Shown one piece after another: positions 1 through 64,000 of a stretch of 64,000 nt of DNA. The stretch lies in contig JBEKRC010000003.1 in NCBI GenBank assembly GCA_049997875.1, positions 115,687 to 179,686 on the forward strand. Reading direction: 5' to 3'. Position numbers and translations under genes: made by a program. Below the pieces are notes generated by a model. The model did not search any database. It saw only the letters and a list, made by a program, of their open reading frames with translations, and was not told where the DNA came from. The DNA is from Minisyncoccia bacterium. GTDB lineage: Bacteria > Patescibacteriota > Minisyncoccia > UBA6257 > 2-01-FULL-56-20. Positions within the stretch are counted from its first letter, which is position 1. The number at the start of each line of letters is the position of its first letter.

Positions 1-764
1 CGGATCTTCAGATCATCCAGAAGCGCTTTCCCCTCGGCAGTCCCAAGATAATCAGCGAGGACCACCGCAAGAACGATCGCGGCGATCACAACGACGACCC
101 ACCATTGCGCCATGAAATTCCCAACCGCGAGGAGCGCCTGCGTATACCATGGCAGTTGCACATTATTCTGGGAAAACACCGTCCCAATAGACGGAAACAC
201 AAAGGTGACGAGGATGAAAGCGACCACGATAAAAAGTGCGACCACGATAGCGGGATAAATGAGGGCCGAAACCACTTTGCTCACGAGGGCCCCTTCCTTC
301 TCGGTATAATCGGCGAGGAATCCTGTGACTTCGTTCATATTTCCGGTCACCTCCGCAGCCCGCACCATCTCTACGTAAAAATCAGGGAATGTTTCCCCTT
401 GCCGCTCCATCGCCTGGGAAAATGAAAGGCCAGCGTCAATATCTTCAGAGATCCGCGCAACCACATCTTTGAGAATTCTGTTCGCCGTCTGGTCGCGGAG
501 GGTCTTCAGGGCATTATTCAAAGGAACCCTTGCCTCAAGGAGCGTCGCGAGTTGGCGCGTGAAGACGATCATATCCTTGCGGCGAACGCGGTTCAATAAT
601 GCGGAGGCTCGGTCAATGAGACCTATCTTTCCTTCGGGTTCCACGCTCAAAATAAAGAGATCGTGGCCCGTGAGGATACTCACGGCGCCATCGCGGTTCC
701 CTGCTTCTACGAACCCGACCTGCGTCTCCCCCTCCTTGGTTTTGGCCTGGTACTTAAATCTCAT
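1..764 (-). CDS. pilC: Type IV pilus assembly platform protein PilC (GspF family), N-terminal part; the gene continues past the window start
   Basis: Minus-strand translation from the ATG at 764 reads MRFKYQAKTKEGE...LATLLEARVPLNNALKTLRDQ, a T2SS-F domain. It sits 2 nt downstream of the pilT stop. Confidence 0.8.
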   Translation of the reverse strand, partial: MRFKYQAKTKEGETQVGFVEAGNRDGAVSILTGHDLFILSVEPEGKIGLIDRASALLNRVRRKDMIVFTRQLATLLEARVPLNNALKTLRDQTANRILKDVVARISEDIDAGLSFSQAMERQGETFPDFYVEMVRAAEVTGNMNEVTGFLADYTEKEGALVSKVVSALIYPAIVVALFIVVAFILVTFVFPSIGTVFSQNNVQLPWYTQALLAVGNFMAQWWVVVVIAAIVLAVVLADYLGTAEGKALLDDLKI

Positions 765-766
765 TA

Positions 767-1843
767 TTACGTCCGTTCAAGAAGAATCCGAAGCTCCGCC
801 GGATTCAATGAATAGAGCTCGGCATTCTCGAGCGTTACTTCCTTGTTTTTTACGAGATTCGCGAGCGAGCGGTTCAGCGTCACCATGCCCTCCTGCAACG
901 AAGTCTCGATCACAAGATCAACTTGATACGTTTTCCGCTCGCGGATAAGGTTCCGGATGGCCGGATTCACGATCATAATTTCCATGGACGGGATGCGGCC
1001 GCCGGAGATCCTCGGCAAGAGACGCTCGGAGACGATCGCGACCAAGGTTGCCGCGAGCTGGGAGGTCACCTGCCCCTGCTGCTCGGCCGGAAAAGAGTCA
1101 ATAATGCGATCAATCGTCTGCGATGCGGAGTTCGTGTGCAGCGTGGAAAACACCAAGTGTCCTGTCTCCGCCGCTGTCATCGCGGTAGCAATGGAAACGG
1201 CGTCGCGCATTTCGCCGATCATGATGACGTCCGGGTCCTGCCGCAGCACGGTGCGCAGGGCGCTATGAAAGCTCACCGCATCGCTTCCTATTTCACGCTG
1301 TGAAACGATGCACTTGTCCTGCGTAAAAAGATATTCAACCGGATCCTCAATGGTAATGATGTGGTCGGCCCGGGTGTGGTTCACTTCGTCAAGGACTGCC
1401 GCGAGCGTTGATGACTTTCCGTGTCCCGCGGGACCTACGGCGAGGATGAACCCCTGCGACAGTTTGCTGAAATCGTGGAGGAGGGGCGGGAGGTTCAGCT
1501 CCTCAATCGTCCTGATGCGTGCGGGCACGAGGCGTAGCGCTGCCGCGAGGTAGCCGCGCTGGTAATAGACATTCACGCGGAACCGCGCCTTGTCCTCAAA
1601 ACTATAGGCGAAGTCAAGCTGCCGCTGGACAACAAGTTTCTCCTTCTGCTCGGCGCTCGTGAGCTCCGAAATGATGCCTTCCGCCGCCTCGGGCGTCATA
1701 ACAGACTCTTTCTGAAGCGGCACAAGGGCCCCGTCCATGCGCAACGTTGGCCGCCGTCCGACCGCGAGGTGCAAATCGGAAGCGCTCTGCTTCGCGCACG
1801 TCGTCAAAAGATCGTTCAATTTCGCCTTATAATCTTCCGCCAT
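767..1843 (-). CDS. pilT: Twitching motility ATPase PilT
   Basis: Walker A GPAGHGKSSTLAA, DPVEY, and LVFSTLHTNSA. The N-terminus ASDLHL fits the ATG at 1843; the ORF-track start at 1960 is an upstream extension. Confidence 0.9.
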   Translation of the reverse strand: MAEDYKAKLNDLLTTCAKQSASDLHLAVGRRPTLRMDGALVPLQKESVMTPEAAEGIISELTSAEQKEKLVVQRQLDFAYSFEDKARFRVNVYYQRGYLAAALRLVPARIRTIEELNLPPLLHDFSKLSQGFILAVGPAGHGKSSTLAAVLDEVNHTRADHIITIEDPVEYLFTQDKCIVSQREIGSDAVSFHSALRTVLRQDPDVIMIGEMRDAVSIATAMTAAETGHLVFSTLHTNSASQTIDRIIDSFPAEQQGQVTSQLAATLVAIVSERLLPRISGGRIPSMEIMIVNPAIRNLIRERKTYQVDLVIETSLQEGMVTLNRSLANLVKNKEVTLENAELYSLNPAELRILLERT

Positions 1844-1895
1844 GGATAGCTCTTTTTCTAAAGTATACCACAAAGGAAAGTGCTGCACACGGACC

Positions 1896-1911
1896 TGGAC
1901 GATCTTCGAAC
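1896..1911 (+). repeat. 16-nt motif TGGACGATCTTCGAAC (copy 1 of 3)
   Basis: Identical 16-mer also at 3153-3168; one-mismatch copy at 2309-2324. Confidence 0.6.
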
Positions 1912-1953
1912 GATCCTGGCTATTAGCCAGAAACAAGCCTATTTTGCCAAGAT

Positions 1954-1982
1954 TTGACAAATATAGATATTTCGGTTATACT
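1954..1982 (+). promoter_or_regulatory. Sigma70-like promoter, TTGACA-17-TATACT
   Basis: Perfect -35 and a near-consensus -10 with 17-nt spacing, about 45 nt upstream of the small ORF at 2030. Confidence 0.45.
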
Positions 1983-2029
1983 ATGTATGGTCAGTATCCG
2001 AACGAATTCGACAGCCCATAAGGAGTGCT

Positions 2030-2227
2030 ATGAGTTATCATCATTGGATCGCGTTGGCCTGCATGGTGGTTTGCTTCTTCCTGTTGAGCATACGCGCCAT
2101 TATGTCCTTCAGGAAGAAGAACTGGCGGGGAGCGATTTTCTCGTTGTTCTGCGCTTCGCTTTTTCTCTACGCAGTGATTGAAGGGTGTAGGGCAATGATC
2201 TTACACTATCAGAACCTAGCGCACTAA
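2030..2227 (+). CDS. Small membrane protein (65 aa)
   Basis: AAGGAG RBS 7 nt upstream of the ATG; hydrophobic protein; promoter and terminator flank it. Confidence 0.5.
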   Translation: MSYHHWIALACMVVCFFLLSIRAIMSFRKKNWRGAIFSLFCASLFLYAVIEGCRAMILHYQNLAH

Positions 2228-2247
2228 ACGGAGTGGGTAAATCACGT

Positions 2248-2296
2248 CGGCTCCCACAGAAAGGATATCCTGCTGTTCGGGAGCCTTTCTGTTTTT
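2248..2296 (+). terminator. Rho-independent terminator
   Basis: GGCTCCC...GGGAGCC stem followed by TTTCTGTTTTTTG. Confidence 0.6.
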
Positions 2297-2308
2297 TGCG
2301 CAGGGGCC

Positions 2309-2324
2309 TGGACGATGTTCGAAC
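2309..2324 (+). repeat. 16-nt motif TGGACGATGTTCGAAC (copy 2 of 3)
   Basis: One mismatch to copies 1 and 3. Confidence 0.5.
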
Positions 2325-2346
2325 GATTTTGTGGTCTGATATGACG

Positions 2347-3111
2347 CTATAAAGGCTTTGAGGTGGTGAATGTATTGAGTATGACTATTAAGTCCCTCAG
2401 CTCTGAAGGGGTGAATGTTCCCCTGTCGATGTTCGAGGGATCAAATAATGTTGGATTATTCGGCGTTGCGATATAGGCGAAGGGGCCGGTGTTGCTCGCA
2501 AAGATACCTTGAGCGCCTTCGTGATCTGACCAGAAAAGATAATAGTCCAGACCATTTTCATTGATTCCATGAATCATTTGATAATTTTGAGGAGGAATAC
2601 ATGCATCGGTTGCTCCGGCCAAGCACCATGACAACACATTTTGAAGAGGGGTACCGCTTCTATTAACACCTTGAGGCGAACTTAAATTTATGCCTACTCC
2701 CGATGGCCAAGTGATTCTTAATCGAGGCCATGCCTCATGACTTGGATAACTAATGGTTAAATATGAAGGATAACAAAAGGAAATCCCGGCTTCTTGGGAT
2801 GAAAAAGTATTTGTTGCTATAAAAAGACTATAGCTACTAGTTACCACCGGGTCGCCATAAACGGATGTGCTTGTCGCTAAATTTGAGCAATCAGCAACTC
2901 CATATTGAAAAGAAGTTGTTGTCACGGTCGGCATAGCAGTAGATGTTGAGACCTTCTGTGTCGTAGTTAAGCTGCCAGTTTCTGCAGAAACTGGATTTGG
3001 AATTGAGGCGGTTTTACTTTCATTATAAAAATAAAAACCCATTAGAACGATTATCATCCCAAAAACAATTCCTACCACTAACTCAACAACACCAAAACCT
3101 TTCCGGTTCAT
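2347..3111 (-). CDS. Type IV pilin-like protein (prepilin-type N-terminus)
   Basis: N-terminus MNRKGFGVVELVVG has the G-F-x-x-x-E class III signal; Ser/Thr-rich body. Confidence 0.8.
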   Translation of the reverse strand: MNRKGFGVVELVVGIVFGMIIVLMGFYFYNESKTASIPNPVSAETGSLTTTQKVSTSTAMPTVTTTSFQYGVADCSNLATSTSVYGDPVVTSSYSLFIATNTFSSQEAGISFCYPSYLTISYPSHEAWPRLRITWPSGVGINLSSPQGVNRSGTPLQNVLSWCLAGATDACIPPQNYQMIHGINENGLDYYLFWSDHEGAQGIFASNTGPFAYIATPNNPTLFDPSNIDRGTFTPSELRDLIVILNTFTTSKPL

Positions 3112-3152
3112 GGTTTAATTATAACAAAATAAAAAATCTTTGCGCACAGGAG

Positions 3153-3168
3153 TGGACGATCTTCGAAC
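3153..3168 (+). repeat. 16-nt motif TGGACGATCTTCGAAC (copy 3 of 3), flanked by the 7-bp inverted repeat AGGAGTG/CACTCCT
   Basis: Lies between the divergent pilin gene and a small ORF. Confidence 0.6.
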
Positions 3169-3229
3169 ACTCCTTATGGCAATTGACGTTGCGGTATGAA
3201 TATGCCATCATCCCTTGCGGAGGTAGCCG

Positions 3230-3511
3230 ATGACCCCTATTGAAATCAAAGGAATCTGGCAGCTCTGTGAGCTGAGACGGGCCTGCAAGAAAGTTATCAT
3301 CGCTCTGTGGATTCTTGCTCCGCCCATCGCACCTTGTTCTTTCTATTTTTCCACCAAAGCACATCTCCTTTCGCTTCCTAGCTATATCGCTTCTAGCATC
3401 ATCTTGCTCATAACAGCCCTCGCAACCGCAGCAATTTATTTCAAGATGCGTGGCATTGACAAGGTCCTGCGGAAGGCTTTGAGTGAGAACACACCAGCCA
3501 GAATCGTGTAG
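3230..3511 (+). CDS. Small membrane protein (93 aa)
   Basis: GGAGGT RBS; two predicted TM helices. Confidence 0.45.
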   Translation: MTPIEIKGIWQLCELRRACKKVIIALWILAPPIAPCSFYFSTKAHLLSLPSYIASSIILLITALATAAIYFKMRGIDKVLRKALSENTPARIV

Positions 3512-3567
3512 CGAGACGCTTCTGCCCCACCTCAGCGGAAAGGGAGTTTCTGCCGAAACAACAACAA

Positions 3568-3590
3568 GGGCTACCCCATAAAGGTAGCCC
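3568..3590. terminator. Palindromic hairpin GGGCTACC-ccataaa-GGTAGCCC, possibly a bidirectional terminator
   Basis: Perfect 8-bp stem between convergent transcription units. Confidence 0.4.
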
Positions 3591-3636
3591 GCGTCATTTT
3601 CGTGCACGGGGCAGGATTCGAACAAAAAAGGCAGCG

Positions 3637-3758
3637 GCGCATGAGCGTTGGTTTTTGGAGCATCCCGGAGCCACAACGGCTTGAGGCGACCTTCAGGTCG
3701 CCTGTTGCAGCGAGGGCGAGCGGCGTTTCCCCGCTGGAGGAAACGACCGCTCATGCGC
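3637..3758 (-). terminator. Complex intrinsic terminator after fusA. An 11-bp closing stem (GCGCATGAGCG) encloses a conserved multi-hairpin insert of about 90 nt.
   Basis: Starts at the fusA stop codon. On the minus strand the stem is followed by CGCTGCCTTTTTTG. The interior is homologous to 7153-7244. Confidence 0.5.
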
Positions 3759-5863
3759 TAGCGCTTCTTCCCCTCTATAATAAGCTGCGCCACATTGTTG
3801 GGCGTCGGCTCATAGTGATCAAATTCCATCGTGAACGAACCGCGTCCCTGCGACATTGAGCGGAGCTCGGTCGCGTAGCCGAACATTTCGGAAAGCGGGA
3901 CTTTCGCGTCAATCACCTTCAGCCCCGGCCGGTCGCCAAGCGATTCAATGCGGCCGCGCTTTGAGTTTAATTGGCCCGTCACTTCGCCCAAGAAATCCGG
4001 CGGGACGAGCACCTGCAATTTCATAATTGGCTCCAGTATCACCGGCTTCGCACGCCTTGCGGCCTCCTGAAACGCGATGGATCCCGCGATCTTGAACGCC
4101 GCCTCCGACGAGTCCACTTCATGGAACGAACCGTCATACAAAGTCACCTCAACGTCGGTCACCGGATAGTGCGCGAGAATGCCTTTATCCAAGGCCTCCT
4201 TCACTCCTTTCTCCGTCGCCGGAATGAATTCATGGGGAATGATACCTCCTTTGATCTCATCCAAAAATACGAACCCCGTGCCGCGTTCAAGCGGTTTCAC
4301 GCGCAGCCACACATGGCCATATTGTCCGCGCCCGCCGGATTGGCGGATGTATTTTCCTTCCGCTTCCGCTTCACCCAAGATTGTTTCCTTGTATGCAACT
4401 TGAGGCCGACCCACATTTGCTTCCACGCCAAACTCCCGCTTCATGCGGTCCACAATGATCTCCAAATGCAGCTCGCCCATGCCGGAAATGATCGTTTCGC
4501 CGGTATCCGGATCCCCTGCCACACGGAAGGTTGGGTCCTCCTCGGCGAGCCGGTGCAGGGCCGTACCCATCTTTTCCTGATCAACCTTCGTCTTCGGTTC
4601 AATGCGAATGCCAATCACGGGCTCGGGAAAAGTGATGCGCTCCAAGACGATTGGCGAATCAGGATCACAGAGTGTGTCCCCCGTCGTCGTATTTTTGAGG
4701 CCGACAATTGCCGCAATCTCGCCCGCATAGACCTCCTCCACCTCCTCGCGATCATTCGCATGCATGCGGACCACGCGCCCGATGCGTTCCTGATTATCTT
4801 TGGTCGCATTCAAAATATACGAGCCGCGCCTCAAAACGCCGGAATAATTCCTGAAATACGTGAGTGTGCCGACGTAGGGGTCCGTTGCGATCTTAAACGC
4901 AAGTGCCGAGAACGGTTCTTCGTCGCTTGCGTGGCGCGTGATTTCCGCGCCCGTTTTTAGATCATGGCCTGTGACCGGCGGCAAATCCGTCGGTGCCGGC
5001 AGATACTCCACAACAGCATCCAATATGAACTGTACCCCTTTGTTCTTCAAGGCCGAGCCGCAGAACACCGGAACGATTTTGTTCGCGATCACCGCCTTGC
5101 GCAGCACGCGGCGAAGCTCCTCAATGCCAATCTCCTTTCCGTCCAGATACGCCGCCATCGCCCCGTCGTCGTTTTCGGCAATTTTTTCAATCAGCTTGTG
5201 GCGGTGCTTCGCAATGTCCGCCTTCATCTCGTCCGGGATCGGGATTTCAACTATCTTCTCGCCATGCTCGCCTTCAGACCCAAACGCCTTGTTCAAAAGG
5301 AGGTCCACGATCCCCCTGAAATTCCCTTCCAAACCGATCGGCAGCTGCACCGGGATAGCATGCGGCGTGAGCCGGTCAAGAATTGATTGAAAACTCCCCA
5401 TAAAGTTCGCGCCCATCCGATCAAGTTTGTTGATAAAGCAGATGCGCGGCACATTGTATTCGTCCGCATAGCGCCAATTCGTTTCCGACTGCGGTTCAAC
5501 GCCCGCGACGCCGTCAAACACGACGACCGCGCCGTCCAAAACGCGGAGCGACCGCTTCACCTCAACCGTGAAGTCAATGTGTCCCGGCGTATCTATCAAA
5601 TTGATGCGATGTTCAAAATTTTTGTCGTGATTGCGGTACGTCGGCGTCCAGAACGCGGTCGTCGCGGCCGAGGTGATCGTGATGCCGCGCTCGCGCTCCT
5701 GCTCCATCCAATCCATTATGGTGTCCCCCGTGTGCACCTCGCCGATCTTGTGCGAAACGCCCGTATAAAAAAGCACCCGCTCCGAGACGGTCGTCTTTCC
5801 GGCATCAATATGGGCAATGATGCCGATGTTTCTTACCTTTTCAATAGGATATTGTCGAGGCAT
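3758..5863 (-). CDS. fusA: Elongation factor G
   Basis: AHIDAGKTT and DTPGHIDF GTPase motifs; full-length EF-G architecture. Confidence 0.97.
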
Positions 5864-5878
5864 GCGGTTCGGTGCGGA

Positions 5879-6346
5879 TTATCGTGCGAAGTGCGCGAAG
5901 GCACGGTTGGCCTCGGCCATGCGGTGCGTGTCCAGTTTCTTTTTGATCGCGGCGCCTTCGTTCTTTGCGGCAGCGATCAATTCTTCCGCAAGTTTGTCCG
6001 CCATCGGCTTCCCTTTTTTCGCGCGGGCCGCACCGATGATCCAGCGAACCGCAAGGACGAAGCGCCGTTCGGGACGCACCTCCCGCGGCACCTGGTAATT
6101 CGCGCCGCCCACGCGCCGCGACGCCACCTCCAACATCGGCGATGCATTCTCTATCGCTTTCTCAAATACCTTGACGGGGTCTTCTTTGGTCGCCGCTTTG
6201 ACTTTTTCCAGAGCACCATACACTACCCTCTCGGCCACCGACTTCTTCCCGTCCCTCATCACATAGTTGATAAACCGGCCGAGCTCCACGCGCCCATGCA
6301 CGGCATCCGGCTTATGATATTTTTTATAAACGCGCTTTTTTCTCAT
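5879..6346 (-). CDS. rpsG: 30S ribosomal protein S7
   Basis: Typical S7 sequence in str-operon position. Confidence 0.97.
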   Translation of the reverse strand: MRKKRVYKKYHKPDAVHGRVELGRFINYVMRDGKKSVAERVVYGALEKVKAATKEDPVKVFEKAIENASPMLEVASRRVGGANYQVPREVRPERRFVLAVRWIIGAARAKKGKPMADKLAEELIAAAKNEGAAIKKKLDTHRMAEANRAFAHFAR

Positions 6347-6376
6347 TGGTTTCCTAGTTACTAGTTACCAGGCCAG

Positions 6377-6790
6377 CTATGCCTTCGGCTTTTTCATACC
6401 ATACTTAGACCGCTGCTGTTTGCGATTTGTGACGCCGGTCGTGTCCAGGACCCCGCGCACCACGTGGTACCGCACGCCCGGAAGGTCCTTCACGCGGCCG
6501 CCGCGCACCATTACTATAGAGTGCTCCTGGAGCGCGTGGCCCTCGCCCGGAATATACGCCGTGATCTCCATGCCGTTTGTGAGCCGCACGCGCGCCACCT
6601 TCCGCAGCGCCGAGTTCGGCTTCTTCGGCGTCGTTGTGAACACTTTGACACACACCCCTCTCTTGAAGGGTGAACCGGAATCCACCGGCCGGTTCTTCAA
6701 TGAATTAAAATAGAACGACAAAGCCGGCGCCTTGGTCTTGGACTTCAAGGGCTGCCTTCCCTTCTTGATCAGTTGCCTGATGGTCGGCAT
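6377..6790 (-). CDS. rpsL: 30S ribosomal protein S12
   Basis: [10 protein letters not shown]...[10 protein letters not shown]12 signature. Confidence 0.97.
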
Positions 6791-7053
6791 ACGTTAAGCA
6801 ATTGTAGCGGAGACGGCCCGAGGTGTCAACAAAAAATGAATTCCCCGCCCCCAGGAATGAAGAATGAAGCTGGTGGTGGGGCGGGGTGATATGATTCCGC
6901 CGCGCGGAGTGGGAATCCAGAAGTGTGCTGTACGAGTGTGCGCACACAAAGGAGAGGAAAACCCACTCCGCGAGCGTTTGTCCTTGGTTTAATAACAAAT
7001 TACCCCATCTTTCATTTTCTGTCAAGCGCTATTACAATGAGATTGACAAAGGA

Positions 7054-7127
7054 GGGCCTGTAGCTTAGTGGCAGAGCAGCCGGTTTGCATCCGGCAGATA
7101 GGGGTTCGATTCCCCTCAGGTCCACCA
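7054..7127 (+). tRNA. tRNA-Ala (TGC) with encoded CCA
   Basis: Cloverleaf built by hand: acceptor GGGCCTG/CAGGTCC, anticodon loop TTTGCAT, T-arm GGGGTTCGATTCCCC, 3' CCA. Confidence 0.9.
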
Positions 7128-7269
7128 GGAATAACGAATACTCTTAAAAGGGACGGTGTCGTTTCCTCCGGCGGGGAAACGCACCTCGCTCTCGCCACGG
7201 CAGACGACCTAAAGGTCGTCTCAAACCGCCGTGGCTCCGAGATGCCCTTTTAAGAGTATTCGTTATTCC
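7128..7269 (+). terminator. Complex terminator-like structure. A perfect 25-bp stem (GGAATAACGAATACTCTTAAAAGGG) encloses a conserved multi-hairpin insert of about 90 nt.
   Basis: Begins immediately after tRNA-Ala and is followed by a T-rich run. The interior has GTTTCC-N8-GGAAAC and GACGACC-N4-GGTCGTC hairpins homologous to the fusA 3' element. Confidence 0.5.
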
Positions 7270-7283
7270 TTATTGTTCTCTTG

Positions 7284-7413
7284 GGGAATCAAACGAGGAA
7301 AGGGGTCGGGGAAACCTTAGGTTTCCCCGTGTCGGAAAGAAGTTGAGAACCGTGGGTTCTCAAAGCGCAGGCCGGTCTTACCGGCCGAGCAGTGAGATTC
7401 CCCTCATGTCCAC
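7284..7413 (+). ncRNA. Conserved structured element E1, a candidate ncRNA or mini integrated element. It ends with a duplicate of the tRNA-Ala 3' end.
   Basis: About 85 percent identical to 36367-36517 over the conserved blocks, with compensatory hairpin changes. The 3' end GATTCCCCTCATGTCCAC copies the tRNA-Ala T-stem plus acceptor. Confidence 0.4.
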
Positions 7414-7493
7414 GGAGAACAAGCAAGGCAGTGAGACTCCCCTTAAAAAGGGAGCCGCAGTGGCTCTCTCGTGGCAACACACTGCGGCCCAAC

Positions 7494-7790
7494 TCACGGC
7501 AACAAAAACGGCATAAAAATGCGTTCGCTACCCAGGAGTCTTTGCAGATAAAGATGGCGTAGGATCGGCGGATCGCCCACGAAGAACACTTCCACCGTCA
7601 TCTCCCCTTTTCGACTTAACTTGGTAGCACAAAGGGATTCAATCGCCCTTTCTCCTTCCTCCACCTGGAGAAGTTCGAGGGCAGTGAAGAGTTCGCGACG
7701 GAACTCAAGAGCGCTCGGCGGGATCATAATGACCACTATTTTCCCGCCGCGGGCAAGACGAAGCTCGTTTCCATTCAGTATCACGTTCAC
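7494..7790 (-). CDS. Hypothetical protein (98 aa)
   Basis: ORF only; weak resemblance to small beta-grasp proteins. Confidence 0.35.
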   Translation of the reverse strand: MNVILNGNELRLARGGKIVVIMIPPSALEFRRELFTALELLQVEEGERAIESLCATKLSRKGEMTVEVFFVGDPPILRHLYLQRLLGSERIFMPFLLP

Positions 7791-7847
7791 CTCCAGTAGA
7801 ACGATTCAAGAAAAAAACCGACTATATCATATCATAAAACAGAACCA

Positions 7848-8486
7848 TCACAACCCGAGCGGTTGGCCGGTGAAAATAAGAAAAAGAAAATTGACGAGCG
7901 GCATAAGGAGCTGGAATCCAAAGAACACGAAAATAAGGACGAGGAAAAGCCCCCAGCGTTCCAAGAAATACATCACGCGGTAAGTTGCCTGCGTTTGCGG
8001 GAGCGCGGCGAAAAGCACGCGCGAACCGTCCAGCGGCGGAATGGGAACGAGGTTGAAAATGCCGAGAAGGACGTTGATGAACACGACGACCCCAAGGAAG
8101 GAAAGAAATGCATCGGAGACAAAGGGCAAATAGCTCAATATGCGAACGAGAATCCCGAAGATCACGGCGATGAGCAAGTTTGTTCCCGGTCCCGCGAGCG
8201 CGATTTTGACCGAGCCGGTTCGCGGATTCTTAAGATTGCGTGGATCATAGGGCACCGGCTTCGCGGCGGCGAAAAAGAATGCTCCGTCGGAGGCAATGTA
8301 AAGGAAGATAGGCAGGAGAATCGAACCGAAGGGATCCAGATGCTTCAAGGGATTGAGCGTGAGGCGTCCCGCGTTCCGCGCCGTGGGATCCCCCAGCCGT
8401 TCCGCCTCATAACCGTGCGCGATCTCGTGCAGCACCGCCGAAAAAAGCAGGACGATGAATTCAAACACAACGATTGCGACGTTCAT
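7848..8486 (-). CDS. Peptidase M50 family (site-2-protease-like) membrane metalloprotease
   Basis: HEIAHG HExxH motif in a TM helix; LDG motif; polytopic membrane protein. Confidence 0.85.
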   Translation of the reverse strand: MNVAIVVFEFIVLLFSAVLHEIAHGYEAERLGDPTARNAGRLTLNPLKHLDPFGSILLPIFLYIASDGAFFFAAAKPVPYDPRNLKNPRTGSVKIALAGPGTNLLIAVIFGILVRILSYLPFVSDAFLSFLGVVVFINVLLGIFNLVPIPPLDGSRVLFAALPQTQATYRVMYFLERWGLFLVLIFVFFGFQLLMPLVNFLFLIFTGQPLGL

Positions 8487-8571
8487 TGGAATAAGTGTAC
8501 CATGCGGAAGCGAATTATTCTGGAAAATTATGAAGTGGCGTGATATGCTCTATAAAAATATTCGATAGCTT

Positions 8572-8644
8572 GCCCTCGTGGTGAAACGGATATCACAACT
8601 GCCTTCGAAGCAGTAAGTGGGGGTTCGACTCCCTCCGGGGGCGC
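8572..8644 (+). tRNA. tRNA-Arg (TCG)
   Basis: Acceptor GCCCTCG/CGGGGGC, anticodon loop CTTCGAA, T-arm GGGGGTTCGACTCCCTC. Confidence 0.8.
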
Positions 8645-8710
8645 ACTTTGGAGATTAAAAAAATATTAAAGAACCTTTGACTTTCCGGCGGGTTGCATCA
8701 CACTGTGAAC

Positions 8711-9106
8711 ATGGACAGCAACAACGAACCGGTTACGAAGGCTATGTTCATAGAAGGGATGGCGAATCTGAAAACGGAACTTAAGACGGAACTTACCGCA
8801 ACGCTGACCGCGGCGTTTACCGCGGCAATTACCGAGGCGATTGATGGCCTCGCCCGCTTGGTGAACAAGGGATTCGCGGATATTGAGGAAAGGATGGCGA
8901 CCAAAGAGGAACTGCGCGCCGTGGACGGCCGCCTCTCGCATGCCATCGGGCAGGTTGACAACCGTCTCTCGGTGGCGATTGATAAAGTTGACATGCACCT
9001 TTCGGCATACGCCACGCAGTGGAACAGGGAATTTGAAAACGTAACTGGGCGGCTTGATGAACACGATGGGCGGCTGCGGTTTTTAGAGAAACGACGGGTC
9101 GGGTAA
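8711..9106 (+). CDS. Small coiled-coil protein
   Basis: Preceded by the ATTAAAGAACCTTTGAC motif shared with the gene at 20157; heptad-rich sequence. Confidence 0.55.
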   Translation: MDSNNEPVTKAMFIEGMANLKTELKTELTATLTAAFTAAITEAIDGLARLVNKGFADIEERMATKEELRAVDGRLSHAIGQVDNRLSVAIDKVDMHLSAYATQWNREFENVTGRLDEHDGRLRFLEKRRVG

Positions 9107-9207
9107 TGGCGGCGGTGCGAAGCGCTGTGAGCGCGGCTTTGCCAACAGACCATTGTCCACAGGCGTCGCTTTGCGCCACAGCGGCTTGTTGTATAATAGA
9201 GGGAACG

Positions 9208-9690
9208 ATGAAGCTTGAGAAAAAGACGGCGGTTTTGATCATAGTGGGGGTCATAATCTTCGCGGCCATCATCCTGTATGCGTATCTCTACGGGCCATCA
9301 TGGCCGACTTCGCCGCAGGCGACCGGCCCCGCTCCCGTCCACGCCCTGCAGGGGCAGGTGGTTGCGGGTTTCCCCCAAGATCTCATCTTGGACAGCGGGG
9401 CGCAGGTGAATAACAGCTACTCCGTCAATTATTCCTCAAGTACGAACCAGTATACCGTGCAGTGGAATTCCTCAAGCGCGGTGGCACGCATCTATAACGA
9501 CTACCTCGCGTACTTCCCGACGCACGGCTGGACAGTCACGAACCGCTTTACCACGCGTCCCGACCTGCGCGGCCTGTACGCCGTAAATGCCTCGTCATCG
9601 GCCAGTGCGAATGTTACAATCGCAGTGCAGGGCGCGGGGTCCGAGGTGAGCGTGAGTTACGCGGTGACGGAGAATCCCATGGTGAAATAA
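9208..9690 (+). CDS. Membrane-anchored hypothetical protein
   Basis: TATAAT, then a GAGGGA RBS, then the ATG; N-terminal TM helix; Ser/Thr-rich ectodomain. Confidence 0.6.
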   Translation: MKLEKKTAVLIIVGVIIFAAIILYAYLYGPSWPTSPQATGPAPVHALQGQVVAGFPQDLILDSGAQVNNSYSVNYSSSTNQYTVQWNSSSAVARIYNDYLAYFPTHGWTVTNRFTTRPDLRGLYAVNASSSASANVTIAVQGAGSEVSVSYAVTENPMVK

Positions 9691-9694
9691 AAAA

Positions 9695-10819
9695 ATGAAG
9701 AAGAAAAAAAATCTCGATTGGTTTCCGGTTTTGGCGGCGCGTGTTTGCGCGCTCGCCGCGCTGGGGGTTGGCGGTGCGTTTGTGGCAATGTATCTGGCAA
9801 ACTCCCTGCCAACGCATACAGCCTTAGCTGGCACAAACAAATGTCCAGCGGGGCCCTTTTGGACACTTGACCCAGGAATCTCCGTAAGCGGTTCCTTCAG
9901 TTCAAATACGCTCACGTTTTCCGGTACCGCACAGGGAGGCGAACAGTCGTGTAACTGCGGCGATTTCAGTTACGGTACGCCGGTAACTATCGGATCGGAC
10001 CAATACACTATTACAAATTCGTCCGGCACAGTAGTGGCTCGATCAGCTTTGCCAAATTGGTCCCTTGCGCAGGGCCCTGCGAGCAGCCTATGCACCAGCG
10101 TCTCTCCCGCTAATGAAGATAGTTATAGTTTCGGGCCCGGTACGGTGAATACCTCCGGCTGGGCACCGGGCGTTTATACGCTCACCGTGACGATTGGTGA
10201 TTCCTGCGGAGGTCCATTTACAAACTCGGGCTATACATGCCCTCCACCGCCAACGGACACTTATGTTTTCACCGTGACGGGCGGCACTATCTCTGTGCTG
10301 TCGCAGAATGCCGCGGGCAATCCACTAAGCTCATCGTGGGGCTTCGTCGGCCCTCTCGGCGGCCCCTGCGAGGGCACTCCCCTTTGTTCGGGCACCTCCG
10401 GCATCTACAACAACCAGCCGCCCGGCACCTATTCCCTATCTCCCGGCAGCGCCCCTTCGGGTTACAGCGGCTATACCATTTACTTAAACAACAACTATAA
10501 CCAAGCGTGTTCTGTCACCTCCTGCGCGGGGACGCTCCAGAACGGCGGCACGTTAACTTTCACTATTAAGTGGAATCTGATAGAACCGGCCATCGCCGCG
10601 TCGTGGAACACCACATATCTTGTGCAATCCATCGCAACCACCGTGCCGGCCGGGAGCAATCTGAACATCTCCGATTACATAAGAAACATCGGGCCGACAA
10701 ATTCGTCGTTAGATTGGATTTGTAGTGTGCACGGGCCAGCGGGATGGACTGGAACGCTGAACTATGGTCTATGCCAACAAGGCCAGCCCTTGAGCGGCGG
10801 CGCGTCGCCGTTCCAGTAA
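9695..10819 (+). CDS. Secreted Cys- and Gly-rich hypothetical protein
   Basis: Signal/TM N-terminus; many Cys and Gly. Confidence 0.7.
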   Translation: MKKKKNLDWFPVLAARVCALAALGVGGAFVAMYLANSLPTHTALAGTNKCPAGPFWTLDPGISVSGSFSSNTLTFSGTAQGGEQSCNCGDFSYGTPVTIGSDQYTITNSSGTVVARSALPNWSLAQGPASSLCTSVSPANEDSYSFGPGTVNTSGWAPGVYTLTVTIGDSCGGPFTNSGYTCPPPPTDTYVFTVTGGTISVLSQNAAGNPLSSSWGFVGPLGGPCEGTPLCSGTSGIYNNQPPGTYSLSPGSAPSGYSGYTIYLNNNYNQACSVTSCAGTLQNGGTLTFTIKWNLIEPAIAASWNTTYLVQSIATTVPAGSNLNISDYIRNIGPTNSSLDWICSVHGPAGWTGTLNYGLCQQGQPLSGGASPFQ

Positions 10820-10911
10820 AAGCAAAAGGTTGCAAAAGCAAAGGGCCCCGACCAAAAGGAAGGGGCCCGAAGCTTCAATCTCAATTATCAAAGAACAGTG
10901 TGCTATCGCGG

Positions 10912-12834
10912 TTACTGCGGTGATGGCGTCCAATCTGCGAGCGCGGCCTGCGTGCAAGTTGTGGTGCCGCACATAGTCGTACCATCAGAGCCGGTTCCCG
11001 CAAAGACATAGTGCACAATGCCCTGCTGGTCCGCGTACGACGCGAGGTCGTTCCAGACGGTGACGGATCCGCCGGGCGTGTTGGTTTGGTCCGCGCGCAT
11101 CGTCCAGAGTTCCTGTGCGGGACGAGAGGTACCGGAAACGGAGATGGCGCAGGCGTCGGTCTTCGTGAGATCGGCGCTGCCAATGCGAGAGCATGACCCT
11201 GCCACCGTGAGTCCAACCTGGCTTCCCAAATTCAGGATTGAACTCATGGCAATGTTTACGCTTGAAGCGCCCGTGCCGGTGCCATTGTCTCCCCACCAGA
11301 CGTACAGAATGGTCTGCGACCAGTTGCTGGGGTTATCAGGATTGACGGCAATGGTGAAGTCCTGGTTCGTGGCGCTCCAATACGTTGAACATCCCCACAA
11401 CACCTGGCCGGTCCCGCTGTTGAACAACCGGCAATTGTAACTGTGATTCCCGGCAGCAACCTGCCCGGACATAAGCGGCGTGCCGGTGAGCGAATAAGGG
11501 CCTTCGGCCCAACCATGTATCAGGTTGCCGCCTTTTTCCCCCGTGCCGATCGTCCAGAGATGATCGGGGAACATAGCGACTCCGGTTACTGGATTTGTGA
11601 AGTTCGGGTCGTCATCATAGCCGTTCACCGCGAACGGGTCTTGTTGCATTACTCCGCTTGCGGAATTCAAAACCACTATCCAGCCGCCGCTGCTGTACCA
11701 GCCACTTTGCGGATCCTGCAAGCGGTAGTCGGAGTTCGTTCCGACATAGAGAGCGGAACCAAGGATGTTGATGGTTTTTGCTTCGGTGCGCACGCCGGGC
11801 CCGGAGGTAGGCAGTTGGAAATCGGCGAGCGCGAGAACATCGAGTGTGTTGCTCGCCAAGCCAACTTGCCAAACCATTGCGGAGCGGGTTGCGGTGCTGT
11901 TGGGATCCAATTGCTGCCAGCCCGCCGCGTAGGCAACCATGCCGTCGGCGCTAATCACTATTTGGTTGATTTGGCACGCCGTCGGCGAGTTGCTCCACTT
12001 ATCGAGCAAGTTGTGAGCGTTGTCGTAAAGTGCAAGCCCACAACTTGTTGCGGTAGCGTCTGCCATAATGCGCAACGCACCAAGAGCGGTAACCGCCACG
12101 GCCGTTGCCTGGTCGTTAACGTTCTTGCCATCCACTTGGGGAGTACGGTATGTGAGGTGGTTGAAGTTCACCACGAGCGTAGCCCCGTTCAGGCTGCAGC
12201 CGGTCACCCCGTTCGGGGCGTAGGTCCAACCCGAGCCACTGATGGTAGTGCTGCTTTGTGTTTCGCCAGTCACAGTGGTACCAGAAACGGTGGCCACCGC
12301 GGTGTTGCCGGAAACGAAGCTGCCGCCCGTGAAGCCCGTGGGCGCCGAGGCGGTGCTTGTTCCATTCACCGTAATGACGGCGGGCGTGAGCACCACCACA
12401 TTGCCTGTAGTAGGACAAGGACCAGCGCTTACCACGTACTTCACAGTCGCGGTCTGCGGGCTGTTGTCGGCGTTGGGATCAGCGACGCTGACCGTACAGG
12501 TCGACGTGCCGACGCTTGCCGGAGCAGCCACGGTAACCGTGAGCGCAATGCTGCCACCCACGGCGACACTACCAGAGGTCGGTGCCACATAGCACCAACT
12601 CTGGCCGGCGGCCACTGTCCAATTTAAGCTGGCCGTGCCGGTGTTCTCTACCATCAGGGTCTGCCCCGACGGTGCCGTTCCTCCCATAATTGCGTTGAAA
12701 GTGAGTGTCATGGGAGAAAGAACGATGTTAGGCTGGGGCAGCTGCCGAGTAGTCCCTCCCCCGCCGCAACTGGTCAAGGTCAGCCCTAGGAGGCTGACCA
12801 GAACCACCAATAAGCACTTCTTTTCTGTATTCAT
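10912..12834 (-). CDS. Surface lipoprotein with Ig-like (BACON/Big_2-like) domains
   Basis: LTLTSC lipobox; domains with the pattern NTGTASLNW...W...P.SG also found in the 20758 giant protein. Confidence 0.75.
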   Translation of the reverse strand: MNTEKKCLLVVLVSLLGLTLTSCGGGGTTRQLPQPNIVLSPMTLTFNAIMGGTAPSGQTLMVENTGTASLNWTVAAGQSWCYVAPTSGSVAVGGSIALTVTVAAPASVGTSTCTVSVADPNADNSPQTATVKYVVSAGPCPTTGNVVVLTPAVITVNGTSTASAPTGFTGGSFVSGNTAVATVSGTTVTGETQSSTTISGSGWTYAPNGVTGCSLNGATLVVNFNHLTYRTPQVDGKNVNDQATAVAVTALGALRIMADATATSCGLALYDNAHNLLDKWSNSPTACQINQIVISADGMVAYAAGWQQLDPNSTATRSAMVWQVGLASNTLDVLALADFQLPTSGPGVRTEAKTINILGSALYVGTNSDYRLQDPQSGWYSSGGWIVVLNSASGVMQQDPFAVNGYDDDPNFTNPVTGVAMFPDHLWTIGTGEKGGNLIHGWAEGPYSLTGTPLMSGQVAAGNHSYNCRLFNSGTGQVLWGCSTYWSATNQDFTIAVNPDNPSNWSQTILYVWWGDNGTGTGASSVNIAMSSILNLGSQVGLTVAGSCSRIGSADLTKTDACAISVSGTSRPAQELWTMRADQTNTPGGSVTVWNDLASYADQQGIVHYVFAGTGSDGTTMCGTTTCTQAALADWTPSPQ

Positions 12835-13040
12835 CTTACCCTCCTGTTGGTCAACCTCCTACGGCTGACCTCATATTCAGCTTACAGCCCGGGTTCCCTC
12901 AATCAGCGAAGGCTACCCGTTAGCTACCTATACTATACCAGTTTCCGCGTAAAAACGCAAGGTTTGGACTGGACCGAACTCAAGCGATCGTTCAAACGAT
13001 TGGAAAAGCCGAATTTATGGTACATTAACCATACAAACCC

Positions 13041-13490
13041 ATGGACTGCATCTTCTGCAAAATAGCAAAGGGAGAGGCGCCCGCCCACACGATATGGGAA
13101 GACGAAAAACATTTGGCATTCCTCTCCATTTTCCCCAATACCGAAGGCTTCTCGGTGGTGGCGACGAAGGAACACTTTCCGAGCTATCCCTTTGATCTCC
13201 CCGACGAGGTACTGGTCGGGCTGGTCTTGGCGGCAAAGAAAGTCGCGAAGCTCTTGGACGAGAAGCTCAACGACGTCGGGCGGACCGGCATGATTTTTGA
13301 AGGGTTCGGCGTTGACCATACGCACGCGAAACTTTTTCCCATGCATGGCACGAAAACGCCGGAATGGAAACCGCGTCAATCAAACGTTGATAAATATTTT
13401 GAGACGTACGAGGGCTATATTTCGTCGCACGATTACAAGCGTGCCGATGATGAAAAGTTGGCGCGGCTCGCAGAGAAAATAAGGGACTGA
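13041..13490 (+). CDS. HIT family hydrolase
   Basis: GVDHTHAKLFP histidine triad. Confidence 0.9.
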   Translation: MDCIFCKIAKGEAPAHTIWEDEKHLAFLSIFPNTEGFSVVATKEHFPSYPFDLPDEVLVGLVLAAKKVAKLLDEKLNDVGRTGMIFEGFGVDHTHAKLFPMHGTKTPEWKPRQSNVDKYFETYEGYISSHDYKRADDEKLARLAEKIRD

Positions 13491-13644
13491 TTTTGCTAAA
13501 TAGGCCCGGGTGCCGCAGGCGACCAGATCTATTCTTTTCGGCCCCTTTTAAAAGCCGCGGATTAGAAAATTGTGCTAAAATCATTTCAATAATCAAGCAC
13601 TCCCATCCGAGTACATTCTGCACAAGCAGCTTCAAAGAAGTCCC

Positions 13645-14586
13645 ATGAAAAAGAACTTAGAATATTTTAAGTCCCTTAGAAAGGCGAATTGCCATTTGCA
13701 CATAACCGGTTCTCTCAGACCACGAGACCTAAGACGTCTGGCAAAGATCGCTCATCGCGATATAGCCCAATACGAACCGCTTGAGGAACATATGAAATTT
13801 TATGATCCAGTAATTTGGTCAGCAGCAAAAGAGATAACCTCCACCGCGGAGGGCCTTTCCGAGGCAATTAAAATTATATTGACGCGCGAGGCAGAAGATA
13901 ATGTTGCGTACGTTGAGTTTACAATAAACCCAGCAGGCATGGTGCGTCGCGGCATGACAAGCCAAGATATCGTCGTATCAATTAAAAATGGTTTTGCACA
14001 TGGAGATACTCTCGGAATCACGAGCAAAGTAAAATTCGGCGTAAACCGAAAAGATGGCCCTGATTCAGTTGCCATTGTAAAAGACGTATTTAACGCGACG
14101 CCCGAGAGCTGGAGAGTGTGTATCGACCTTAATGGTGACGAAAGAATGTTCCAGACATCAGATTTTATTAGGCCTTTCCTGCAATTGGCTTCCGAAAACA
14201 TCCCCGTAAGCATCCATGCCGGTGAATACATGGGTCTGTGCAACTCATTAAAAGACGCGATTACAATGAATCCTCGGAGAATTGCTCACGCTATCGCAGT
14301 CAACGAAGACGAAAGCATAATAAATTCTTTTATTGAGAACAACATAATTTTAGAAGCGTCGCTGATGTCAAATTTAAAAACCGGCGCCATAAGTGACATA
14401 ACGAAACATCCGATTAAAAAGTTTATCAACTCCAACGTTCCGATCGTTTTGGGCAGCGATAATCCAGCTTTTTTCGGAACAACCGTTAGCTCAGAGCTAG
14501 TATGTCTCGCTAACGCAGGTGTAGGTATAGATGAAATAGAAGAATTAAACCAGCGCGTATTTAAGCTGGTCGATATGACGAAATGA
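13645..14586 (+). CDS. Adenosine/AMP deaminase-family metallohydrolase
   Basis: CHLHITGS (HxHLxGS), SIHAGE and GSDNP motifs typical of the adenosine deaminase family. Confidence 0.75.
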   Translation: MKKNLEYFKSLRKANCHLHITGSLRPRDLRRLAKIAHRDIAQYEPLEEHMKFYDPVIWSAAKEITSTAEGLSEAIKIILTREAEDNVAYVEFTINPAGMVRRGMTSQDIVVSIKNGFAHGDTLGITSKVKFGVNRKDGPDSVAIVKDVFNATPESWRVCIDLNGDERMFQTSDFIRPFLQLASENIPVSIHAGEYMGLCNSLKDAITMNPRRIAHAIAVNEDESIINSFIENNIILEASLMSNLKTGAISDITKHPIKKFINSNVPIVLGSDNPAFFGTTVSSELVCLANAGVGIDEIEELNQRVFKLVDMTK

Positions 14587-15695
14587 TCGCTCCCGCACCA
14601 TTGGCTGAAATAGAGAAAGCCCTAAACGCCAAGGTGATTAATATTGAGAGGGTAACCAAAATCTACGGCTCCGATGCAGATAGTTTTCTGATCAAGGTGG
14701 TTTCTGCCAAAAACAAAATTACTATGTATTTTCTTAAATTTGAAGAAAAGAATCGCACTAACCAAGAAATAGCGGGGATTCGCTTCATTGAAAAATTTCT
14801 ACCTACCCCAAAGATTATTGTTACCTCGCGCGGAAAATCACTTTCTCCAGGATGGATTCTATTCGAACACGTTCAGGGCAAACTTATGGCCGAAAAATAT
14901 CTCAAGATTAAAGATGAAAATGAATTTGAATCGTTTTGCAAGCTTGAACAACGAAAGGAAAAACTCCTTGGGGTCCTTTACTCTCAACCAACAATCAAAA
15001 TGAGTTATAACGACTATATCAAATTGCCGGCAAACCAATTGTTTCGTGAAAGACTATGTGGGAAGAGATATGGGGAGTTCTTCGGAAATAAACAAGGCAA
15101 TGTATCGCAGTATTTTGATCGTCGCATCTCAATCAATAAATGTAACTTCCCCTCCACGGTAAATCAGATTTTTGAATCAATTAGAAAAAAATATTCTTCG
15201 CGAAAGCATGAGCTAGTTACCGCCCTCATGGGTCAGGGCGATGCTCACCACGGGAACATTATCGTGAACAAAGGGATAGAATTCATTGATAACGAGTACG
15301 CGGGGTTTATGCCACCCTTTATGGAATTGGCCAAGCCTTACTATAACGATTTTATTGGCACGTTATTTTTCCACCATCACCAAACCCTAGAGCAACATTT
15401 TCAGATTCGTAGCTTCAAGGATACGGGCACAAAACTTCTATTCGAAATCAAATCTCCTCAAAAAATCACCAGGCCTATCAAAATAACTCAGATCAAATTA
15501 TTTGAAAGGAAAAAGTGGGTGAATGAGGCGACGGATGATTTCTTGTCTCTAAACGACTACTTAGTTCTTTCCCATGCCCTGACGAAAAATCCAAATACTT
15601 ATCCGCCGAAAACCAAATTGTTGTTTTTGACTTTCGTCGCAATATTGGCTCAATTTGACCCACTGGATCCGGAATCCCTATACCGCCTCTTCTAA
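14583..15695 (+). CDS. Phosphotransferase of the APH/choline-kinase fold
   Basis: GDAHHGNIIV catalytic loop and a downstream IDNEYAG; 4-nt overlap with the upstream deaminase. Confidence 0.7.
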   Translation: MIAPAPLAEIEKALNAKVINIERVTKIYGSDADSFLIKVVSAKNKITMYFLKFEEKNRTNQEIAGIRFIEKFLPTPKIIVTSRGKSLSPGWILFEHVQGKLMAEKYLKIKDENEFESFCKLEQRKEKLLGVLYSQPTIKMSYNDYIKLPANQLFRERLCGKRYGEFFGNKQGNVSQYFDRRISINKCNFPSTVNQIFESIRKKYSSRKHELVTALMGQGDAHHGNIIVNKGIEFIDNEYAGFMPPFMELAKPYYNDFIGTLFFHHHQTLEQHFQIRSFKDTGTKLLFEIKSPQKITRPIKITQIKLFERKKWVNEATDDFLSLNDYLVLSHALTKNPNTYPPKTKLLFLTFVAILAQFDPLDPESLYRLF

Positions 15696-16975
15696 GTAGA
15701 GTGTCTTCGGTTGCGACTAAATCTCTCAACCTTCCTAAATACGTATGCGCCGAACTTCTCAATGAAACGATCAGCTTGCATCACTAGCTCAGAGATGTCT
15801 TTTTTATCGTTGAGATTGTGCCAGTTCTGGATCGTTTCCTGAGCAAGTTTTAGAAATGTAAAGTTGTATGAGGCGAAAGTTTTTCTCGCTTGATCCAGAA
15901 GGGGGGTTTCCTCGGAGTACTCGCCGAAATATTGGATAGCCAACTTAACGATCGTAAGAGACGCCCTAATTTCTCCTTTAAGTATTTCTTTCAGTCCTAT
16001 CGCCTCATCAGCAGTAAAACGCCCCGCAGCAGTGAGATCTCTCCTGTTCTTTCTAAAGAACATCCCGATGTTTGCCAAGCTGTACTCTCTAGCTTCCTCT
16101 GCGGTAGGAGTATAGAACTTGCTGAATCGTCCCTTTTTTACATATACAAGCCTGTCAGGATGGCGCTTCAGCTCCACCAATGCCTGAAGCGTCTTGCCAT
16201 CCAACGATACAATAGGAAGATTGGGATGTACGACTTCCTTTGTAGTGACCACATTGATGCCATAGTGAATCTTGGTTTTTCTCTCTAGCTTCCTTGTCAT
16301 TCCAGCAATATTGTTCTTTGTCTTGATATTCATTCTCTCTACCACTAACAACAGATCTACATCGCTCCATCCATCGCGATATACTTTTCTAGCAGCGCTT
16401 CCGGTCATGACGATAGCCGCCAAGTTTGATGCAAGAGTTCCTTTCAATGCTTTAACCGCACTTGTAATAACCCTGTCCAATCTTGGACCCCCGCAGGGGT
16501 GTCTGTCGAGCAGAAAGAGGCGCCGTGCCTCGACCAGATTATCCCTATCAAAGGTAATCTTTTTCAGAGCATCTTGAAACGCAAGCCACCTCGCCGCGAC
16601 GAACTCCTCGGCCCTAAGGGGAAAAATTTTCTTTTTATTAGTTGAACAAAACACGTACAGATGAACACTCTTTTTGTGAGAAAGGATATCTCCACTAAGA
16701 GTAAAGGTATAGTTACTAATCCCTACCTTGCCTACAAGCTGCGGATTCACATTTAATGAAAGTTCTTCTTTAACTTCCCTGACTGCGGCAGCTTCCGGAC
16801 TCTCTCTCCTTTTAAGGTGTCCCTTCGGAATCACGTATTCCCCTCTCAAATTTTTAAGCAACGCCACATATAATCGATGGCCTTGTGGTCTCTGAAAAAA
16901 CAAAAAACCTCCGGCTGATTCATGCATCATGCTGTTCCCCTTCTTTTTGATTTTGTCATCTCTACTGAAATTCAC
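15692..16975 (-). CDS. NUDIX hydrolase fused to a Pol-beta-type nucleotidyltransferase
   Basis: N-terminal Nudix box GHLKRRESPEAAAVREVKEELSL; central GSAARKVYRDGWSDVDLLLVV nucleotidyltransferase motif; helical C-terminus. Confidence 0.8.
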   Translation of the reverse strand: MNFSRDDKIKKKGNSMMHESAGGFLFFQRPQGHRLYVALLKNLRGEYVIPKGHLKRRESPEAAAVREVKEELSLNVNPQLVGKVGISNYTFTLSGDILSHKKSVHLYVFCSTNKKKIFPLRAEEFVAARWLAFQDALKKITFDRDNLVEARRLFLLDRHPCGGPRLDRVITSAVKALKGTLASNLAAIVMTGSAARKVYRDGWSDVDLLLVVERMNIKTKNNIAGMTRKLERKTKIHYGINVVTTKEVVHPNLPIVSLDGKTLQALVELKRHPDRLVYVKKGRFSKFYTPTAEEAREYSLANIGMFFRKNRRDLTAAGRFTADEAIGLKEILKGEIRASLTIVKLAIQYFGEYSEETPLLDQARKTFASYNFTFLKLAQETIQNWHNLNDKKDISELVMQADRFIEKFGAYVFRKVERFSRNRRHST

Positions 16976-17065
16976 AGTTCTATATTACTAAAACCCCTTT
17001 AATTATAAAAATCGGAGGCCCTGAGAAAGCAAATTTCGAACAGGGCCTCGTCTCACTCCCGGTGA

Positions 17066-18055
17066 TCAGCAACGGTAGCGTGCGATCATCGCATCAACGG
17101 CGGCATAAAGATCTTCCAGAGTGCCAGAGTTGTCGATGACTTCTCCGGCAATCTCCTTAAGGGCTGGAATGCCTGATTTTGCTTTGATCTCATCGCGCGG
17201 CAGGAGAATCAACTTCGCCTGTCCGAAGTCCGAAAGCCCTTCCCGAATCATCTGGCGCTGAAGGCGTATCTCAAGTGGAATTTCAACGTAGACGATGCAG
17301 AAGTGGTCAGCCAGCCGCTGCCTCAGATAGAGTCCCAGTCCTCCTCCATAGAGGCTCTCAATGGACGCCATAGACGTTTCGAGGGTCTCCATCTCTTGGA
17401 GAAGTTCATCGAGAAAGACATCCCATAGGGCATATGGATCACTTGCTTCGCCCTTGTTCACCCATCCCCTGAGGTCCTCATTGGAATCTGGCGCTAGTCT
17501 TTCCTTAACCTTTCCAAAGAGGCGTACGATCTTGAGACGCCTAACGCCCCTCGAATCAAGGTACTTGCCCACGGTGCTCTTGCCACACTCGCTCATACCC
17601 GTGAGTGCAAATACCATCTTGCCTTGAAAGTTCTTCTGGTTTTTCATCCTCTCCTCCCTAAAGAGATCATCCATCAAACAGAGTTCGCGTTCGGCTGAGC
17701 GCAAAGAATCCGGCACGTGAGCAACATTCTTGATCCAATTCTCGGAATACTTCCCCCGCATGCCGTTAGGATATCGCCCAATAATATCCCATTTCACTTT
17801 GCTGACGGCTCCGATTCCTTCCACCCTCAACAGCAGGACGGTTCCCGAAGAAACCCAATTGACTACCTCTGTGAAATAAATTTCCTCTCGCTCCTCTCCA
17901 TACAACTTCTCTACTAGGTGCTGGGGAAGCTGCATCCGAACGCTGTCGGTCACTCTCAGGCCGTTCAGGCTTAGGTTAAGGAGGATTTCCCCAACCAAGC
18001 CCTTAGCGATGCCGTCCGGTTTTACTATAACAAGCGTCTGCTCAAAAAGCATCAT
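17066..18055 (-). CDS. Nucleoside diphosphate kinase-like domain fused to a P-loop (NMP/dephospho-CoA kinase-like) domain
   Basis: N-terminus LVIVKPDG...GEIL is NDK-like. C-terminus has the Walker A GMSECGKSTVGKYL. AAGGAGGA RBS before the ATG at 18055. Confidence 0.7.
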   Translation of the reverse strand: MMLFEQTLVIVKPDGIAKGLVGEILLNLSLNGLRVTDSVRMQLPQHLVEKLYGEEREEIYFTEVVNWVSSGTVLLLRVEGIGAVSKVKWDIIGRYPNGMRGKYSENWIKNVAHVPDSLRSAERELCLMDDLFREERMKNQKNFQGKMVFALTGMSECGKSTVGKYLDSRGVRRLKIVRLFGKVKERLAPDSNEDLRGWVNKGEASDPYALWDVFLDELLQEMETLETSMASIESLYGGGLGLYLRQRLADHFCIVYVEIPLEIRLQRQMIREGLSDFGQAKLILLPRDEIKAKSGIPALKEIAGEVIDNSGTLEDLYAAVDAMIARYRC

Positions 18056-18139
18056 GGGGATCCTCCTTCTAGCCAATATTCAGATGTTTATGAACTATAA
18101 ATCTATAAAAGCACGAAGACGGTGTCCTGTCAAACCATT

Positions 18140-18943
18140 TTATTTCTTTGCTAATACCACCCAAATTGAATAACGGAAGAATTTGAATGGGTCACATCCC
18201 TTTATGTTGCCGACAACTTGAGGAATTGAGAAGAAATTGGCTGCCACCTTATTGTCGTCAGGGATCATGCTCTTTAGCTCGAAGATTGTCGGCAGATGAG
18301 CATAGCCGTCGGGAGCCCCTAAAACTTTATTGTTTTTATACACAATATCGCCCGGCAAGAGGTTTGAATATTCTTTTCCAAACAACTTACAACCCACCAT
18401 CATTAGCCGTCGCCAGATGTCCCGCAGGATATTCTTTAGTGGCACAAGGAGACCGCGGCCAACGTATAGTTTATTGAAACTTTCCACAAAAACAATACCG
18501 TTCGGTTTTATGACTCTTAACATTTCAGCTATTGCCTTTTTCCTCTTTGCAAACGTTGCTACGGCGTTAATGGAAAATCTCGGGCAAAACACATAATCAA
18601 AAAATTCGTCCGGAAATGGGATGGCAGTCATGTCCCCCTCAATAAACTTCGCATCCCGGGCACCCTCATTAAATGCTTTTTTCTTTGCCTCCTGTACGGC
18701 CTGAGGCGTTATATCTATCCCTGTCACATTAAATCCGTGCAGCGCGGCGTTCACTGAAAACCTTCCCGATCCGCAACCGAGATCAAGGATCTTTGCGCCG
18801 CGAGGGAGATCGTCTAATATTTTCCTCTCAACCTTACGAAGAGGTGCTGCCGCATAGTACGAGGTTTCACCCGCATAATGGGCAATATTTAAATTTTTTA
18901 TTCTTTTGTAATATTTTTCTTCGTCAATCGCTTGGCGGGTCAT
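18140..18943 (-). CDS. Class I SAM-dependent methyltransferase
   Basis: ILDLGCGSGRFS motif I. Confidence 0.85.
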   Translation of the reverse strand: MTRQAIDEEKYYKRIKNLNIAHYAGETSYYAAAPLRKVERKILDDLPRGAKILDLGCGSGRFSVNAALHGFNVTGIDITPQAVQEAKKKAFNEGARDAKFIEGDMTAIPFPDEFFDYVFCPRFSINAVATFAKRKKAIAEMLRVIKPNGIVFVESFNKLYVGRGLLVPLKNILRDIWRRLMMVGCKLFGKEYSNLLPGDIVYKNNKVLGAPDGYAHLPTIFELKSMIPDDNKVAANFFSIPQVVGNIKGCDPFKFFRYSIWVVLAKK

Positions 18944-19087
18944 TAAGCGTAACTCTAAACAAATCTTTCTAAAACATCAACGTTAGCAGCCACACCAAAA
19001 TCTCATACAATAAGTTAAATATATCGCCGTCGCGCTCAATGTTAGCTACGTCCGCCGTTTACGCGCTTATTCTGCTAAACTGAAACC

Positions 19088-19633
19088 ATGAAGCTTTTAA
19101 TCCTTTATGGGCCTCCGGCAACGGGAAAATTGACGGTGGCGAAAGAATTGTCGGCGCTGACCGGCTATCCCCTTTTCCACAATCATCTCGTTGCCGATCT
19201 TGCATCATCCATCTTCCCTCTTGGCACCAAAGAATATGCCGCATTGTCGGAAGCAGTCCGCCTTTCAACCATCAGGGCGGCGGCGAGAAGTAGCGTACCG
19301 GGAATGATTGTCACGTTCGCCTACGGCGTTGAGACCCTCGGCGGCAAAGACGATGATGCCCTTCTTAAAAGAATGAGCCGTATCGTTAAGAGCGCGGGCG
19401 GAAAAACTTATTTCGTAAAATTTTCCGCTTCTGATGCGGCGCTCCGAAAACGCATCACGGCCACCGCAAGGAAAACATTCAAAAAGTTGAGAAGTTACAG
19501 GGCCCTACAAAAGCTGCGAGTCAGATACCGCATGGACGCGTCCGTACCGTTCGCGAAAAGCATTGTGATCAACACCACAAGCATTACCCCGAAGTCAGCG
19601 GCCCGGATGATTATGAGGGCAGTTCGGTTGTAA
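19088..19633 (+). CDS. P-loop ATPase/kinase-like protein
   Basis: GPPATGKLTVAKEL Walker A. Confidence 0.7.
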   Translation: MKLLILYGPPATGKLTVAKELSALTGYPLFHNHLVADLASSIFPLGTKEYAALSEAVRLSTIRAAARSSVPGMIVTFAYGVETLGGKDDDALLKRMSRIVKSAGGKTYFVKFSASDAALRKRITATARKTFKKLRSYRALQKLRVRYRMDASVPFAKSIVINTTSITPKSAARMIMRAVRL

Positions 19634-19652
19634 GGCCTCGCTATACAGACAT

Positions 19653-20153
19653 ATGTCGAGTGCCGGAGAAAAACCCAAGAGCAAAGCGGTCGGTTGCTTC
19701 CTTGAACACGAGGGCCAGTTTTTGATATTGCAGCGGCGCCCCGAAGAACATCAAGGCGGAAAGTGGGGCTTGCCGGCCGGCGGGGTTGAGCAAGGAGAAA
19801 CCGAAAAAGAGGCCGTCATCCGGGAGGTGCGCGAGGAAACGGGATTTTTAATTCCGCCGGCGAAACTGGAATTCCTGCGGGAAATCGTATTTGAGTTTCC
19901 CGAAAAAATAACCGACTTTTTCGCCTATCGCGTAAATCTTGATTCAAAAATTGCTGTCGCGCTTGATTCACACCATCAGGCCTACGCGTGGGTTACCGGA
20001 AAGGAGTGTTATGCGCGGGATGATCTCATCAAAGGCGTTCACGGCACGCTGGAGAAAACGAGGTACGCGCCAAACGTCGCTCATCACCGAGATCGCAAAA
20101 AACATTCCAATTTCCCGCGGGATGAGATTAAAAAATCATTAAAGAACCTTTGA
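19653..20153 (+). CDS. NUDIX hydrolase
   Basis: GGVEQGETEKEAVIREVREETG Nudix box. Confidence 0.85.
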   Translation: MSSAGEKPKSKAVGCFLEHEGQFLILQRRPEEHQGGKWGLPAGGVEQGETEKEAVIREVREETGFLIPPAKLEFLREIVFEFPEKITDFFAYRVNLDSKIAVALDSHHQAYAWVTGKECYARDDLIKGVHGTLEKTRYAPNVAHHRDRKKHSNFPRDEIKKSLKNL

Positions 20154-20156
20154 CAA

Positions 20157-20450
20157 TTGGGGGCGCTCCCTTACGATGACATTATGACGATTGACCAAAT
20201 GGCGGCCGCGTGCCAACTTGAGTTCGCCGCGATACACGAGAAGATTGACAAGCTTGCCGCGGAATCTTCGTCCATCCGCGAGGAGATGAAGAAATATGCC
20301 ACCAAAGAGGACCTTGCGAAGGGGCTCCTCTCCGTGGAAACCACCCTCCTCCGCCGCTTTGACGATTTTGAAACGCGGATGTTTGACTGGATGCGCGGCA
20401 TTGATCGCCGCGTGACCGCATTGGAACTTCAATGCGGAAAACACGTGTAG
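20157..20450 (+). CDS. Small coiled-coil protein, possible paralog of the 8711 gene
   Basis: Shared upstream motif ATTAAAGAACCTTTGAC; YATKEDL in one versus MATKEEL in the other. Confidence 0.5.
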   Translation: MGALPYDDIMTIDQMAAACQLEFAAIHEKIDKLAAESSSIREEMKKYATKEDLAKGLLSVETTLLRRFDDFETRMFDWMRGIDRRVTALELQCGKHV

Positions 20451-20757
20451 GCTTATCGCGATCATCGGCGAAAACAATGAGCATGTAATTGAGTACGCTC
20501 TTGAGGGTTTTGGAGTACTTGCAGCAATCGGGAATACCCCACCGGAGACCGAACGGGGGCACAAGGACGGTTGAACGCGGCCGGATTTATTGACCGGCCA
20601 TTTCATGCCTGCGGAAAAGGAAGAGATACGAACCGGACACAGGCGGTGGCGCGTATCGCAAGGTGGCCGCCCCGTTACTGTCGGGCGATGACGCAATCGG
20701 CATTGTCCCATCCGCCTTGTTTTATGCACACCTCTGCGGGCCGTTTACAATGCTATA

Positions 20758-23700
20758 ATGTACTCAATGGATAAAAGGCATTTTGTTCTCATTGCCGCCG
20801 CTCTCGTAGTGCTAGGCTTCGTTTTGATTTCTCCTCGTTCTGCCTTGACTCAAAGTTCTCAAGGGGATGGCAGCATTTCTCTTTCCAACGTCGTGAGCGG
20901 CACTTATACGATCGTGGTCACGGGGCAGGACCCCTCCGGCAGCTCCGTCGGCACGACAACGCTAACGGTGACCGTGACCACGCCGCCCTCCTGCCCCACC
21001 TCAAGCAATACCGTCACCCTCACGCCTTCCACGATCACGGTCGGCGGGACGAGCATCGCCTCGGCTCCCGCGGGCTTCACGGGCGGCAGCTTCTCTTCTA
21101 ATAACTCCTCGATAGCCAGCTCCCTCCAGGTGAACCCCGCCCCCACGGCCCACATCGTCCTTGCCCCCGCAAGCTTTTCCTTCTCTGGCGTCTCGGGCGG
21201 GGCGACGCCCGCGGGCAAGACCATGGCTATAGAGAACACCGGCACGGCGACCCTGACCTCCTGGACGGCGACCATCGCATCCTCCACAAGCTGGTGCCAC
21301 GTGAGCCCGGCATCGGGGAACAACGTTGCGGCGGGCGGTTCCCAGAACGTCACGGTGTCGGTGGATGCGCCCACGAACACCGGCGCCTTCTCCTGCACTA
21401 TCACCGTCGCCGGCAATGCCGACAACAGCCCGCAGAATGCGACCTACACGGTGACGGCGCCCAGCATCTCTCTTTCCCCCCAAAGCTTCTCCTTCTCGGG
21501 CGTCTCGGGCGGGGCGACGCCTGCCGGCCAGACCATGGCCATTACGAACACCGGCACGGCGACCCTGAACTGGACGGCGTCAGGGGTGCCCGGCAAGACG
21601 GGCACCTGGTGCCACATAAGCGATGCCTCGGGCACCGTTCCGGTGGGCAAAAACTGGCAGGAGAGCGAGCTCGTCACGGTGACGGTGGACGCGCCAACGA
21701 ACATAGGGACCTTCACCGACTGCGGCATCCGCATCACCGACTCCCATGCCGACAACAGCCCGCAGGATGCCACGATCACCTACACGGTGACGGCACCCCT
21801 CCCTCCCTCCTGTCCCACCTCAAGCAACGCCGTCACCCTCACGCCTGCGACCATCACGGTCGGCGGGACGAGCATCGCCTCCGCTCCCACGAGCTGGACG
21901 GGCGGCAGCTTCCTTTCTAGTAGCTCCTCGATAGCCAGCGTTTCCGGCACCACCGTGACCGGCGTCGCCGCGGGCAGCGCCACAATCAGCGGATCGGGAT
22001 GGAAGGCCCCCAACGGGGCGACGGGCTGCAGCTTGAGCGGGGCCGCCCTCACGGTGACGGGGCAGCCCACGCTTGTCATCTCCCCGCCATCGACGTCCAC
22101 CACGGTGGGAGGCACGGCCTCGTTCACGGCCTACTATGATCCTGACGGTTCCGGGCCACAGCCACAGCAGAACGTGACGGCGAGCGCAAGTTGGTCCTCC
22201 TCTTCTTCCACGATCGCGAGCTCGCAGGGAAGCGGCCAGTTCAAGGGGGTGAAATCGGGCACGGCAACCGTGAAGGCTATCTACGGAGGCCTTACGGCGA
22301 CAGCCATCCTGAATGTCAATGCCGTGGGCACGCCGGACTTCTCCCTCACGGTTTCCCCCCCGAGCCAGTCCATCATGCAGGGCACAAACGGCACCTACAT
22401 CGTGACGGCGTCCAGCTCGGGTGGGTTCAGCGGTTCCATCAATCTTTCCGCCACCAATCTTCCGTCAGGCGTGACCGCGACATTCTCCCCCGCCAGCATC
22501 ACGCCGGGCAATTCCTCCAATCTCACCCTGACCGTGGGCAGCGGCGTGCTCCCGGGCGCGTATACCTTCTACGTCAAGGGCACGTCGGGGTCGCTGATCC
22601 ACAGCTACCCGGTGGGGCTCACGGTCACCGCCGCCCCCACAGCCCATATCGTCCTTGTCCCCACAAGCTTCTCCTTCTCGGGCGTCTCGGGCGGGGCGAC
22701 GCCTGCCGGCCAGACCATGGCCATCAAGAACACCGGCACGGCGACCCTGAACTGGACGGCGTCAACCATATATGGCTGGGACCAGTTGAACCCAACCTCG
22801 GGGAACGTTACGGCGGGCGGTTCAAAGAACGTCGCGGTGACGGTGAGCCCGCCTTCGAACGTCGGGATCTTCCCCGATACTATCACCGTCAGCGGCAATG
22901 CCGACAACAGCCCGCAGCAAGCCTCCGTGACGTACACAGTGACAAGTTCCTCGCCGCCCACCTCGCCCTCGCCCACTCTTTCCCTATCCATCGCTCCGGA
23001 GGAGATCGCGCTCGGCCAATCAGCGTCCCTCGTCTGGTCAACGGCGAATGCGACTGCCTGCACCGCCTCCGGCAACGACCCGACTGAATGGTCGGGGTCG
23101 CAAGCGATAGGACAGAACCAGCAGGCTGTCATGTCGCCTTCCCCAGTGGGGACCTATACCTACACCCTCACCTGCACCGGCCCTGGCGGGAGTACGGCGC
23201 AGTCGGCGACCCTCGTGGTAGACCCCGGTTACGTCGGCGGCCCCACGCCATTTGGTTGCACATGTACGGAAGTTTCAGACCTTAGCGAAGTCACCTGTCC
23301 TCCCAATTGTCCCTATCCGTCGCTCGCCGCCTGCCAAGCGGCATGTTCAGCCTCCAATCCTCCCGGTCCCTCCAATCGGCTTACTATCTCCCCCGCAAGT
23401 CTATATCTTTCTGTTGGCGGCCAGAGCGGCAAATTCACGTTGACGTACAATGGCATCGACGTAACTACCGCCGCCACCTGGACCGCCGGCCAACACACTA
23501 CGGTATCAAATGGTGTGGTAACGGCAGTCTCATACGCCGTGTGGGACCCTATCATGGCGAACTACCAAGGAAACTGGACGGAGGGTATTGTTTACATATA
23601 TCAGTCGCCATCCGGTCCGTCTGGGCCGTCCGGCCCGTCCGGGCCCACATGCCCGGGTGGAAATGGCTGCCCGCCTCCGCCCTCCTGCACCTTCACCGCC

Positions 23701-23988
23701 AGTCCTTCGGAGATCATCGCGCCGCAATCAGCAAACCTCATCTATAATTGCAGCCATGTGACCACCTGCAGCATCACGGGATCCGACGGTTCAACCTACC
23801 CTGTTTCGGTGAGTCCCTCCGACCGTGCGAACGGCACCCGGGCGATCGCGCCAAGCGCGGACACCTCCTACACCTTGAGTTGCTACGGCGAGGAGGGATC
23901 TCCGTACAGCAACGCGGCCTACGATTCGGTCACGACCATTCAAATCAAAGTCAACAACAATCCCCATCTGCACGAGGTCAATCCGTAA
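20758..23988 (+). CDS. Giant secreted surface protein (1076 aa) with repeated Ig-like (Big_2/BACON-like) domains and a PSGPSGPSGPSGP linker
   Basis: Signal peptide; repeated modules of about 100 aa; Cys-rich C-terminal domains. Confidence 0.8.
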   Translation: MYSMDKRHFVLIAAALVVLGFVLISPRSALTQSSQGDGSISLSNVVSGTYTIVVTGQDPSGSSVGTTTLTVTVTTPPSCPTSSNTVTLTPSTITVGGTSIASAPAGFTGGSFSSNNSSIASSLQVNPAPTAHIVLAPASFSFSGVSGGATPAGKTMAIENTGTATLTSWTATIASSTSWCHVSPASGNNVAAGGSQNVTVSVDAPTNTGAFSCTITVAGNADNSPQNATYTVTAPSISLSPQSFSFSGVSGGATPAGQTMAITNTGTATLNWTASGVPGKTGTWCHISDASGTVPVGKNWQESELVTVTVDAPTNIGTFTDCGIRITDSHADNSPQDATITYTVTAPLPPSCPTSSNAVTLTPATITVGGTSIASAPTSWTGGSFLSSSSSIASVSGTTVTGVAAGSATISGSGWKAPNGATGCSLSGAALTVTGQPTLVISPPSTSTTVGGTASFTAYYDPDGSGPQPQQNVTASASWSSSSSTIASSQGSGQFKGVKSGTATVKAIYGGLTATAILNVNAVGTPDFSLTVSPPSQSIMQGTNGTYIVTASSSGGFSGSINLSATNLPSGVTATFSPASITPGNSSNLTLTVGSGVLPGAYTFYVKGTSGSLIHSYPVGLTVTAAPTAHIVLVPTSFSFSGVSGGATPAGQTMAIKNTGTATLNWTASTIYGWDQLNPTSGNVTAGGSKNVAVTVSPPSNVGIFPDTITVSGNADNSPQQASVTYTVTSSSPPTSPSPTLSLSIAPEEIALGQSASLVWSTANATACTASGNDPTEWSGSQAIGQNQQAVMSPSPVGTYTYTLTCTGPGGSTAQSATLVVDPGYVGGPTPFGCTCTEVSDLSEVTCPPNCPYPSLAACQAACSASNPPGPSNRLTISPASLYLSVGGQSGKFTLTYNGIDVTTAATWTAGQHTTVSNGVVTAVSYAVWDPIMANYQGNWTEGIVYIYQSPSGPSGPSGPSGPTCPGGNGCPPPPSCTFTASPSEIIAPQSANLIYNCSHVTTCSITGSDGSTYPVSVSPSDRANGTRAIAPSADTSYTLSCYGEEGSPYSNAAYDSVTTIQIKVNNNPHLHEVNP

Positions 23989-23999
23989 ACGGTGCGTTA

Positions 24000-26879
24000 A
24001 TGGATTTTTGGAGGAAAAATCGGGGCCAGTCGCTTATTGAGGCCATCATCGCGGTTGCCGTCGGCGCGGCATTTTTCATCGCCGGCGCGGGGATCATCGC
24101 GCCCGCCCTCAAGACGAGCAAGCAAACGCGCGTCATCCAAACGCAGACGGAGCTCGCAAAGGAACTCTTGGACGACGCAAAAGTATGGGCCACGGCGAAC
24201 TGGAATAATCTCCTCGCGCTCGCCACTACCTCGGCAAATCAATATCATCTTCTGACCGTGCAATCGCCATACTCCCCGGCAACGGGCACCGAGACGGTGG
24301 CCATCGGAGCCCCCACGAACGGCCTCGTCGGCTGGTGGACATTTGACGAGGGAACGGGATCAACGACGTATGATTCCTCGGGGAACAATAATAATGGGAC
24401 GTGGTACGGGGCGGCATCGGGTACCTCCGGCTACTACTCCGCAGGCAAGGTGGGACCATGGGCGGGGTACTTCAATGGGAGCAATGACTATCTCCAAACA
24501 CCGAATCTTTCAGCTATTAATTCTAGTACCCAACCATTTTCCGTAGCAGCCTGGTTCAATGCCAGTGCTGCGGGTGTAATTGTCGATGAAACTGGTCAGA
24601 CGAGCATAAATACTGGCTGGCATGATAGTTGGATAGAACTTCTATCAAGCGGAAGTGTTGGAGTAAGAATATGGAACTGTACATCCACAACAGCTGGGAC
24701 CGCAAACCTTAATGTATGGAATCACGTAGTACTTACATATGATGGTAGCAATCTCCATGGCTACTTGAATGGAGTAGCAAATGGCTCTGTGGCGTGTGCC
24801 AGATCTAGCCCGGGAGCTAGCGGTCATGGGGAATATCTTAATTTAGGTGGAAACGATTCGACTAATCTTGGCAGCGGTGCTTGGTTCAGTGGAATAATAG
24901 ACGATGTCCACGTCTACAACCGTGCCCTCTCGGCGGCGGAGGTTCAGGCACTCTATAGCAGCTCCGCGACGGCTTACCAACGCTATTTCTATTTGAGCGA
25001 CGCGTATCGCACCGCGGCGGGGAACCTCACCACGACCGCGAGCGGAAATTATTATGATCCCTCCGCAAAGCTCGTGACCGCGGTCACGACCAACACAAGC
25101 ACCAATTCTCTCGCATACGCCACGACGACCATGAGCGAATATCTCACCCGCTATGCCAATAATATTTATGATCAAAGCGATTGGTCGGGCGGCTCCGGGC
25201 AAGACACTCCCGTCACGGTCGCGGGCAACACCTTCGCGACATCCACCAATATAGTCACCAATACCGCGGGGCAGCTCACGCTATCAACGGCACCTAGCGG
25301 CCTCGTCGGCTGGTGGACCTTTGACGAGGGGACCGGCACGACGGCGTACGATTTAAGCGGAAACGGGAACAACGGAACGTTTAGTTCACCCGCGCCCACT
25401 TGGACGACCGGGAAGGTAGGGAGCGGCGCTTTGAGTTTCAATGGTACGAGTAGTTATGTAAGCGTACCTTCGGGTCCCACGCTTACCTATAATCCGATTA
25501 CGTTCGCGGTATGGGTTAATGAACCAGCAAGCACACTCGGAACTTTTATGATCGGGAAATCGACGTACGGAGGATTTTTGCGGGATTACGGGAACGGTCA
25601 ATACGAATGGGATATATACTCAGGGAGCGAGCATAATATCTTTGCGACGATCCCGTCTTATAATCAATGGCATTTTGTTGTCGGCACCTACGACGGGAGC
25701 GTCCAAAAATTGTATGTTGACGGCACCCTCGCGACATCGACAAATTTATCCGTCACTCCCCAATCGACTACCGACTTCGGCATAGGCGCATGCATATTTT
25801 GCGGTCCTGGTCAATTTACACATGGGTTGCTCGACGACGCCCGCATTTATAACCGCGCCCTTTCGGCTACCGAGGTTCAGATGCTCTACAACGCGAGCGG
25901 TACGCTGGATTCGGCAACCTTTGGAGCGACCGCGGGAGACCAATTGAACTCGGTTACGTGGCTGGGAAGTACGAGCACAAGCAACGGGACGGTAAAATTC
26001 CAATTCGCGGTGAGCAATACGAGCGCCTCAAGCACGCTGCAGAGTTTTCTGGGGCCCGACGGGACCTCGCTCTCCTATTTCGGCGGGACGAACGGAGCCA
26101 CCGAGGGCACTCCCGTGAACCTCTGTTCCACTTCCACTTCCAACGGCTACTCCCTTTTCAGCGGCTACCCATACTTCCGGTATCGCATTACCCTCTTCTC
26201 AAACGCGTCAACCCCCCCCATGAGCGGCCTGGTCGGCTGGTGGACATTTGACGAGGGGACGAGCACGACAGCCTATGATTCCAGCGGGAATGGGAACAAT
26301 GGGAGCTGGTATGGGACGGCTGGGGGAACGAGTGGATACTACTCCGCGGGCAAGGTGGGACAGTGGGCGGGGCATTTCGACGGAACCGACAATTATATAC
26401 TCATGGCTAGTAGCAGCATACTTTCGAGTTTTTCTGTTGCGGCATGGATAAACCCCGCCTCTCTTACTAGTCGGTCTGAGATTCTTGGTTACGCCGACAT
26501 CTTTTTTAATATACAAAATGGAAAAATCTGTCAGTATGTCGCGGGAGTAAACTCAAGCTATTTGTGTGGAAATACATCAGTTCCTACTAGTAGTTGGTCG
26601 TTTGCTGTTGCGACATGGGACGGTAGCACCGAGAAAATATTTTATAATGGTTCACCGGATGGCTCAGTAGTTCTATCTGGGACTCCGGCCAGCTGGAATA
26701 CCCCCAATATTGGTGTTTGTGGCTCTGGATGTGGATTCTTAGGTTATTTCCCAGGCCTCATCGACGATGTCCGCATCTACAACCGCGCCCTCTCCCCTAC
26801 CGAGGTTCAGGCACTCTATAGCAGCTATGGCAGTGGCAGTCCGACGGTAAATCAGGTTATCATAAACTGGAGTCCGTGA
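24000..26879 (+). CDS. Giant type IV pilin-like protein with three LamG (concanavalin-like) domains
   Basis: N-terminus MDFWRKNRGQSLIEAIIAV is a prepilin signal. GLVGWWTFDEGTG...YDSSGNGNNG is repeated three times. Confidence 0.8.
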   Translation: MDFWRKNRGQSLIEAIIAVAVGAAFFIAGAGIIAPALKTSKQTRVIQTQTELAKELLDDAKVWATANWNNLLALATTSANQYHLLTVQSPYSPATGTETVAIGAPTNGLVGWWTFDEGTGSTTYDSSGNNNNGTWYGAASGTSGYYSAGKVGPWAGYFNGSNDYLQTPNLSAINSSTQPFSVAAWFNASAAGVIVDETGQTSINTGWHDSWIELLSSGSVGVRIWNCTSTTAGTANLNVWNHVVLTYDGSNLHGYLNGVANGSVACARSSPGASGHGEYLNLGGNDSTNLGSGAWFSGIIDDVHVYNRALSAAEVQALYSSSATAYQRYFYLSDAYRTAAGNLTTTASGNYYDPSAKLVTAVTTNTSTNSLAYATTTMSEYLTRYANNIYDQSDWSGGSGQDTPVTVAGNTFATSTNIVTNTAGQLTLSTAPSGLVGWWTFDEGTGTTAYDLSGNGNNGTFSSPAPTWTTGKVGSGALSFNGTSSYVSVPSGPTLTYNPITFAVWVNEPASTLGTFMIGKSTYGGFLRDYGNGQYEWDIYSGSEHNIFATIPSYNQWHFVVGTYDGSVQKLYVDGTLATSTNLSVTPQSTTDFGIGACIFCGPGQFTHGLLDDARIYNRALSATEVQMLYNASGTLDSATFGATAGDQLNSVTWLGSTSTSNGTVKFQFAVSNTSASSTLQSFLGPDGTSLSYFGGTNGATEGTPVNLCSTSTSNGYSLFSGYPYFRYRITLFSNASTPPMSGLVGWWTFDEGTSTTAYDSSGNGNNGSWYGTAGGTSGYYSAGKVGQWAGHFDGTDNYILMASSSILSSFSVAAWINPASLTSRSEILGYADIFFNIQNGKICQYVAGVNSSYLCGNTSVPTSSWSFAVATWDGSTEKIFYNGSPDGSVVLSGTPASWNTPNIGVCGSGCGFLGYFPGLIDDVRIYNRALSPTEVQALYSSYGSGSPTVNQVIINWSP

Positions 26880-26881
26880 CC

Positions 26882-26953
26882 GCCCCCATAACTTAAAGGC
26901 TAAAGTAGCTGCCTCTTAAGCAGTAAATCCAGGTTCGAGTCCTGGTGGGGGCA
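26882..26953 (+). tRNA. tRNA-Lys (CTT)
   Basis: Acceptor GCCCCCA/TGGGGGC, anticodon loop CTCTTAA, T-arm CCAGGTTCGAGTCCTGG. Confidence 0.85.
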
Positions 26954-27077
26954 CAAAACACCTATCCACAGTCCTACCGCTCTGTCCAGGCGGCTCTGCG
27001 TGGTATAATTTCTGAAAAGGAAGGGATTAATCAAAGGCCGGAAAATAGCAGAAAATAAAAACTTAGCAATAAAAATT

Positions 27078-28892
27078 ATGAAAAAAACAATAGTTTTCGT
27101 GTCGGTGCTTGCCTTGTTCGGAAGCGGTCTTGGTCTTGCTGCCGCCCAGGCGGCGAGTTCTTCTACTCAGACACTCCTCACTGATGGCGTCAAGATTACC
27201 TTCCCCAGCGGAGGATATGAAATCTGGCTACGCAATTTAGGAGGAAATGCATCGCTACAGATGGTAGATGCCGTAACGGGGCAACCTGTGCCGTCTGGGG
27301 AGTGGGACATCAATCTTGTCAGGCCCGCTAACTACGTCCCTGTTCCGGCCCTGAATCAGTACCAGACCGCAGTGGACCTTATAGTAAGCTCTAATGATAA
27401 TAGCGGAAATTTCTCGCCTTTGGGATGGAATGCATCTCTTAGTGACAATGGCGTGGTCCCCGGACCATGGGTGGCGACCGGGATAGAGCCAATGGGGGTG
27501 AGCACTGGATCCGGCACTGCGTCCTGGCCTGCCGGCTACACGAGCGGAGAGCGGATCTCGGCAACTTCCAACGTCCTCTCGAACCCCATTCCCCCTGCCC
27601 CGTATCACGTGACCATCTCTCCCACGACCCTCAATTACTCTTTCATCCCCTCCAGCGGGCTGTCTGTCTCCATAACAGATCCGTCCGGCAACCGGCCGCC
27701 CGATGGTGTCTATGGGGTGTGGTTTGGACAGCCAGGCGGTACGGATGAATGGCAGATAGCGGTATCGAACGGTGAGGTACCGGTTTGGAACTGCTGGCGT
27801 TCTGATGGTACGGGGTTCATAACTTATCCGGCTGGGGAGTGGGCAACGGGCGACAACATGGCTTGTCAGGGCGGCGCCCCCAATTATGGCTGGGGAGCGC
27901 TTAGTCCGGGCACCTACCAAGTTGGTTTCGTAACGCTCCCGAGTAATTCGTCAACTACGGGAAACTGGCCGGGCGGAGCAACGGTGCCGGCAACCTCCAA
28001 TAGTTTTCAGGTAGCCGCGACCGCGGCCAGCTCCGGCGGCAGCGGCTCCGGCACTGGCGGCACCTCCTCGCCGACCTCGGGAGCGACGAAGCTTCAGCAG
28101 ACCATGGACACGCTCTCGCAAAAGCTCACCCAGCTCTCGCAAACCAACGCGGCGCTCTACACGCAAGCCCTGGCGATCCTAAACCAGCTCATAAGTCTCT
28201 TAGGGGGCACCGTCGTGTGCTCCGGCGGGAGCTGTGGCGGCCCCGTGTCAATCACCACGCCCCCCCCAAGCGCTTCGTTCAGCTACACCTGGAACACGGA
28301 CTTGCAGTACGGCATGTACGGCAATCCTGACGTAAGTGCGCTCCAGCAAGCGCTCACCCTACAGGGAGTATATAGCGGCCCCGTGAGCGGCAACTTCTTG
28401 AGCGCGACGGAGGACGCCGTGGTGCTCTTCCAGCAAAAGTATGGCATCTCGGGGACGGGATACGTTGGGGTGCTCACGCGCGCCAAGTTGAACGCGCTGT
28501 ACGGCGGCGGTCCATCAGCCACCACTCCCACTCCGCTTCCCATTTCCGAGCCCACCGGCAGCGCTAGCGTTGCGTCTCCGCTTTCCGTCTCTTGCTATGG
28601 CACCGCTTCTGTGAGTGGGACGAGTGCGGTGACGAATGTGGTATGGACGGCAACGGTAGCGGGCGGCACTCCGCCGTATACCTACTACTGGTTCAGGGGA
28701 ACGAGTGCGGACGGAACCATTCCACCGGGGACGTCTAACTACGCTACCAGCAACTTAGGCAATGGAGGGGGCGGCCACTCGGTCACGGCGAATTACGGCC
28801 CCTGGGCCACGTCCCAGACCGCGTATGTCCAGGTAAAAGACGCCTCTTCAAATCAAGCGACGTCAAGCTGCACGGTGGCCATGCCTCAATAG
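27078..28892 (+). CDS. Secreted protein with a peptidoglycan-binding (PG_binding_1) domain
   Basis: Signal peptide; VSALQQALTLQGVYSGPVSGNFLSATEDAVVLFQQKYG matches the PGB fold. Confidence 0.75.
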   Translation: MKKTIVFVSVLALFGSGLGLAAAQAASSSTQTLLTDGVKITFPSGGYEIWLRNLGGNASLQMVDAVTGQPVPSGEWDINLVRPANYVPVPALNQYQTAVDLIVSSNDNSGNFSPLGWNASLSDNGVVPGPWVATGIEPMGVSTGSGTASWPAGYTSGERISATSNVLSNPIPPAPYHVTISPTTLNYSFIPSSGLSVSITDPSGNRPPDGVYGVWFGQPGGTDEWQIAVSNGEVPVWNCWRSDGTGFITYPAGEWATGDNMACQGGAPNYGWGALSPGTYQVGFVTLPSNSSTTGNWPGGATVPATSNSFQVAATAASSGGSGSGTGGTSSPTSGATKLQQTMDTLSQKLTQLSQTNAALYTQALAILNQLISLLGGTVVCSGGSCGGPVSITTPPPSASFSYTWNTDLQYGMYGNPDVSALQQALTLQGVYSGPVSGNFLSATEDAVVLFQQKYGISGTGYVGVLTRAKLNALYGGGPSATTPTPLPISEPTGSASVASPLSVSCYGTASVSGTSAVTNVVWTATVAGGTPPYTYYWFRGTSADGTIPPGTSNYATSNLGNGGGGHSVTANYGPWATSQTAYVQVKDASSNQATSSCTVAMPQ

Positions 28893-28922
28893 AGGAAAGA
28901 GTGTGCTATACTATGGGCACGC

Positions 28923-31130
28923 ATGGCACCGCTTGCCCTTGATTCTCCTTTGTTTGAGGTTGTGGGCGCTCGGGTCCCGCTCCTTCGGCAACTGGAAAAG
29001 CTCGGCGTCACGACCGTCGGCGATCTTCTCTATTATTTCCCGTTCCGCTACGAAGATTTTTCAAAAATCTACGCCATTGCGGACCTTGAGCCCGGCCAGC
29101 AGGCGACCATACAAGCAACCATTGAGGAAATCTCTTTCCGGCATACCTGGAAGAAGCGGATGAGTATCGTAGAAGCAATACTTGCGGACACCTCCGGCTC
29201 CATCCGCGCCGTATGGTTCAACCAACCCTACGTGGCAAACGTCCTCAAAGTCGGCCGCCTCGCGAACTTCGCGGGGAAAGTTTCGCTTTCCGAAGAGGGC
29301 GAAGTGTATTTGAGCCATCCGGCGTACGAGGTGATCCGCCGCCCCCTTGGCACGGCATCCGCTGCGGATGCCGAAGTGGTGCTGGACAGGCAAACCAAGC
29401 ACACTGCGCGGCTCGTGCCTATTTATCCGGAAACGCGCGGCCTTACCTCCCGCGGCATCCGCTTCGTCATGCAGTCGGTCCTCCGGCGGACGCCGCTGCT
29501 CACGGAGTGGATCCCACCCGCCATCCTCACCGAATTCCGCCTTCCCGAGCTCGGCGAGGCAATCGCATCGGTCCATTTTCCAAAACATCTTGACGACGCC
29601 CTCGCCGCAAAAAAGCGATTTGCGTTTGAAGACCTTTTTCTTCTCCAGCTTTTCAATCTCCAGCAGAAACTCACGCTTTCCCGGGAACGAGCGCCGGCCA
29701 TCGCCGCCGATATTCCGAAAGTAAAGAGGGTGCTTTCCGCGCTGCCGTTCATGCTCACCGCGTCGCAGAAGAAATCACTCTGGGAAATCATGCAGGACAT
29801 GGCACGGCCGCGGCCGATGAATCGCCTGCTCCAGGGAGACGTGGGTTCCGGAAAAACCGTCGTTGCGGCCATCGCCGCAATGAGCGCGGCCACGAACGGT
29901 TTCCAGACCGCCTTCATGGCGCCCACGGAGATCCTCGCGCACCAGCATTTTGAAACCATGAAGAAGCTTTTTGATGATACCGCAGAGCATGGCACCGCGA
30001 TCGGCCTTCTCACGGCGAGCGGCGGCACCGTCTTTTATGAAAACGGCGTTGAGGCGAAAATGCCGAAACCCGCGTTGCACGCGAAGACCGCGCTGGGGGA
30101 AATTGCGATCGTTTTCGGCACGCATGCGCTCATCCAAAAGTCGGTGTATTTCAAAAATCTTGGTTTTGTCATTGTTGACGAGCAGCACCGCTTCGGCGTG
30201 CGCCAGCGCGCCGAACTCTCCGCAAAGAAAGGCGGTCTCACGCCCCATTTCCTAAGCATGTCGGCGACGCCGATCCCGCGGACGCTCATGCTTACGGTGT
30301 TCGGCGATCTTGATCTCTCGCTCATTACGGAACTCCCGGCGGGCAGGAAACCGATCGCGACGAAGCTTGTCCCTCCACTTGAACGGGCCGCCGCCTACAC
30401 CTTCGTGCGCGGCGAGATCAAGCAGGGCCGGCAGGCATTCGTTATCTGCCCGCGCATTGAACCGGCCGAAGTGCAAGCAGGGCAAGCGGGACAAGCGGGG
30501 CAAGCGGCAAAAACCGGCGAGCGCAAACAAATAAAAACGCTGGAGCTGAAATCGGTGAAAGAAGAATATGAAAAATTATCAAAAAACGTTTTCCCCGACC
30601 TCGCAATCGCAACGCTCCACGGCCAGATGAAAGCAAGTGAAAAAGACGGCGTCATGCGGCAATTCAGGGACAAACAATTTGATATTCTCGTCACGACCTC
30701 CGTCGTGGAAGTCGGCGTGGACATCCCGAACGCGACGATCATGATGATAGAGGGCGCCGAACGGTTCGGCCTCGCCCAGCTCTATCAGTTCCGCGGCCGC
30801 GTGGGGCGGGGCGAGCACCAATCCTATTGCTTCCTCATGGCGGACTCAAACGCAAAAACCGCGCATGCGCGGCTCAAAGCGATCCTTGAAGCGAAAAACG
30901 GGTTTGAACTCGCAGAAAAGGATCTCGCCCTGCGTGGCCCCGGCCAATTTTTCGGAGAAATCCAGACGGGGCTTCCCGATGTCGCCATGGAAGCGCTCCG
31001 CGACCCGGAGCTTGTAAAGGCGAGCCGCGACGCGGCGATCAAGACCATCCAAGCCGACCCTTCCTTAAAAACCCACCCCTTGCTCAAGACGAAGCTCACG
31101 AAGTTCCGAAACAGGATTCATCAGGAATAA
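28923..31130 (+). CDS. recG: ATP-dependent DNA helicase RecG
   Basis: GDVGSGKT, DEQHRFG, and helicase C motifs; contains a QAGQAGQAGQAA low-complexity insert. Confidence 0.9.
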   Translation: MAPLALDSPLFEVVGARVPLLRQLEKLGVTTVGDLLYYFPFRYEDFSKIYAIADLEPGQQATIQATIEEISFRHTWKKRMSIVEAILADTSGSIRAVWFNQPYVANVLKVGRLANFAGKVSLSEEGEVYLSHPAYEVIRRPLGTASAADAEVVLDRQTKHTARLVPIYPETRGLTSRGIRFVMQSVLRRTPLLTEWIPPAILTEFRLPELGEAIASVHFPKHLDDALAAKKRFAFEDLFLLQLFNLQQKLTLSRERAPAIAADIPKVKRVLSALPFMLTASQKKSLWEIMQDMARPRPMNRLLQGDVGSGKTVVAAIAAMSAATNGFQTAFMAPTEILAHQHFETMKKLFDDTAEHGTAIGLLTASGGTVFYENGVEAKMPKPALHAKTALGEIAIVFGTHALIQKSVYFKNLGFVIVDEQHRFGVRQRAELSAKKGGLTPHFLSMSATPIPRTLMLTVFGDLDLSLITELPAGRKPIATKLVPPLERAAAYTFVRGEIKQGRQAFVICPRIEPAEVQAGQAGQAGQAAKTGERKQIKTLELKSVKEEYEKLSKNVFPDLAIATLHGQMKASEKDGVMRQFRDKQFDILVTTSVVEVGVDIPNATIMMIEGAERFGLAQLYQFRGRVGRGEHQSYCFLMADSNAKTAHARLKAILEAKNGFELAEKDLALRGPGQFFGEIQTGLPDVAMEALRDPELVKASRDAAIKTIQADPSLKTHPLLKTKLTKFRNRIHQE

Positions 31131-31134
31131 TACC

Positions 31135-32205
31135 TTACTGCCACCACTCAACGATCACAATGCCGGTGCCGCCGGTGCCGCCGCTCGCGCCAGCGGTGGT
31201 GGTGGCGGTACCGGCGCCGCCGCCGCCGCCACCAGCGGCGGTGCCGCCGGTGCCGCCGGCGGTGCTGGCAGGACCGCCGACCTTGGCACCGGTGCCGCCA
31301 GCACCGCCAGTGCCGCTACCATAGCCGCCATAGCCACCACCGCCACCGCCACCACCGCTGGCACCGCCGGCACCACCACCGTTAGGGGCACCACCAGCAC
31401 CGCCATTGCCGAAAACACCGCCACCGCCACCGCCAGCGCCAGCGACGTTGGTGGCGGCTGTGGCGGCGGCGCCGGCGTTGTAGCCGCCGCCACCACCGCC
31501 ACCGTAGCCATAGATGCCGTTGCCGTTACCCCCGCCAGCGCCACCACTACCGGCGACACCGCCAGCACCGCCACCGCTGATGACGCCGGCGCCGCCGCCG
31601 GCACCGCCGCCATAGCCGCCACCGGTGCCGCCGCTTAGGTTGGCGGAACCAGCGCTGCCAGCACCGCCACCACCGCCACCGCTAGCCACAACAAGCGTCC
31701 CAAAAGAAGAAGCAGCACCTGAACCGCCGGCGCCACCGGCACCGCCACCGCCACCGCCGGCGCCGACCGTAACCGAAACACTACTACTGGTTGCCGCAAC
31801 AGGATAACGCACATAACACACGCCGCCACCACCACCGCCGCCGGGACTACCTGAATATGCAGCTGCGCCGTTGCCACCGCCGCCGCCACCGCCGCCACCA
31901 CCGCATACCGTTACCCACACCGTAGACGTCGCTAAAGAAGTCGTCCACGTGCCACTCGCAGTGAAGATCTGTATCTGCGGCGTTTTCCCGCCGCTTCCCG
32001 CGAGAATGGCGGTATCAACATACGCCTTCGTTGCCGCATCACTGGATGCCGTCGTCGTCGTAAGCCCCGTGATGCGGGCGGGAATCGTGATCACGCCGCT
32101 CACGGAGGCGTTCACCTCGTTCAGGCGGCTATAAAGGTAAAGCGCCGCCGCGAATGCGACAATCGCAAACATTGCAACGATGAGAATCTTGTACTTCGTT
32201 TCCAT
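31135..32205 (-). CDS. Gly-rich membrane-anchored protein (poly-GGxGG low complexity)
   Basis: N-terminal TM METKYKILIVAMF; more than 50 percent Gly/Ala with GGAGG repeats. Confidence 0.65.
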   Translation of the reverse strand: METKYKILIVAMFAIVAFAAALYLYSRLNEVNASVSGVITIPARITGLTTTTASSDAATKAYVDTAILAGSGGKTPQIQIFTASGTWTTSLATSTVWVTVCGGGGGGGGGGNGAAAYSGSPGGGGGGGVCYVRYPVAATSSSVSVTVGAGGGGGGAGGAGGSGAASSFGTLVVASGGGGGGAGSAGSANLSGGTGGGYGGGAGGGAGVISGGGAGGVAGSGGAGGGNGNGIYGYGGGGGGGYNAGAAATAATNVAGAGGGGGGVFGNGGAGGAPNGGGAGGASGGGGGGGGYGGYGSGTGGAGGTGAKVGGPASTAGGTGGTAAGGGGGGAGTATTTAGASGGTGGTGIVIVEWWQ

Positions 32206-32228
32206 TGCTGTGCAGTATTCGTTCTTCT

Positions 32229-32951
32229 TTAGTGTAGCATCCCCAGAAATGAGTCCCCTGTGGATAATCGAGGCACCGCGGGCCCCACCGCGACGTCCAC
32301 CTTCCCCTTGAAATCGCCGGCGCTTGCGAGGCCGAACCACGTGCTGTCAATGCTCCCCGCCGGATTGTTTCCCAGGACAAGATAGGCGTCGGCCAGAATG
32401 ATGCCGCCCTGATCGCCCACATAGAGCGCGAGCATCCGATCCGCGGCATCCGACACGAGGTAGGTTTCCCCTTGCGCGTTCACAAGCGGCGCGCCGTTTA
32501 TGAGGATGTGCCACCGGGAGCCGCTTTTTTGGAACGCGAGCGTATCTCCCGGCACTCCCATCACGCTTTTCACAAGATCCTCCGGCCCGCCGTAATCGTA
32601 ATCAACGATATCCCCGCGCGCCACCGCGTGGCAGGCGTAATAATTTTGGAGCACCGTGACGCGCTCGCCGTCGGAGAGAATTCCCTCCATGGAAGTCCCG
32701 CGCACGGTCACAGTCTCTTCCCGCACCGTGCAATTCGCAGTTTGCGGCGACGCGCTTGGCAGGGCCGTCGCGGCGGCCGACGCCGCACTCGCCGCCGCGG
32801 CCGAAAACAGCTCGTCTCTGCCGTTTTGAAGCGCGAATGAATTTCTGAAAACGACCAAGGTAACGAGCGCGAGCGCCGCGCCTACCGCGGCGCCGAGCAT
32901 GCTACATTTCGCTGCTGATGTAAGAAATCCGCGCATGAAAAATCTGCGCAT
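32229..32951 (-). CDS. lepB: Signal peptidase I (S26)
   Basis: GTSMEGIL (Ser box), RGDIVDY, KSVMGVPGDTL and GNNPAGSIDS boxes. Confidence 0.8.
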   Translation of the reverse strand: MRRFFMRGFLTSAAKCSMLGAAVGAALALVTLVVFRNSFALQNGRDELFSAAAASAASAAATALPSASPQTANCTVREETVTVRGTSMEGILSDGERVTVLQNYYACHAVARGDIVDYDYGGPEDLVKSVMGVPGDTLAFQKSGSRWHILINGAPLVNAQGETYLVSDAADRMLALYVGDQGGIILADAYLVLGNNPAGSIDSTWFGLASAGDFKGKVDVAVGPAVPRLSTGDSFLGMLH

Positions 32952-32961
32952 GGGCCGAGCG

Positions 32962-34164
32962 CTATGGCTTCGCGGGAACCAGGAGCCCCGGCGTAGTCGC
33001 ATCATCGGAAGCGTTGGGCCATTGCTGTGAATCAAACCGCGGCGCGGTCAGGCGGTAGCTCGCTTCAAGCGAACCCGGAGCCGAAGCTAGCGACGAAGCC
33101 GATGAACCGGGAACGCCGTACACGGTCAGGCGGTCGTTCGCGGCGTCCTTCTCGTACCACACGGCACCGTCAAACGACGGCGTGAGGAGCACCGACAAAT
33201 TGCTCCATCCTTCGCCGAAATCAGTCACCTGCGAAAAGAGCCAGAGGTCGGAGCCTTTTTCCAAATCGCCGAAATCAATCACCGCCTTCCACGTACCGGC
33301 AGCCGTCGTACCGCCCGCCGCCGGTTGCATCCGGAGCACTCCCGTCGTTTCTTCTTTCTGCCCCGTCATCCCCGCGCCGTAGGTGGCATACTTCTCCCCG
33401 CCGATGTTGTAGATCGGATCGTAGGTGCCCGCGGTGATCTTACCCGCGCCGCCGCCGACGACCACTGTGTCACCCGCGGCGGTGCCGAAGCGTGCCGTCG
33501 TGGAGCCGCCGCTTGCAACGTCAAACTCATACGCCGGAGTCAGGTTATTAATACCGATATTCGTGCTGCTGCTCACGAAATCAATGATGTTGTTCAGGGA
33601 GGCCCATAGGTTGGTTTGGGTTCCCAGGCCATACACCCCCGTGGAAGAAGGCACGACGGGTGAATCAAAGGTCGCCGCGGAAACCCGCGCGATGGACGTC
33701 TGAAACGCTTCCGAAAACGCCTGGAGAAGATTTGACGGGTTATAGGTCATCGTGAACGCGACGCTCAATGTGTCGTGCGACGGAGGGTTTGCACGCTTCG
33801 TGAATGAAAGATTGGTGACTGCCACCTTGGGGGAAGTGAGCGGCTGCAGCGCGCCGCTCCCCTGTTGGAGGTACACCGTGCCGCTCGAGAGCGTAAAGTA
33901 CGTGGGATCCGACGAACTGGCCGCCACCCGCAATTTCAATGTCGTGGAGGACGTGTCCGGCGGCATCTCAATCAAACTGGACTGCTGGACATAAAACTGG
34001 ATTTTCTGCAAGAGAAATTGGCTCTGCGCTTCCACTTCCGCGGCTGCGGTCTGGTTCGTCTGCACCCGCATCACGGAAACGAAGGCGCCAACCGAAACCA
34101 CCACGACCGCGGCAAAAATCGCCGCGTAAAGCAAGATTTCTACTATCCCAAATGCCTTGTTCAT
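32962..34164 (-). CDS. Pseudopilin-like secreted protein (atypical prepilin N-terminus KA/FGIVEIL)
   Basis: Hydrophobic N-terminus with Glu at +5 relative to Ala-Phe. Confidence 0.65.
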   Translation of the reverse strand: MNKAFGIVEILLYAAIFAAVVVVSVGAFVSVMRVQTNQTAAAEVEAQSQFLLQKIQFYVQQSSLIEMPPDTSSTTLKLRVAASSSDPTYFTLSSGTVYLQQGSGALQPLTSPKVAVTNLSFTKRANPPSHDTLSVAFTMTYNPSNLLQAFSEAFQTSIARVSAATFDSPVVPSSTGVYGLGTQTNLWASLNNIIDFVSSSTNIGINNLTPAYEFDVASGGSTTARFGTAAGDTVVVGGGAGKITAGTYDPIYNIGGEKYATYGAGMTGQKEETTGVLRMQPAAGGTTAAGTWKAVIDFGDLEKGSDLWLFSQVTDFGEGWSNLSVLLTPSFDGAVWYEKDAANDRLTVYGVPGSSASSLASAPGSLEASYRLTAPRFDSQQWPNASDDATTPGLLVPAKP

Positions 34165-34181
34165 CTCTTATCTTTATTATA

Positions 34182-35714
34182 TCATCTGGCGCCCTTTTCA
34201 CTTGTGGACAAACTTCCACCCCGTCCTTTGGGCGTTACCCAAAAACCCAAACGCCACCGCCCGCCGAGCATGAGCCGCGTTTGCGCTTCAAGCCCGGGGA
34301 AGGCGCCGAAAATAATCAGCGTGAGCGGCATGAAAATCCACTGCAAAAGATAAACAAGGTAATCGTGCCAGCGGAGGCCGCCGGACGGCTTCGGCGGCAG
34401 AAGAAGAATGGCGAGGATCGCGGAGCTCGCGATACCGATCATGGAAAGCGAGATGATGAACCGCGTGATCCGTGGCAGGCTGTAGGAAAGCAACGTGTAA
34501 CCAAAATGCTGTCCGCCGAGGACAAGCGGCAGCCATCCCAGCGCGAAGATCATAAGCGAGTTCGTGGCCCACGAATGGAATCCTTCAATTACATTGAATG
34601 TCCAGTAACGTTTTTTCGCCGGTGGAATCACGGGGTCGCGGCGGAATCCCTGGAGCATATAGGGGATATTCTCCGCGCCCCATCCCCACCGCCGCTGCTG
34701 GCGGTAAAGATTTTTCATTGTGGCCCAAAAGGTCGGCGCAACGTTCGCATCCATGGAGACCGGGTACAAGAGCGGCTCCACGCGGAAGTCGCCGTGATAG
34801 CGGAGGTATCCCTGCCAGAAGATCCGTGAATCCTCGGATACGATGTCTTTCTGCCAGAAGCCGACGTCCAAAAGCATCCGGAACGGAATAGATTGCGAAG
34901 AAAAGGACGTCAGGCGCTCCGGACGCGACTGCTGCATCATCTGCCAGAAGGTCGTGGAGAACGCGACGACGCGGGCAAGCGCCGGTGCCTCGTGGATATT
35001 GTTCGTGAAAAGCGGAATGGGCTGGTAAATGGCGCGCAGGCGATTTTCGGCGTTCAAAAACACATAGGTGAGCCGCCCGAAATATTCCGGGAAGACCTGC
35101 GTGTCCACGTCAAATACCGACACGAGGATATTTTCATACCGCAATTGCAACGGGTCAATGAGCGTTTCTTTTGCGCGGAGCGCCGCCCACGTTTCATTGG
35201 AACCCTTGCCGGGAATCTCGCCCGGCAAGTCCGTGGGATGCACCGTGAGAAGGAAACGGAAAAACCGCGCGCCAAATTCTTTTTTGATCCGCTCCCCCAC
35301 CGCGCGCGCCGCCTCCCCGCCGCGCGCCTCAACCGCGAGCACGACAAGTAATTTTTCTTTCGGATAATGCGCCGTGGCGAGCCGTGCGAAGCTTTCGCGC
35401 ACCACCTCGTATGGCTCGCGATACATCGGAAAGACGACCACATGATACACGTCTTCCCATGCAACAACATTCTTGTTCGCCTCGGGATTCGTCTCGGAAA
35501 GCTTCTCGCGCCAATTGACGCCCATGTTGCGCTTCATCGCGGAAAACGCCGCGCGGAGATGGAGCGACAGATACACGGTCTTCAAAAGCCAATAGATGTC
35601 AAAAAGGATGATGAAAACGGAAACCCACACGGGCAGGAACCGCGAAAGCAAAACCATAAGGACGATCGTCGCCCACGCAAGACCGCCGGGAAGGATCTCA
35701 AAAAACCGGTTCAC
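34182..35714 (-). CDS. Family 2 glycosyltransferase, processive type (cellulose-synthase-like)
   Basis: QQRRWGWG (QxxRW) motif; multiple TM helices. Confidence 0.85.
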   Translation of the reverse strand: MNRFFEILPGGLAWATIVLMVLLSRFLPVWVSVFIILFDIYWLLKTVYLSLHLRAAFSAMKRNMGVNWREKLSETNPEANKNVVAWEDVYHVVVFPMYREPYEVVRESFARLATAHYPKEKLLVVLAVEARGGEAARAVGERIKKEFGARFFRFLLTVHPTDLPGEIPGKGSNETWAALRAKETLIDPLQLRYENILVSVFDVDTQVFPEYFGRLTYVFLNAENRLRAIYQPIPLFTNNIHEAPALARVVAFSTTFWQMMQQSRPERLTSFSSQSIPFRMLLDVGFWQKDIVSEDSRIFWQGYLRYHGDFRVEPLLYPVSMDANVAPTFWATMKNLYRQQRRWGWGAENIPYMLQGFRRDPVIPPAKKRYWTFNVIEGFHSWATNSLMIFALGWLPLVLGGQHFGYTLLSYSLPRITRFIISLSMIGIASSAILAILLLPPKPSGGLRWHDYLVYLLQWIFMPLTLIIFGAFPGLEAQTRLMLGGRWRLGFWVTPKGRGGSLSTSEKGAR

Positions 35715-36169
35715 AATCCAAAGAGGAACAACCGGTCCAGCGAATAGGCCCCCGCGCCGTTCAGCGCAAGCACAAGAAGGGCCGCGAGGATGAGAAGATC
35801 AAATTCCCATCCGCCCACAAAGGGCTGCCTCTTTACGAGCTTCCAAACGACGATCGTCACGAACTGAAGCGCAAGCAGGGCCGCGATAGTAGGGGTGAAA
35901 ATCCCGAGGAGCAATCCGATGCCGCCGCCCGCAAATTCAAGGAGTGCGACGATCGTCCCCCAGAAAAATCCAGGCTTAAACCCCATCCCATCAAATGCCG
36001 CAGCCGTCTGTTTCAGACTTTTTATTTTTTGCCAGCCGTGGACAAGGAAAATGAGCGCGAGCGCGATGCGCAGCGCAAGGATCCCCATGCCACCGTAAAA
36101 GAAAAAAATGGAAAGCATAATAACGGTACAAAAGCAGACAAAAGCGAACCGACCTTTCAAAATGCGCAA
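35711..36169 (-). CDS. DoxX family membrane protein
   Basis: Four TM helices; DoxX-like pattern. Confidence 0.75.
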   Translation of the reverse strand: MRILKGRFAFVCFCTVIMLSIFFFYGGMGILALRIALALIFLVHGWQKIKSLKQTAAAFDGMGFKPGFFWGTIVALLEFAGGGIGLLLGIFTPTIAALLALQFVTIVVWKLVKRQPFVGGWEFDLLILAALLVLALNGAGAYSLDRLFLFGL

Positions 36170-36214
36170 CGCTATTATATTATAGCAAGCGTAGTCCCCG
36201 CGCGCAGCTGCGGC

Positions 36215-36286
36215 GGCCTCATCGTCTAATGGCTAGGACGGCGCCCTTTCACGGCGTAAATCCGGGTTCGATTCCCGGTGGGGCTA
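36215..36286 (+). tRNA. tRNA-Glu (TTC)
   Basis: Acceptor GGCCTCA/TGGGGCT with two GU pairs; anticodon loop CTTTCAC; T-arm CCGGGTTCGATTCCCGG. Confidence 0.75.
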
Positions 36287-36299
36287 CGGGCAAAGCAAA

Positions 36300-36364
36300 A
36301 GGGATTTGAAAGGAGTACTCAGAAGGGCTCCTTTCAAATCCCTTTTGCTTTGCTTTGTCTTCTA
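36300..36364 (+). terminator. Long perfect hairpin (26-bp stem) terminator after tRNA-Glu
   Basis: GCAAAGCAAAAGGGATTTGAAAGGAG, loop, then the reverse complement, followed by TTTGTCTTCT. Confidence 0.55.
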
Positions 36365-36366
36365 TC

Positions 36367-36493
36367 GGGAATCGAACGAGGAAAGGGGTCGGGGAAACCC
36401 TAGGTTTCCCCGTGTAGGAAGGTCGCGCGTTGCGCGCGACAGTTCGGCACCGAGGGTGCCGAAAGCGCAGGGCGCGAAGCGCCCGAGCAGTGA
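36367..36493 (+). ncRNA. Conserved structured element E2, homologous to E1
   Basis: Shares GGGAATCGAACGAGGAAAGGGGTCGGGGAAACCYTAGGTTTCCCCGTGT, AAAGCGCAGG and GAGCAGTGA blocks with E1; variable hairpins co-vary. Confidence 0.4.
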
Positions 36494-36517
36494 GATTCCC
36501 GGTGGGGCTACGAAAAT
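36494..36517 (+). repeat. Duplicate of the tRNA-Glu 3' end (GATTCCCGGTGGGGCTACGAAAAT); att-like direct repeat, copy 2
   Basis: Its first 20 nt are identical to tRNA-Glu 36268-36287; its last 20 nt (36498-36517) are identical to 37795-37814. Confidence 0.7.
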
Positions 36518-36577
36518 CCCGTAGATGCCAGAAATAAGAAAGCTGCGGGATCTCTTCAGACCCCGCAGATGTAATCC

Positions 36578-37498
36578 CTAACTCTTGGCAGCCAGTTTTT
36601 CAATCTCGCGATCGAGTGCTGCTTTCTTCTGTTCCGCCTCACGAATCGCTTCGAGCCGTTTGTGTTCCTTCGCTCTCAAATCGTACTCTTTGAGGAACCA
36701 AGCGGCCTTTGAGCCGACATAGCACGCCTCGTCGATCGTGGCAGCCAGGCGGTTCTTCGTTACGGGATGGTACGACGTCTTGAGTTCATTGCGCAAGGCG
36801 ATCTCTTTGAGTTTAGCGAGACATGCCTCGTCAAGCTCAAGTATCCACTCCCTCAACACATCGATCCTTTCCAACTGGGCAAAGACTTCAACCATCCAGG
36901 GCTTCGCCGCATCCACCCGAACGCGCGTTGCGGCGATACGTTTTTCTGCTTCATCTTTCTTGCTCGCGTCGTACCATTGCGTACCCGGCTCTTTCCATTT
37001 CCAGATGAAATTCGCCAGATTCAGTAGGAAGTCGAGGGCCTGCTGCTCGTTGTGAGACTGTTCCTCGCGATACGGAAGATTGCGGATTTCCACGCCATTG
37101 TCGAACCGTCGTTTCTCGACCCTGAAGAAGTTCTGGATGATTGGGAAAAGCCGTTCGGAGACAACCGTTCCCTCCCAGAACTCGTTAAACCTATCACCAT
37201 AACGGCCTCCTTCCAGAAGCTCCGCCTTGAAAAAATTCAAACAGAGCATGTCGAAGGCTTTGCGCGCCAACTGATGGCGGAGGTCGCTCTGCGTCTTTTG
37301 GATGCGTCTTCCGTTCGAGTCATACCCGAGATCGTACTCCTTACTCCCATCGGTTGGGAGCTGGAGCAAATAACGGTCCGCCCAGCCGTCGGCAATGATG
37401 AGATAGAACATGATCCGATCAATGCGGTCATATTTTTTCTCCCCGTCATGCCGTTGCTCAAGCGAAATACTGAATCCGACATGGAGCAAGCTCTCCAT
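36578..37498 (-). CDS. Hypothetical protein (306 aa), cargo of the tRNA-Glu-linked cassette
   Basis: Long ORF, mostly helical with a coiled-coil C-terminus; no recognisable motif. Confidence 0.65.
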   Translation of the reverse strand: MESLLHVGFSISLEQRHDGEKKYDRIDRIMFYLIIADGWADRYLLQLPTDGSKEYDLGYDSNGRRIQKTQSDLRHQLARKAFDMLCLNFFKAELLEGGRYGDRFNEFWEGTVVSERLFPIIQNFFRVEKRRFDNGVEIRNLPYREEQSHNEQQALDFLLNLANFIWKWKEPGTQWYDASKKDEAEKRIAATRVRVDAAKPWMVEVFAQLERIDVLREWILELDEACLAKLKEIALRNELKTSYHPVTKNRLAATIDEACYVGSKAAWFLKEYDLRAKEHKRLEAIREAEQKKAALDREIEKLAAKS

Positions 37499-37794
37499 CC
37501 ACTGGAAATCCTCTGCCCCCTGCCAGCGTGCAAGAAACTCGTGCCAATTGCGAATCGGTCGAATTTCCCGCGTAAGAAGCGTGTGAATCGCAACTTCGTC
37601 TTTCTATGTTTGTGTAGGCACGGTGTGCCTCCTTTTTGGGTTATGCCCCGCACTGTGACGGGACGATACAACTACCCAAAACTTACTCTTGCTGCCCGTG
37701 TTGTCAAGCACCACAAAATCCTTCAATACATTAGAATTGCTTGTTGTACTGCCCTCCACCCCCCATTTCCCTCATAATCCGGTTCCAACTATAT

Positions 37795-37814
37795 CCCGGT
37801 GGGGCTACGAAAAT
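37795..37814 (+). repeat. att-like direct repeat copy 3 (CCCGGTGGGGCTACGAAAAT)
   Basis: Exact 20-nt repeat of 36498-36517. Confidence 0.7.
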
Positions 37815-37926
37815 ATTTTGAAACAATCAGATCTGAAATCGCAATGAGTTTGTAAGCTCAGATCTGTGGTGGACGGCTCCTCGGGAACCGTCCACCAAAC
37901 CATTCTAGGATTCCTCCCTGCAAAGG

Positions 37927-38193
37927 TCAGGCAAGGATTTCATGCTGGGACGCAGGTGCTAGGTAAAGGCAATGGCCAGGGTTTAGCCGGTGCCTGGGAG
38001 TCATGGCACAGTACCAATCCCCGTGAACCTGAACGACCCAAAGCTTTCCTTCCTCGTCAGGCCCGCACCCACAAGGGAGCGGCATTTTTACCCTCGGCGA
38101 AACTTCACACACCCGCTGACCTTCAAAATACGAGCTACAAGCGCTCCGCCATTGATCAAACGTCATGGCGGGCTTCAGAGTGCTCGTCAGCAT
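37927..38193 (-). CDS. Hypothetical Cys-containing small protein (88 aa)
   Basis: Strong GAGGAGGT RBS 8 nt upstream of the ATG at 38193. Confidence 0.45.
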   Translation of the reverse strand: MLTSTLKPAMTFDQWRSACSSYFEGQRVCEVSPRVKMPLPCGCGPDEEGKLWVVQVHGDWYCAMTPRHRLNPGHCLYLAPASQHEILA

Positions 38194-38327
38194 TGACGTT
38201 TACCTCCTCATCTTTTTTATGGCCAATGGAATCAAGCCTAACGCCAATGTACAATATGAGAAATCTTTCCGCAAGAATAATCCCGCTCGTTGTTCTACTG
38301 CTAGGAAGGGATACTTCGTGCTTCTCC

Positions 38328-38714
38328 TCATTGGATGGTCTGCCACGAAACGACGCTTGGCTGGCCTGTAGTGGTATTTATCGTAACGACGACGTTTATT
38401 TTCCTCGTGTGGCCCGAAACCGTAGCTGTGGAAAGAATGGTCGCAGACCCGGCCGCCTGGGTGACGCTCACCGTTGCCGTTGAACCCCCCACCGCCACTT
38501 GATAACTGCTTGTGGCGAAAGCGGAATTACGGTCAAGCTGGAGCAGCGCGTCTTCCGCCCCCGATGTAGCTACCGCCTCTGCCTGCGCCGATGCCTGATA
38601 GCCATAACCGGTGTCAACGGAGGAATTCGCAAGAAACGCAAGGGTAAGACTGACGATAATAACTATCGCGCCGATCAAAAGCATGAATGTCAAAAGCACC
38701 TGGCCACGATTCAT
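38328..38714 (-). CDS. Pilin-like membrane-anchored protein (minor pilin candidate)
   Basis: N-terminus MNRGQVLLTFMLLIG is a hydrophobic anchor with a G-Q prepilin-like site but no Glu at +5. Confidence 0.55.
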   Translation of the reverse strand: MNRGQVLLTFMLLIGAIVIIVSLTLAFLANSSVDTGYGYQASAQAEAVATSGAEDALLQLDRNSAFATSSYQVAVGGSTATVSVTQAAGSATILSTATVSGHTRKINVVVTINTTTGQPSVVSWQTIQ

Positions 38715-38732
38715 CTCGTTGATTATACCATC

Positions 38733-39212
38733 TCAATAGCTCACGGCCCCGGACGAAGCAACGGAAATAGTGGAGGAAAGCGACGCGGTGCCCCGCGAGT
38801 AGAGCCCAACGCTCGTTGCAACCGAAGCGGCGCCGGTGACCTGCGAAAACGTGATGTTGATCGCCGCGCCGGAAGCGAGCGTCGCGGTAACATAGGCGAC
38901 GGACGACGGCAAAGGGTAATACCCCACGATCGCGGACTTAGCGTAGGTGGAGGAGGCGAAAAGGGCGTAGAACGGCGTGGTCGCTGTCGCATTCTCAAGA
39001 TGCACGCCCCACGAAACGCCTTGTTCCTGCGCCATTGAATCGCTTTGCGCTTCGCGGAGCAGCGCCGCGATATCTTCCGTGGCGCCATTCAGATCCGCCT
39101 TGTTGCGGCTTCCAAATAAATTGGCGGTGCTGAGCAGGGCAATGAGAGCGACGAAGAGCGCAACCGTGACGAGAAGCTCTATGAGCGTAAACCCCGCACG
39201 AAGGGTTTTCAT
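38733..39212 (-). CDS. Type IV pilin / pseudopilin
   Basis: MKTLRAGFTLIELLVTVAL is a canonical prepilin cleavage/methylation motif. Confidence 0.85.
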   Translation of the reverse strand: MKTLRAGFTLIELLVTVALFVALIALLSTANLFGSRNKADLNGATEDIAALLREAQSDSMAQEQGVSWGVHLENATATTPFYALFASSTYAKSAIVGYYPLPSSVAYVTATLASGAAINITFSQVTGAASVATSVGLYSRGTASLSSTISVASSGAVSY

Positions 39213-39221
39213 TTCCTTTCG

Positions 39222-40244
39222 CTAAATGGATTTTGCCCGATACGCTTTCGGCGCTTTACGCAAAAATTGCATGAGCTTCGCTTTCGTGAGTAATCCCGTC
39301 TGCGCCCCGAAGAACTGGACCACGTGCATGGATTCAATCGGCGCCCAGCGCAACGCCTCGTGCACCGGCAGGCCGTAGATGAGAGCACAGAGGAAGCCCG
39401 TAGAGAACGCGTCGCCCGCCCCCGTGCGCGAAATCGGCGGCTTGGGATCCGGATACGGCGGCATAAAATACCGCGAGGTCCCGTTGGAGGCGTAGGCCCC
39501 ATTGGGCCCATCCGTGATCGCGACGATCTTTGGGCCGAGTTTGTGGAGCGCTTCAAAGAGCGCGCGGATGTCGGCGCCTTCCTTTTTCTTTGCCACGAGC
39601 TCCGCTTCTTCGCGATTCACGAAAAGCACGTAGGTATGCTTGTAAACATCCTTCAGCTTGTCCGCCCCGAAGCGCAGCTGGAACGTACCCGGGTTGAACC
39701 CCATCCGCACCCCGGGATGCCGCTTCATATACGCCGCAATCTTGTGATGCAGCGGCAGCGTATGTTCGCCGATGGAAGAGAAATAAAGCCAATCGGTCCG
39801 CCGGTCCAACGCGCGCGGATCCACGTATTCGTAGTCCTCATGCTTTATCAAAATCGTCCGCTCGGCTTTGAATGTCAGCACAAAATGATAGTTCGTCGGC
39901 TTCTGCGGATTTACCTTCACAAACTCCGGCGATACGCCCTCTTTCCGATATACGTCAAGGATCTCCTCGCCGTAATGATCCTTCCCGATGGCGGCGAGCA
40001 TCGCCGTATTAAGCCCGAGGCGGCTCGCGCCCACGGCGACGTTGGAAGCATTGCCCACCGCCGGCGCGACAACGAGCGACTCGTACGGGATCTTGTCCGC
40101 GAACGACATGCAAAGTTGGCAGCGCTCGTGGTTCAGATCGCAATGCACCGACGCTTCGTGCAGCTGGATGAAGGCGTCAATCACCACGTCGCCGACGCAC
40201 ACCAGGTCATATTTTTGCTTCATAATACTTTCATTATACCCCAT
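39222..40244 (-). CDS. PfkB-family (ribokinase-like) sugar kinase
   Basis: RTGAGDAFSTGF anion-hole motif; N-terminal GG-type motif. Confidence 0.85.
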   Translation of the reverse strand: MGYNESIMKQKYDLVCVGDVVIDAFIQLHEASVHCDLNHERCQLCMSFADKIPYESLVVAPAVGNASNVAVGASRLGLNTAMLAAIGKDHYGEEILDVYRKEGVSPEFVKVNPQKPTNYHFVLTFKAERTILIKHEDYEYVDPRALDRRTDWLYFSSIGEHTLPLHHKIAAYMKRHPGVRMGFNPGTFQLRFGADKLKDVYKHTYVLFVNREEAELVAKKKEGADIRALFEALHKLGPKIVAITDGPNGAYASNGTSRYFMPPYPDPKPPISRTGAGDAFSTGFLCALIYGLPVHEALRWAPIESMHVVQFFGAQTGLLTKAKLMQFLRKAPKAYRAKSI

Positions 40245-40288
40245 GCTGGACAGTGACGCGCTGTGTACATTTGGAGTAAAATGGAGCT

Positions 40289-41038
40289 ATGCCGAAGGAA
40301 TCACTTTCGCCACCCTCGCCCCATGAAGAGGATCGAAGCCGGGAAGAACGGGAAGAAGGTGAGCGCCTTTATGCTGAAAAGAACAGGGAGCTTGAAAACC
40401 GTGGATTTGAAAATACAGAGCAAGGCTTGTTATGGTTACACTCCCGGGAAGCGGCGCATCATGAAGCAGCGATAGAACGCGCCGCCAAAGCGGAAGAGCT
40501 TGCCATCACAGACGGACTTACCGGACTTCTCAACCGCCACGGCTTTGAAACAGCCACGGAAAAAATGCTTTCTCCGAAACCCGTCCCAAGGATCGAACAA
40601 AGAAAAAATCCCGCCAGGCGACCGCGTTCCTTCTCCGTGCTTGCGATCGATATAGACAGTTTCAAAAAAAAGATTAATGACCAGTATGGCCACCCGGCAG
40701 GAGACGCTGCCCTTAAGGGAATCGCGGGCTTTTTAAAGGAAAATCTTCGGGAAGGAGACATCGCTTCCCGGCCAGGAGGAGACGAATTCATCCTGCTCTT
40801 CCCTGACGCCGCACCGAGGGATATCAAAAAACGTTTTGAAGGCAAAGCGATTGAGGTAGAAATTCCGCAAAATGAAGGGCTGAAGAAAAAAATAACCGTA
40901 ACCTTAAGCGGCGGGCTGCGAGAGTTCAAGCTGGGAGAAAATTTTGCGGCGGCATGTGCAGCGGCCGACGATGCCCTCTATGACGCAAAGGAAAAAGGGG
41001 GAAATAAAATAGTGATCGCGGGCGAAGCCGGCGAGTAA
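40289..41038 (+). CDS. GGDEF-domain diguanylate cyclase
   Basis: DGLTGLLNR, DIDSFKKIND and RPGGDEF motifs. Confidence 0.85.
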   Translation: MPKESLSPPSPHEEDRSREEREEGERLYAEKNRELENRGFENTEQGLLWLHSREAAHHEAAIERAAKAEELAITDGLTGLLNRHGFETATEKMLSPKPVPRIEQRKNPARRPRSFSVLAIDIDSFKKKINDQYGHPAGDAALKGIAGFLKENLREGDIASRPGGDEFILLFPDAAPRDIKKRFEGKAIEVEIPQNEGLKKKITVTLSGGLREFKLGENFAAACAAADDALYDAKEKGGNKIVIAGEAGE

Positions 41039-41042
41039 CTCG

Positions 41043-42035
41043 TTATTTTTTCCTTCGCAAAACTTTCTTTGCGGCAGATACGATATCCTTCACGCCCATG
41101 CCGTATTTTGTGATGAGCGCGTCCGGCGGGCCGGATTCCCCGAATACATCGTGCAAGCCGACGAACTCCATGGGCACGGGCGCGTGTTTCGCGAGTGCTT
41201 CCGCAACCGCGCCGCCCAGTCCCCCGCTCACCTGATGTTCTTCCACGGTCACGACCGCGCCGATCTTTTTTGCAAGCTCGGCGATCCTCTTTTCGTCCAG
41301 CGGCTTTATCGTGTGGCAGTCGAGAACGACCGTGCCGATTTTTTCCTTCTCCAATTCCCGCGCGGCGACGAGCGCATTATAGAGAAGCCCGCCGCAGCCG
41401 ACAATAAGCACCTGCGGTTTTTTTGATTCCCAGAAAACCTCTGCCTTTCCGGGCAGGTAGGGCGTCTCCTCGGTCGTCACGATGGGCGTCCTCTCACGCT
41501 CAAAGCGAAGATACACCGGGCCCCAGATCCGCGCCGCTGCGAGCGTCGCTTTTTTCGCCTCCACCGCGTCGCACGGCACGAACACTTTCATGTTCGGCAT
41601 CGCCCGCATCATGGCGATGTCCTCCGTCGCCTGGTGCGTCGCCCCGTCAGCTCCCGTGGAAACTCCCGCATGGTGCCCCGCGATCTTCACATTTGCATCA
41701 TTGTAGGCAATCGTCGTCCTGATTTGTTCCCAGTTCCTGCCCGGCGAAAAAGTAGCGAAAGACGCGATAAACGGAATCTTTCCCGAAACGCCGAGCCCCG
41801 CCGCGATCGCCGCCATGTTCTGCTCGGCAACGCCCATTTCTATGAATCGCTCCGGGAACTTCTTCGCGAACGCCTCGGTGCGCGTGGATTCCGTAAGGTC
41901 GGCGCACAGCGCGACGACATTCCGGTTATCCTCCCCTGCCGCGAGCAAGCCGTCGCCATACCCGTCGCGCGTCGGTTTCCGTTCCACGTCGGCATCAAAC
42001 AACTTCGGATTCAGTTTTGCATCGGGATTCAACAT
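41043..42035 (-). CDS. Transketolase, C-terminal (pyrimidine-binding) subunit
   Basis: GVAEQNMAAIAAGL...GHHAGVSTGADGATHQ. Confidence 0.9.
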   Translation of the reverse strand: MLNPDAKLNPKLFDADVERKPTRDGYGDGLLAAGEDNRNVVALCADLTESTRTEAFAKKFPERFIEMGVAEQNMAAIAAGLGVSGKIPFIASFATFSPGRNWEQIRTTIAYNDANVKIAGHHAGVSTGADGATHQATEDIAMMRAMPNMKVFVPCDAVEAKKATLAAARIWGPVYLRFERERTPIVTTEETPYLPGKAEVFWESKKPQVLIVGCGGLLYNALVAARELEKEKIGTVVLDCHTIKPLDEKRIAELAKKIGAVVTVEEHQVSGGLGGAVAEALAKHAPVPMEFVGLHDVFGESGPPDALITKYGMGVKDIVSAAKKVLRRKK

Positions 42036-42097
42036 TGCTTTATCTTTCCGCGCAGCGTCCGCCCAGCACTATTTTTCGAGAAAAATAGTGCTGGACT

Positions 42098-43657
42098 TTA
42101 CTCATGCTCGGATTTAATCTTTCCTCTCATGGTCCGGAGTTCGGCGAGCGCTTTTTGCGCTTCTCCGGACTTGAAGGGCTTCGCGTGCCAACGGTAATCA
42201 TTTTCCATAAAATCCACGCCCTTGCCGGGAATCGTGTGCGCGATGATACAGGTCGGCATCTCATAAACAGCCTTCGCTTCGTTCACCGCCGCGATGATTT
42301 CTTCAAAACTGTGCCCATCAATTTCCAAAACATGCCAGTTGAACGCTTCGTACTTCGCGCGCAATGGCTCTAACGGCATCACGTCCTCGGTAAACCCGTC
42401 TATCTGTATATTGTTGCGGTCCATGATGACGGTAAGGTTGTTTAAACAATGCTTCCCCGCGAACATGACCGCCTCCCATGTGTTGCCTTCCTCGTGCTCT
42501 CCGTCGGAGGTCACACAATATGTCCGCCATTTTTTGCCGTCCATTCGCGCCGCGAGCGCAATGCCCACGCTCTGTGAAACGCCGGAACCAAGCGGACCGG
42601 AAGTCGTTTCAATGCCGGGGAGCGCAGTGCGGTGCGGATGGCCCTGCAATCGTGAACCAAGCTGCCGCAGCGTTTTCAATTCCTCCACTGGATAATATCC
42701 CGCGCGGGCGAGCGCGGCATACTGCACCGGGCAAATGTGGCCATTGGAAAGCACCAGGCGGTCGCGCTCCGGCCAACCGGGCCGCTTGGGATCATATCGC
42801 AAAATATGGAAATACAACGCGGTGAAAATTTCGGCCATGCCCAAGGGCCCCGCAATGTGGCCGGAACCCGCATGCGAGACCATTTCAATCACATCCTCGC
42901 GCAGGCGGTTCGCCATACGCTCCATCTCAAGTAATTTTTCTTCGGTGAGCGGCTCCATATGTGCATTGCGCGCATGCGCCTCAACCGTCGCGCGATACCA
43001 TTCCGAACGCGGAAGGCGGACATGCACGAGGTCATCATACGCCGCAGACGGATCATCGCTCCCAAAAATGTAGCTTCCCGCGACCACAATGTCCGCGCCG
43101 GCGGTCTTCACGCGCCGCGCAGTCAAGGGCACGACCCCCCCATCCACCTCAATGATAGCGTGAGGCATCTTTCGCCTCAAAAACCTGATCCTTGCGAGCA
43201 TGAGCGGGAGAAATTTCTGTCCTGCGGGACCGGGATAGACCGCAAGCACCTGAAACCGCGTTACTTTCCTGAAATAGGGTTCCAGTTTTTTTACGGAGGT
43301 CTCGGGATTCAGCGCGAGCATCACCTCCGCGCCGCGCGCCGCGCATTTCTCGCGGATCGCATTGAATGTTTTTTCATTTACGGTTTCTACATGCACGATG
43401 AAACGCTTAGCGCCCGCCGCGAGCCACCGTTCAATGTACGACTCCGGCCGTTCCACCATCAGGTGCACTTCCAGATTGAACGGCGCGCGGAGATTCGCCC
43501 ATTCCGTGGGGTTGGCCCACGTCTTGTGAAGCGTGAACGCCCCGTCGGCAACGTCAAGATGAAAAAACGTGCCGCTCTCCAAAAATGCCTTTGCGGCTTC
43601 TACCCTCTCCCGCGCGCACCGAAAATTTGGGCAATTGATGATGGGGAGAACCTCCAT
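42098..43657 (-). CDS. Ribulose-phosphate 3-epimerase fused to the transketolase N-terminal (TPP-binding) subunit
   Basis: N-terminal half is RPE-like (HLDVADGAF...VDGGV). C-terminal half has GSGHIAGPLGMAEI and SNGH transketolase motifs. Confidence 0.8.
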   Translation of the reverse strand: MEVLPIINCPNFRCARERVEAAKAFLESGTFFHLDVADGAFTLHKTWANPTEWANLRAPFNLEVHLMVERPESYIERWLAAGAKRFIVHVETVNEKTFNAIREKCAARGAEVMLALNPETSVKKLEPYFRKVTRFQVLAVYPGPAGQKFLPLMLARIRFLRRKMPHAIIEVDGGVVPLTARRVKTAGADIVVAGSYIFGSDDPSAAYDDLVHVRLPRSEWYRATVEAHARNAHMEPLTEEKLLEMERMANRLREDVIEMVSHAGSGHIAGPLGMAEIFTALYFHILRYDPKRPGWPERDRLVLSNGHICPVQYAALARAGYYPVEELKTLRQLGSRLQGHPHRTALPGIETTSGPLGSGVSQSVGIALAARMDGKKWRTYCVTSDGEHEEGNTWEAVMFAGKHCLNNLTVIMDRNNIQIDGFTEDVMPLEPLRAKYEAFNWHVLEIDGHSFEEIIAAVNEAKAVYEMPTCIIAHTIPGKGVDFMENDYRWHAKPFKSGEAQKALAELRTMRGKIKSEHE

Positions 43658-43658
43658 A

Positions 43659-44111
43659 TCAGTGATGTGCTTCTATAGCCCTAACCTTTTCCAGCCGGCG
43701 CGCGTACTTTTCTTCCTTCGCGAACGGCGTTGTGAGAAATACCTTGACAATCTTCATGGCGGTTTCTTCGTCCACAAAGTCCGCCGCGAGCGCGAGCACG
43801 TTTATATCGTCATCATGGCGGCCTTGATACGCGTGATCCGGCGAGATCGCAAGCCCCGCGCGGATGCCATCCACCTTGTTCGCCGCGATATCCACCCCAA
43901 ATCCCGATCTGCAGATCACAATGCCGCGGCGCTGCGTCGGATCCTCACTCACTTTTTTTGCCACCGCAAGCGCGTAATCGGGATAATCGTCGTCCGGTAC
44001 TATGGTCACCGCGCCGCAATCCGTAACCACATACGCCTCGTCCACAAGCACCGCCTTCAGACGCTCTTTTAAATTGAACCCACCATGGTCTGTGCCGATA
44101 TAAATCGTCAT
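43659..44111 (-). CDS. rpiB: Ribose-5-phosphate isomerase B
   Basis: IGTDHGGF...CRSGFGVDIAANK. Confidence 0.9.
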   Translation of the reverse strand: MTIYIGTDHGGFNLKERLKAVLVDEAYVVTDCGAVTIVPDDDYPDYALAVAKKVSEDPTQRRGIVICRSGFGVDIAANKVDGIRAGLAISPDHAYQGRHDDDINVLALAADFVDEETAMKIVKVFLTTPFAKEEKYARRLEKVRAIEAHH

Positions 44112-44120
44112 GAAAGTTCC

Positions 44121-45152
44121 TTACAACAATGCCGCGATTTTCTCCACGTGTCTCACAAGCGTGGAAACGTATCCGGCTTCGTTGTCATACCAGCTCAACA
44201 CCTTTACGAGATCGCCGTCAACCACTTTGGTGAAATTGAGGTCCACGATCGCACCGTAGGGATCACCCACGATGTCCGAAGATACAATCTGGTCGCGCGT
44301 CACTTTCAATATCCCCTGCCAGCGGGGTGACGCGGCCGCGTCGGTGAGGATTCTATTGATCTCTTCCACGGAGGTTTTCCGCTTCGCCACAAACGTAATG
44401 TCCGAGATGGAACCCGTGACGGAGGGCACGCGGAACGCCATGCCGTCAAACATCCCTTTGAGCGACGGGATCGCGCGCGTGACCGCGATCGCGGCGCCCG
44501 TCGTGGATGGGGAAATATTCTGCGCCGCCGCGCGCCCGCGCCGGTAATCTTTGCCCCCGCGGATCGGCCCGTCCACAATGCTCTGTGTCGCCGTGTAGGA
44601 ATGCACTGTGGAAAGCATTGCTTTCGCAATGCCCGGGTCCTCCCCAAGCACTTCAATCACGGGCGACGCCGAGTTCGTGGTGCACGAACCGTTGGAAGTA
44701 ATGGCGCAGGTCTTTATATCCTCCTCATTCACGCCCATCAATATCGTTTTCCCGTCCGGCCCGTCCTCGTCCTTCGCCGGCGCCGTGATCACCACGCGCT
44801 TCGCGCCCGCCGCAAGATGCACCTTATTCGCGGCGTACGATTCAAAAATTCCCGTAGACTCAACGACAATATCAACATTCATCGCCTTCCACGGGAGCTG
44901 CGTTGCGTCTTTGATTTGCAGAAAATCAATTGCCGTCCCGCCGACGATCAATTTTCCATTTGGAAGGTCGGCGCGCACCTCCTTATCGTACCGGCCGTAC
45001 ACCGTGTCGTACTTCAAAAGGTATGCCAAGTTCTCCACGTCGCCCAGATCGTTCACCGCCACGATCTCCAAATCCGGCGACTCAAACGCCGCCTTAAAAA
45101 ACAACCGACCGATCCGCCCGAACCCGTTGATCGCAACGCGTGCTTTTGCCAT
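44121..45152 (-). CDS. gap: Glyceraldehyde-3-phosphate dehydrogenase
   Basis: INGFGRIGR and the SCTTN active site. Confidence 0.92.
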   Translation of the reverse strand: MAKARVAINGFGRIGRLFFKAAFESPDLEIVAVNDLGDVENLAYLLKYDTVYGRYDKEVRADLPNGKLIVGGTAIDFLQIKDATQLPWKAMNVDIVVESTGIFESYAANKVHLAAGAKRVVITAPAKDEDGPDGKTILMGVNEEDIKTCAITSNGSCTTNSASPVIEVLGEDPGIAKAMLSTVHSYTATQSIVDGPIRGGKDYRRGRAAAQNISPSTTGAAIAVTRAIPSLKGMFDGMAFRVPSVTGSISDITFVAKRKTSVEEINRILTDAAASPRWQGILKVTRDQIVSSDIVGDPYGAIVDLNFTKVVDGDLVKVLSWYDNEAGYVSTLVRHVEKIAALL

Positions 45153-45191
45153 ACCTTTATTATATACCATTAACGCGGCGGGGCCGACGCC

Positions 45192-45710
45192 TCAACCGCC
45201 GAGCGGCCCAATTTGTACTCCGTCTCCTACCTTTATGTTGTCCTTCGCAACCGTTCCGGCGATCACTTCAAGCGCTTTGTCCGTGCCGCCGGGCGAGTTA
45301 TAGATAGTAAGTCCCCACAGCGGAACGCCCGGCTGCGGCATGGCGTTTTGGGCAAAGCCAAGCACCTCGCAGCTGCTCTTGCCGTCTCCGTTTTTTCCCG
45401 CGCCGATCCAGATTATATCAATTGGAAAATTCATGTCCTTCATCCAAAAGCTTTGGATGGACGGCGTAGTAAAGAAGAAAAGCATTCCCTGATTTGCTTC
45501 CAGACCCGCGCGGAAGGAGAGACCGCGTGCTTTTTCCGCCGTGGTTGAAGCGATTTCCACTTCAAAGGTCGCCCCGTTGATGCGCACCTCGTTTTTCGCA
45601 AGCAGCGGATTCGCTTTTCCAAAAATAAAAAAGCGCAAAACGACCGCCACCGCTCCTACTACTACGATGCCGAGCAAAACCCAGAGCATCATCGCCCACT
45701 TCAAACTCAT
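45192..45710 (-). CDS. DUF192-domain protein
   Basis: GMLFFF...FWMKDMNFPIDIIWI pattern of DUF192/COG1430. Confidence 0.7.
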   Translation of the reverse strand: MSLKWAMMLWVLLGIVVVGAVAVVLRFFIFGKANPLLAKNEVRINGATFEVEIASTTAEKARGLSFRAGLEANQGMLFFFTTPSIQSFWMKDMNFPIDIIWIGAGKNGDGKSSCEVLGFAQNAMPQPGVPLWGLTIYNSPGGTDKALEVIAGTVAKDNIKVGDGVQIGPLGG

Positions 45711-45715
45711 TTTCC

Positions 45716-47371
45716 TTATGGTACCACAAAGAAGTCGTTCGCGTTGTTGTCGGTATCTATCGGCGCGCCGTCCGCCGCGGATTTTCTTTCAAGCACATGG
45801 CTTACCTCGGGATTCGTCGGATACGCCGCGCCTTCCACGTATTGATTGGTCCCCTCGCCCCAGGCGACGGCATCAATTATCGTCCCCTTGGCGTCAAGGA
45901 GCGCCACGCTGTTATCCGCCGCGAGCGTCGCCGTACTTGTCACGTTCGCGGCGACGGAATCGCCAAAACCGTTTTCAGAATTCGCCCACATGAAATACCC
46001 GTGGGAAGACACGGAACTCCCATCGGGAAAAACGCGGAGCGAATAGTCGACACCGCTTTTTGATTTTTTACGGAGCTTCCACCCGCTCACGTCCACCGCG
46101 CCCGCCGTCGGATTGAATATTTTCACGAAATCATTCGTGGTGGACGCGCCCGCGATCTGAACTGCTGCGATCACGATATGGCTCATGGCAGTGGCAGTTG
46201 TATTCGCGTTCGCGCTTGTACCCGCGTTCACACCCGCATCCGTAGATGACGCCGCGGTTGTGGTCCCAGTCGTTGTCGTTGTGCCAGCGTCGGTGTCGGC
46301 GCTAGTACTAGTGTTGGTGTTGGAATTCGTACTGGCACTAGTGGTAGTCGTAGCATCTGCAATCGTGGCGGCACTTCCCGATGTCCCCGCCGTCGCAATT
46401 GTCGCAATCGTTGTAGTCGCAATCTGCGCCACCAGCGCGGAATTTTCCGCCTTTGGCGTGCCGCCAGGCGCCACGCTCGTATGCCACCCTAAGCCGTCCG
46501 CGTCGCGCTCAAGCGTCTGTTTTGTTTCATTGTTTCCCGCCGGCCAGCCAAGTGACGCATCCAGAATATCCGACGCGCCGCATACGACATCAACAACCGC
46601 GAGCACGGCACCTGCATTGGAAAGCGCGCCGGAATACGTCGCATCCGCCAACGCCCACGGAACCGCGTCTCCGCGTTCAAGGAGCGTGAATCCTCCCGCG
46701 GGCACAATCGTCCCTATACCAAAAATGATTTTTATGCTTCCCTTCGCATCAAGAACCTGCCAGCCGGAAATATCAAGCGCGGCACCCGAAACATTTTTGA
46801 GTTCCATCCATTCGCGACCGCTTGCCGCAAGGGCGCTTTCCCCTATCCGTTGCGGCGATCCCATCCATGCAATCTCATTGAAAATAAGTTTTCGCGAGAG
46901 CGGTGCGGACACGGCTACCGTGCACACCGCAGGCGCGGGCGCGTCGGCAACGGCTGGCGTCCCGGTAGCGGCGGAACTGGAGTCGGTCGCCGCGTCGCTT
47001 TGCGTCATACTGTTCTGCGCGCCGCTCTCTGCCGCAGAAGTTCCCATATCAAATATGACCGTCGGACTCGCGGGAGCTGCCGGCGCAGGAGATTCCGGCA
47101 CGGGAGCTTCCGACGCTGGAGCGGCAAAATCGGAATCGGAAGAAGACGTACCGTCCGATCCAAGGTTAATCTCCGCAACTTGCTGGTCCGGCGGACCGCC
47201 GAAGGTGTCATTCCATGATTGCGCGACGATCGCGGCGGCGTTCGTAAGCATTCGCGCGGGTGCGGACGGGAAAAATACCCATGCGGCAGCCATCGCCACA
47301 ATAGCCGTGCCCACCGCAACGCCGATGAAAATCCTTTTTATGCTGATAGGGCTTCTTGTGCACATGCGCAC
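45716..47371 (-). CDS. Secreted protein with two lamin-tail domains (LTD)
   Basis: LIFNEIAW...EWMELKNVSGAALDISGWQV and a second copy VIAAVQIAG...SGWKL; Ser/Thr/Ala-rich linkers. Confidence 0.7.
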   Translation of the reverse strand: MRMCTRSPISIKRIFIGVAVGTAIVAMAAAWVFFPSAPARMLTNAAAIVAQSWNDTFGGPPDQQVAEINLGSDGTSSSDSDFAAPASEAPVPESPAPAAPASPTVIFDMGTSAAESGAQNSMTQSDAATDSSSAATGTPAVADAPAPAVCTVAVSAPLSRKLIFNEIAWMGSPQRIGESALAASGREWMELKNVSGAALDISGWQVLDAKGSIKIIFGIGTIVPAGGFTLLERGDAVPWALADATYSGALSNAGAVLAVVDVVCGASDILDASLGWPAGNNETKQTLERDADGLGWHTSVAPGGTPKAENSALVAQIATTTIATIATAGTSGSAATIADATTTTSASTNSNTNTSTSADTDAGTTTTTGTTTAASSTDAGVNAGTSANANTTATAMSHIVIAAVQIAGASTTNDFVKIFNPTAGAVDVSGWKLRKKSKSGVDYSLRVFPDGSSVSSHGYFMWANSENGFGDSVAANVTSTATLAADNSVALLDAKGTIIDAVAWGEGTNQYVEGAAYPTNPEVSHVLERKSAADGAPIDTDNNANDFFVVP

Positions 47372-47445
47372 CGCATCCTACCACGCTGCCCATTAAAACC
47401 TTCTTAAAGGAAACTTGCGCGCGGGAATTTTGCTACAATGGACAT

Positions 47446-48087
47446 ATGAAAACCGACTGGTTGAAAATGACATTTGTTGTCCTCTCCGCTGCGGCGCTTG
47501 CCCTCGCCGTCCTCGCAGGTTTTATTGTTTTCTATCCCACCGGCTCTTACCAGCCCGTCGTACTACAAAATCACGGTGTCGCTTCTTCTTCCGCTTCTCC
47601 CGCGGTTCCGTTACCCTCCTCAACCGCCTCGTCAACAAGTCCGACTTCCCAAACGCCAGCACTACCCGCAACCGCCAGCGGCTTCTCAAGCGAATATTCG
47701 TCGCCCTACCCCGTCCAGTGGTCCGAGGGCGGCGAATCGTTCTCCATCACCGGCGCCGCACTCCAAAATAACCAGCTCACGCTCTCGCTCGCCATCAAAA
47801 TGGGTGCTATTTCGGAATGTGTGCTGGTTAACCTCCACCTCGTCGCGGACGAATTTGGAACACTCCGACCGCCGAGCACGCCGCCCGCGAGCACATTCAC
47901 GTTTCCCGATACCCAATCGTGCGACGGCACGCCCGGCGCAACGTATAGCGAATCTGTTGTCTTCAGCATTGACTCAATCCCCGCCCCGTTCCTCCTTGCG
48001 ACCGGCGGCGCATCAAATGTTTTCTTCAACGTTGCAACGGACACCACGGGCGGCGTGGACGTCACGCTACCGTCGCGTTCGGGATAA
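47446..48087 (+). CDS. Membrane-anchored hypothetical protein
   Basis: TACAAT -10 upstream; N-terminal TM; Ser/Thr-rich. Confidence 0.6.
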   Translation: MKTDWLKMTFVVLSAAALALAVLAGFIVFYPTGSYQPVVLQNHGVASSSASPAVPLPSSTASSTSPTSQTPALPATASGFSSEYSSPYPVQWSEGGESFSITGAALQNNQLTLSLAIKMGAISECVLVNLHLVADEFGTLRPPSTPPASTFTFPDTQSCDGTPGATYSESVVFSIDSIPAPFLLATGGASNVFFNVATDTTGGVDVTLPSRSG

Positions 48088-48190
48088 TCGCCCTAACGCA
48101 ACCGTGCCGCAGCGGCACTGGGACGCGGTGCACTGCATAAGGCCAGGTACCGCTTGAAACACGACGCGCTTCTGCTACACTACTATCGTA

Positions 48191-48262
48191 TTCCGGCGTA
48201 GCTCAATGGTAGAGCGGCTCCCTGTTAAGGAGATGGTTCCAGGTTCGAGTCCTGGCGCCGGA
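48191..48262 (+). tRNA. tRNA-Asn (GTT)
   Basis: Acceptor TCCGGCG/CGCCGGA, anticodon loop CTGTTAA, T-arm CCAGGTTCGAGTCCTGG; anchor of the downstream repeat array. Confidence 0.85.
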
Positions 48263-48264
48263 GC

Positions 48265-48294
48265 ACCTAGTAAAAGTATCCGGGAGACCGAGAG
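48265..48294 (+). repeat. B-motif prototype (CCTAGTAAAAGTATCCGGGAGACCGAGAGG) directly after tRNA-Asn
   Basis: Recurs after most A-motif copies in the array. Confidence 0.7.
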
Positions 48295-48323
48295 GTCGTA
48301 GTCAATTCGATATACTTAAGATC

Positions 48324-48725
48324 ATGGATCAAAAGAAGATTGCTCCTATTATTGTCATTGTCGGTGCTACCGCCATGCTGGTCGGGGCACTTGATCCATT
48401 GGAAGGATCGGTCGTCATCCTGGTGGGCAGTGGCTTGGTGGCACTCGGCACATTCCTGAGCAATGCTAGCCGACGCTTGCGTGTTTACTGGATATGGACT
48501 TTCCTCCTGATAGCGTTCGGAGTCGGCGTGATGTTCGGAGCGAGCGCGATGGGAGGTTTTGGCGGCACTACCGGACGTTCGATATGGTGGGCAGTTCTAG
48601 TTCTGCCCTATCCTGTTGGCTGGGTGATGGGTGTCGTCAATCTGTTTTTCAGACTTAGACGAAAACGCGGTTATCGAGACAAGGGCGTTTTCCCCTCTCC
48701 CCCAGATTCTCACTTCGTCCAGTGA
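48324..48725 (+). CDS. Polytopic membrane protein (cassette 1)
   Basis: GATATACT -10; four TM helices. Confidence 0.6.
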   Translation: MDQKKIAPIIVIVGATAMLVGALDPLEGSVVILVGSGLVALGTFLSNASRRLRVYWIWTFLLIAFGVGVMFGASAMGGFGGTTGRSIWWAVLVLPYPVGWVMGVVNLFFRLRRKRGYRDKGVFPSPPDSHFVQ

Positions 48726-48735
48726 GCGGAGCGGA

Positions 48736-48765
48736 GAAAAATATAGTGAGTAGCGGGGTGGGGTA
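48736..48765 (+). repeat. G-rich C-motif (ATAGTGAGTRGCGGGGTGGGGTAAC), copy 1
   Basis: Also at 49993-50024 and 51319-51349, with a partial copy at 51581-51596. Confidence 0.6.
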
Positions 48766-48841
48766 ACTTTTTAGGTTAAGCCACCGGTTGCAAATCCGGT
48801 ATATAGATATGCTGATTTTCCTCTAATGCCTTGCAAATTCT

Positions 48842-48901
48842 GGTTCTAACGTCGTCCACGATGCGGAGCGGACAACATTTTTTATCGGATAGACCGAGAG
48901 G
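48842..48901 (+). repeat. Array repeat R1: A-motif (GGTTCTAACGTCGTCCACGATGCGGAGCGG) plus the B' variant
   Basis: Copy of the tRNA-Asn 3' end region. Confidence 0.75.
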
Positions 48902-48938
48902 CCCCAATTTTTCAAGATTCTTTAGAACCGAGGCAGGA

Positions 48939-48997
48939 GGTTCTAACGTCGTCCACGATGCGGAGCACCTAGTTAAAGTATTGGGGAGACCGAGAGG
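48939..48997 (+). repeat. Array repeat R2: A-motif plus B-motif
   Basis: 40 of 47 nt identical to the tRNA-Asn 3' end plus flank. Confidence 0.75.
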
Positions 48998-49077
48998 CAT
49001 CGGTTTGGCAGAAGCAGAAATCCATGCTATGTTCATTGCTGGAAGTTGGGTTTCAAAATTCTTTATTGGGGGTGGTT

Positions 49078-49278
49078 ATGTTACCAGGGAATCGGGTGCG
49101 AGTACGCGAAGAAAAGCGAGATGAGCCCCTGCTGCGAGGGTTGCCTCCCGTCCCTCCAAAGGGCTATGGGGTAGAGAAGGTGGTGAGTGACCCAGAGTGC
49201 CCCTTGGGAACGCAGGCTCAAATCCTCATAAAGCTGGATGGCGTAACAGATTTGTTGCCAGAGGTTCTTTTCCGTTAG
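49078..49278 (+). CDS. Small hypothetical protein (66 aa)
   Basis: ORF in the cassette between R2 and R3; weak. Confidence 0.3.
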   Translation: MLPGNRVRVREEKRDEPLLRGLPPVPPKGYGVEKVVSDPECPLGTQAQILIKLDGVTDLLPEVLFR

Positions 49279-49382
49279 GCGATGTGCCGATCAAATTACC
49301 AAGATGGGGTCGCGTCTGGCCCCATCCCAACTTAAACCTACAAAAAGCTTGCGGTTTTAGGTTGGGATAAGGTATTGATGGT

Positions 49383-49412
49383 GGTTCTAACGTCCTCCAG
49401 CCGCCGGGACGC
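49383..49412 (+). repeat. Array repeat R3 (A-motif)
   Basis: GGTTCTAACGTCCTCCAGCCGCCGGGACGC. Confidence 0.75.
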
Positions 49413-49562
49413 AATCCCGAAATTGGAAATGGGCAAGTCGTTTTCGACCTGCCCATTGTATCCGCCGATAGCATCTCGGGTTTCATCGACCCGTAGCGCT
49501 TGAAGGCCTCGGCGGGGGCCTTTCTTCCAGCAAACTAGAGGTTATCGTCGATCGCGATTGCG

Positions 49563-49934
49563 CTAGCGGAACGGACGCATCTTTTCCGTACACTTCCCGC
49601 AAACGACGACCCGCTTTTCGCCCTCGTCGGTCGCCATAATCCGAGATGCGTTCGGATAGTGGTGACACTTGTGGCACTCGCCGTCCGAATATGCCGCCCT
49701 GGGAAGCTTGGAGTAAACAATGCTTCCCGTGCCGACCGCGGTGCCCGCCTTCACCTCCCGCGGAGCAGGAGTGCAACCTCCTTTGCCGCGCCCTTGGCGG
49801 CGCAACTTCTTACGCATCCATCCCTTGCTCTTCCACGGATGGCCGCCATTGGCAGCCGTGTAGTCGATGTAGTGCATATACGCCTCCCTGGGTCCGAGCT
49901 TACATCCGACGCGGTGCAAAATGCAAACATCCAT
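49563..49934 (-). CDS. Zinc-ribbon-containing hypothetical protein
   Basis: CHKCHH...CGKC Cys/His clusters; hairpin terminator downstream at 49414-49446. Confidence 0.5.
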   Translation of the reverse strand: MDVCILHRVGCKLGPREAYMHYIDYTAANGGHPWKSKGWMRKKLRRQGRGKGGCTPAPREVKAGTAVGTGSIVYSKLPRAAYSDGECHKCHHYPNASRIMATDEGEKRVVVCGKCTEKMRPFR

Positions 49935-49961
49935 CTCGGGAAATCTGCGAACCTGATGCGA

Positions 49962-50024
49962 TTCTTACGTCATCCATCCACCTGTGCACCTCAAAACAAT
50001 AGTGAGTGGCGGGGTGGGGTAACC
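49962..50024 (+). repeat. Degenerate A-motif plus C-motif copy 2
   Basis: TTCTTACGTCATCCATCCACCTGTGCACC followed by AAAACAATAGTGAGTGGCGGGGTGGGGTAAC. Confidence 0.55.
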
Positions 50025-50097
50025 CTAGACTAAGGCTAATAATCCCCTGATTTCCCTCATAGCAAGAGTGGGATCGGGCAAGGCTGCCTCCCACCCA

Positions 50098-50158
50098 AAG
50101 GTTCGAAAGGCGTCCTGCCAAGCGAGCACCTAGTAAAAGTATCGGATAGACCGAGAGG
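50098..50158 (+). repeat. Degenerate A-motif plus B-motif
   Basis: ...CCAAGCGAGCACCTAGTAAAAGTATCGGATAGACCGAGAGG. Confidence 0.6.
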
Positions 50159-50167
50159 GGCAAAATA

Positions 50168-50207
50168 GTTCGAGCCGACCGTTGGTGTCATCGCGGGTCG
50201 GCTCGAC
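50168..50207 (-). terminator. Hairpin terminator (12-bp stem) downstream of the minus-strand gene 50255-51103
   Basis: GTTCGAGCCGACC...GGTCGGCTCGAC. Confidence 0.5.
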
Positions 50208-50254
50208 ATAGGAACTGTTCCATGCTTGGCGAGAAGTCGGCCAGGCTCGTGGTG

Positions 50255-51103
50255 TCAGAAGGTGAAACAACCCTTGAGGATGGTGGCAAAAGTACCATCA
50301 GCGGTTTCGAGGGTGACATCTCCCCGAATCGTGTGCACCCCAGGTCCGGCAATCCCCCCAGTCACGATCGTTTGCCCGTCATAGGAGACAAGGCCAGGCA
50401 CGACGCTGAAGCCCCCTTCAAAGCCCATTATCCCAAAATAGAAATCCATGGGCTGGTTTTTGGGGAAAGTGCCATAAATCGTAAAGAATTGGTACCCTTG
50501 AGCCGTCGTCGCCGTAACTACGTGATCGATGACGATCGGTCCAACCTCACCCGACGGCTGGGTCCAGAGAATGTATGCCGTCAGACGTGCATTTTGGATC
50601 ACCTCGCGGGTCGTCATATCATGGAACGTTACCAGGAAATCATAGCGTCCGTACTGCCACCCCTGGAACGTATCAGTCGCGAACAGTTTGGCACTATAGA
50701 GCTGGATGCTCGGGAAATAGCCTGGGGCGCTCTCGTTGGCGCCTCTTGCTCCGATGGGTCGAGCCCAAATGGGGCTGGACGCTGACCCATAGTAGTACTC
50801 CTCCACACTCACCGACACCGGATCGGTGATAGCCTGCAAAGCTTGGTACCAGAGTTCTATCGTGGATAGAGGCTGACAGAACTTACAGCTCTGGTTAAGC
50901 AGGAAGGGCGGGGCCGAAGTGCTCGTGGCAGCCGAATTGGCCTCGCTGGCTGACGCTTCGTCCACTTTTCCTTCGTGGACTAAAACCATTTTTGGCTTTT
51001 GGAACCGCGGTTCTCGGACCATGCTTTCCTGCCCGTAAGTCACCATACAACCGAATACAAACACGACTCCAGCGAACCCTACAATCCCACACAGTTTTCT
51101 CAT
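50255..51103 (-). CDS. Secreted hypothetical protein (282 aa)
   Basis: Perfect AAGGAGG RBS before the ATG at 51103; signal peptide MRKLCGIVGFAGVVFVFGCMV. Confidence 0.7.
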   Translation of the reverse strand: MRKLCGIVGFAGVVFVFGCMVTYGQESMVREPRFQKPKMVLVHEGKVDEASASEANSAATSTSAPPFLLNQSCKFCQPLSTIELWYQALQAITDPVSVSVEEYYYGSASSPIWARPIGARGANESAPGYFPSIQLYSAKLFATDTFQGWQYGRYDFLVTFHDMTTREVIQNARLTAYILWTQPSGEVGPIVIDHVVTATTAQGYQFFTIYGTFPKNQPMDFYFGIMGFEGGFSVVPGLVSYDGQTIVTGGIAGPGVHTIRGDVTLETADGTFATILKGCFTF

Positions 51104-51318
51104 ACTCTGACTTCCTCCTTGTGATCTCTTTTGTGAAATGCGAACTCCGGCGACATCATATGACATTTAATCTTAGTTTGTCAATAGTTCGTAATGGTTC
51201 AATAGCTTGGAACCACCCCGGAAATATTTCAAGCTATGTATATGGCATATAACAATAATCCCGAACATCCGCCGGTAATCAATTAACCAAATCTGACCCT
51301 GTGTAGATGATTTTGCCC

Positions 51319-51349
51319 TAAAACAATAGTGAGTGGCGGGGCGGGGTAA
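51319..51349 (+). repeat. C-motif copy 3
   Basis: AAAACAATAGTGAGTGGCGGGGCGGGGTAAA. Confidence 0.6.
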
Positions 51350-51411
51350 ATCAATCCAGTCGTGGTAATATAAGGTAAAGGCCGTTCACTAACAAATCAC
51401 CACTTATTACT

Positions 51412-51576
51412 ATGAACTCCTTATACGTTGTAGCGTTCGTTGTGCTGTTGGTAGCCGTCGTAGTCACCGTGGATATCCTGTTCTTCAGAAACCTGTTCTG
51501 GGAACGGCTGATGGTGAATGTTGGAATTGTCCTGATATTCGCAGCGTTCGGCTTGAGATTCCTGAAGCATCTATGA
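51412..51576 (+). CDS. Very small membrane protein (54 aa)
   Basis: Two TM helices; below the 60-aa cut-off of the ORF track; found by hand. Confidence 0.35.
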   Translation: MNSLYVVAFVVLLVAVVVTVDILFFRNLFWERLMVNVGIVLIFAAFGLRFLKHL

Positions 51577-51662
51577 AACCCGCGTGGGTGGGGTAATCAA
51601 ACTTTCACTGCTTCCGGCCTCAAGTCAGGGATGTAAATATACCCCTTTTGCTCCTCAATTCT

Positions 51663-51721
51663 GGTTCTAACGTCCTCCACGCGCCGGAGCGGCCAGGAGA
51701 AGTATCGGGGAGACCGAGAGG
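51663..51721 (+). repeat. Array repeat R4: A-motif plus B-motif
   Basis: GGTTCTAACGTCCTCCACGCGCCGGAGCGG followed by CCAGGAGAAGTATCGGGGAGACCGAGAGG. Confidence 0.75.
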
Positions 51722-52550
51722 CATCATCCCTTTTGTTACGGTCACACTCGCACGATCCAGACTCTCTGATTTCAGAAAAAAACAAGGGCATACGCCTGTT
51801 GCGTCGCCCTTTCTTGGATCCCCCGGAGGAGTGGAGAAGCTGCCGCCTGTACGAACTCGCCTCGTACCCTTGCGAGCACAATGCGGGTCCGTGAAGCGGA
51901 GCCTCTCTCACTTCCTTCGCGGTTTGAGAGCAAATGGATGAGGAGTATTTCCTGCCGTGAGGCCGGATCGGATTGTTGCTACCGCTTGCGCGATAGCCCG
52001 CCTTCTTGGAGTTTCCCATAAAGGATACTCCGCAGAACAGTGCCGAAGAGCACGCTCTCCGTCACCGGGAGATCGCCTCCCGAGGGTTCCGCTTACGCGG
52101 AACATCCCGGATGGCCCCGAATCCTCCACATTGCTGCGAAGGAGATCTCCATATGTATCTTCTGGCTGTTGCGCCAGATTCTCCCCATTCTGTCTCCGTG
52201 GGTTCGCAGCGACGGTTCCTTGCGGAACCTTTTCTCTCCCTAATCGCTAGGCAGAGCCGTCGCGCAGCACATCGTCCGTCGTGTGATAACTCGACCTTAT
52301 CGGCCAAGTCGTCCCTCGCGGATCGCTTGCCGTCGCCAAGGCTTTTTGCATCCCTTGCGAAACACTGAAGCGTTTGGTAAAACCCGCTGCTCTCATCTGA
52401 CAAACTCTGACAATGTACGTGATTATCATTCTATAGGTGTCACGGGGATGGTCAATGCTCAAAAGGCTAAGAAACTGAATAGGCTGTGGAATGCTTGTGG
52501 GGAATATGGATTTATATAGCAATCTGCCTCAAGAAGGGCTTCCCCAGCCA

Positions 52551-52609
52551 GATTCTCCCATCCTCCAGCCGCCGGAGCGGCTAGTAAAAGTATCGGGGAG
52601 ACCGAGAGG
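52551..52609 (+). repeat. Array repeat R5: degenerate A-motif plus B-motif
   Basis: GATTCTCCCATCCTCCAGCCGCCGGAGCGG followed by CTAGTAAAAGTATCGGGGAGACCGAGAGG. Confidence 0.75.
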
Positions 52610-52640
52610 CGTCGCGCTTGCTATAATGAGCGTGAACATC

Positions 52641-53126
52641 ATGGAACAATCACCTTCGAATTTCTGGAAAAATATTCCCAAGAAAAGAATGGGGACGGGC
52701 GCGCTCATCTTTAACGAGAAGAGTGAGGTATTAATTGTGAAACCGACCTACAAAGGTCATTGGTCCGTTCCTGGTGGCGTTGTTGACGCCAATGAGTCTC
52801 CGCGTGAAGCATGCATGCGAGAGATTAAGGAGGAAATCGGACTGATCATGCCAGAACTTCACTTTATATGCGTCGCATACCAACGCAATTCAGGCACCGA
52901 GAAAGGAGAAAGTCTTCAGTTCATGTTTTACGGCGGCGTTCTTATCCAAGACACAATTGAGCAAATTGTCATCTCAAAAGAAGAAATTGCGGAGTTTAAG
53001 TTCGTGGATATGAAAATGGCATTGTCTCTCTTGAACAGTGCCCTCGCCAATCGCCTGTCGCTCTCAATGGAAGCGATCAAGAAAAATCAACCTTTCTATC
53101 TGGAACGAGAGAATGCGGATTCTTAA
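52641..53126 (+). CDS. NUDIX hydrolase (cassette)
   Basis: GGVVDANESPREACMREIKEEIGL Nudix box; TATAAT 14 nt upstream. Confidence 0.8.
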   Translation: MEQSPSNFWKNIPKKRMGTGALIFNEKSEVLIVKPTYKGHWSVPGGVVDANESPREACMREIKEEIGLIMPELHFICVAYQRNSGTEKGESLQFMFYGGVLIQDTIEQIVISKEEIAEFKFVDMKMALSLLNSALANRLSLSMEAIKKNQPFYLERENADS

Positions 53127-53131
53127 GCAGA

Positions 53132-53160
53132 GGTTCTAACGTCGTCCAGCCGCCGGAGCA
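53132..53160 (+). repeat. Array repeat R6 (A-motif)
   Basis: GGTTCTAACGTCGTCCAGCCGCCGGAGCA. Confidence 0.75.
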
Positions 53161-53185
53161 GACAGGTTTTTGCTATAATCGCTTT

Positions 53186-53842
53186 ATGATCAAGGCGGTC
53201 ATATTCGACATGGACGGTCTCATGATTGACAGCGAACCGATCCAATCGAAATCATTCGAGTATGTTCTCAGGACTCATGACAAAGCGCCGATTTTCAACC
53301 CCAACGGTTTGATCCAGACGATAGGCATCACCGCAAAGGATAATTGGATTCTGTTAAAAGAAAAACACAATCTTACCGCCAGCGTAGCGTCCCTCTTGGC
53401 AAAAAAAAGAAGTGTCTATGGGAAATTACTGAAAGAGAACGTCAAACCACAAAAAGGACTGTTCTCCCTTATCAAAAAGTTGAAAAAAGGGGGGTTCAAA
53501 CTGGGCATCGCCTCTTCGTCCAAGTTAAGCAATATCAAGCTGGTGTTGTCCTCTCTTCATTTGAGCCGCTCGTTTGACGTAATACTATCCGGAGAATCAC
53601 TCACCCGTGGGAAACCGCACCCTGACATCTTTTTGGAAACAGCGAGGAAACTAAGCGTGGATCCAAGCGACTGCGTTGTCCTCGAAGACGCAGAGAGCGG
53701 GGTGGAAGCGGCGCATCGCGCGAAGATGAAGGTCATTGCGGTGCCGAACAAATTTACCCGTGATCATGATTTCAAAAAAGCGGATCTCGTCGTTTCCAGC
53801 CTGGGGAAAATCACACCAAGAACACTCCGGAACAGGTTCTAA
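53186..53842 (+). CDS. HAD-superfamily hydrolase (beta-phosphoglucomutase-like subfamily)
   Basis: N-terminus AVIFDMDGLMIDSE (DxD); downstream GKPHPDIF and LEDAESGVEAA motifs. Confidence 0.85.
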   Translation: MIKAVIFDMDGLMIDSEPIQSKSFEYVLRTHDKAPIFNPNGLIQTIGITAKDNWILLKEKHNLTASVASLLAKKRSVYGKLLKENVKPQKGLFSLIKKLKKGGFKLGIASSSKLSNIKLVLSSLHLSRSFDVILSGESLTRGKPHPDIFLETARKLSVDPSDCVVLEDAESGVEAAHRAKMKVIAVPNKFTRDHDFKKADLVVSSLGKITPRTLRNRF

Positions 53843-53862
53843 CATAGTCTAAGCGCCGGAGC
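53835..53862 (+). repeat. Array repeat R7 (degenerate A-motif)
   Basis: GGTTCTAACATAGTCTAAGCGCCGGAGC. Confidence 0.6.
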
Positions 53863-53928
53863 AAATAAAGTGGCCAGCACATCGGTCTGGCCACTCGGTT
53901 GAACTTTCATTAAGGGAAGGAGCGAGCA

Positions 53929-54174
53929 TCATGCTGACATCGTGGCGACGTCGGTATCCAGTTGCGCCTGGAGCAGAGATCCCCCCTCCCTGTAGGCCGA
54001 CTCGTACGCTGTCTCGTCGGTGCCGAAAGATACCTTCCCTTCGGAGACCTTAGAGCCTAGAGCCGAAACTGACGGCACGAAGCCTTTCCCCAGGAAAGAA
54101 TCCACGTGCGCAATGCTAAACTCGTAGATACTCTCGGTTGCTACGATATCGGTGCGATTCTTCTTCCACCTCAT
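53929..54174 (-). CDS. Small hypothetical protein (81 aa), downstream member of an overlapping gene pair
   Basis: ATGA start/stop overlap with the 54171-54479 gene. Confidence 0.4.
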   Translation of the reverse strand: MRWKKNRTDIVATESIYEFSIAHVDSFLGKGFVPSVSALGSKVSEGKVSFGTDETAYESAYREGGSLLQAQLDTDVATMSA

Positions 54175-54479
54175 TGTCCTACCTCCCTACGGGAACGAAT
54201 GCCCGTTTTTGGTCGTTGCGACATAAGGAAGGATGCGAATCGCATCTCCCCTTGTCCTTCCCTTACGTATACCCGAATCTTGAGGTTGCTTTGGAATGCG
54301 CTCCGTCTCAAGTAGGAGAGTTTTCGGGACCCGACGCGGTAGATGTCGTGCTTGATTCCTTGACTATCGCGGATATCCCGCAAAACATCCTCCTCAGGTA
54401 ACTCCCTAGCTAGTGCCGCATTAGTATTGGCATCGAGCGGCTCTACAAACCAATCGTACGTTCGTTTCCTTTTTCCCAT
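54171..54479 (-). CDS. Small basic hypothetical protein (102 aa), upstream member of the overlapping pair
   Basis: GAGAGGTG RBS before the ATG at 54479. Confidence 0.45.
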   Translation of the reverse strand: MGKRKRTYDWFVEPLDANTNAALARELPEEDVLRDIRDSQGIKHDIYRVGSRKLSYLRRSAFQSNLKIRVYVREGQGEMRFASFLMSQRPKTGIRSRREVGQ

Positions 54480-54563
54480 AGAACACACCTCTCTTCCACG
54501 AAAAGATGGCTGGCTATCACGATATTCGCAGACAACGCACTAGGTGTCAATCCGCGCCAAACA

Positions 54564-54593
54564 GGTTCTAACGTCCCCCAGCCGCCGGAGCGG
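54564..54593 (+). repeat. Array repeat R8 (A-motif)
   Basis: GGTTCTAACGTCCCCCAGCCGCCGGAGCGG. Confidence 0.75.
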
Positions 54594-54726
54594 ATAGGAT
54601 TTGCAAATCGTTTCAAACTTGAAACCATTACAACTGTAGTGAGCTCAAGTTTACGCCCGATCCATTAGCCTCCTTTCTGGTTGACTAATCGGGCGTTTGA
54701 TTTAGAAGGAACTCCGCCCCGATACC

Positions 54727-55011
54727 TCATTGCGCAGTCGTTGGAGAGTGTCCCTCACCTAGCACTGTGGTGAACCTAGGACGAAATCTGGCCTGCCACC
54801 ATCGGTCCCTTTTCCGGAACCACTCCTCCACTTCTTTCGGAGATCTCCCCTCCAGGGTTTCGGCGAGTTGCATGATAGCATACTGCACAACGAAAGACCT
54901 CGAAGCCTTGTGATACCCTTGTCGCTGAAGCGTTGCCTTAATAGCGTCCAAACTTTCTGCCTGATCCTGGTAAAGACTGATTGCCCGTATCACGTATCTT
55001 CGTTTGGACAT
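54727..55011 (-). CDS. Ribbon-helix-helix (CopG/Arc-like) small DNA-binding protein
   Basis: KRRYVIRAISLY strand followed by an SRSFVVQYAIMQL helix. Confidence 0.5.
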   Translation of the reverse strand: MSKRRYVIRAISLYQDQAESLDAIKATLQRQGYHKASRSFVVQYAIMQLAETLEGRSPKEVEEWFRKRDRWWQARFRPRFTTVLGEGHSPTTAQ

Positions 55012-55122
55012 ATTCTTACCACCTTCCTTTCGATATGAATGTGCAATTGCAAGTTATAAGCCTAAAAAGTGTGATTGTCAACAAACGCCATCAATCGGAG
55101 GTGGCATAATCCTCACCAGAGA

Positions 55123-55152
55123 GGTTCTCACCTCCTCCAGTCGCCGGAGCGG
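55123..55152 (+). repeat. Array repeat R9 (A-motif)
   Basis: GGTTCTCACCTCCTCCAGTCGCCGGAGCGG. Confidence 0.75.
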
Positions 55153-55260
55153 ATAGGTTTTCACACCGCAAAGAGCCGAAGTTTGCACATCCCTTGATTG
55201 TGTGTCTATACTGGAACCAGGACTGGGAATTATCCCAGCATTTAAAAGGAGGGTTAGGCC

Positions 55261-55716
55261 ATGAAAAGACTGTTATGGGTTGCTACCGCGCTAGTGGCAA
55301 TTTGTGTATTCATCCAGGCACCAGTTGTGGGACAAACGGACAATGTGACGATCGCACCCCAAGCTCCGGTGGCAGAGCATCAACTGCTGGAAGCGAAGAT
55401 CGACGAGAAACTCCTTCTGCCGGGCGAGAAGCAATGTTCATTCTTTCTCCTCACGACGTTTGGTGGCAGACTGAAGCCGGGGATTCGTTTCCAATTCCTC
55501 GACAACGGTCCTCCAAAGAAAATCAAGGTGGAGATTGTTCCCGTCACAAAAATCCGCGTCATCATAGATGAACAGAAAAGTCTGCCCACAGCCGAGAAGG
55601 TCGAGAATGACAATGGAGAGTTCATCTGGTTACTCCGGTTGAGTACTAAGACTTACGAACCTTGTAAGGATTGCCTACCAGAGCCGACCAAACCACCGGC
55701 ATCCCCACAAAAGTAG
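55261..55716 (+). CDS. Secreted hypothetical protein (151 aa)
   Basis: TATACT -10; AAAAGGAGGG RBS; signal peptide. Confidence 0.7.
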   Translation: MKRLLWVATALVAICVFIQAPVVGQTDNVTIAPQAPVAEHQLLEAKIDEKLLLPGEKQCSFFLLTTFGGRLKPGIRFQFLDNGPPKKIKVEIVPVTKIRVIIDEQKSLPTAEKVENDNGEFIWLLRLSTKTYEPCKDCLPEPTKPPASPQK

Positions 55717-55824
55717 CGCCGATTGCTTTCAGTTCCGGGCGCGCAGCACCGGCATCGCCGATGCTACCTCCGCCCACTCCCCCAAGATCGGCAACAAAGG
55801 TTGATGATTTTAGGTGAGACAACA

Positions 55825-55854
55825 GGTTCTCACATCGTCCAGCCGCCGGAGCGG
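55825..55854 (+). repeat. Array repeat R10 (A-motif)
   Basis: GGTTCTCACATCGTCCAGCCGCCGGAGCGG. Confidence 0.75.
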
Positions 55855-55902
55855 AAAGTTGATGCGGACAAGAACTTTTTCTGGTATGCTAGAGCTTGAT
55901 AT

Positions 55903-56469
55903 ATGATCAAGTTTGTTTTTCATGGCGGCGCTACGAGAAAACCTCTTGAAGGAAATAAGCGGTTTTTTGCCGAAATGGTTCGGGGCCTCCGCGAGCCTAT
56001 TAAGATATTGAATGTCTATTTCGCGAGGGAGGAAAGTCGATGGAACGAAGCGATGGAAGATGACAAGCAAAACTTTCGGAATGCCGCACCGAATATCAAA
56101 ATGGAGTTTTCCTTAGCGAACCCCGAATCTTTCGTGACACAGGTCAAAGATGTGGGCGTGGTCTATGTGCGCGGCGGGAGTACTCCCCTCCTCAAGAAGG
56201 CCTTTGAACCATTTTCTCAATTTCTCACACTCCTCGATGGAAAAGTCTATGGCGGCTCCTCTGCTGGAGCCGACGTTCTTGCAAAATACTATTGCTCTAG
56301 AGAATCTGACGAAATCCTAGAAGGACTTGGCCTCCTGCCCATCAAAGTATTCCCTCATTATGACGAAAGCGAGCGAGAGAAACTGGAAAAACTTAAGGCA
56401 TGGAAGGAGGATCTGCCGACATACACCATAGCAGAGGGAGAGTATTTTATTTACAAAAACAGGTTCTAA
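55903..56469 (+). CDS. Peptidase S51 (dipeptidase E)-like protein
   Basis: VYVRGGSTPLL and GGSSAGADVL resemble the GGNTF and GxSAG motifs of PepE. Confidence 0.65.
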   Translation: MIKFVFHGGATRKPLEGNKRFFAEMVRGLREPIKILNVYFAREESRWNEAMEDDKQNFRNAAPNIKMEFSLANPESFVTQVKDVGVVYVRGGSTPLLKKAFEPFSQFLTLLDGKVYGGSSAGADVLAKYYCSRESDEILEGLGLLPIKVFPHYDESEREKLEKLKAWKEDLPTYTIAEGEYFIYKNRF

Positions 56470-56520
56470 CGTCGTCCAGCTCGCGGAGCGGGCAACATTT
56501 TTTATCGGACAGACCGAGGG
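56462..56520 (+). repeat. Array repeat R11: A-motif plus the B' variant
   Basis: GGTTCTAACGTCGTCCAGCTCGCGGAGCGG followed by GCAACATTTTTTATCGGACAGACCGAGGG (B' as in R1). Confidence 0.75.
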
Positions 56521-56563
56521 GCGTAGCAAAATATCTTGAAGCTTCGTTTGCTACAATTGAGGT

Positions 56564-57196
56564 ATGAATAAGAAAGGATTTGCGACGCTCGCGATCGCGT
56601 TGATTGTCGTGGCCATTCTGATCGCTGGCGGTGTTTGGTATTACATGAAAAACATTTCTTCACCGACCCAATTGGTCGCTTGTACCCAGGAAGCGAAGGA
56701 ATGCCCCGACGGTTCCTACGTTGGGCGCACCGGTCCCAATTGCGAATTTGCCGCTTGCCCGGGCATGACAACAACTACATCCTCAATACCGTTGCCAACA
56801 GCCTATGTGAATGTTCTCTATAACGGTTTATTGCACATAGCGACTTCCAATATCTCAACACTGGGCCAGTTACCCCCGGGGCTATCACTTGTCCCGATGG
56901 AACATGGTTGCGTACCGTCTGAGCCACAATGCCCTCAAAATGATTTTTATCTCCACGGGCAAGCTACGCAAGCGGGAACATATGCATTCAGTGTTGTATT
57001 TTCTATTGACGGCGATCAAATTACCCAATCCTATCACATACAGGTCTTACCACAAAATCAGGAATCGGCACACAATACCTGCGAGAGCAATTTTGATTGC
57101 CCCGCAGGACAAACGTGTATGGTGACCGGTCCGATCATAGCGGGTAGAACAATCCAAAAAAATTGTTATCCAGCAGGACAAGCGGCACCCCAATAG
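56564..57196 (+). CDS. Membrane-anchored Cys-rich secreted protein (210 aa)
   Basis: TACAAT -10; GAGGT RBS; N-terminal TM; about 14 Cys. Confidence 0.7.
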   Translation: MNKKGFATLAIALIVVAILIAGGVWYYMKNISSPTQLVACTQEAKECPDGSYVGRTGPNCEFAACPGMTTTTSSIPLPTAYVNVLYNGLLHIATSNISTLGQLPPGLSLVPMEHGCVPSEPQCPQNDFYLHGQATQAGTYAFSVVFSIDGDQITQSYHIQVLPQNQESAHNTCESNFDCPAGQTCMVTGPIIAGRTIQKNCYPAGQAAPQ

Positions 57197-57223
57197 GTTC
57201 TTACGTTGTCCACACTCCGGAGC
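57196..57223 (+). repeat. Array repeat R12 (degenerate A-motif)
   Basis: GGTTCTTACGTTGTCCACACTCCGGAGC. Confidence 0.65.
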
Positions 57224-57249
57224 ATCGTTTAGTGTGCTATAATAAAAAC

Positions 57250-57381
57250 ATGCTTTGGACAATCATCATCGTTCTATTCGTTCTTTGGTTATTGGGATTC
57301 GGCTTCAAAATTGGAGGGAAATTGATTCACGTACTGCTCGTGATCGCTCTCATTGTGATCATCTATCGGCTTTTGTTCTAA
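57250..57381 (+). CDS. Small membrane protein (43 aa), lmo0937-like family
   Basis: MLWTIIIVLFVLWLLGF...LIHVLLVIALIVIIY; TATAAT 9 nt upstream. Confidence 0.5.
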   Translation: MLWTIIIVLFVLWLLGFGFKIGGKLIHVLLVIALIVIIYRLLF

Positions 57382-57394
57382 CTGATGAGAAAGG

Positions 57395-58063
57395 CTATTG
57401 CGCAGCGTCAGTGAAAACGACCAACCTTTGGGTGTAGCTTAATTGGGCCTGATTCCAAGAACCTTCACAGGTGATAAGGTTAAGATGGGCGCCGCCATCA
57501 GTAGAGGTAAAAACATCAATGGCGTCCGCTGATGGATCGTAACTACGGCTCTCGCGAACCGTGAAAGTGGCGGACTCTCCTTTGTCGTTTAAAACATACA
57601 GTTTGTCTCCCGCGCTCAATTCGTTCAAATCATTAAAAACGCCAAGCTTCGTGACTACCCCCTTGCGTATCTGGGCGATATGTCCGGTGATAATGGCAAC
57701 GCCCCTCTCCCCTGGACGCGCACTGCCCGTAAACCACCCAACGTCATAAATATTGCTTGGCACCTCCATTGTGCCATCGGACTTGAGACCAGTATATTGA
57801 AAGCCTGCGTCGATATTGAGCTTTGGGATTATGAGACGCACCGGGGACCCATCTTCGTTTTTTGCAATCATCGCACCCGTCGTTCCGACTGTAGTGGTCG
57901 TTAATGATATCGTCTGAGTTACAACCTGTATTGCCTGCGTTGCAACCATGATCGCTTGTTGTTGCTGCGCAACCGACAGGGAAGTATTATTCTGAACCGA
58001 TACGATAAGCGATAGTGCCAACTGTAATATTGTTGATAAAATTGAAGGCATTGTAATAATCAT
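57395..58063 (-). CDS. Sortase (class E/F-like transpeptidase)
   Basis: ITGHI (His), LNLITCEGS (Cys) and RLVVF (Arg) catalytic triad; N-terminal TM. Confidence 0.8.
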   Translation of the reverse strand: MIITMPSILSTILQLALSLIVSVQNNTSLSVAQQQQAIMVATQAIQVVTQTISLTTTTVGTTGAMIAKNEDGSPVRLIIPKLNIDAGFQYTGLKSDGTMEVPSNIYDVGWFTGSARPGERGVAIITGHIAQIRKGVVTKLGVFNDLNELSAGDKLYVLNDKGESATFTVRESRSYDPSADAIDVFTSTDGGAHLNLITCEGSWNQAQLSYTQRLVVFTDAAQ

Positions 58064-58084
58064 AACAAAAATAGGTCTAGCATC

Positions 58085-58109
58085 CTCTTTAGTATCGGAT
58101 GGACCGAGG
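58085..58109 (+). repeat. Isolated B-motif copy
   Basis: CTCTTTAGTATCGGATGGACCGAGG. Confidence 0.5.
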
Positions 58110-58180
58110 CATAGCCCTGGGTATGGGCAAAAGAAAAAAGCGCCCCGAGAAAGGCACTCTTTTCTTCTGGAACGAGGTAC

Positions 58181-58411
58181 TTACATCTTCCCTTCGTGCG
58201 TTGCCCAACAACCGCAGGATCTCTTACCCAGCTTCAGACATCCCGCGATGATAACAAGAATCGGCCAGATGACGTTGACGAATCCCCACGTGAGGACGCC
58301 GAGCGATCCGAGCAAGAAGTCCAGCCCGAAAAGGATGACGAGGATCGGCATGGTCTTATGGCATCCGCACCCGCACGTCTTCCCGCCCATTTTTATGCCG
58401 TCATTTTCCAT
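58181..58411 (-). CDS. Small Cys-rich membrane protein (76 aa)
   Basis: GAGGT RBS; CGCGCH and CGCW motifs flanking a TM segment. Confidence 0.45.
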   Translation of the reverse strand: MENDGIKMGGKTCGCGCHKTMPILVILFGLDFLLGSLGVLTWGFVNVIWPILVIIAGCLKLGKRSCGCWATHEGKM

Positions 58412-58470
58412 GGTACGTAGTTTTGTGCATACTCGACCTTTCGCTGATTATGTTTTCCATTTCATTATAC

Positions 58471-58490
58471 CTCGTCCAGCCGCCGGGGGC
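58471..58490 (+). repeat. Partial A-motif (CTCGTCCAGCCGCCGGGGGC); last detectable array repeat
   Basis: Only the 3' half of the motif is present. Confidence 0.55.
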
Positions 58491-58525
58491 AAAACAAAAA
58501 CCCGCAACAATATGCGGGTTTTTGC
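58491..58525. terminator. Rho-independent terminator (bidirectional)
   Basis: AAAAACCCGCA-acaatat-GCGGGTTTTTG. Confidence 0.7.
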
Positions 58526-58544
58526 GGTCGCGCGAATAAGATCG

Positions 58545-59246
58545 CTATTGCTGCGCCGAGGTCGCCGGAATCGAGACATCCCTCACGATCTGCGCAGTGA
58601 TCGTTCCGCTTGCGTTCACGCCCCAGACACGAACGTTGTCACCGCTATTGATGCTTGCGAGGGGAAGCGTGATCCAATTCCGATTAACCACTTCGGCGCC
58701 GGAAGCGACATTCACCGTATCAGCCACGCCATTCACGGTTAAGGTGAACGAGCTGCCGCTCAGACTGCTTGCCACGCCGACGTAGTTCCTCGGCGTGCCG
58801 CTCTTTATCGTGGTCTGCGCCGATTGAATATTCTGCTTCTGCTCCTGGACTGTCGCCTGACGATAGGTCCAGTCACGCACGAGCGTGGCATCGATTGTCC
58901 AATTTGCCGATTGGGAAACCGTTCCCTGGACACCCACGAAATCGCCGGTCCTGAACTGGGCGAGGTCGTTGCCTGCCGCTACAGGAAGCACCTGGGCAGA
59001 AGCCCCGACATTCACCGTCCAGACGCCACCCCAACTGTTCACGGTGAGCGCGCCGCTTGTTGCGGAAGCAAGGGTGCCCCGCATGAGAACCTTACCCGCA
59101 GGACCGATCTGCAAAATCGGCTGCTCAGACGCGGTTGTCAGAGCCGATGCGGCGGCTGGTGCCGTCGTTTGGGCGGCTGCGATGAATGCCGTCGCCACCA
59201 CCGCAACTCCCGTTGCGACGCTTGCGATACATAATATCTTTTTCAT
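58545..59246 (-). CDS. Secreted hypothetical protein (233 aa)
   Basis: Signal peptide; internal repeats of about 70 aa (GTLASATSGALTVNSWGGVWTVNV / SSLSGSSFTLTVNGVADTVNV). Confidence 0.7.
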   Translation of the reverse strand: MKKILCIASVATGVAVVATAFIAAAQTTAPAAASALTTASEQPILQIGPAGKVLMRGTLASATSGALTVNSWGGVWTVNVGASAQVLPVAAGNDLAQFRTGDFVGVQGTVSQSANWTIDATLVRDWTYRQATVQEQKQNIQSAQTTIKSGTPRNYVGVASSLSGSSFTLTVNGVADTVNVASGAEVVNRNWITLPLASINSGDNVRVWGVNASGTITAQIVRDVSIPATSAQQ

Positions 59247-59476
59247 TTGAATATCCTTTATGTTCTCGACCTTTACGCTCTTTGCTTACGCCCATTATAC
59301 GAAATTTGAAGCAATTTGGTTGCTATAAGGATCGCTTGCGTCGGTTGACGGCTTGCGGATATCGGATGGGTTTTTCGACTCTTTTTACCATACCAAAACT
59401 GTTCAGGAAGTGGGTGGATTCCACACCCTGTCTTTGCGGCCGTTCCCGTTCGGATCGTCAAACTTCATGCCCGAGA

Positions 59477-61132
59477 TCAACCCGAGCCGAGCTTGAAATT
59501 GCCGAAATTGTCATTCTTCGAAACTTTGCCCGCGGTCAAGACAATGGTATAACTTCCGCTTGCAGGATAGGTTTCCACCCAGCCCGGCTGCTCAACTTCG
59601 CGGACGACGTAGGTTCCGGCGGGCAGGTTCAAGAAACGGTATTCGCCGCACTTGTTCGTTACCGTGGACGGGTCACCGGGATCCAACTTTCCGTCATTGT
59701 TCATGTCGAGATAGATGGTCACTCCGGCGAGCCGATGATGATGACCGTTACCTTTCAATGTACCGCTGCCATCCCTGTCCACGTACTTGGTACCGCGAAT
59801 CTCGCCGAGAAGCTTGTTGCTCGTGTCCGTTATGGTGCAGGTGTCGACTCCTCCGGCGGTCACGACGACCGCGGAGCAATCGCTGTCGGTCTGCGTCCAG
59901 CCCTTCGGAATATTCTTTTCGGTGATGGTGTAGGTTCCGGGAGCCACGTTGTTGAAGATCTTGCTGCCCGTACCCGACACCGTCGTAACGCTGAATGCAC
60001 CCAAGCCGTTATTGCCGGTAAAGGTGAACGTGCCGTTACCTCCGATCGTGTCTTTGTTCACAACGAGCGTTCCGGTGTAGGTGACCGGAGGAGATACAGG
60101 AATCGGCCCGAAGCTCACGGCGATGGTGTGGTTGGCAGTTACATCGGAGAAGGTATAACTGGTGGTCGTCGCTACGGGAGCACCGTCCACCACGAGCGTA
60201 TTAATTTGATCGCCGGAACCAGGAGTGATCGCGAAGGTCTGACTGGAACCGCCGGCCACAGAAACCGTGCCAGAGGGGCTGATCGAACCGTATTGTGGGC
60301 CGACGACAGAGGTGGTAATGGCATAAGTCGGTGCGGGAACCGAAGTGGTGGTGGGAACGGTAACGGTATTGGCAATGAGCGTAACTGCGGTCTGGGCGAG
60401 TGCCCTGCCGTTCAGTACTGCGCCAGACTGCATCGCAATATTTGTGTAATCCAGAATAGTTCCATTGACAACGGACGATGGGTGAATTGTTGTCGCGCCA
60501 GCGACCGCCCAAAAGACGTTCTGTGCCCGTGCACCACCACTGAGAACAACCGCCGCAGGCTTGGCCGTCGCACCAACGTCGAAAGTCCCTGGTATTTGGA
60601 ATATCCATACATCGTTTGCGCCGCCCGAGAGGATGAGATTTGTTGATATGGTCACATTCTTCCCAGCGCCAGTAAACGTATAGACGCCGGGGGCGAGCGT
60701 CAGCCCACCAATCTCTCCGGCAGTTCCAGGGTTAGAAACACCGGTTGCTCGTGAAAGAGCGTCAGTGTACGCGGTTTGCATGTTGCTTACCGCCGTGGTG
60801 AGCATGCTAGGAGTCGGAGCCGCATAGTTCGCCGCATAGACTTTTCCAGTCACAAGAGTTGATCTCGAAAATGTACCCGACCAATCCCGCACCAACCCGA
60901 ATCCCGTTATGGCAGTACTACCGATTGGACTCACGCCAATATTCCCAACAATTTTGGTGACTCCCGTCGTTGAGATCCCTGCTTTCGAGAGAATCGCAAA
61001 ATTACCTGCCGTTCCAAGATTTACTGTTGCCGGACCGGCTGCGAACGCAGCAATCGGCCCACTGAGGCCGAGCATCAAGGAAACGGCCACTACGGTTATA
61101 GTTGTTATTGAATTCCTATTAAACTTTTTCAT
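59477..61132 (-). CDS. Surface protein: ice-binding-like DUF3494 domain, Ig-like region, SdrD-B/Cna-B-like C-terminal domain
   Basis: VNLGTAGNFAILSKAGISTTG...TGF is the DUF3494 signature; C-terminus has a DGKLDPGDP...YRF...GTYVV pattern. Confidence 0.75.
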   Translation of the reverse strand: MKKFNRNSITTITVVAVSLMLGLSGPIAAFAAGPATVNLGTAGNFAILSKAGISTTGVTKIVGNIGVSPIGSTAITGFGLVRDWSGTFSRSTLVTGKVYAANYAAPTPSMLTTAVSNMQTAYTDALSRATGVSNPGTAGEIGGLTLAPGVYTFTGAGKNVTISTNLILSGGANDVWIFQIPGTFDVGATAKPAAVVLSGGARAQNVFWAVAGATTIHPSSVVNGTILDYTNIAMQSGAVLNGRALAQTAVTLIANTVTVPTTTSVPAPTYAITTSVVGPQYGSISPSGTVSVAGGSSQTFAITPGSGDQINTLVVDGAPVATTTSYTFSDVTANHTIAVSFGPIPVSPPVTYTGTLVVNKDTIGGNGTFTFTGNNGLGAFSVTTVSGTGSKIFNNVAPGTYTITEKNIPKGWTQTDSDCSAVVVTAGGVDTCTITDTSNKLLGEIRGTKYVDRDGSGTLKGNGHHHRLAGVTIYLDMNNDGKLDPGDPSTVTNKCGEYRFLNLPAGTYVVREVEQPGWVETYPASGSYTIVLTAGKVSKNDNFGNFKLGSG

Positions 61133-61292
61133 GTATTATTGTTATTAGTTAATTTTAAGAACGTTATTTATCTATTGGATCTAACGTCATCGACCGACCT
61201 CAACGTTGAGACACCACAATAGGGTGCCGTTCCTATGGCCGGTTCATTACAGCGCAGGGTATGGCGAGCGGCGGGATGGGGTTAATCAATGC

Positions 61293-61805
61293 TTATGCGC
61301 AGTGGTAGAGCAACTTCAGTTTCTCAAGTCCCCGATGCGCCTGCACGGCAAGAGCATTTTTTGATCGTCCGGTGATAAGGGACATCTCTTTGAGCGACAG
61401 ATCTTGCACGTACCGCATCCGCATCACTTTTTGGTAGGCGAGCGGGAGCCGTTGAATCAAGAGAAGCGCCATTTTGCCGTCCAAAAAATTAGAAAGGTGT
61501 CCGGGATGGCCGCTGCTTGGTTCAAACCCTTTTTCCATAAGGACATCGAGCGAGGTCGTTTTGCGTTTTCGATATTCGTCCACGATAAGGTTATTGAGGA
61601 CGTGATAAAGAAATGCCTTCATCACGTCAATCTTCCCGCCTTTGACAAGATAACTCCATGTTTTCATAAAGGCGTCCTGCACCAAGTCCTCGCCGGCCGC
61701 ATGGTCATTTATCTTGGAAAAGGCATATACATTAAGCTCCCTTTCGTAGTCGTGGTTGGCTACCGTGAGCGCTGCTTGCCGTTGTTTCTTTTGTTTTAGG
61801 GTCAT
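61293..61805 (-). CDS. RNA polymerase sigma-70 family factor (ECF-type)
   Basis: Region 2 DLVQDAFMKTW; region 4 LSLKEMSLITGRSKNALAVQAHRGLEKLK. Confidence 0.85.
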   Translation of the reverse strand: MTLKQKKQRQAALTVANHDYERELNVYAFSKINDHAAGEDLVQDAFMKTWSYLVKGGKIDVMKAFLYHVLNNLIVDEYRKRKTTSLDVLMEKGFEPSSGHPGHLSNFLDGKMALLLIQRLPLAYQKVMRMRYVQDLSLKEMSLITGRSKNALAVQAHRGLEKLKLLYHCA

Positions 61806-61900
61806 TACTTTATACCATGCCCGAGCTTTAAGTATGGCACATTATGCATCTTATAGCAAGTTGTTTGTAATAACTCAGGCGCTCGGACGGCTTCTTAATT

Positions 61901-62452
61901 ATGGAAAAAACCAAAAGGTCCGTCGGGACTGATCTCGCTGAACGTTTATGGAAAGAAAGCTGGGCCTATATCAAAACCGTGGTCGATACTGCGCGAGAAC
62001 CCTTTCTCATTCTCGATAAAGATCTTCGCGTGATGGCGACCAATGAGTCTTTCTATCGGACGTTCCAAATTGAACCGAAAGATGTCGAGAACAAGATGGT
62101 GTATGAACTCGGGAACGGCCAATGGGATATTCCAGCCCTGCGGAAACTTCTTGAAGATATTCTGCCTAAAAACACCTTTTTCAAAGGTTTTGAGGTCATT
62201 CATGAATTTCCTGCCATCGGACGCAAGGTGATGATCTTAAATGCTCGCCAGATCCATTTCAAAGAGGATGCCGACTTTCCACCCATCATATTTCTTGCCA
62301 TGGAAGATGTCACGGAAATGATGGCGGTCGCTGAAACGCTTGCCGGTCACGCAAATCACCTAGAAGCCAAGCTCGCGGAACGAACACGGGAACTGGAGAC
62401 GTATATCGGAAGATTAGAAAGAGAAATAAACGAACTCAAAAAGAAGTTATAA
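61901..62452 (+). CDS. PAS-domain protein with a C-terminal coiled coil
   Basis: PFLILDKDLRVMATNESFYRTF PAS S-box. Confidence 0.7.
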   Translation: MEKTKRSVGTDLAERLWKESWAYIKTVVDTAREPFLILDKDLRVMATNESFYRTFQIEPKDVENKMVYELGNGQWDIPALRKLLEDILPKNTFFKGFEVIHEFPAIGRKVMILNARQIHFKEDADFPPIIFLAMEDVTEMMAVAETLAGHANHLEAKLAERTRELETYIGRLEREINELKKKL

Positions 62453-62468
62453 CACCCAGGGGGTATAA

Positions 62469-62768
62469 TTGAACTCTATGGCACAAAGCGACGGTTATAA
62501 CAATGATTTTACGGATAAAGCCAGCGCATCGAGCGACGGAGCGATCGAAGAAAAGGAAGACTGGCTCAATGAGCACGGCCAGCCTGATTTTGAGTATCTT
62601 CAATCCCTCGCGACGAACGGCAGCCCGGGCGCATTGGAGAAGTTAAGGTCCATCGCTGAGGATCTTAATGTGGAATACGATCCTAGCACCTCAACCGAAG
62701 AGTTGATCGGAAGGATCAGATCGGCCACCGAACGGAACGAGGACGGAGGGCCTGATGCTACTACTTAA
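62469..62768 (+). CDS. Acidic hypothetical protein (99 aa)
   Basis: ORF only. Confidence 0.45.
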   Translation: MNSMAQSDGYNNDFTDKASASSDGAIEEKEDWLNEHGQPDFEYLQSLATNGSPGALEKLRSIAEDLNVEYDPSTSTEELIGRIRSATERNEDGGPDATT

Positions 62769-62771
62769 CCA

Positions 62772-62969
62772 TTATGCGCGCGTAACGTTCGTGGCGTTCG
62801 GGCCCTTGTCGCTCTGGGCGACATCGAAAGTGACGGCATCGCCAACTTTAAGCTCGTCAAAGGTAACTCCCCTTAACTCGTTTGAATGAAAGAAGAGGTC
62901 TTTTGTTTCGCCTTCGCGAGCAATGAATCCGAACCCCTTCTCCGTGAGCCGTTTAATAGTTCCTTTCAT
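62772..62969 (-). CDS. Cold-shock protein (CspA family)
   Basis: KGFGFI RNP1 and DLFFH RNP2-like motifs. Confidence 0.9.
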   Translation of the reverse strand: MKGTIKRLTEKGFGFIAREGETKDLFFHSNELRGVTFDELKVGDAVTFDVAQSDKGPNATNVTRA

Positions 62970-63225
62970 GTTTTTGTTTTTTTGCTTTCCAGAAATTCGA
63001 CTAGATTTCTTAGTTCCCGTATCATCTCCTTTTTTCTAATGGGGAAATAACCCGGCTATTAAACTTTTGCCGCGCTTTCCGGTTGCGCTTGATCCTTGTT
63101 TTTTTGCCGCCGCGTCTCATTTCTTTATCATTTTCATTATACTCCTCGCCGCCCGTTCACTCAAGTCGGTGACCTTAAGTTATTCTGCTCAAAGCTCTGA
63201 GGATAATGATATGAAAAACAACCTA

Positions 63226-63723
63226 TCAGCCCTGCTGTCCTGCCATTGACATAAGCTGCTTCACCAGGTCCTCTTTGGAAAACCGCTCGTAGTTTATGGC
63301 AATGCTGCCGTCACTCACGTAGGTGATCCTATTTCCGAAGACAATCAAGGTAATCTGTAACTTCTTGAAATTGCTGCGCCCAATCCGCTTGGCCGTTTCC
63401 TCAAATGCATCAATGAGTTTCCACAACTGATACTGCTCCTTGTCTTTGCCTCGGGAGATGAATCCCGCAAAATCCACATTGGGATAGCGGATTACCAATT
63501 GCTCAAGGCTTGAGATGGTGGAAACTGCGCTGCGAGGACCTTTCCCCGTGGCCGACGCGTCACGAGCCAACATCTTCTTAAGATACTCCATGACAAGCTC
63601 TTTCTGGGCACGGGGAAGAGAAGAAATCCTCGTTATAACTTCCTCAAAATCAATTCCCCTATCTTCATAGTTTGGAGAGTTCACTTTTGTAGTATACTCC
63701 CGATTCTCATATCGTCCAGCCAC
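63226..63723 (-). CDS. Hypothetical protein (165 aa)
   Basis: ORF only. Confidence 0.55.
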   Translation of the reverse strand: MAGRYENREYTTKVNSPNYEDRGIDFEEVITRISSLPRAQKELVMEYLKKMLARDASATGKGPRSAVSTISSLEQLVIRYPNVDFAGFISRGKDKEQYQLWKLIDAFEETAKRIGRSNFKKLQITLIVFGNRITYVSDGSIAINYERFSKEDLVKQLMSMAGQQG

Positions 63724-63810
63724 GGGAGCAGGCGAATGTATACACGTCGTTTCGCAAAAGCTATATACTTTAAGGAATGATCAACGGCGTGTTGTATTCG
63801 CATAGACACC

Positions 63811-64000
63811 ATGACCCTCCGCGTCAATAATCTAGGGTACAACCTGACCGATCTCGCCCGTACGCTTGGCTATCGGCCTCTTGGCTACACCGGGAAGGGC
63901 GAACTGAACTGCGTCCGTCCGCTGGGCGCTGCCTATCCCCGCTTCCATGTTTATATGAAGGCCACTCCCGATGTCCTCACGCTGAACATTCATCTTGATC
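63811..64000 (+). CDS. Hypothetical protein; N-terminal fragment truncated by the window end
   Basis: ATG at 63811; open to the end of the window. Confidence 0.3.
   Translation, partial: MTLRVNNLGYNLTDLARTLGYRPLGYTGKGELNCVRPLGAAYPRFHVYMKATPDVLTLNIHLD

What the first reader, a model, noticed from the sequence alone, without database searches (positions are those of the whole stretch)
3637..3758. Conserved multi-hairpin insert of about 90 nt inside two otherwise unrelated long-stem terminators (after fusA and after tRNA-Ala)
The minus-strand sequence directly after the fusA stop (3637-3758) and the plus-strand sequence directly after tRNA-Ala (7128-7269) each form a long perfect closing stem, 11 bp in one case and 25 bp in the other, with unrelated stem sequences. 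Each stem is followed by a T-tract.

Inside the stems sits a clearly homologous interior: GTCGTTTCCTCCRGCGGGGAAACGC...CGCTCGC...CAGRCGACCTRAAGGTCGYCTCAARCCG..GTGGCTCCGRGATGC. It contains two conserved hairpins, GTTTCC-N8-GGAAAC and GRCGACC-N4-GGTCGYC.

Conserved interior structure with a free closing stem points to RNA-level function. Candidates are a protein-binding or processing element embedded in terminators of highly expressed genes, or a REP/MITE-like structured repeat.
Basis: seen in the sequence. Interest (0 to 1): 0.6.

Follow-up and report, generated by a model that had tools for sequence, protein, structure and literature searches.

The report
Structured RNA module capping long hairpins
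Two copies of a previously undescribed, about 92-base three-armed folded element sit at the tip of very long perfect hairpins after fusA and tRNA-Ala in a tiny-genome (CPR, Minisyncoccia) bacterium; relatives keep it under clear selection, so it probably has a function, most likely as an RNA, but that function is unknown.

Summary
An 88-92-nt interior at 3661-3747 (-) and 7153-7244 (+) is 83% identical. It lies inside long stems of unrelated sequence. The 11-bp fusA stem is what remains of a 25-bp perfect stem that is still intact in a related genome.

Fifteen copies from Minisyncoccia (Patescibacteria) metagenomes share one fold: a long closing stem P1 (17-32 bp), hairpin P2, and a P3-P4-P5 arm with an invariant CAAGCC bulge. 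96% of pair cells are standard pairs and 26 of 34 pairs show double changes. No Rfam family matches.

The stems are not pre-existing terminators. P1 plus core recurs as one 158-165-nt unit at unrelated loci, and orthologous sites without the element carry ordinary short terminators.

It is not neutral junk. At the fusA site the core differs at 3 of 92 positions where synonymous sites differ at 45%. Four lineages keep a copy there, each with a different perfect P1.

Copy number is low (two per 0.9-Mb chromosome). Orientation relative to genes is mixed, and I found no target duplication, transposase or promoter.

Best reading: a co-transcribed RNA module whose long stem acts as a processing or 3'-end structure. 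This is inferred, not shown. The main rival is a foldback MITE acting as DNA.

The parts
3637..3758 (-). A-type copy of the element, starting at the last base of the fusA stop codon (TAG = 3760-3758). P1 is truncated on its 5' side.
   Evidence: I3; 96.8 bits. Compared with the intact orthologue at L006 2172-2313.
3748..3758 (-). Remnant of the P1 5' arm (GCGCATGAGCG). 19 nt (TTGGTTTTTCGGAGACGCG in the relative) have been deleted. The deletion junction recreates the basal GCGG of P2.
   Evidence: Pairwise alignment with L006. All five same-species contigs carry the same deletion.
3661..3747 (-). Core: P2 (3750-3720, apical loop CAGC 3736-3733), P3 (CCC 3716-3714 with GGG 3666-3664), P4 (3711-3704 with 3677-3670), P5 (3703-3684, tetraloop TGAA), and the 3' bulge CAAGCC (3683-3678).
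   Evidence: There are 3 substitutions in 92 nt relative to L006, all compatible with the structure.
3637..3660 (-). Full-length P1 3' arm (CTCCAAAAACCAACGCTCATGCGC). Only the outer 11 nt are still paired.
   Evidence: 24 of 25 positions identical to L006.
3568..3590 (-). Conventional terminator-like hairpin (GGGCTACC...GGTAGCCC followed by TTGTTGTTGT), 45 nt downstream of the element. It is the likely real end of the str-operon transcript.
7127..7270 (+). B-type copy of the element, starting at the last base (A76) of tRNA-Ala.
   Evidence: MFE -91.2 kcal/mol, z = -12.2; 119.7 bits.
7127..7152 (+). P1 5' arm (AGGAATAACGAATACTCTTAAAAGGG). It pairs perfectly with 7245-7270.
   Evidence: I15, I9. 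It is partly homologous to the P1 of L008, L010 and L024.
7153..7244 (+). 92-nt core: J1/2 AC, P2 (7155-7158 with 7182-7185; bulge T7159; 7160-7168 with 7173-7181), P3 (7189-7191 with 7239-7241), P4 (7194-7201 with 7228-7235), P5 (7202-7209 with 7214-7221, loop TAAA), bulge CAAACC (7222-7227).
7245..7270 (+). P1 3' arm, followed by the T-rich tail TTATTGTTCTCTT.
7054..7127 (+). tRNA-Ala(UGC), the gene directly upstream of the B-type copy.
3758..5863 (-). fusA (EF-G), the gene directly upstream of the A-type copy and the last gene of rpsL-rpsG-fusA.
36290..36353 (+). 'Empty' counterpart: a 26-bp perfect hairpin with the 12-nt loop TACTCAGAAGGG directly after tRNA-Glu. It is homologous to a 29-bp hairpin after tRNA-Lys in L028.
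   Evidence: (I16).

Best explanation
The element is a low-copy, dispersed module of 105-165 nt found in Minisyncoccia (CPR) bacteria. It consists of a long, nearly perfect closing duplex P1 (17-32 bp) capped by a conserved three-way-junction core. The core has hairpin P2 with a UCC-containing loop, and a P3-P4-P5 arm with an invariant CAAGCC bulge.

It most likely works as RNA. It has no promoter of its own, so it would be transcribed as part of the neighbouring, usually highly expressed, transcript. These are the 3' ends of fusA, map and murG, and tRNA operons. The long P1 duplex would then define its ends. It could serve as a substrate for a double-strand-specific RNase such as RNase III, or as a block to 3' exonucleases. 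Either would leave a compact, stable junction RNA whose conserved loops bind a protein or another RNA.

Shown:
- the family exists and shares one fold
- there is strong covariation in all helices, together with conserved unpaired bases
- there is purifying selection at orthologous loci
- P1 plus core is dispersed as one unit

Inferred:
- it is transcribed with the host gene
- P1 is cleaved or protects the RNA end
- the core has a function in trans or by binding a protein

The perfect but fast-changing P1 arms are best explained by selection for an uninterrupted duplex, possibly helped by intrastrand template switching between the arms. That is also an inference.
For: Structure:
- The same three-way junction is predicted for each of 14 copies folded individually and by RNAalifold (17 of 34 pairs with compensatory changes).
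- On 15 copies, 96.4% of cells are paired and 26 of 34 pairs have changes on both sides. None of 500 shuffles reached these values, and slid controls gave 40-49% paired.
- In the distant copies L028 and L039 the P2 helix sequence is almost completely replaced. The unpaired UCC loop, the CAAGC bulge and the UCC bulge persist there; in L029, which lacks P5, only the P2 replacement can be seen.

Selection:
- For fusA, window vs L006, pS = 0.446 and dS = 0.68. Over the same comparison the core differs at 3 of 92 positions, and the P1 3' arm matches at 24 of 25 positions.
- The DNA beyond P1 is no longer alignable.
- Between L012 and L026 the element is about 91% identical, against 78-79.5% for the coding flanks.
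- The fusA 3' site is occupied in four lineages (window, L006, L029, L039), although fusA dS between them is 1.3-1.8 or saturated.

Placement:
- P1 starts 0-20 nt after the stop codon or tRNA end at 5 distinct loci, and 60 nt upstream of a tRNA-Thr cluster at a sixth.
- A separate ordinary terminator follows the fusA copy.

Not a known RNA: no Rfam hit, even at E <= 10.
Against: - No expression data could be consulted.
- Three copies (L008, L010, L016) lie antisense to both flanking genes, and two lie in divergent intergenic regions.
- No conserved promoter was seen.
- Folding energy shows no strand asymmetry: the sense strand is more stable in only 6 of 14 copies.
- G-U versus A-C mismatches are about equal, both in P1 (3 vs 3) and in the core (5 vs 3). 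The functional strand, and even RNA versus single-stranded DNA, is therefore not established.
- The window's fusA copy has lost most of one P1 arm yet keeps its core, so P1 is not strictly required there.
- The alignments used for the pair counts were fitted to the covariance model, which favours the structure.
Confidence: 0.45

Rival explanations
1. It is a foldback MITE, a selfish palindromic DNA element. P1 is a pair of terminal inverted repeats, and the core is recognised as folded single-stranded or cruciform DNA by a transposase supplied in trans. Its position after genes would only reflect where insertions are tolerated.
For: - P1 plus core recurs as one 158-165-nt unit at unrelated loci.
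- B-type P1 is homologous at four loci in three genomes.
- Presence varies between close relatives. The tRNA-Ala site is occupied in the window and empty in L006, L028, L029 and L031. The fusA site is empty in L027, L028, L030, L031 and L038.
- Orientation relative to genes is mixed.
- There is no strand asymmetry in energy or in mismatch type.
- Two pairs of inverted copies lie 3.4-3.6 kb apart.
Against: - Only 2 canonical copies were found in a complete 898,885-bp chromosome and 2 in the 64-kb window.
- No target-site duplication and no shared terminal sequence between subfamilies.
- No transposase lies near any copy.
- Fixed copies do not decay: 3 of 92 core positions differ where synonymous sites differ at 45%.
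- The same site stays occupied over saturated divergence, with the helices covarying.
- The conserved bases are in the loops and not in the duplex ends. This is the reverse of what a transposase binding site would show.
Confidence: 0.25
2. It is simply a long-stem intrinsic terminator of the kind common in these genomes. A functionless passenger sequence was acquired in its loop.
For: - Perfect hairpins of 17-29 bp with 12-nt loops, often with T-rich tails, follow tRNA-Glu (window), tRNA-Lys (L028), fusA (L030) and other genes.
- The tails after the tRNA-Ala and tRNA-Glu hairpins are homologous.
- Some copies have T-rich tails: window tRNA-Ala, L008 and L029.
Against: - The core is under purifying selection and covaries, so it is not a passenger.
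- Most copies lack a T-run after P1.
- The terminator scan does not call P1. It does call a separate hairpin 45 nt downstream of the fusA copy.
- Some copies lie antisense to their neighbours, or upstream of a tRNA.
- No 'empty' hairpin was found with a stem homologous to any A-, B- or C-type P1.
Confidence: 0.1
3. It is a site that acts at the DNA level for the host, such as a hairpin or cruciform bound by a host protein for replication, recombination or cassette exchange. It may be linked to the tRNA-3'-end-like motifs that bound small variable cassettes in this genome.
For: - There is no strand bias.
- In two genomes the copies form inverted pairs 3.4-3.6 kb apart.
- The motif GTTCGAANATCGTCCA lies 32 nt after the L006 copy, abuts the L010 copy, and marks three cassette-like boundaries downstream of the window's fusA copy.
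- The tRNA-Ala copy sits inside a block that ends with a duplicate of the tRNA 3' end.
Against: - No recombinase or integrase lies within 10 kb of any copy examined.
- The association with the motif holds for only 3 of about 11 loci.
- Conserved single-stranded loops and a three-way junction are more typical of RNA.
Confidence: 0.1
4. The core is a new self-cleaving ribozyme or a ligand-binding aptamer.
For: It is a compact three-way junction with invariant unpaired nucleotides and covarying helices. It appears in scattered genomic contexts, as many small ribozymes do.
Against: - It matches no known ribozyme or riboswitch model at E <= 10.
- It is not in 5' UTRs.
- A 25-bp P1 could not act as a switch helix.
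- The L029 variant lacks P5 and the CAAGCC bulge altogether.
Confidence: 0.05

Closest known systems
Correia elements (CREE/NEMIS) of Neisseria, and similar small palindromic repeats such as ERIC/IRU and RUP (from my own knowledge, not tested here)
   Same: These are units of about 100-160 bp bounded by inverted repeats of about 26 bp and scattered in intergenic regions. They are often co-transcribed with the neighbouring gene. In Correia elements the repeat hairpin in the RNA is cut by RNase III and can affect mRNA stability or termination.
   Different: - Those elements occur in tens to hundreds of copies, with the same terminal repeats in all copies and a TA target duplication. Their interior is not a covarying junction.
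- Here there are 2 copies per genome and no duplication.
- The terminal stems differ between subfamilies, while the interior is the conserved, selected part.
REP/BIME and REPIN elements with RAYT transposases
   Same: They are intergenic hairpin-forming repeats placed just after stop codons, with proposed roles in mRNA 3'-end stability.
   Different: - REPs are short (20-40 nt) imperfect palindromes in high copy number, tied to a RAYT gene flanked by the same hairpins.
- The only Y1 transposase seen (L030 7646-8326) is flanked by an unrelated short hairpin, GAGGACCGTCCTC.
- That locus has no copy of the element.
RNase III processing stems that flank rRNAs, and the phage T7 intercistronic signals (from my own knowledge)
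   Same: A long duplex is formed by sequences on both sides of a structured RNA. This allows the RNA to be cut out of a longer transcript without a promoter or terminator of its own.
   Different: No cleavage has been shown here. The enclosed RNA is a 92-nt junction of unknown function. The module is dispersed and differs in position between close relatives.
Long-stem intrinsic terminators of the same genomes ('12-nt-loop hairpins')
   Same: They have perfect stems of the same length class (17-29 bp), start right after tRNA or protein genes, and sometimes have T-rich tails. The hairpin after tRNA-Glu occupies the same place in a homologous block as the element does after tRNA-Ala.
   Different: They have a 12-nt loop in place of the 92-nt core. 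None of them has a stem homologous to a P1 of the element.
Retron msr-msd non-coding RNA
   Same: The topology is the same: flanking inverted repeats (a2/a1) close a short conserved hairpin followed by a longer variable hairpin. A conserved G follows directly after the 5' arm.
   Different: No reverse transcriptase gene is next to any of the copies. That is a defining feature, and it is not met.

Membership tests
Rho-independent (intrinsic) terminator | Short G+C-rich stem with a loop of a few nucleotides | tested here: not met
   P1 is 17-32 bp and encloses 64-102 nt. The terminator scan does not report it.
Rho-independent (intrinsic) terminator | A run of T starting 0-2 nt after the stem | tested here: not met
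   The tail is T-rich in the window tRNA-Ala copy, L008 and L029. In the window fusA copy TTTTTT is offset by 7 nt. L006, L010, L019, L024 and L028 have no run.
MITE (Correia/ERIC type) | Terminal inverted repeats | tested here: met
   P1 is 17-32 bp with 0-3 mismatches.
MITE (Correia/ERIC type) | The same terminal repeat sequence in all copies of the family | tested here: not met
   P1 is shared within the B and C subfamilies. It cannot be aligned between A, B, C, L028, L029 and L039.
MITE (Correia/ERIC type) | Target-site duplication | tested here: not met
   No consistent direct repeat flanks P1 in 10 copies.
MITE (Correia/ERIC type) | Many copies per genome, with fixed copies decaying neutrally | tested here: not met
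   There are 2 pattern matches in the 898,885-bp chromosome OY970175.1 and 2 covariance-model hits in the 64-kb window. The core differs at 3 of 92 positions where fusA pS = 0.446.
MITE (Correia/ERIC type) | An autonomous partner element with the same ends that encodes a transposase | not testable with these tools
   None was seen in about 400 kb of held sequence. Whole genomes could not be fetched.
REP/REPIN | A RAYT (Y1 transposase) gene flanked by the same hairpins | tested here: not met
   The only Y1_Tnp gene (in L030) is flanked by an unrelated short hairpin.
Any Rfam 15 family (including 6S, SRP, 5S, Y RNA, known ribozymes and riboswitches) | A covariance-model match | tested here: not met
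   No hit over the element at the gathering threshold or at E <= 10 on either copy.
Retron msr-msd | An adjacent reverse transcriptase gene | tested here: not met
   Neighbouring genes have no RT domain.
Integron attC | Conserved outer boxes (R''/R') with a variable centre, plus a nearby integrase | tested here: not met
   The pattern is the opposite, with a conserved centre and variable outer stem. No integrase was found nearby.
Conserved structured non-coding RNA (generic) | Covarying base pairs and conservation above the neutral rate | tested here: met
   covariation; selection.
Conserved structured non-coding RNA (generic) | A discrete transcript from a defined strand | not testable with these tools
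   No expression data were available. Indirect strand tests were neutral.
RNase III processing stem | An uninterrupted duplex of about 20 bp or more flanking the released RNA | tested here: met
   P1 is 23-32 bp in most copies. Cleavage itself was not testable.

The most novel reading that the evidence does not exclude
The element would be a previously undescribed class of stable non-coding RNA specific to Minisyncoccia and related CPR bacteria. It would be a promoter-less, portable cassette cut out of highly expressed host transcripts (the str operon, the end of the spc operon, tRNA operons) by way of a long processing duplex. It has been held at the fusA 3' end across lineages whose synonymous sites are saturated. 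Its conserved three-way junction would have a cellular partner, either a protein or mRNA Shine-Dalgarno regions reached through its exposed UCC loops.
Probability: 0.3. Interest if true: 0.7.

Novelty: new variant of a known kind. Interest (0 to 1): 0.5.

Why it matters
CPR bacteria have genomes of about 1 Mb with very little non-coding DNA and almost no described regulatory RNAs.

This element has three features that mark it as a strong candidate for a functional RNA in these uncultured organisms:
- Its core is 97% conserved where neighbouring synonymous sites are 45% diverged.
- Its helices covary completely between distant copies.
- It is kept at the end of the str operon in several lineages.

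The architecture suggests a way for an RNA gene to spread and be expressed without its own promoter or terminator. A conserved junction sits on a long stem that stays perfect while its sequence turns over quickly, and the whole unit moves together.

The element also exposes an unusual genomic habit of this clade: very long perfect hairpins after genes, whose two arms change in step.

Tried and rejected
- **Known RNA families.** Rfam at the gathering threshold and at E <= 10 found nothing.
- **P1 arms as guides or spacers.** No second match to any arm in the window. No exact match of three arms in IMG/VR.
- **Phage origin.** Core, P2 and 3'-part patterns gave 0 hits in viral contigs.
- **RAYT/REPIN link.** The Y1 transposase in L030 is flanked by an unrelated short hairpin, and that locus has no copy of the element.
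- **Neighbouring proteins as partners.** There is no conserved neighbour. The small ORFs next to the window copies have no Pfam match.
- **P1 derived from the target's own flank (inverted duplication).** An alignment of fusA 3' flanks from occupied and empty genomes was not convincing. B- and C-type P1s are carried between loci.
- **Defining insertion boundaries from an empty orthologue of the L008 site.** The flanking methyltransferase is an accessory gene with no close orthologue in the window's species, and the one relative is not syntenic.
- **Strand assignment from folding energy or wobble pairs.** There was no asymmetry.
- **Strain-level variation.** The five same-species contigs are essentially identical (four at 100%, L005 with a single mismatch outside the elements), and both element regions are identical in all five, so they carry no information.
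- **Replication terminus idea for the inverted pairs.** There is no GC-skew inflection near 3-7 kb.
- **Integrase near the tRNA-linked blocks or arrays.** None within 10 kb.
- **Literature searches.** They found no description of such an element in Patescibacteria.

Full report
**1. The observation**

The minus strand after the fusA stop codon (TAG = 3760-3758) and the plus strand after tRNA-Ala (7054-7127) carry the same 88-nt sequence. Its coordinates are 3660-3747 and 7158-7245, and identity is 83%. Two sub-motifs of the interior each occur exactly twice in the 64-kb window, with none expected in shuffles.

After tRNA-Ala the interior is enclosed by a perfect 26-bp stem, 7127-7152 with 7245-7270. 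After fusA only 11 bp pair, but the 3' arm (3660-3637) is full length. In the related chromosome OY970175.1 the same site has a perfect 25-bp stem, GCGCATGAGCGTTGGTTTTTCGGAG (locus L006; about 87% nucleotide identity and 95% EF-G identity). The window copy has lost 19 nt from the 5' side.

The 'T-tract' is weak. After fusA it is TTTTTT offset by 7 nt. After tRNA-Ala the sequence is merely T-rich. An ordinary terminator-like hairpin lies 45 nt beyond the fusA copy, at 3590-3568.

**2. Source and family**

The window comes from an uncultured Minisyncoccia bacterium (Patescibacteria/CPR, close to Candidatus Liptonbacteria) found in peat and soil metagenomes.

- A pattern scan of one genome per species found the element only in OY970175.1, with two copies in 898,885 bp.
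- A looser scan of metagenome contigs found nine more true copies.
- Covariance models then picked up diverged copies in L028, L029 and L039.
- Only the two known copies are in the window.
- Nothing matched in viral contigs or in Rfam, even at E <= 10.

**3. Anatomy**

Every copy folds the same way on its own, and the alignment fold agrees. The parts are:

- P1: a closing stem of 17-32 bp with 0-3 mismatches.
- A two-base junction, AC, followed by the conserved G that opens P2.
- P2: 4 bp, a bulged U, then 8-9 bp, with a UCC-containing loop.
- A CUC linker.
- P3: 3-5 bp.
- A small internal loop, UC opposite UCC.
- P4: 8 bp.
- P5: 5-12 bp with a tetraloop.
- A six-base 3' bulge, CAAGCC.

On 15 copies, 96.4% of pair cells are standard pairs and 26 of 34 pairs have changes on both sides. 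No shuffle out of 500 reached these values. Sliding the partners drops pairing to 40-49% (similar). These alignments were fitted to the model, which favours the structure. An independent MAFFT/RNAalifold analysis already gave 17 of 34 compensated pairs.

In L028 and L039 the P2 helix, invariant in the close copies, is almost entirely replaced by other base pairs. The unpaired UCC, CAAGC and UCC positions stay the same. Conserved loops combined with freely covarying helices are the mark of a folded single strand under selection.

**4. The stems belong to the element**

- L014 and L022 share only a 165-nt stretch (92.7% identity). L016 shares only 158 nt with L012 and L026. The flanks are unrelated in each case.
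- The P1 arms of the window's tRNA-Ala copy, L008, L010 and L024 are homologous to each other even though they lie at four different loci.
- Orthologous sites without the element show no long palindrome.
  - tRNA-Ala in L006, L028, L029 and L031 is followed by unrelated sequence or a short hairpin.
  - fusA in L027, L028, L030, L031 and L038 is followed by ordinary terminators.

So P1 plus core is a dispersed unit. It is not an insert into two pre-existing terminators.

These genomes do also contain a class of perfect 17-29-bp hairpins with 12-nt loops, located right after tRNAs and other genes. The one after tRNA-Glu (36290-36353) is homologous to one after tRNA-Lys in L028. Six differences in the 5' arm are each mirrored in the 3' arm. 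After tRNA-Glu this hairpin occupies the same position in a homologous block as the element does after tRNA-Ala. The 92-nt core therefore stands where a 12-nt loop stands in a related architecture.

**5. Not neutral**

- Between the window and L006, fusA has pS = 0.446 and dS = 0.68. The core differs at 3 of 92 positions. Two of the three create G-U pairs in P4 and one is in a loop. The P1 3' arm matches at 24 of 25 positions. Directly beyond P1 the sequences can no longer be aligned.
- Between L012 and L026, which share the locus after map, the element is about 91% identical and the coding flanks 78-79.5%.
- Between L019 and L011, where the element lies divergent from dnaE and 60 nt upstream of a tRNA-Thr cluster in L019 (the L011 contig ends inside the element), the first 45 core positions differ once. 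The P1 arms are almost unrecognisable as related.
- The fusA 3' site is occupied in four lineages (window, L006, L029, L039). They carry three P1 sequences that cannot be aligned with each other, yet each is perfect. The cores are heavily covaried. fusA dS is 1.8 between the window and L029.

This pattern fits long vertical retention under selection with loss in some lineages. It does not fit a selfish element that decays once inserted.

**6. Context**

P1 starts 0-20 nt after the end of fusA, tRNA-Ala, murG (L024), map (L012 and L026) and a 379-aa gene (L028). It lies in sense orientation upstream of a tRNA-Thr cluster in L019; L011 shares the dnaE-divergent locus, but its contig ends inside the element.

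L008, L010 and L016 lie antisense between two co-directional genes. L014 and L022 lie in divergent regions.

I found no conserved neighbouring gene, no target duplication, no conserved promoter and no nearby transposase, integrase or reverse transcriptase.

In the window the two copies are inverted and 3.4 kb apart. L010 and L024 are adjacent pieces of one contig with inverted copies 3.6 kb apart. This is not general, since the two copies in OY970175.1 are not close together.

Neither folding energies nor wobble counts favour one strand.

**7. Interpretation**

The data establish a new, selected, structured element with a conserved three-way junction and a long closing duplex. It is low in copy number and able to appear at new sites as a unit.

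The reading I prefer (confidence 0.45) is an RNA module that is co-transcribed with strongly expressed neighbours. Its ends or stability would be set by the long duplex, which could be an RNase III substrate or an exonuclease block. Its core would be the functional part. The steps from transcription onward are inference.

The chief rival (0.25) is a foldback MITE acting as DNA. It explains the dispersal and mixed orientation. It does not explain the low copy number, the absence of a target duplication, the loop-centred conservation or the strong purifying selection.

A plain terminator with a passenger (0.1), a host site acting at the DNA level (0.1) and a new ribozyme or aptamer (0.05) are less likely.

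The perfect complementarity of P1 despite rapid sequence turnover suggests selection for an uninterrupted duplex. Template switching between the arms may add to it. That too is inference.

**8. Comparison with known systems**

The nearest analogues are Correia/ERIC-type palindromic repeats and RNase III processing stems. The element resembles both in form. It fails the defining tests for MITEs (shared termini, target duplication, copy number, neutral decay). It also fails those for REP/REPIN (RAYT link), retrons (adjacent RT), attC sites and intrinsic terminators. It matches no Rfam family. I class it as a new variant of a known kind: a palindrome-bounded intergenic module whose interior is the conserved, selected part.

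Noticed in passing
window 7271-7425 and 36354-36525 (+): After the long hairpins that follow tRNA-Ala and tRNA-Glu lies a second conserved structured domain of about 130 nt (three to four hairpins, with conserved junctions such as ACGAGGAAAGGGGUC and GAGCAGUGA). It is closed by a helix whose 3' strand is a duplicate of that tRNA's own T-stem, and it is followed by a decayed duplicate of the tRNA's acceptor 3' strand. The 5' strand of the closing helix changes with the tRNA (GGGGAAUC for Ala, CGGGAAUC for Glu). Fold z-scores are -5.7 and -5.6. There is no Rfam match. It is absent after tRNA-Ala and tRNA-Glu in four relatives.
   Followed up: partly
window 48192-63730 (+): Starting at tRNA-Asn (48192-48264) there is an array of about 16 copies of a motif resembling the tRNA-Asn 3' end (GGTTCTAACGTCGTCCAGCCGCCGGAGC), spaced 560-890 nt apart. 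Some copies carry the extension AGTAAAAGTATCGGGGAGACCGAGAGG. Each copy ends a small cassette with one unrelated gene (NUDIX, HAD hydrolase, peptidase S51, sortase and others) and is often followed by a promoter-like TATAAT. No integrase lies within 10 kb beyond the window end.
   Followed up: partly
window 1896-1911, 2309-2324, 3153-3168 (-); L006 2125-2140; L010 2639-2654: A related T-arm-like motif, GTTCGAANATCGTCCA, marks three boundaries downstream of the fusA element. They delimit a 254-aa gene of unknown function that is missing from the relative. In L006 the motif lies 32 nt after the element, and in L010 it abuts the element.
   Followed up: partly
window 36290-36353; L028 6242-6311; L011 1946-2001; L014 4167-4216 and 4451-4504; L030 12116-12169: A class of perfect 19-29-bp hairpins, all with 12-nt loops. 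The tRNA-Glu (window) and tRNA-Lys (L028) members are homologous, with loops TACTCAGAAGGG and TACTAAGAAGGG, and every stem substitution is mirrored in the other arm. Two members flank the element in L014.
   Followed up: partly
L022 671-804; L028 2973-3150; L031 12604-12732: Other long perfect stems (21, 29 and 16 bp) enclose interiors of 92, 120 and 97 nt that are unrelated to the core studied here. The same hairpin-capped architecture may therefore carry other cargoes.
   Followed up: no
L010 2480-2633 plus L024 263-412 (adjacent pieces of contig Ga0187886_1000465): Two nearly identical B-type copies in inverted orientation, 3.6 kb apart, flank xseB, xseA and a 571-aa OLD-family-like ATPase gene that spans the junction between the two loci.
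   Followed up: partly
L030 7625-7643 and 8402-8420, around the gene at 7646-8326 (-): An IS200-like Y1 transposase gene (PF01797) next to rpsL is flanked on both sides by the same short hairpin, AAGAGGACCGTCCTCTGCG. This is a RAYT/REP-like arrangement in a CPR genome.
   Followed up: partly
window 31160-31900; 20950-22970 with 12264-12685; 24300-26830: Highly repetitive Gly-rich coding sequence with a 9-nt periodicity. Large diverged repeats in inverted orientation between 12.3-12.7 kb and 21-23 kb. Three tandem LamG-like repeats of about 930 nt.
   Followed up: no
window 12777-12871: An inverted repeat of 24 nt, 92% complementary, with a 47-nt spacer (AGGTCAGCCCTAGGAGGCTGACCA / TGGTCAACCTCCTACGGCTGACCT). 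Not examined (I14).
   Followed up: no
L040 (contig end): The contig that carries an 89%-identical EF-G ends 18 nt after the fusA stop codon. This is the position where the hairpin element starts in relatives, so it may be an assembly break at a palindrome.
   Followed up: no

What the first reader, a model, noticed from the sequence alone, without database searches (positions are those of the whole stretch)
7284..7413. Conserved structured element with compensatory hairpin changes, found after two different tRNAs
Element E1 after tRNA-Ala (7284-7413) and element E2 after tRNA-Glu (36367-36517) share three blocks. These are GGGAATCRAACGAGGAAAGGGGTCGGGGAAACCYTAGGTTTCCCCGTGT, then GGAA...AAAGCGCAGG, then GAGCAGTGAGATTCCC.

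Two intervening hairpins have entirely different sequences but keep their pairing. The first is GTTGAGAACC/GGTTCTCAA in E1 and GGTCGCGCG/CGCGCGAC in E2. The second is GGCCGGT/ACCGGCC in E1 and GGGCGC/GCGCCC in E2. This is classic covariation for a functional RNA.

The 5' end GGGAATC is complementary to the 3' GATTCCC. Each element then continues into an 18-19 nt copy of the acceptor 3' strand of the tRNA it follows: Ala in E1 and Glu in E2.

So each element looks like a tRNA-T-arm mimic fused to a structured body. Each is either a novel tRNA-linked ncRNA or a mini integrative element that rebuilds its target tRNA's 3' end. I could not match it to tmRNA, SRP RNA, 6S RNA or RNase P RNA.
Basis: seen in the sequence. 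Interest (0 to 1): 0.8.

Follow-up and report, generated by a model that had tools for sequence, protein, structure and literature searches.

The report
Tiny gene-end-replacing insertion element
The two repeats are copies of a very small, non-coding, hairpin-rich mobile DNA element, widespread in the tiny-genome Patescibacteria; it inserts into the ends of tRNA genes and conserved protein genes while supplying a replacement gene end, and it matches no described RNA or transposon family.

Summary
The repeat is real. E1 (7283-7413) and E2 (36367-36512) share a conserved core closed by a stem, GGGAATC/GATTCCC. Each ends in an 18-19 nt copy of the 3' end of the tRNA it follows. No Rfam family matches. 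Pattern scans found about 80 further distinct copies, all in Patescibacteria contigs. Only about 40% follow tRNAs. The rest sit at conserved motifs near the ends of protein genes (GT4, RNase HI, L16, S9, BipA, EF-G). The layout is always the same: intact gene end, spacer or terminator hairpin, an arm complementary to the target, the folded core, then an orphan second copy of the gene end. One identical-flank allele pair shows that the orphan copy is the native gene end and that the working copy came in with the element. Close relatives lack E1, and one lacks E2. The core hairpins covary strongly. No recombinase lies nearby, there is no room for a promoter, and the core's orientation follows DNA topology rather than transcription. 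Best reading: a non-autonomous, site-specific integrative mini-element that acts at the DNA level, not a tRNA-linked ncRNA gene. Its enzyme, and the role of the target-complementary arm, are unknown.

The parts
7054..7127 (+). tRNA-Ala(UGC), the target gene. Its last ~18 nt (7108-7125, plus CA at 7126-7127) form the left repeat, inferred to be the copy carried by the element.
   Evidence: ARAGORN and Rfam. The gene ends CCACCA here, but CCACG or CCACA at the same, otherwise identical tRNA in relatives L109 and L111.
7128..7269 (+). H1, a long branched hairpin with a 25-bp outer stem, directly after the tRNA. It is part of the inserted unit and probably acts as the replacement terminator.
   Evidence: Fold -90.2 kcal/mol, z = -13.4. 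A homologue follows tRNA-Glu(CTC) in L017: 12 differences, 5 compensatory pairs, 0 broken pairs. Absent from L109.
7270..7282 (+). Spacer, or a decayed outer part of the target-complementary arm.
   Evidence: Homologous to the spacer in L017. It does not pair with the tRNA-Ala acceptor strand (read from the sequence).
7283..7294 (+). Arm S' (GGGGAATCAAAC), the 5' strand of stem P1, complementary to the T-loop/T-stem 3' sequence GATTCCCC.
7295..7395 (+). E1 core. In order: GAGGAAAGGGGTC; P2 7308-7328; purine linker; P3 7343-7363; P4 7370-7386; GAGCAGTGA.
   Evidence: CM R1 scores 93.3 bits. Covariation across 81 distinct copies.
7396..7413 (+). Right repeat, an orphan copy of the tRNA-Ala 3' end (17 of 18 identical) and the 3' strand of P1.
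7426..7445 (+). Remnant of an older copy (GCAGTGAGACTCCCCTT), which makes this locus a two-insertion array.
   Evidence: 3 mismatches to the 3' block. Arrays of this kind are seen in L011, L022 and L097.
36215..36287 (+). tRNA-Glu(UUC), the target gene. The left repeat is 36270-36288.
36290..36353 (+). H2, a perfect 26-bp hairpin that is part of the inserted unit.
   Evidence: Fold -48.1 kcal/mol, z = -9.8. The orthologous hairpin in L015 shows matching changes on both arms.
36354..36377 (+). Arm S'. The decayed outer part TTTGTCTTCTATC pairs with GGTGGGG only through G-U pairs. It is followed by GGGAATC and GAAC.
36378..36493 (+). E2 core: P2 36391-36411; extra hairpin 36422-36440; P3 36443-36463; P4 36470-36484; GAGCAGTGA.
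   Evidence: CM R1 scores 63.6 bits plus a separate P3 hit. Fold.
36494..36512 (+). Right repeat, an orphan copy of the tRNA-Glu 3' end (19 of 19 identical) and the 3' strand of P1.

Best explanation
E1 and E2 are two integrated copies of a family of very small, non-coding, non-autonomous insertion elements found in Patescibacteria. The core is about 70-130 nt, and the whole inserted unit is about 0.2-0.3 kb.

An integrated copy reads, in order: the intact target gene, whose last segment is a copy carried by the element; a spacer, which at tRNAs is a terminator-like hairpin H; an arm S' complementary to the target sequence at the insertion point; a conserved folded core (GAGGAAAGGGGUC, hairpins P2 and P3, optional further hairpins); and then the displaced native gene end as an orphan repeat. 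This is the attL-element-attR layout of a Campbell-type, site-specific integration. The crossover lies at the base of stem P1, which is formed by S' and the repeat. In tRNAs that point is the T-loop/T-stem boundary.

Shown here: the family exists, it is polymorphic (occupied and empty alleles), the working gene end is foreign while the orphan is native, and the hairpins are kept by compensatory change on one particular strand.

Inferred: the active form is single-stranded top-strand DNA, or a transcript of a mobile intermediate. In that form P1 reproduces the target duplex, S' selects the target by base pairing, and the conserved core is the handle for a recombinase supplied in trans. Once a copy is in place, homologous recombination between strains can also carry it along.
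For: 1. Family and host range. Exact-pattern scans gave 19 true copies in GTDB genomes and about 65 in metagenomes. All named records are Patescibacteria (Moranii-, Nomura-, Saccharibacteria, Minisyncoccia). None were found in IMG/VR, phage or plasmid collections.

2. Same topology at unrelated targets. Of 83 distinct copies, 34 follow tRNAs of at least 10 specificities. The others sit at the N-termini of GT4, RNase HI, L16, BipA and EF-G, or at the C-terminus of S9. Direct repeats span 15-88 nt, and stem P1 spans 8-28 bp.

3. A clean allele pair. L054 (occupied) and L113 (empty) have identical flanks for more than 800 nt. The N-terminus of the empty allele equals the orphan repeat, and the working N-terminus of the occupied allele is foreign.

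4. E1 and E2 are polymorphic. tRNA-Ala is followed by neither H nor E in L109 (neighbouring gene 94% identical) or in L111. tRNA-Glu lacks E2 in L116 (94%) but carries it in L015 and L117.

5. Arrays that decay with distance from the gene (L011, L022, window 7426-7445) and a tandem unit of 167 nt in L045.

6. Covariation. 94.4% of cells are paired, 11 of 17 pairs show double changes, and 0 of 500 shuffles reach this. All 9 pairs of P3 covary.

7. Evidence against an RNA gene. Terminator-like hairpins precede the element and no promoter was found. At 5'-end targets the core is antisense within the host leader, and the orphan reading frame reads through it.

8. Strand-specific loops. CGAAG occurs 35 times against 7 for CTTCG, and GCGAAGC 14 times against 1 for GCTTCGC.

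9. Within the window, only the tRNAs whose T-arm reads GATTCCC (Ala, Glu) carry the element. Arg, Lys and Asn do not.
Against: No recombinase, reverse transcriptase or transposase recurs near the 95 copies, and no autonomous relative was found. No excised circle or junction was observed.

G-U and A-C mismatch counts do not settle whether RNA or DNA folds, or which strand (28 against 19 in P1; similar in P2 and P3). Orientation relative to GC skew is not significant (31 of 50).

It is unexplained how a lineage changes both its arm and its carried gene end when it changes target. E1's spacer resembles that of an element at tRNA-Glu(CTC), yet both of E1's repeats are tRNA-Ala.

The comparison of E1 with L109 is a replacement of the whole downstream region, not a clean indel.

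At the L054 junction, 4 nt differ among the native, left and right copies. A single simple crossover does not explain this.
Confidence: 0.6

Rival explanations
1. The element moves by an RNA-guided or RNA-mediated route. A transcript of the element (arm S' plus the core scaffold) guides a trans-encoded recombinase to the target, as a bridge RNA does for IS110. Alternatively the transcript is reverse-transcribed at the target.
For: The layout is guide plus scaffold: a variable, target-complementary arm directly abuts an invariant structured core. The arm matches the intact target better than its partner in cis (12 loci against 3, with 12 ties). In tRNA copies the arm matches the true T-loop, while the right repeat carries a generic GATTC. 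E1's left repeat ends in CCA although related genes do not encode CCA, as if copied from a mature tRNA.
Against: No promoter is evident and terminator hairpins lie upstream. No recombinase or reverse transcriptase lies nearby. There is no excess of G-U over A-C mismatches. CCA is absent from the left repeats of the other tRNA copies. The published survey reports no group II introns in Patescibacteria (PMC13011429).
Confidence: 0.2
2. The element is a passive cassette. It has no machinery of its own and spreads only by natural transformation and homologous recombination. The conserved gene body serves as one homology arm and the orphan gene end as the other. The core is a neutral or host-useful structure.
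For: L054 and L087 share an identical element and right flank but have gene bodies only 73% identical. That shows recombinational transfer between lineages, with the breakpoint in the most conserved stretch. All targets are conserved motifs.
Against: This does not explain one nearly invariant core at 10 or more unrelated targets within single lineages. Examples are E1 and E2 in this window, L014 and L015 in one genome, and GT4 and BipA sharing one core subtype. It also does not explain the target-specific arm. The right-hand arms at tRNAs are only 14-19 nt.
Confidence: 0.1
3. It is a free-standing, tRNA-linked structured ncRNA gene: a T-arm or acceptor-stem mimic that is processed like a tRNA.
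For: The fold is stable and conserved with compensatory changes. In some copies P1 is a 12-22 bp helix made of the whole acceptor and T-stem 3' strand plus its complement, followed by a terminator (L022, L024, L026).
Against: About 60% of copies have nothing to do with tRNAs. In the window copies the acceptor strand is unpaired. There are no hits from Rfam, ARAGORN or tRNA-like models. There is no promoter. Presence and absence vary between close relatives. At 5'-end targets the core lies antisense to the host gene.
Confidence: 0.05
4. The copies are decayed scars (attR-side remnants) of large integrase-encoding islands or prophages that once sat at these genes.
For: They show duplicated tRNA 3' ends, tandem arrays and a preference for tRNA genes, as classical islands do. 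One copy carries a cargo ORF (L023, DUF4440).
Against: About 80 copies have the same compact architecture with a near-invariant, covarying core across the phylum. No copy contains an integrase. No viral, phage or plasmid record carries the core. The fresh L054 insertion is only about 160 nt of element plus a replacement gene end.
Confidence: 0.05

Closest known systems
Integrase-mediated genomic islands and prophages at tRNA genes (attB in the T-loop or 3' end), and their integrase-less derivatives (CIME-like cis-mobilisable elements)
   Same: They insert into the 3' part of a tRNA or the end of a protein gene. The intact gene is restored by a copy carried on the element. The displaced native fragment lies at the far end. 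Tandem accretion arrays form.
   Different: This element is 0.2-0.3 kb and encodes no protein. It has a conserved multi-hairpin core and an internal arm complementary to the target. One core family uses many unrelated targets. No autonomous parent was found.
Folded single-stranded recombination sites: integron attC and CTX-phage attP(+)
   Same: They are non-coding sites in which hairpin structure, rather than stem sequence alone, is conserved. A hairpin stem imitates a duplex recombination site. Function is specific to one strand.
   Different: In attC and CTX the stem carries the conserved recombinase boxes and the loop varies. Here the stem is a copy of the target and varies, while the loop (the core) is conserved. 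The R-box consensus is absent outside tRNA copies. No IntI or Xer link was shown.
IS110/IS1111 bridge (seek) RNAs
   Same: The element encodes a structured non-coding scaffold that carries sequence complementary to the target and spans the insertion point. Insertion is site-specific into conserved sequences.
   Different: No adjacent DEDD/Tnp recombinase gene is present. The arm is one contiguous stretch that pairs in cis, not split guides in two internal loops. This element duplicates the gene end, whereas IS110 leaves only a core dinucleotide.
IS200/IS605 miniature derivatives (PATEs, REPINs) and TnpB/IscB omega-RNAs
   Same: They are small, non-autonomous and rich in hairpins, with two similar hairpins each preceded by a short conserved stretch. 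A guide-like sequence lies adjacent to flanking DNA.
   Different: IS200/IS605 elements make no repeats and insert 3' of a 4-5 nt motif. No TnpA or TnpB lies nearby. No Rfam omega-RNA or HEARO family matches.
Rickettsia palindromic elements (in-frame selfish palindromic insertions)
   Same: They are short palindromic elements tolerated inside essential genes of reduced genomes. Here the bottom strand of the core has no stop codons and is read through in the host leader.
   Different: RPEs do not duplicate the gene end and have no target-complementary arm. There is no sequence similarity.

Membership tests
Any Rfam 15 family (including tRNA-like, tmRNA, 6S, SRP, RNase P, ribozymes, HEARO/omega-RNA) | A covariance-model match at the family's gathering score | tested here: not met
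   Over the window and 15 loci, only tRNAs and rRNAs reach gathering score. At E <= 10 over 7000-7600, nothing credible covers E1.
tRNA-like RNA / T-arm mimic | A T-arm (5-bp stem with a 7-nt T-loop) or cloverleaf detectable by tRNA finders | tested here: not met
   ARAGORN finds only the 5 genuine tRNAs.
tRNA-like RNA / T-arm mimic | A paired acceptor stem ending at the discriminator base | tested here: inconclusive
   Fully paired in L022, L024 and L026. Unpaired in E1. Paired only through G-U pairs in E2.
Site-specific integrative element at a tRNA or gene end (Campbell type) | Direct repeats of the gene end flank the insert, with an intact gene on one side | tested here: met
   E1 17 of 18, E2 19 of 19. 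Repeats of 15-88 nt in 40 or more loci.
Site-specific integrative element at a tRNA or gene end (Campbell type) | The working gene end is carried by the element and the native end is displaced | tested here: met
   L054 against the empty allele L113. E1's left repeat ends CCACCA, against CCACG or CCACA in relatives.
Site-specific integrative element at a tRNA or gene end (Campbell type) | Occupied and empty sites occur among relatives | tested here: met
   tRNA-Ala is empty in L109 and L111. tRNA-Glu lacks E2 in L116. GT4 is empty in L113-L115.
Site-specific integrative element at a tRNA or gene end (Campbell type) | A recombinase (integrase) encoded in the element or a known partner | tested here: not met
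   There are no ORFs in the element. No recombinase family recurs within +/-3 kb of 95 copies. Neighbours in the window are rpsL, rpsG, fusA, an M50 peptidase and DoxX.
Site-specific integrative element at a tRNA or gene end (Campbell type) | An excised circular form, or excision and integration activity | not testable with these tools
   This needs read-level data or an experiment.
Integron attC | R''/R' boxes RYYYAAC...GTTRRRY at the base of the hairpin | tested here: not met
   tRNA copies read ..TCGAAC / GTTCGA.. because of the T-loop. Non-tRNA copies have unrelated stems, for example TGGGGCGGGGT or CCCGGGCC.
IS110/IS1111 with bridge RNA | An adjacent DEDD-Tnp recombinase ORF and two internal guide loops | tested here: not met
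   No such ORF was found. The fold is a 3- or 4-way junction closed by one contiguous arm.
IS200/IS605 PATE / omega-RNA | No target duplication, insertion 3' of a fixed 4-5 nt motif, and a TnpA/TnpB association | tested here: not met
   Long repeats are present. No common motif lies 5' of the insertion points (read from the sequences). No TnpA or TnpB was found.
Group I introns of Patescibacteria tRNAs | Inserted within the tRNA (anticodon loop) and matching an Intron_gpI model | tested here: not met
   The element lies downstream of complete tRNAs. No Rfam intron hit was found. The introns are described in PMC13011429.

The most novel reading that the evidence does not exclude
This is a previously unrecognised class of nucleic-acid-guided mobile element. 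A roughly 100-nt conserved scaffold is joined to a programmable arm that base-pairs across the insertion point. This directs a recombinase encoded elsewhere, or possibly a housekeeping enzyme, to integrate the element at conserved motifs near gene ends. The element carries a replacement gene end so that essential genes survive. If so, it is a natural minimal guide-plus-scaffold integration system in bacteria with very small genomes.
Probability: 0.35. Interest if true: 0.92.

Novelty: new variant of a known kind. Interest (0 to 1): 0.75.

Why it matters
Patescibacteria have genomes of about 1 Mb and were thought to carry few mobile elements, yet they hold many copies of this element inside or next to essential genes: tRNAs, ribosomal proteins and translational GTPases. 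The element shows a compact way to insert into essential genes without killing the host, namely by replacing the gene end. At 5'-end targets the orphan reading frame reads through the element and stops at or near the real start codon.

If the target-complementary arm really selects the site, the family would be a new natural example of programmable integration with a very small scaffold. Its unknown enzyme would then be worth finding.

On the practical side, these elements explain orphan tRNA 3' fragments, duplicated gene starts and odd N-terminal extensions in the annotation of CPR genomes.

Tried and rejected
Approaches that led nowhere:
- Rfam at gathering score and at permissive thresholds gave no family.
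- IMG/VR scans with two patterns gave only chance hits or nothing. GenBank phages and PLSDB plasmids gave no match.
- Seven full-text literature searches returned nothing describing the element. The hits were a group I intron paper and the TIGR-Tas paper, neither relevant.
- Clustering ORFs around 95 copies to find an associated enzyme recovered only the target genes.
- Calling the functional strand from G-U against A-C mismatches was not decisive once scoring was made symmetric. An earlier apparent G-U excess was produced by my own scoring scheme.
- Orientation relative to GC skew was not significant.
- Exact look-up of the rpsL protein returned only identical strains.

Ideas considered and dropped:
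- RNase P RNA, suggested by the GAGGAAAG motif. The element is too small, is multicopy, and has no P4 partner.
- tmRNA or Y-RNA.
- A self-cleaving ribozyme.
- A group I or group II intron.
- A T-box.
- A DGR template repeat. The order is wrong, there is no reverse transcriptase, and the substitutions are not specific to adenine.
- A target-site duplication made by staggered cuts. The repeats span 15-88 nt, and in L054 the left copy is foreign.

Full report
**1. Checking the observation.**

Block 1 is 49 nt long with two differences between the copies. A 25-mer taken from it occurs exactly twice in the window, against none expected. The 3' block GAGCAGTGAGATTCCC is identical in both copies. Both elements fold into a multi-helix junction closed by GGGAATC/GATTCCC, with energies far below those of shuffled sequence (z = -4.8 and -4.5). 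The E1 tail matches the 3' end of tRNA-Ala at 17 of 18 positions, and the E2 tail matches tRNA-Glu at 19 of 19.

One detail needs correcting. E2's GTCGCGCG/CGCGCGAC hairpin is an extra insertion. The true partner of E1's TTGAGAACC/GGTTCTCAA hairpin is E2's TTCGGCACC/GGTGCCGAA, which differs by three compensatory pairs.

Between each tRNA and its element lies a very stable long hairpin: H1 at 7128-7269 (z = -13) and H2 at 36290-36353 (z = -10).

A covariance model of the core finds only these two copies in the 64 kb window.

**2. It is a large family and it is not specific to tRNAs.**

No Rfam family matches, even at permissive thresholds.

An 18-mer scan of GTDB genomes gave 19 true copies. 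All lie in Patescibacteria MAGs. Nearly all sit 50-150 nt downstream of a tRNA on the same strand, and each ends in a copy of that tRNA's 3' end. The tRNAs are Glu, Trp, Gly, Asp, Gln, Ile, Tyr and Ser. The window organism itself is a Minisyncoccia bacterium.

A 20-mer scan of metagenomes changed the picture. Of 83 distinct copies, only 34 are of the tRNA type. Most of the others lie at conserved motifs near the ends of protein genes:
- the N-terminus of a GT4 glycosyltransferase (ITKATWGGAQ);
- the N-terminus of RNase HI (YTDGGARGNPG);
- the N-terminus of ribosomal protein L16;
- the N-terminus of BipA and of EF-G (AHVDHGKT);
- the C-terminus of ribosomal protein S9.

**3. Anatomy.**

Every copy has the same layout:
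- the gene body;
- the left repeat, which is the gene end and leaves the gene intact;
- a spacer;
- arm S', the reverse complement of the first 8-28 nt of the repeat;
- the core;
- the right repeat, an orphan second copy of the gene end, 15-88 nt long.

The core reads as follows:
- GAGGAAAGGGGUC;
- P2 (GGGRAAAC...GUUUYCCC);
- a purine-rich linker (GUGGAGGAAGG);
- optional hairpins;
- P3 (..RAACC-GNG-GGUUY..);
- often P4 followed by GACG or GAGCAGUGA.

Across 81 distinct copies, 94.4% of cells are paired and 11 of 17 pairs show changes on both sides. All nine pairs of P3 covary, and none of 500 shuffles reaches the observed values.

The core's orientation is fixed relative to this DNA topology, not relative to transcription. 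It is sense and downstream at 3'-end targets (tRNAs, rpsI). It is antisense and upstream at 5'-end targets.

**4. It is mobile, and it carries the replacement gene end.**

The decisive case is the GT4 locus. L054 (occupied) and L113 (empty) are identical for more than 800 nt on both sides. The protein of the empty allele begins MKQAPKKKVLFLITKATWGGAQ. That is the orphan right repeat of L054. The working N-terminus of L054 (MNTKKKILF...) is a different sequence, 86% identical at the nucleotide level with an indel. So the native end was displaced and the working end arrived with the element, as happens in a Campbell-type integration.

For the window itself:
- The tRNA-Ala of the closest relative, L109 (neighbouring M50 peptidase 94% identical), is identical up to GGTCCAC. 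It is then followed by unrelated sequence with neither H1 nor E1. L111 is also empty. L110 carries a different core type at this site.
- The left repeat of E1 ends CCACCA, whereas the relatives read CCACG or CCACA. This is consistent with the left copy being foreign.
- tRNA-Glu carries E2-type elements in L015 and L117 but not in L116 (DoxX 94% identical).

Other signs of repeated insertion:
- Arrays in which the repeats decay with distance from the tRNA (L011, L022, L097).
- A remnant of an older copy at window 7426-7445.
- A perfect 167-nt tandem unit in L045, made of repeat, spacer, S' and core.
- An element in L023 that carries a 124-aa DUF4440 cargo gene.

**5. Is the functional form RNA or DNA?**

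Several points argue against an independent RNA gene. At tRNAs the element lies behind a terminator-like hairpin, and no promoter-like site was found. At protein 5' ends the spacer is only 0-25 nt. There the host's own transcript contains the antisense of the core. The orphan reading frame runs through the core, which has no stop codons on that strand. It then ends at an ATGA overlap with the real start (L054, L043), or runs in frame into the gene (L055, L066, L064, L082).

Mismatch statistics do not show the G-U tolerance typical of RNA helices. P1 has 28 G-U against 19 A-C, and P2 and P3 are similar.

The loops, however, are specific to one strand. CGAAG occurs 35 times against 7 for CTTCG (9.5 expected from shuffles), and GCGAAGC 14 times against 1 for GCTTCGC. 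To my own knowledge, d(GCGAAGC) is an exceptionally stable DNA mini-hairpin.

I therefore favour a top-strand single-stranded nucleic acid, probably DNA, as the active form. This is an inference.

**6. The arm S' and the crossover point.**

S' abuts the invariant GAGGAAAGG, and the right repeat abuts the 3' end of the core, so P1 closes the core.

In tRNA copies the right repeat begins with a generic GATTC even when the tRNA reads GAGTC or GAATC, while S' matches the true tRNA (L022, L023, L026). So the first ~5 nt of the right repeat belong to the element. The crossover lies at the T-loop/T-stem boundary, and S' spans it.

S' is more complementary to the intact gene than to its partner in cis in 12 loci, less in 3, and equal in 12. 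This fits a guide role, but it is also what neutral decay of the orphan copy would produce.

In the window, only the two tRNAs whose T-arm reads GATTCCC carry the element.

The outer parts of the arms in E2, L015 and L017 look like decayed complements of the acceptor strand. E1's spacer is homologous to that of L017, which sits at tRNA-Glu(CTC). H1 is likewise homologous to L017's hairpin, with 5 compensatory pairs and none broken.

**7. What remains unknown.**

No recombinase, reverse transcriptase or transposase recurs near the copies. No copy was found in viral, phage or plasmid collections. Orientation relative to GC skew is not significant. Seven literature searches found no description of the element.

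L054 and L087 share the same element and right flank but have gene bodies only 73% identical. This shows that homologous recombination also moves established copies between lineages.

It is unexplained how a lineage acquires a new arm together with a new gene-end copy.

**8. Comparison with known systems and verdict.**

The element behaves like a site-specific integrative element at gene ends. It meets three defining tests: repeats, restoration of the gene, and empty sites in relatives. It lacks an integrase and any known parent element. It fails the defining tests for Rfam families, tRNA-like RNAs, attC, IS110 bridge RNA, IS200/IS605 derivatives and group I introns.

I file it as a new variant of a known kind: a non-autonomous integrative mini-element with a conserved folded scaffold and a target-complementary arm. 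I give a substantial chance (about 0.35) that it represents a new, nucleic-acid-guided class.

Noticed in passing
window 7128-7269; L017 (after tRNA-Glu-CTC): The long branched hairpin H1 is itself a conserved module. Against its L017 homologue it shows 12 differences, 10 of which form 5 compensatory pairs, with none broken. L010, L013, L110 and L117 have hairpins of the same three-way design but different sequence. E2 and L015 have a simple 26-bp hairpin at the same tRNA-Glu site where L117 has the three-way type.
   Followed up: partly
window 7273-7280 and 7415-7422: TTGTTCTC in the spacer before E1 is complementary to GAGAACAA just outside the right repeat. Pairing them would loop out the acceptor copy. 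This could be chance (about 1%) or part of the older array.
   Followed up: no
L011 ~1030-1190; L110 7170-7300 (minus strand); L015 3420-3522; L117 ~1256-1300; L022 after 1560; L116 ~1150-1190: Other core types follow the same design, starting GGAATCGAAC and ending in a tRNA 3' end. There is an 'X' core with three AT-rich hairpins. There is a 'Z' core in which a long-range helix, GCGGCACCCCGG/CCGGGGUGCCGC, encloses a P3-like hairpin. Z sits downstream of tRNA-Ala in L110. It sits directly upstream of the tRNA-Glu 5' end in L015 and L117, where the window has none. L116 has a bare GGAATCGAAC...GTTCGAACTTCC hairpin with no core.
   Followed up: partly
L053, L060, L062, L069, L075, L079, L083, L058: A subgroup lies between same-strand genes. 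Its members share a 3' block, GCGA..YTTGAA..ACTATG, that ends in the start codon of unrelated downstream genes. In these copies CCCAUU or CCCUUU pairs with the AAAGGG of the conserved 5' block. Their repeats and arm are unclear.
   Followed up: partly
L054, L043, L055, L066, L064, L082: At 5'-end targets the orphan start codon opens a reading frame that runs through the reverse complement of the core (peptides such as ..VFSRPLSS.. or ..VFPTPFLAPP..). It either stops at a TGA that overlaps the real ATG (ATGA) or continues in frame. This suggests translational coupling or N-terminal extensions. Gene callers extend these proteins accordingly.
   Followed up: partly
L054 4700-4870 against L113: At the junction, the 4 nt just before CCCCA differ in all three copies: native GCCT, left CCCG, right TCTG. 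A single simple reciprocal crossover does not explain this.
   Followed up: no
window tRNAs at 7054, 8572, 26882, 36215, 48192: All five tRNAs lie on the + strand. Only tRNA-Ala encodes CCA, and that CCA lies in the left repeat inferred to be carried by the element. Relatives' tRNA-Ala genes do not encode CCA.
   Followed up: partly
L012, L076, L106 (about 140-810 nt upstream of the core): A 223-aa ORF with a GLYMGEGSK motif, resembling a LAGLIDADG-type homing endonuclease, lies next to the tRNA-Gly that carries the element. It is seen only in three near-identical loci.
   Followed up: no
L007, L011, L025, L029 (GTDB record titles): MAGs labelled 'uncultured Bdellovibrionales' carry the element with contexts typical of Patescibacteria. 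The labels may reflect mis-binning or mis-classification.
   Followed up: no
L116 250-1071: In OY970382.1, an Mrr-type restriction endonuclease gene sits downstream of the tRNA-Glu locus, where the window has an unrelated 306-aa ORF (36578-37498, no Pfam hit). The region downstream of this tRNA is variable.
   Followed up: no

What the first reader, a model, noticed from the sequence alone, without database searches (positions are those of the whole stretch)
13041..20153. Dense cluster of nucleotide-handling enzymes
Within about 7 kb sit a HIT hydrolase, an adenosine-deaminase-family enzyme, an APH-fold kinase, the NUDIX-nucleotidyltransferase fusion, an NDK-like domain fused to a P-loop NMP/dephospho-CoA-kinase-like domain, a SAM methyltransferase, a P-loop protein and a second NUDIX hydrolase. 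The deaminase and the APH-fold kinase overlap by 4 nt.

For an organism that probably depends on salvage, this could be a nucleoside scavenging and sanitation island. Alternatively, parts of it could form a nucleotide-modification or defence module. The NDK-kinase fusion and the deaminase-kinase coupling are unusual architectures.
Basis: inference. Interest (0 to 1): 0.55.

Follow-up and report, generated by a model that had tools for sequence, protein, structure and literature searches.

The report
Conserved kinase–nucleotidyltransferase cassette in CPR bacteria
Five of the eight flagged genes are this ultra-small (CPR) bacterium's copy of a rare, undescribed gene cassette shared by many such bacteria; it most likely phosphorylates and nucleotide-activates a small molecule while recycling its own nucleotides, and the other three genes are just neighbours.

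Summary
All eight genes, their domain assignments and the 4-nt ATGA overlap between the deaminase and the kinase are real.

The region is not one island. Loci from 28 kinase lineages (36-69% identity) in several CPR groups show a recurrent cassette:
- APH-fold kinase (g3)
- Pol-beta/ANT-like nucleotidyltransferase with an Ap4A-hydrolase-like Nudix domain (g4)
- UPF0200-like P-loop kinase fused to, or adjacent to, an NDK-like domain (g5)
- often a SAM methyltransferase (g6)
- sometimes an ADAL-like deaminase (g2)

The HIT gene (g1), the small P-loop gene (g7) and the second Nudix (g8) are never found with the cassette and have host-like GC.

In relatives the Nudix domain is fused to a GT2 or GT4 glycosyltransferase instead, and GT4 is once fused to the nucleotidyltransferase. 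A dehydroquinate-synthase-like gene is often in the same operon.

Best reading (inferred): a cassette that phosphorylates, nucleotide-activates and transfers a sugar- or cyclitol-like molecule, with built-in NMP→NDP→NTP regeneration. The window's copy lacks the transferase and the cyclase.

Housekeeping salvage, a known defence system and antibiotic resistance are all poorly supported. No description of the cassette was found. Substrate and product are unknown.

The parts
13645..14586 (+). g2: adenosine-deaminase-family protein (313 aa), ADAL/MAPDA-like. Accessory member of the cassette, translationally coupled to g3 by an ATGA overlap.
   Evidence: Pfam A_deaminase 3e-39. Best solved relative is the adenosine deaminase-like protein 8qch (3.4e-18), followed by bacterial adenosine deaminases (6n9m, 6n91, 3rys, 3ou8) and then the Adenosine/AMP deaminase family protein 6ijm (5.5e-14). 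Found next to the cassette in 4 of 28 lineages, only in those with the NUDIX-NT fusion (Fisher p=0.0055). GC 0.43 against flanks of 0.56 or more.
14583..15695 (+). g3: divergent APH/choline-kinase-fold small-molecule kinase (370 aa). Substrate unknown.
15692..16975 (-). g4: fusion of an Ap4A-hydrolase-like Nudix domain (N-terminal) with a Pol-beta/ANT-like nucleotidyltransferase plus helical domain (427 aa from the GTG start).
   Evidence: Pfam NUDIX plus NTP_transf_2; motifs intact. AF2 model pLDDT 87.7. The Nudix domain is closest to the Aquifex Ap4A hydrolase (TM 0.84), CT771, Ndx1 and MutT1/Rv2985. The nucleotidyltransferase profile matches minimal nucleotidyltransferases, AadA ANT(3'')(9) over both domains (E 0.013) and kanamycin nucleotidyltransferase. 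The GTG start at 16975 is supported by the conserved N-terminal extension in homologues and by the 427-aa NCBI call.
17066..18055 (-). g5: NDK domain fused to a UPF0200-like P-loop (NMP/dephospho-CoA-kinase-like) kinase (329 aa from the ATG; a TTG at 18076 would give 336 aa).
   Evidence: Pfam NDK 7.9e-23. PDB: NDKs at 2e-20; P-loop profile to 3h0k/3lw7 at 1.6e-16. Fusion family of 233 clusters. Where NDK is not fused, a separate divergent NDK-like protein lies adjacent (hhalign probability 94.9%, E 4.8e-8).
18140..18943 (-). g6: class I SAM-dependent methyltransferase of the small-molecule type (267 aa). Frequent member of the cassette.
   Evidence: Pfam Methyltransf_31/11/25 down to 3.7e-24. 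Only the SAM-binding core matches solved structures. Orthologues at 48-62% identity lie in the cassette in 11 of 28 kinase lineages and in all 5 kinase-less cassettes sampled.
13041..13490 (+). g1: divergent HIT-family protein (149 aa). A neighbour; membership in the cassette is not supported.
   Evidence: Pfam HIT 7.4e-7 over residues 11-78 only. No homologue near the kinase in any of the other 27 lineages. GC 0.52, host-like.
19088..19633 (+). g7: small P-loop protein (181 aa). A neighbour in a separate, divergently transcribed unit; membership not supported.
   Evidence: Weak AAA_33/AAA_18 hits only. No NCBIfam family. No informative PDB relative. Absent from all relatives' loci. GC 0.52.
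19653..20153 (+). g8: MutT-like Nudix hydrolase (166 aa). A neighbour; membership not supported.
   Evidence: Pfam NUDIX 3e-20. NCBIfam mutT 56.7 bits, below the 97.9 cut-off. No orthologue in relatives' loci; the phmmer hits there fall on the cassette's own Nudix domain. GC 0.51. Other small Nudix genes do sit near the cassette in some relatives (L007, L020, L024, L040), so a loose link is not excluded.

Best explanation
Genes g3-g6, with g2 as an add-on, are this Minisyncoccia (CPR) bacterium's copy of a rare cassette that appears to be horizontally mobile and is shared among CPR lineages.

Proposed mechanism:
1. The APH-fold kinase (g3) phosphorylates a hydroxyl of a small molecule X. X is probably sugar-, ribose- or cyclitol-like.
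2. The Pol-beta/ANT-like nucleotidyltransferase (g4, C-terminal part) couples X or X-phosphate to a nucleotide, giving NMP-X or NDP-X.
3. The attached Nudix domain binds or hydrolyses that pyrophosphate-linked product, for turnover or proofreading.
4. The P-loop kinase fused to NDK (g5) converts released NMP to NDP and then NTP. An organism without de novo nucleotide synthesis can therefore run the pathway self-sufficiently.
5. The methyltransferase (g6) tailors X.

In relatives a GT2 or GT4 glycosyltransferase, fused to the Nudix or nucleotidyltransferase domain, transfers X to an acceptor. A dehydroquinate-synthase-like cyclase probably makes X de novo. The window's version lacks both. It carries instead an ADAL-like deaminase coupled to the kinase, so its end product may differ.

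Shown: gene content, intact catalytic motifs, folds, conserved linkage, alternative fusions.
Inferred: every chemical step and the identity of X.
For: Linkage. In 28 kinase lineages dereplicated at 90% identity, the following lie within 6 kb of the kinase: nucleotidyltransferase in 25, Nudix in 24, P-loop kinase in 21, an NDK-type domain in 19, methyltransferase in 11 and deaminase in 4. Most absences are on truncated contigs. Loci come from Shapirobacteria, Gribaldobacteria, Azambacteria, Paceibacterota and Minisyncoccia. Minimal five-domain cores sit among unrelated housekeeping genes.

Alternative fusions tie three partners to one metabolite. NUDIX-NT, NUDIX-GT2, GT4-NUDIX and GT4-NT are all seen, and the fusion types are interleaved on the kinase tree.

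A wider set of cassettes lacks the kinase family. Their order is MT, NDK-P-loop, NUDIX-GT2, NT, DHQS-like, with overlapping genes, in 4 of 5 sampled loci. The DHQS-like proteins are 32-47% identical between loci. DHQS-like genes also occur in the kinase-type loci L025 and L028.

Nucleotide regeneration. The NDK active-site His is kept and the P-loop domain matches adenylate-kinase-related UPF0200 structures. Separate NDK-like proteins stand in for the fused NDK.

Other points:
- The nucleotidyltransferase resembles small-molecule O-nucleotidyltransferases.
- The Nudix domain belongs to the Ap4A / NDP-X hydrolase type.
- Accessory status: tiny family and GC below flanks in 19 of 19 loci.
Against: - To my knowledge (not tested here), Pol-beta-fold nucleotidyltransferases are not known to make NDP-sugars. 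Known salvage pathways use GlmU/RmlA-type enzymes.
- The window's own cassette has no glycosyltransferase or cyclase anywhere in 64 kb.
- The add-ons found with the glycosyltransferase-less form are purine-nucleotide enzymes: the deaminase (4 of 8 such lineages) and Ham1/ITPase (L017/L018). That fits a nucleotide substrate better. The other Ham1 copy, however, lies in the GT4-NUDIX locus L024.
- The P-loop kinase could phosphorylate X itself rather than an NMP. This is suggested by my recollection that shikimate kinase has a similar fold.
- ORF calling in the relatives' loci used my own longest-ORF heuristic.
Confidence: 0.42

Rival explanations
1. Non-canonical nucleotide cascade. The three kinases act in series on a nucleoside: g3 takes nucleoside to NMP, the P-loop domain NMP to NDP, and NDK NDP to NTP. 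The deaminase and methyltransferase define the base (for example inosine or a methylated purine). The Pol-beta nucleotidyltransferase uses the resulting NTP, for RNA tailing or to make a signal or conjugate. The Nudix domain, and Ham1 in relatives, destroy it.
For: - Fusion of an NMP-kinase-like domain to NDK suggests consecutive steps.
- The minimal conserved core is three kinases plus a nucleotidyltransferase plus Nudix.
- The deaminase is closest to the adenosine deaminase-like protein 8qch, which I recall acts on NMPs, and it is coupled to the kinase by ATGA.
- Ham1/ITPase lies near the cassette in L017/L018 and L024.
- The deaminase is restricted to the glycosyltransferase-less form carried by the window.
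- There is a precedent for deaminase plus nucleotide kinases producing dITP as a messenger (bioRxiv 10.1101/2024.12.20.629578).
Against: - I know of no APH-fold nucleoside kinase, and none appears among the structural neighbours.
- The deaminase is present in only 4 of 28 lineages and Ham1 in 2.
- This reading does not explain the recurrent glycosyltransferase fusions or the operonic DHQS-like genes.
- The nucleotidyltransferase resembles small-molecule ANTs, not RNA-tailing enzymes or CD-NTases. The CdnD match is a short stretch at E 0.005.
Confidence: 0.22
2. Housekeeping nucleoside scavenging and nucleotide-pool sanitation island. Independent salvage and house-cleaning enzymes happen to be collected in one place.
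For: - CPR bacteria depend on salvage (general knowledge).
- ADA, NDK, NMP-kinase-like, HIT and two Nudix proteins are all typical salvage or sanitation families.
- A PfkB kinase and pentose-phosphate genes lie elsewhere in the window.
Against: - No protein reaches its NCBIfam equivalog cut-off: ADA 143.7 against 216.55, NDK 82.3 against 155, MutT 56.7 against 97.9.
- The kinase and nucleotidyltransferase families are very rare rather than universal in CPR.
- The core travels as a unit with atypical GC.
- Salvage has no role for an ANT-like nucleotidyltransferase, a methyltransferase, or the glycosyltransferases and cyclase seen in relatives.
Confidence: 0.1
3. Antibiotic-type modification or self-resistance cassette. 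The APH-like kinase and the ANT-like nucleotidyltransferase inactivate, or keep inactive, an aminoglycoside- or aminocyclitol-like compound. That compound may be one made by the DHQS-like and glycosyltransferase versions of the cassette.
For: - Fold-level similarity to APH and ANT enzymes.
- CPR genomes are reported to carry many divergent AR-like aph and aad genes (PMC8651080).
- DHQS-like cyclases, GT4 and methyltransferases recall aminocyclitol pathways (own knowledge).
Against: - Identity to any resistance enzyme is 17% or less.
- NCBIfam APH(3') scores 21 bits against a cut-off of 205, and ANT(9) 16.7 against 340.
- Resistance genes are not normally locked in a conserved operon with NDK, an NMP-kinase-like domain and Nudix.
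- No aminotransferase, which I would expect in an aminocyclitol pathway, was seen in the loci.
Confidence: 0.08
4. Anti-phage defence or nucleotide-signalling system, for example Kongming-like or nucleotide-depletion based.
For: - PADLOC domain-level hits: the ADA domain of CARF-ADA (5.9e-24), the Nudix candidate PDC-S07 (6.3e-18 for g8, 2.2e-5 for g4), PDC-S09 for the nucleotidyltransferase (3.3e-6) and the mad2 methyltransferase domain.
- GT4 domains in relatives also match Pfam 'GT4-conflict'.
- Accessory distribution and atypical GC.
Against: - No complete known system and no recognisable effector (nuclease, SIR2, TIR, pore) in the window or in relatives.
- No neighbouring defence genes.
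- No phage homologues of the kinase.
- The cassette is embedded among housekeeping genes.
- The GT4 domains score far better against ordinary GT4 families.
Confidence: 0.07

Closest known systems
Salvage-type 'kinase then nucleotidylyltransferase (then transferase)' pathways: AmgK-MurU (MurNAc), LicA-LicC-LicD (phosphocholine), NahK-GlmU. Recalled from own knowledge of these pathways.
   Same: An APH/choline-kinase-fold small-molecule kinase encoded next to a nucleotidyltransferase. In relatives a glycosyltransferase follows. The logic is phosphorylate, NDP-activate, transfer. The kinase carries the ID-x-EY motif that I recall from the choline-kinase/LicA/ThiK subgroup, and three family members have precomputed Choline_kinase Pfam hits.
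   Different: The nucleotidyltransferase is Pol-beta/ANT-type, not GlmU/RmlA-type. The cassette adds a Nudix domain, an NMP-kinase-like domain fused to NDK, and a methyltransferase. The window's copy has no transferase. The kinase does not reach any curated family cut-off.
C7-cyclitol / pseudosugar pathways (validamycin and acarbose type: DHQS-like cyclase, cyclitol kinase, nucleotidyltransferase, glycosyltransferase). Recalled from own knowledge.
   Same: Relatives' cassettes combine an AroB-like protein that scores below the aroB cut-off (275 and 244 bits against 305) with kinases, a nucleotidyltransferase, a glycosyltransferase and a methyltransferase in one operon.
   Different: The kinase and nucleotidyltransferase belong to different families. 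No aminotransferase or other tailoring genes were seen. The DHQS-like gene is absent from the window. The hosts are CPR bacteria with roughly 1-Mb genomes, not actinomycetes.
Aminoglycoside-modifying enzymes APH(3')/APH(2'') and ANT(3'')(9)/AadA, ANT(4')/KNTase
   Same: Same folds and catalytic motifs. Both act on hydroxyls of small molecules.
   Different: 10-17% identity. Far below the curated cut-offs. Fixed in a conserved multi-gene cassette with nucleotide-regenerating enzymes.
Kongming anti-phage system (KomA adenosine deaminase; KomB Ham1-like; KomC SIR2; dITP made with phage nucleotide kinases). Sources: bioRxiv 10.1101/2024.12.20.629578 and PMC13454610.
   Same: A deaminase-family protein encoded with nucleotide kinases could in principle produce ITP or dITP. 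Ham1 genes lie near the cassette in two relatives.
   Different: No SIR2 or other effector. No Ham1 in the window. The deaminase occurs in only 4 of 28 lineages. Here the kinases are encoded by the host cassette itself.
UPF0200 / SSO1041 'adenylate-kinase-related' archaeal P-loop kinases, and canonical NDK
   Same: The C-terminal domain of g5 aligns over its full length to 3h0k/3lw7 (1.6e-16). The N-terminal domain is a bona fide NDK with the catalytic His.
   Different: The two are fused in one polypeptide. NDK's usual HGSD is HVPD. In sister cassettes the NDK part is replaced by a very divergent stand-alone NDK-like protein. To my knowledge the function of UPF0200 itself is unknown, and my one paper search on it found nothing.

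Membership tests
Housekeeping nucleotide salvage / sanitation orthologues (Add, Ndk, MutT, HinT) | Each protein reaches the curated equivalog score of its family | tested here: not met
   NCBIfam scores against cut-offs: aden_deam 143.7 vs 216.55; NDK 82.3 vs 155; mutT 56.7 vs 97.9; HinT 33.4 vs 130.
Housekeeping nucleotide salvage / sanitation orthologues (Add, Ndk, MutT, HinT) | Broad, near-universal distribution in the lineage, with no fixed linkage to one another | tested here: not met
   Kinase family: 70 clusters among 5.8 billion proteins and 41 representatives at E<=1e-30 among 1.84 billion. The core genes are linked in 19-25 of 28 lineages.
Known anti-phage defence systems (PADLOC-DB 2.0) | A full set of a system's signature proteins, including an effector | tested here: not met
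   Only domain-level hits: the ADA part of CARF-ADA, PDC-S07 Nudix, PDC-S09 nucleotidyltransferase and the mad2 methyltransferase domain. No system is complete and no effector is present.
Kongming system | KomA deaminase together with a KomB (Ham1-like) / KomC (SIR2) effector pair | tested here: not met
   An ADA-family gene is present. A Ham1 query found nothing in the 64-kb window. No SIR2 hit among the proteins I scanned, which were the eight region genes and ten other window ORFs; the rest of the window was not scanned for SIR2.
APH / choline-kinase-like phosphotransferase superfamily (g3) | Bilobal kinase fold with the beta3 Lys, the HxDxxxxN catalytic loop and the metal-binding D-x-E/D | tested here: met
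Aminoglycoside resistance APH(3') or thiamine kinase (g3) | Equivalog-level similarity | tested here: not met
   APH_3p 21 bits vs 205; ThiK 20.4 vs 299. Foldseek TM only 0.40-0.48.
Pol-beta-superfamily nucleotidyltransferase, ANT-like (g4 C-terminal part) | hG[GS]-x9-13-DhD motif followed by a helical C-terminal domain | tested here: met
   G177-S178 ... W-S-D190-I-D192 are invariant. Pfam NTP_transf_2 hits all 17 family members. AadA aligns across both domains at E 0.013. ANT(9) scores 16.7 vs 340, so g4 is not a resistance orthologue.
Nudix hydrolase, Ap4A-hydrolase-like (g4 N-terminal part) | Nudix box Gx5Ex7REUxEExGU and the Nudix fold | tested here: met
   Box G-H-LKRR-E-SPEAAAV-REVKEE-LS-L. 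Foldseek TM 0.84 to the Aquifex Ap4A hydrolase. Substrate not testable here.
Nucleoside diphosphate kinase (g5 N-terminal part) | NDK fold with the phospho-histidine and the Lys/Tyr/Arg/Asn nucleotide-binding residues | tested here: met
   Pfam 81.3 bits vs 27. KPD, Y, F, R-G, N-x-x-H are retained in NVAHVPDS. The equivalog cut-off is not reached (82.3 vs 155).
Kinase -> NDP-X -> glycosyltransferase activation pathway | A transferase that consumes the activated product is encoded with the kinase and the nucleotidyltransferase | tested here: not met
   tblastn queries with GT2 and GT4 proteins taken from relatives found nothing in the 64-kb window. The feature is met in relatives: NUDIX-GT2, GT4-NUDIX and GT4-NT fusions. 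The claim for the window is therefore 'works like', not 'is a complete member'.
Sugar-phosphate-cyclase (DHQS-like) based cyclitol pathway | A DHQS-like cyclase in the cluster | tested here: not met
   Absent from the window. Present in L025, L028, L043, L045, L046 and L047. Whether these are true AroB enzymes or other cyclases is inconclusive, because they score below the aroB cut-off.

The most novel reading that the evidence does not exclude
CPR episymbionts carry a lineage-specific, horizontally exchanged biosynthetic cassette built on an unprecedented enzyme set: an APH-fold kinase, an ANT-type Pol-beta nucleotidyltransferase, a Nudix domain and an NMP-kinase-NDK fusion. It would make a nucleotide-linked cyclitol- or sugar-like metabolite, such as a pseudosugar glycoside, a surface decoration or a toxin. 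Alternatively, in the deaminase-bearing form found here, it would make a non-canonical (inosine-type or methylated) nucleotide. Either would be a new pathway type, and a rare case of dedicated small-molecule chemistry in bacteria with genomes of about 1 Mb.
Probability: 0.35. Interest if true: 0.75.

Novelty: new variant of a known kind. Interest (0 to 1): 0.6.

Why it matters
CPR/Patescibacteria have minimal genomes and are thought to carry almost no dedicated small-molecule chemistry. Here is a five-to-eight-gene cassette that:
- is conserved at 36-69% identity across several CPR classes;
- has its own nucleotide-regeneration module;
- shows unusual domain fusions (NDK with a UPF0200-type kinase; Nudix with a Pol-beta nucleotidyltransferase; Nudix with GT2 or GT4).

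This suggests a product important enough to keep and to exchange between lineages. It could be a surface or host-interaction molecule, a pseudosugar-type natural product, or a non-canonical nucleotide.

The cassette would also give the first functional context for two orphan families (the UPF0200-type kinases and this kinase clade). It would show a Pol-beta/ANT-type enzyme in a biosynthetic rather than a resistance role. The proteins are small and have confident structure models, so the question can be tested directly in vitro.

Tried and rejected
- Sequence search of the kinase profile against PDB gave only E about 0.6 to APH(3'). Structure prediction was needed.
- The nearest outgroup proteins from the 1.84-billion-protein search (650-940 aa, with C-terminal kinase domains) had no informative Pfam domains.
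- Foldseek of the whole g4 model returned only Nudix hits. The nucleotidyltransferase domain had to be assessed with a sequence profile.
- PHROGs and the phage tblastn gave no evidence of phage origin.
- Rfam found no riboswitch or other RNA in 12700-20800 that could have named a ligand.
- Promoter and terminator scans were at chance level. The three transcription units are therefore inferred from strand and spacing only.
- Five literature searches found no description of the cassette.
- The ~320-aa protein that replaces the kinase in DHQS-type cassettes (alignment A7) has no Pfam or NCBIfam match. My impression of an HPr-kinase-like P-loop is unverified.
- The ~220-aa N-terminal domain of the 383-aa P-loop proteins in L007 and L040 is also unassigned.
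- Phosphocholine (LicA / phosphoethanolamine methyltransferase-like), thiamine and CoA salvage schemes were considered. None was adopted, because none explains the deaminase, the cyclase and the NDK together, and the methyltransferase matches are confined to the SAM-binding core.
- Pairwise-identity correlations between the kinase and its partners are only moderate (Spearman 0.41-0.67). They are compatible with co-inheritance plus some shuffling.

Full report
**Observation**

The region 13041-20153 holds eight ORFs exactly as described. Pfam confirms:
- HIT (g1)
- A_deaminase (g2, 3e-39)
- NUDIX plus NTP_transf_2 (g4)
- NDK plus a P-loop domain (g5)
- a class I SAM methyltransferase (g6)
- a small P-loop protein (g7)
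- a second NUDIX (g8)

The g2/g3 overlap is ATGA at 14583-14586. g3 and g4 converge with a 4-nt overlap.

Strand and spacing suggest three transcription units: g2-g3 rightwards (g1 upstream), g6-g5-g4 leftwards, and g7-g8-(97-aa ORF) rightwards. Promoter and terminator scans are at chance level, and no Rfam element is present.

**Organism**

Identical proteins occur on contigs from peatland metagenomes. NCBI labels the record 'Minisyncoccia bacterium', a CPR/Patescibacteria lineage. The window otherwise carries ribosomal proteins and EF-G, RecG, a PfkB kinase, a transketolase/epimerase fusion and very large surface proteins.

**Is it a module?**

I aligned the kinase family and used the alignment to fetch related loci: 5 from species-representative genomes and 28 from metagenomes. 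Three more came by exact look-up.

I compared these loci with the window's proteins by tblastn, by clustering and by profile HMMs. After dereplication at 90% kinase identity there are 28 lineages. Their kinases are 36-69% identical to the window's. Within 6 kb of the kinase:

| Partner | Lineages (of 28) |
|---|---|
| Pol-beta nucleotidyltransferase | 25 |
| the cassette's Nudix domain | 24 |
| UPF0200-like P-loop kinase | 21 |
| an NDK-type domain | 19 |
| the methyltransferase | 11 |
| the deaminase | 4 |
| HIT (g1) | 1 (this strain only) |
| small P-loop protein (g7) | 1 (this strain only) |
| an orthologue of g8 | none seen in relatives |

Most absences are on truncated contigs.

Named hosts include Shapirobacteria, Gribaldobacteria, Azambacteria and Paceibacterota. 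In L041 and L042 a minimal core sits among unrelated housekeeping genes. The core is P-loop kinase, kinase, NDK-like protein and nucleotidyltransferase, with a Nudix gene in L042.

It stands for g1, g7 and g8.

**Composition**

The window's g2, g3, g4 and g6 have GC 0.40-0.44. g1, g5, g7 and g8 have 0.51-0.52, and the flanks 0.56-0.63. The cassette is lower in GC than its flanks in all 19 loci with at least 5 kb of flank (sign test 4e-6).

The kinase family is very small: 70 clusters among 5.8 billion proteins, and 41 representatives at E<=1e-30 among 1.84 billion. Together these suggest an accessory, probably horizontally exchanged cassette.

**Anatomy of the components**

- The Nudix domain of g4 has an intact Nudix box. 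It is structurally closest to Ap4A/Ap6A hydrolases and to MutT1/Rv2985 (TM 0.84 to Aquifex 3i7u).
- The C-terminal part of g4 has the GS...WSDIDLL nucleotidyltransferase motif and a helical domain. Its profile matches minimal nucleotidyltransferases. Across both domains it matches the streptomycin adenylyltransferase AadA (E 0.013), and it also matches kanamycin nucleotidyltransferase.
- g5 is a true NDK with the catalytic His, as NVAHVPDS. It is fused to a domain that aligns end to end with the archaeal UPF0200/SSO1041 'adenylate-kinase-related' structures (1.6e-16).
- The NDK-P-loop fusion is itself a recurrent CPR protein, with 233 clusters.
- Where the P-loop kinase lacks NDK, a very divergent stand-alone NDK-like protein lies next to it. 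Profile-profile probability is 94.9% (E 4.8e-8), with the His motif aligned.
- g6 matches solved methyltransferases only over the SAM-binding core.
- g2 is closest to the adenosine deaminase-like protein 8qch, ahead of bacterial adenosine deaminases and the Adenosine/AMP deaminase family protein 6ijm. I recall 8qch and 6ijm as N6-methyl-AMP deaminases. g2 carries HxH, HAGE and a SDNP variant of the usual SDDP.

**What relatives add**

The Nudix domain is not always fused to the nucleotidyltransferase.
- In many lineages the nucleotidyltransferase stands alone (~257 aa) and the Nudix domain is fused to a GT2 glycosyltransferase (~470 aa).
- In others Nudix is fused to a GT4 (~525 aa).
- In L025 a GT4 is fused directly to the nucleotidyltransferase.

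On a kinase NJ tree these architectures are interleaved, so fusion and fission happened repeatedly.

Starting from the NDK-P-loop family, I sampled five cassettes that lack the g3 kinase family. Four of them read MT, NDK-P-loop, NUDIX-GT2, NT, DHQS-like, with overlapping genes. An unknown ~320-aa protein lies convergent at the position the kinase occupies elsewhere. The DHQS-like proteins are mutually 32-47% identical. They score as AroB relatives but below the aroB cut-off. They also occur in the kinase-type loci L025 and L028.

Other occasional neighbours are Ham1/ITPase (L017/L018, L024), an inositol-monophosphatase-family gene (L007) and extra GT4s. The deaminase is found only with the NUDIX-NT, glycosyltransferase-less architecture (4 of 8 lineages against 0 of 17; p=0.0055). 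None of GT2, GT4, DHQS-like or Ham1 exists in the 64-kb window.

**Interpretation**

The alternative fusions among nucleotidyltransferase, Nudix and glycosyltransferase argue that these three handle one metabolite. The simplest candidate is a nucleoside-diphosphate-linked compound (NDP-X) that is:
- made by the nucleotidyltransferase,
- used by the glycosyltransferase,
- bound or cleaved by the Nudix domain.

A kinase (g3, or another enzyme at the same position) would supply X-phosphate. The DHQS-like enzyme would supply X de novo in some lineages. The NMP-kinase-like NDK pair would regenerate the NTP donor from the NMP or NDP released. That is a sensible addition in bacteria that cannot make nucleotides.

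This is inference.

The main rival is a three-kinase cascade that turns a nucleoside into a non-canonical NTP. It is favoured by the window's own add-on, an ADAL-like deaminase coupled to the kinase, and by Ham1 in relatives. It recalls the dITP chemistry of Kongming (bioRxiv 10.1101/2024.12.20.629578). It does not explain the glycosyltransferase and cyclase links.

The other rivals are weaker:
- Housekeeping salvage is contradicted by rarity, by sub-threshold family scores and by the unit-like inheritance.
- A known defence system is not supported.
- An aminoglycoside-type resistance role rests on fold resemblance only. PMC8651080 documents such AR-like calls in CPR genomes.

**Novelty and verdict**

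All the enzyme superfamilies are known. The cassette, its fusions and its restriction to CPR appear to be undescribed: five literature searches found nothing. I class it as a new variant of a known kind, namely the kinase plus nucleotidyltransferase activation pathways.

- Confidence that g3-g6 (±g2) form a functional unit: about 0.9.
- Confidence in the proposed chemistry: about 0.4.
- The substrate and the product are unknown.

Noticed in passing
window 10912-12834 (-), 20758-23988 (+), 23748-26879 (+): The cassette is bracketed by very large, Thr/Ser/Gly-rich, high-GC (0.59-0.63) predicted surface proteins. Domains seen are BACON_2 and three Laminin_G_3 repeats. The proteins share repeated 'GGATPAGQTMAI.NTGTATL.W' modules. 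They may be adhesins of an episymbiont.
   Followed up: partly
L045 12262-13239 (-), L046 11308-12267 (-), L047 9662-10594 (-), L043 11175-12131 (-): A conserved ~320-aa protein family (alignment A7; invariant LLHGS...CF.DDG.STAKTL...DEFCF) sits convergent to the DHQS-type cassettes, at the position the APH-fold kinase occupies elsewhere. It has no Pfam or NCBIfam match. It could be an analogous kinase, but that is unverified.
   Followed up: partly
L007 7766-8917 (-), L040 12495-13646 (-): In two relatives the P-loop kinase carries a ~220-aa N-terminal domain in place of NDK. In L007 this domain has a second Walker-A-like motif (INGSDGIGKT). No family match was found.
   Followed up: partly
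L035 12276-12785 (+) and L040 2544-3086 (+): SET-domain proteins (a lysine-methyltransferase fold, unusual in bacteria) lie a few kb from the kinase in two CPR relatives.
   Followed up: no
window 42098-43657 (-) and 39222-40244 (-): A single 519-aa ORF combines ribulose-phosphate 3-epimerase with the N-terminal half of transketolase. A PfkB-family sugar or nucleoside kinase lies nearby. These are probably the real pentose and nucleoside salvage genes of this organism.
   Followed up: no
window 13041-13490 (+): In the HIT protein the histidine triad reads V-D-H-T-H-A-K, so the first His is missing. Pfam aligns only the N-terminal two thirds. It is a divergent HIT of unclear activity.
   Followed up: no
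window 20157-20450 (+): A 97-aa ORF (g9) directly follows g8, with a 3-nt gap. It gives only weak, coiled-coil-like Pfam matches. It is conserved only in the same strain's contigs.
   Followed up: partly
L009 4608-5390 and L034 9944-10726: In the Gribaldobacteria genome the kinase is truncated (260 aa) and the methyltransferase gives only fragmentary hits. This looks like a decaying copy of the cassette.
   Followed up: no
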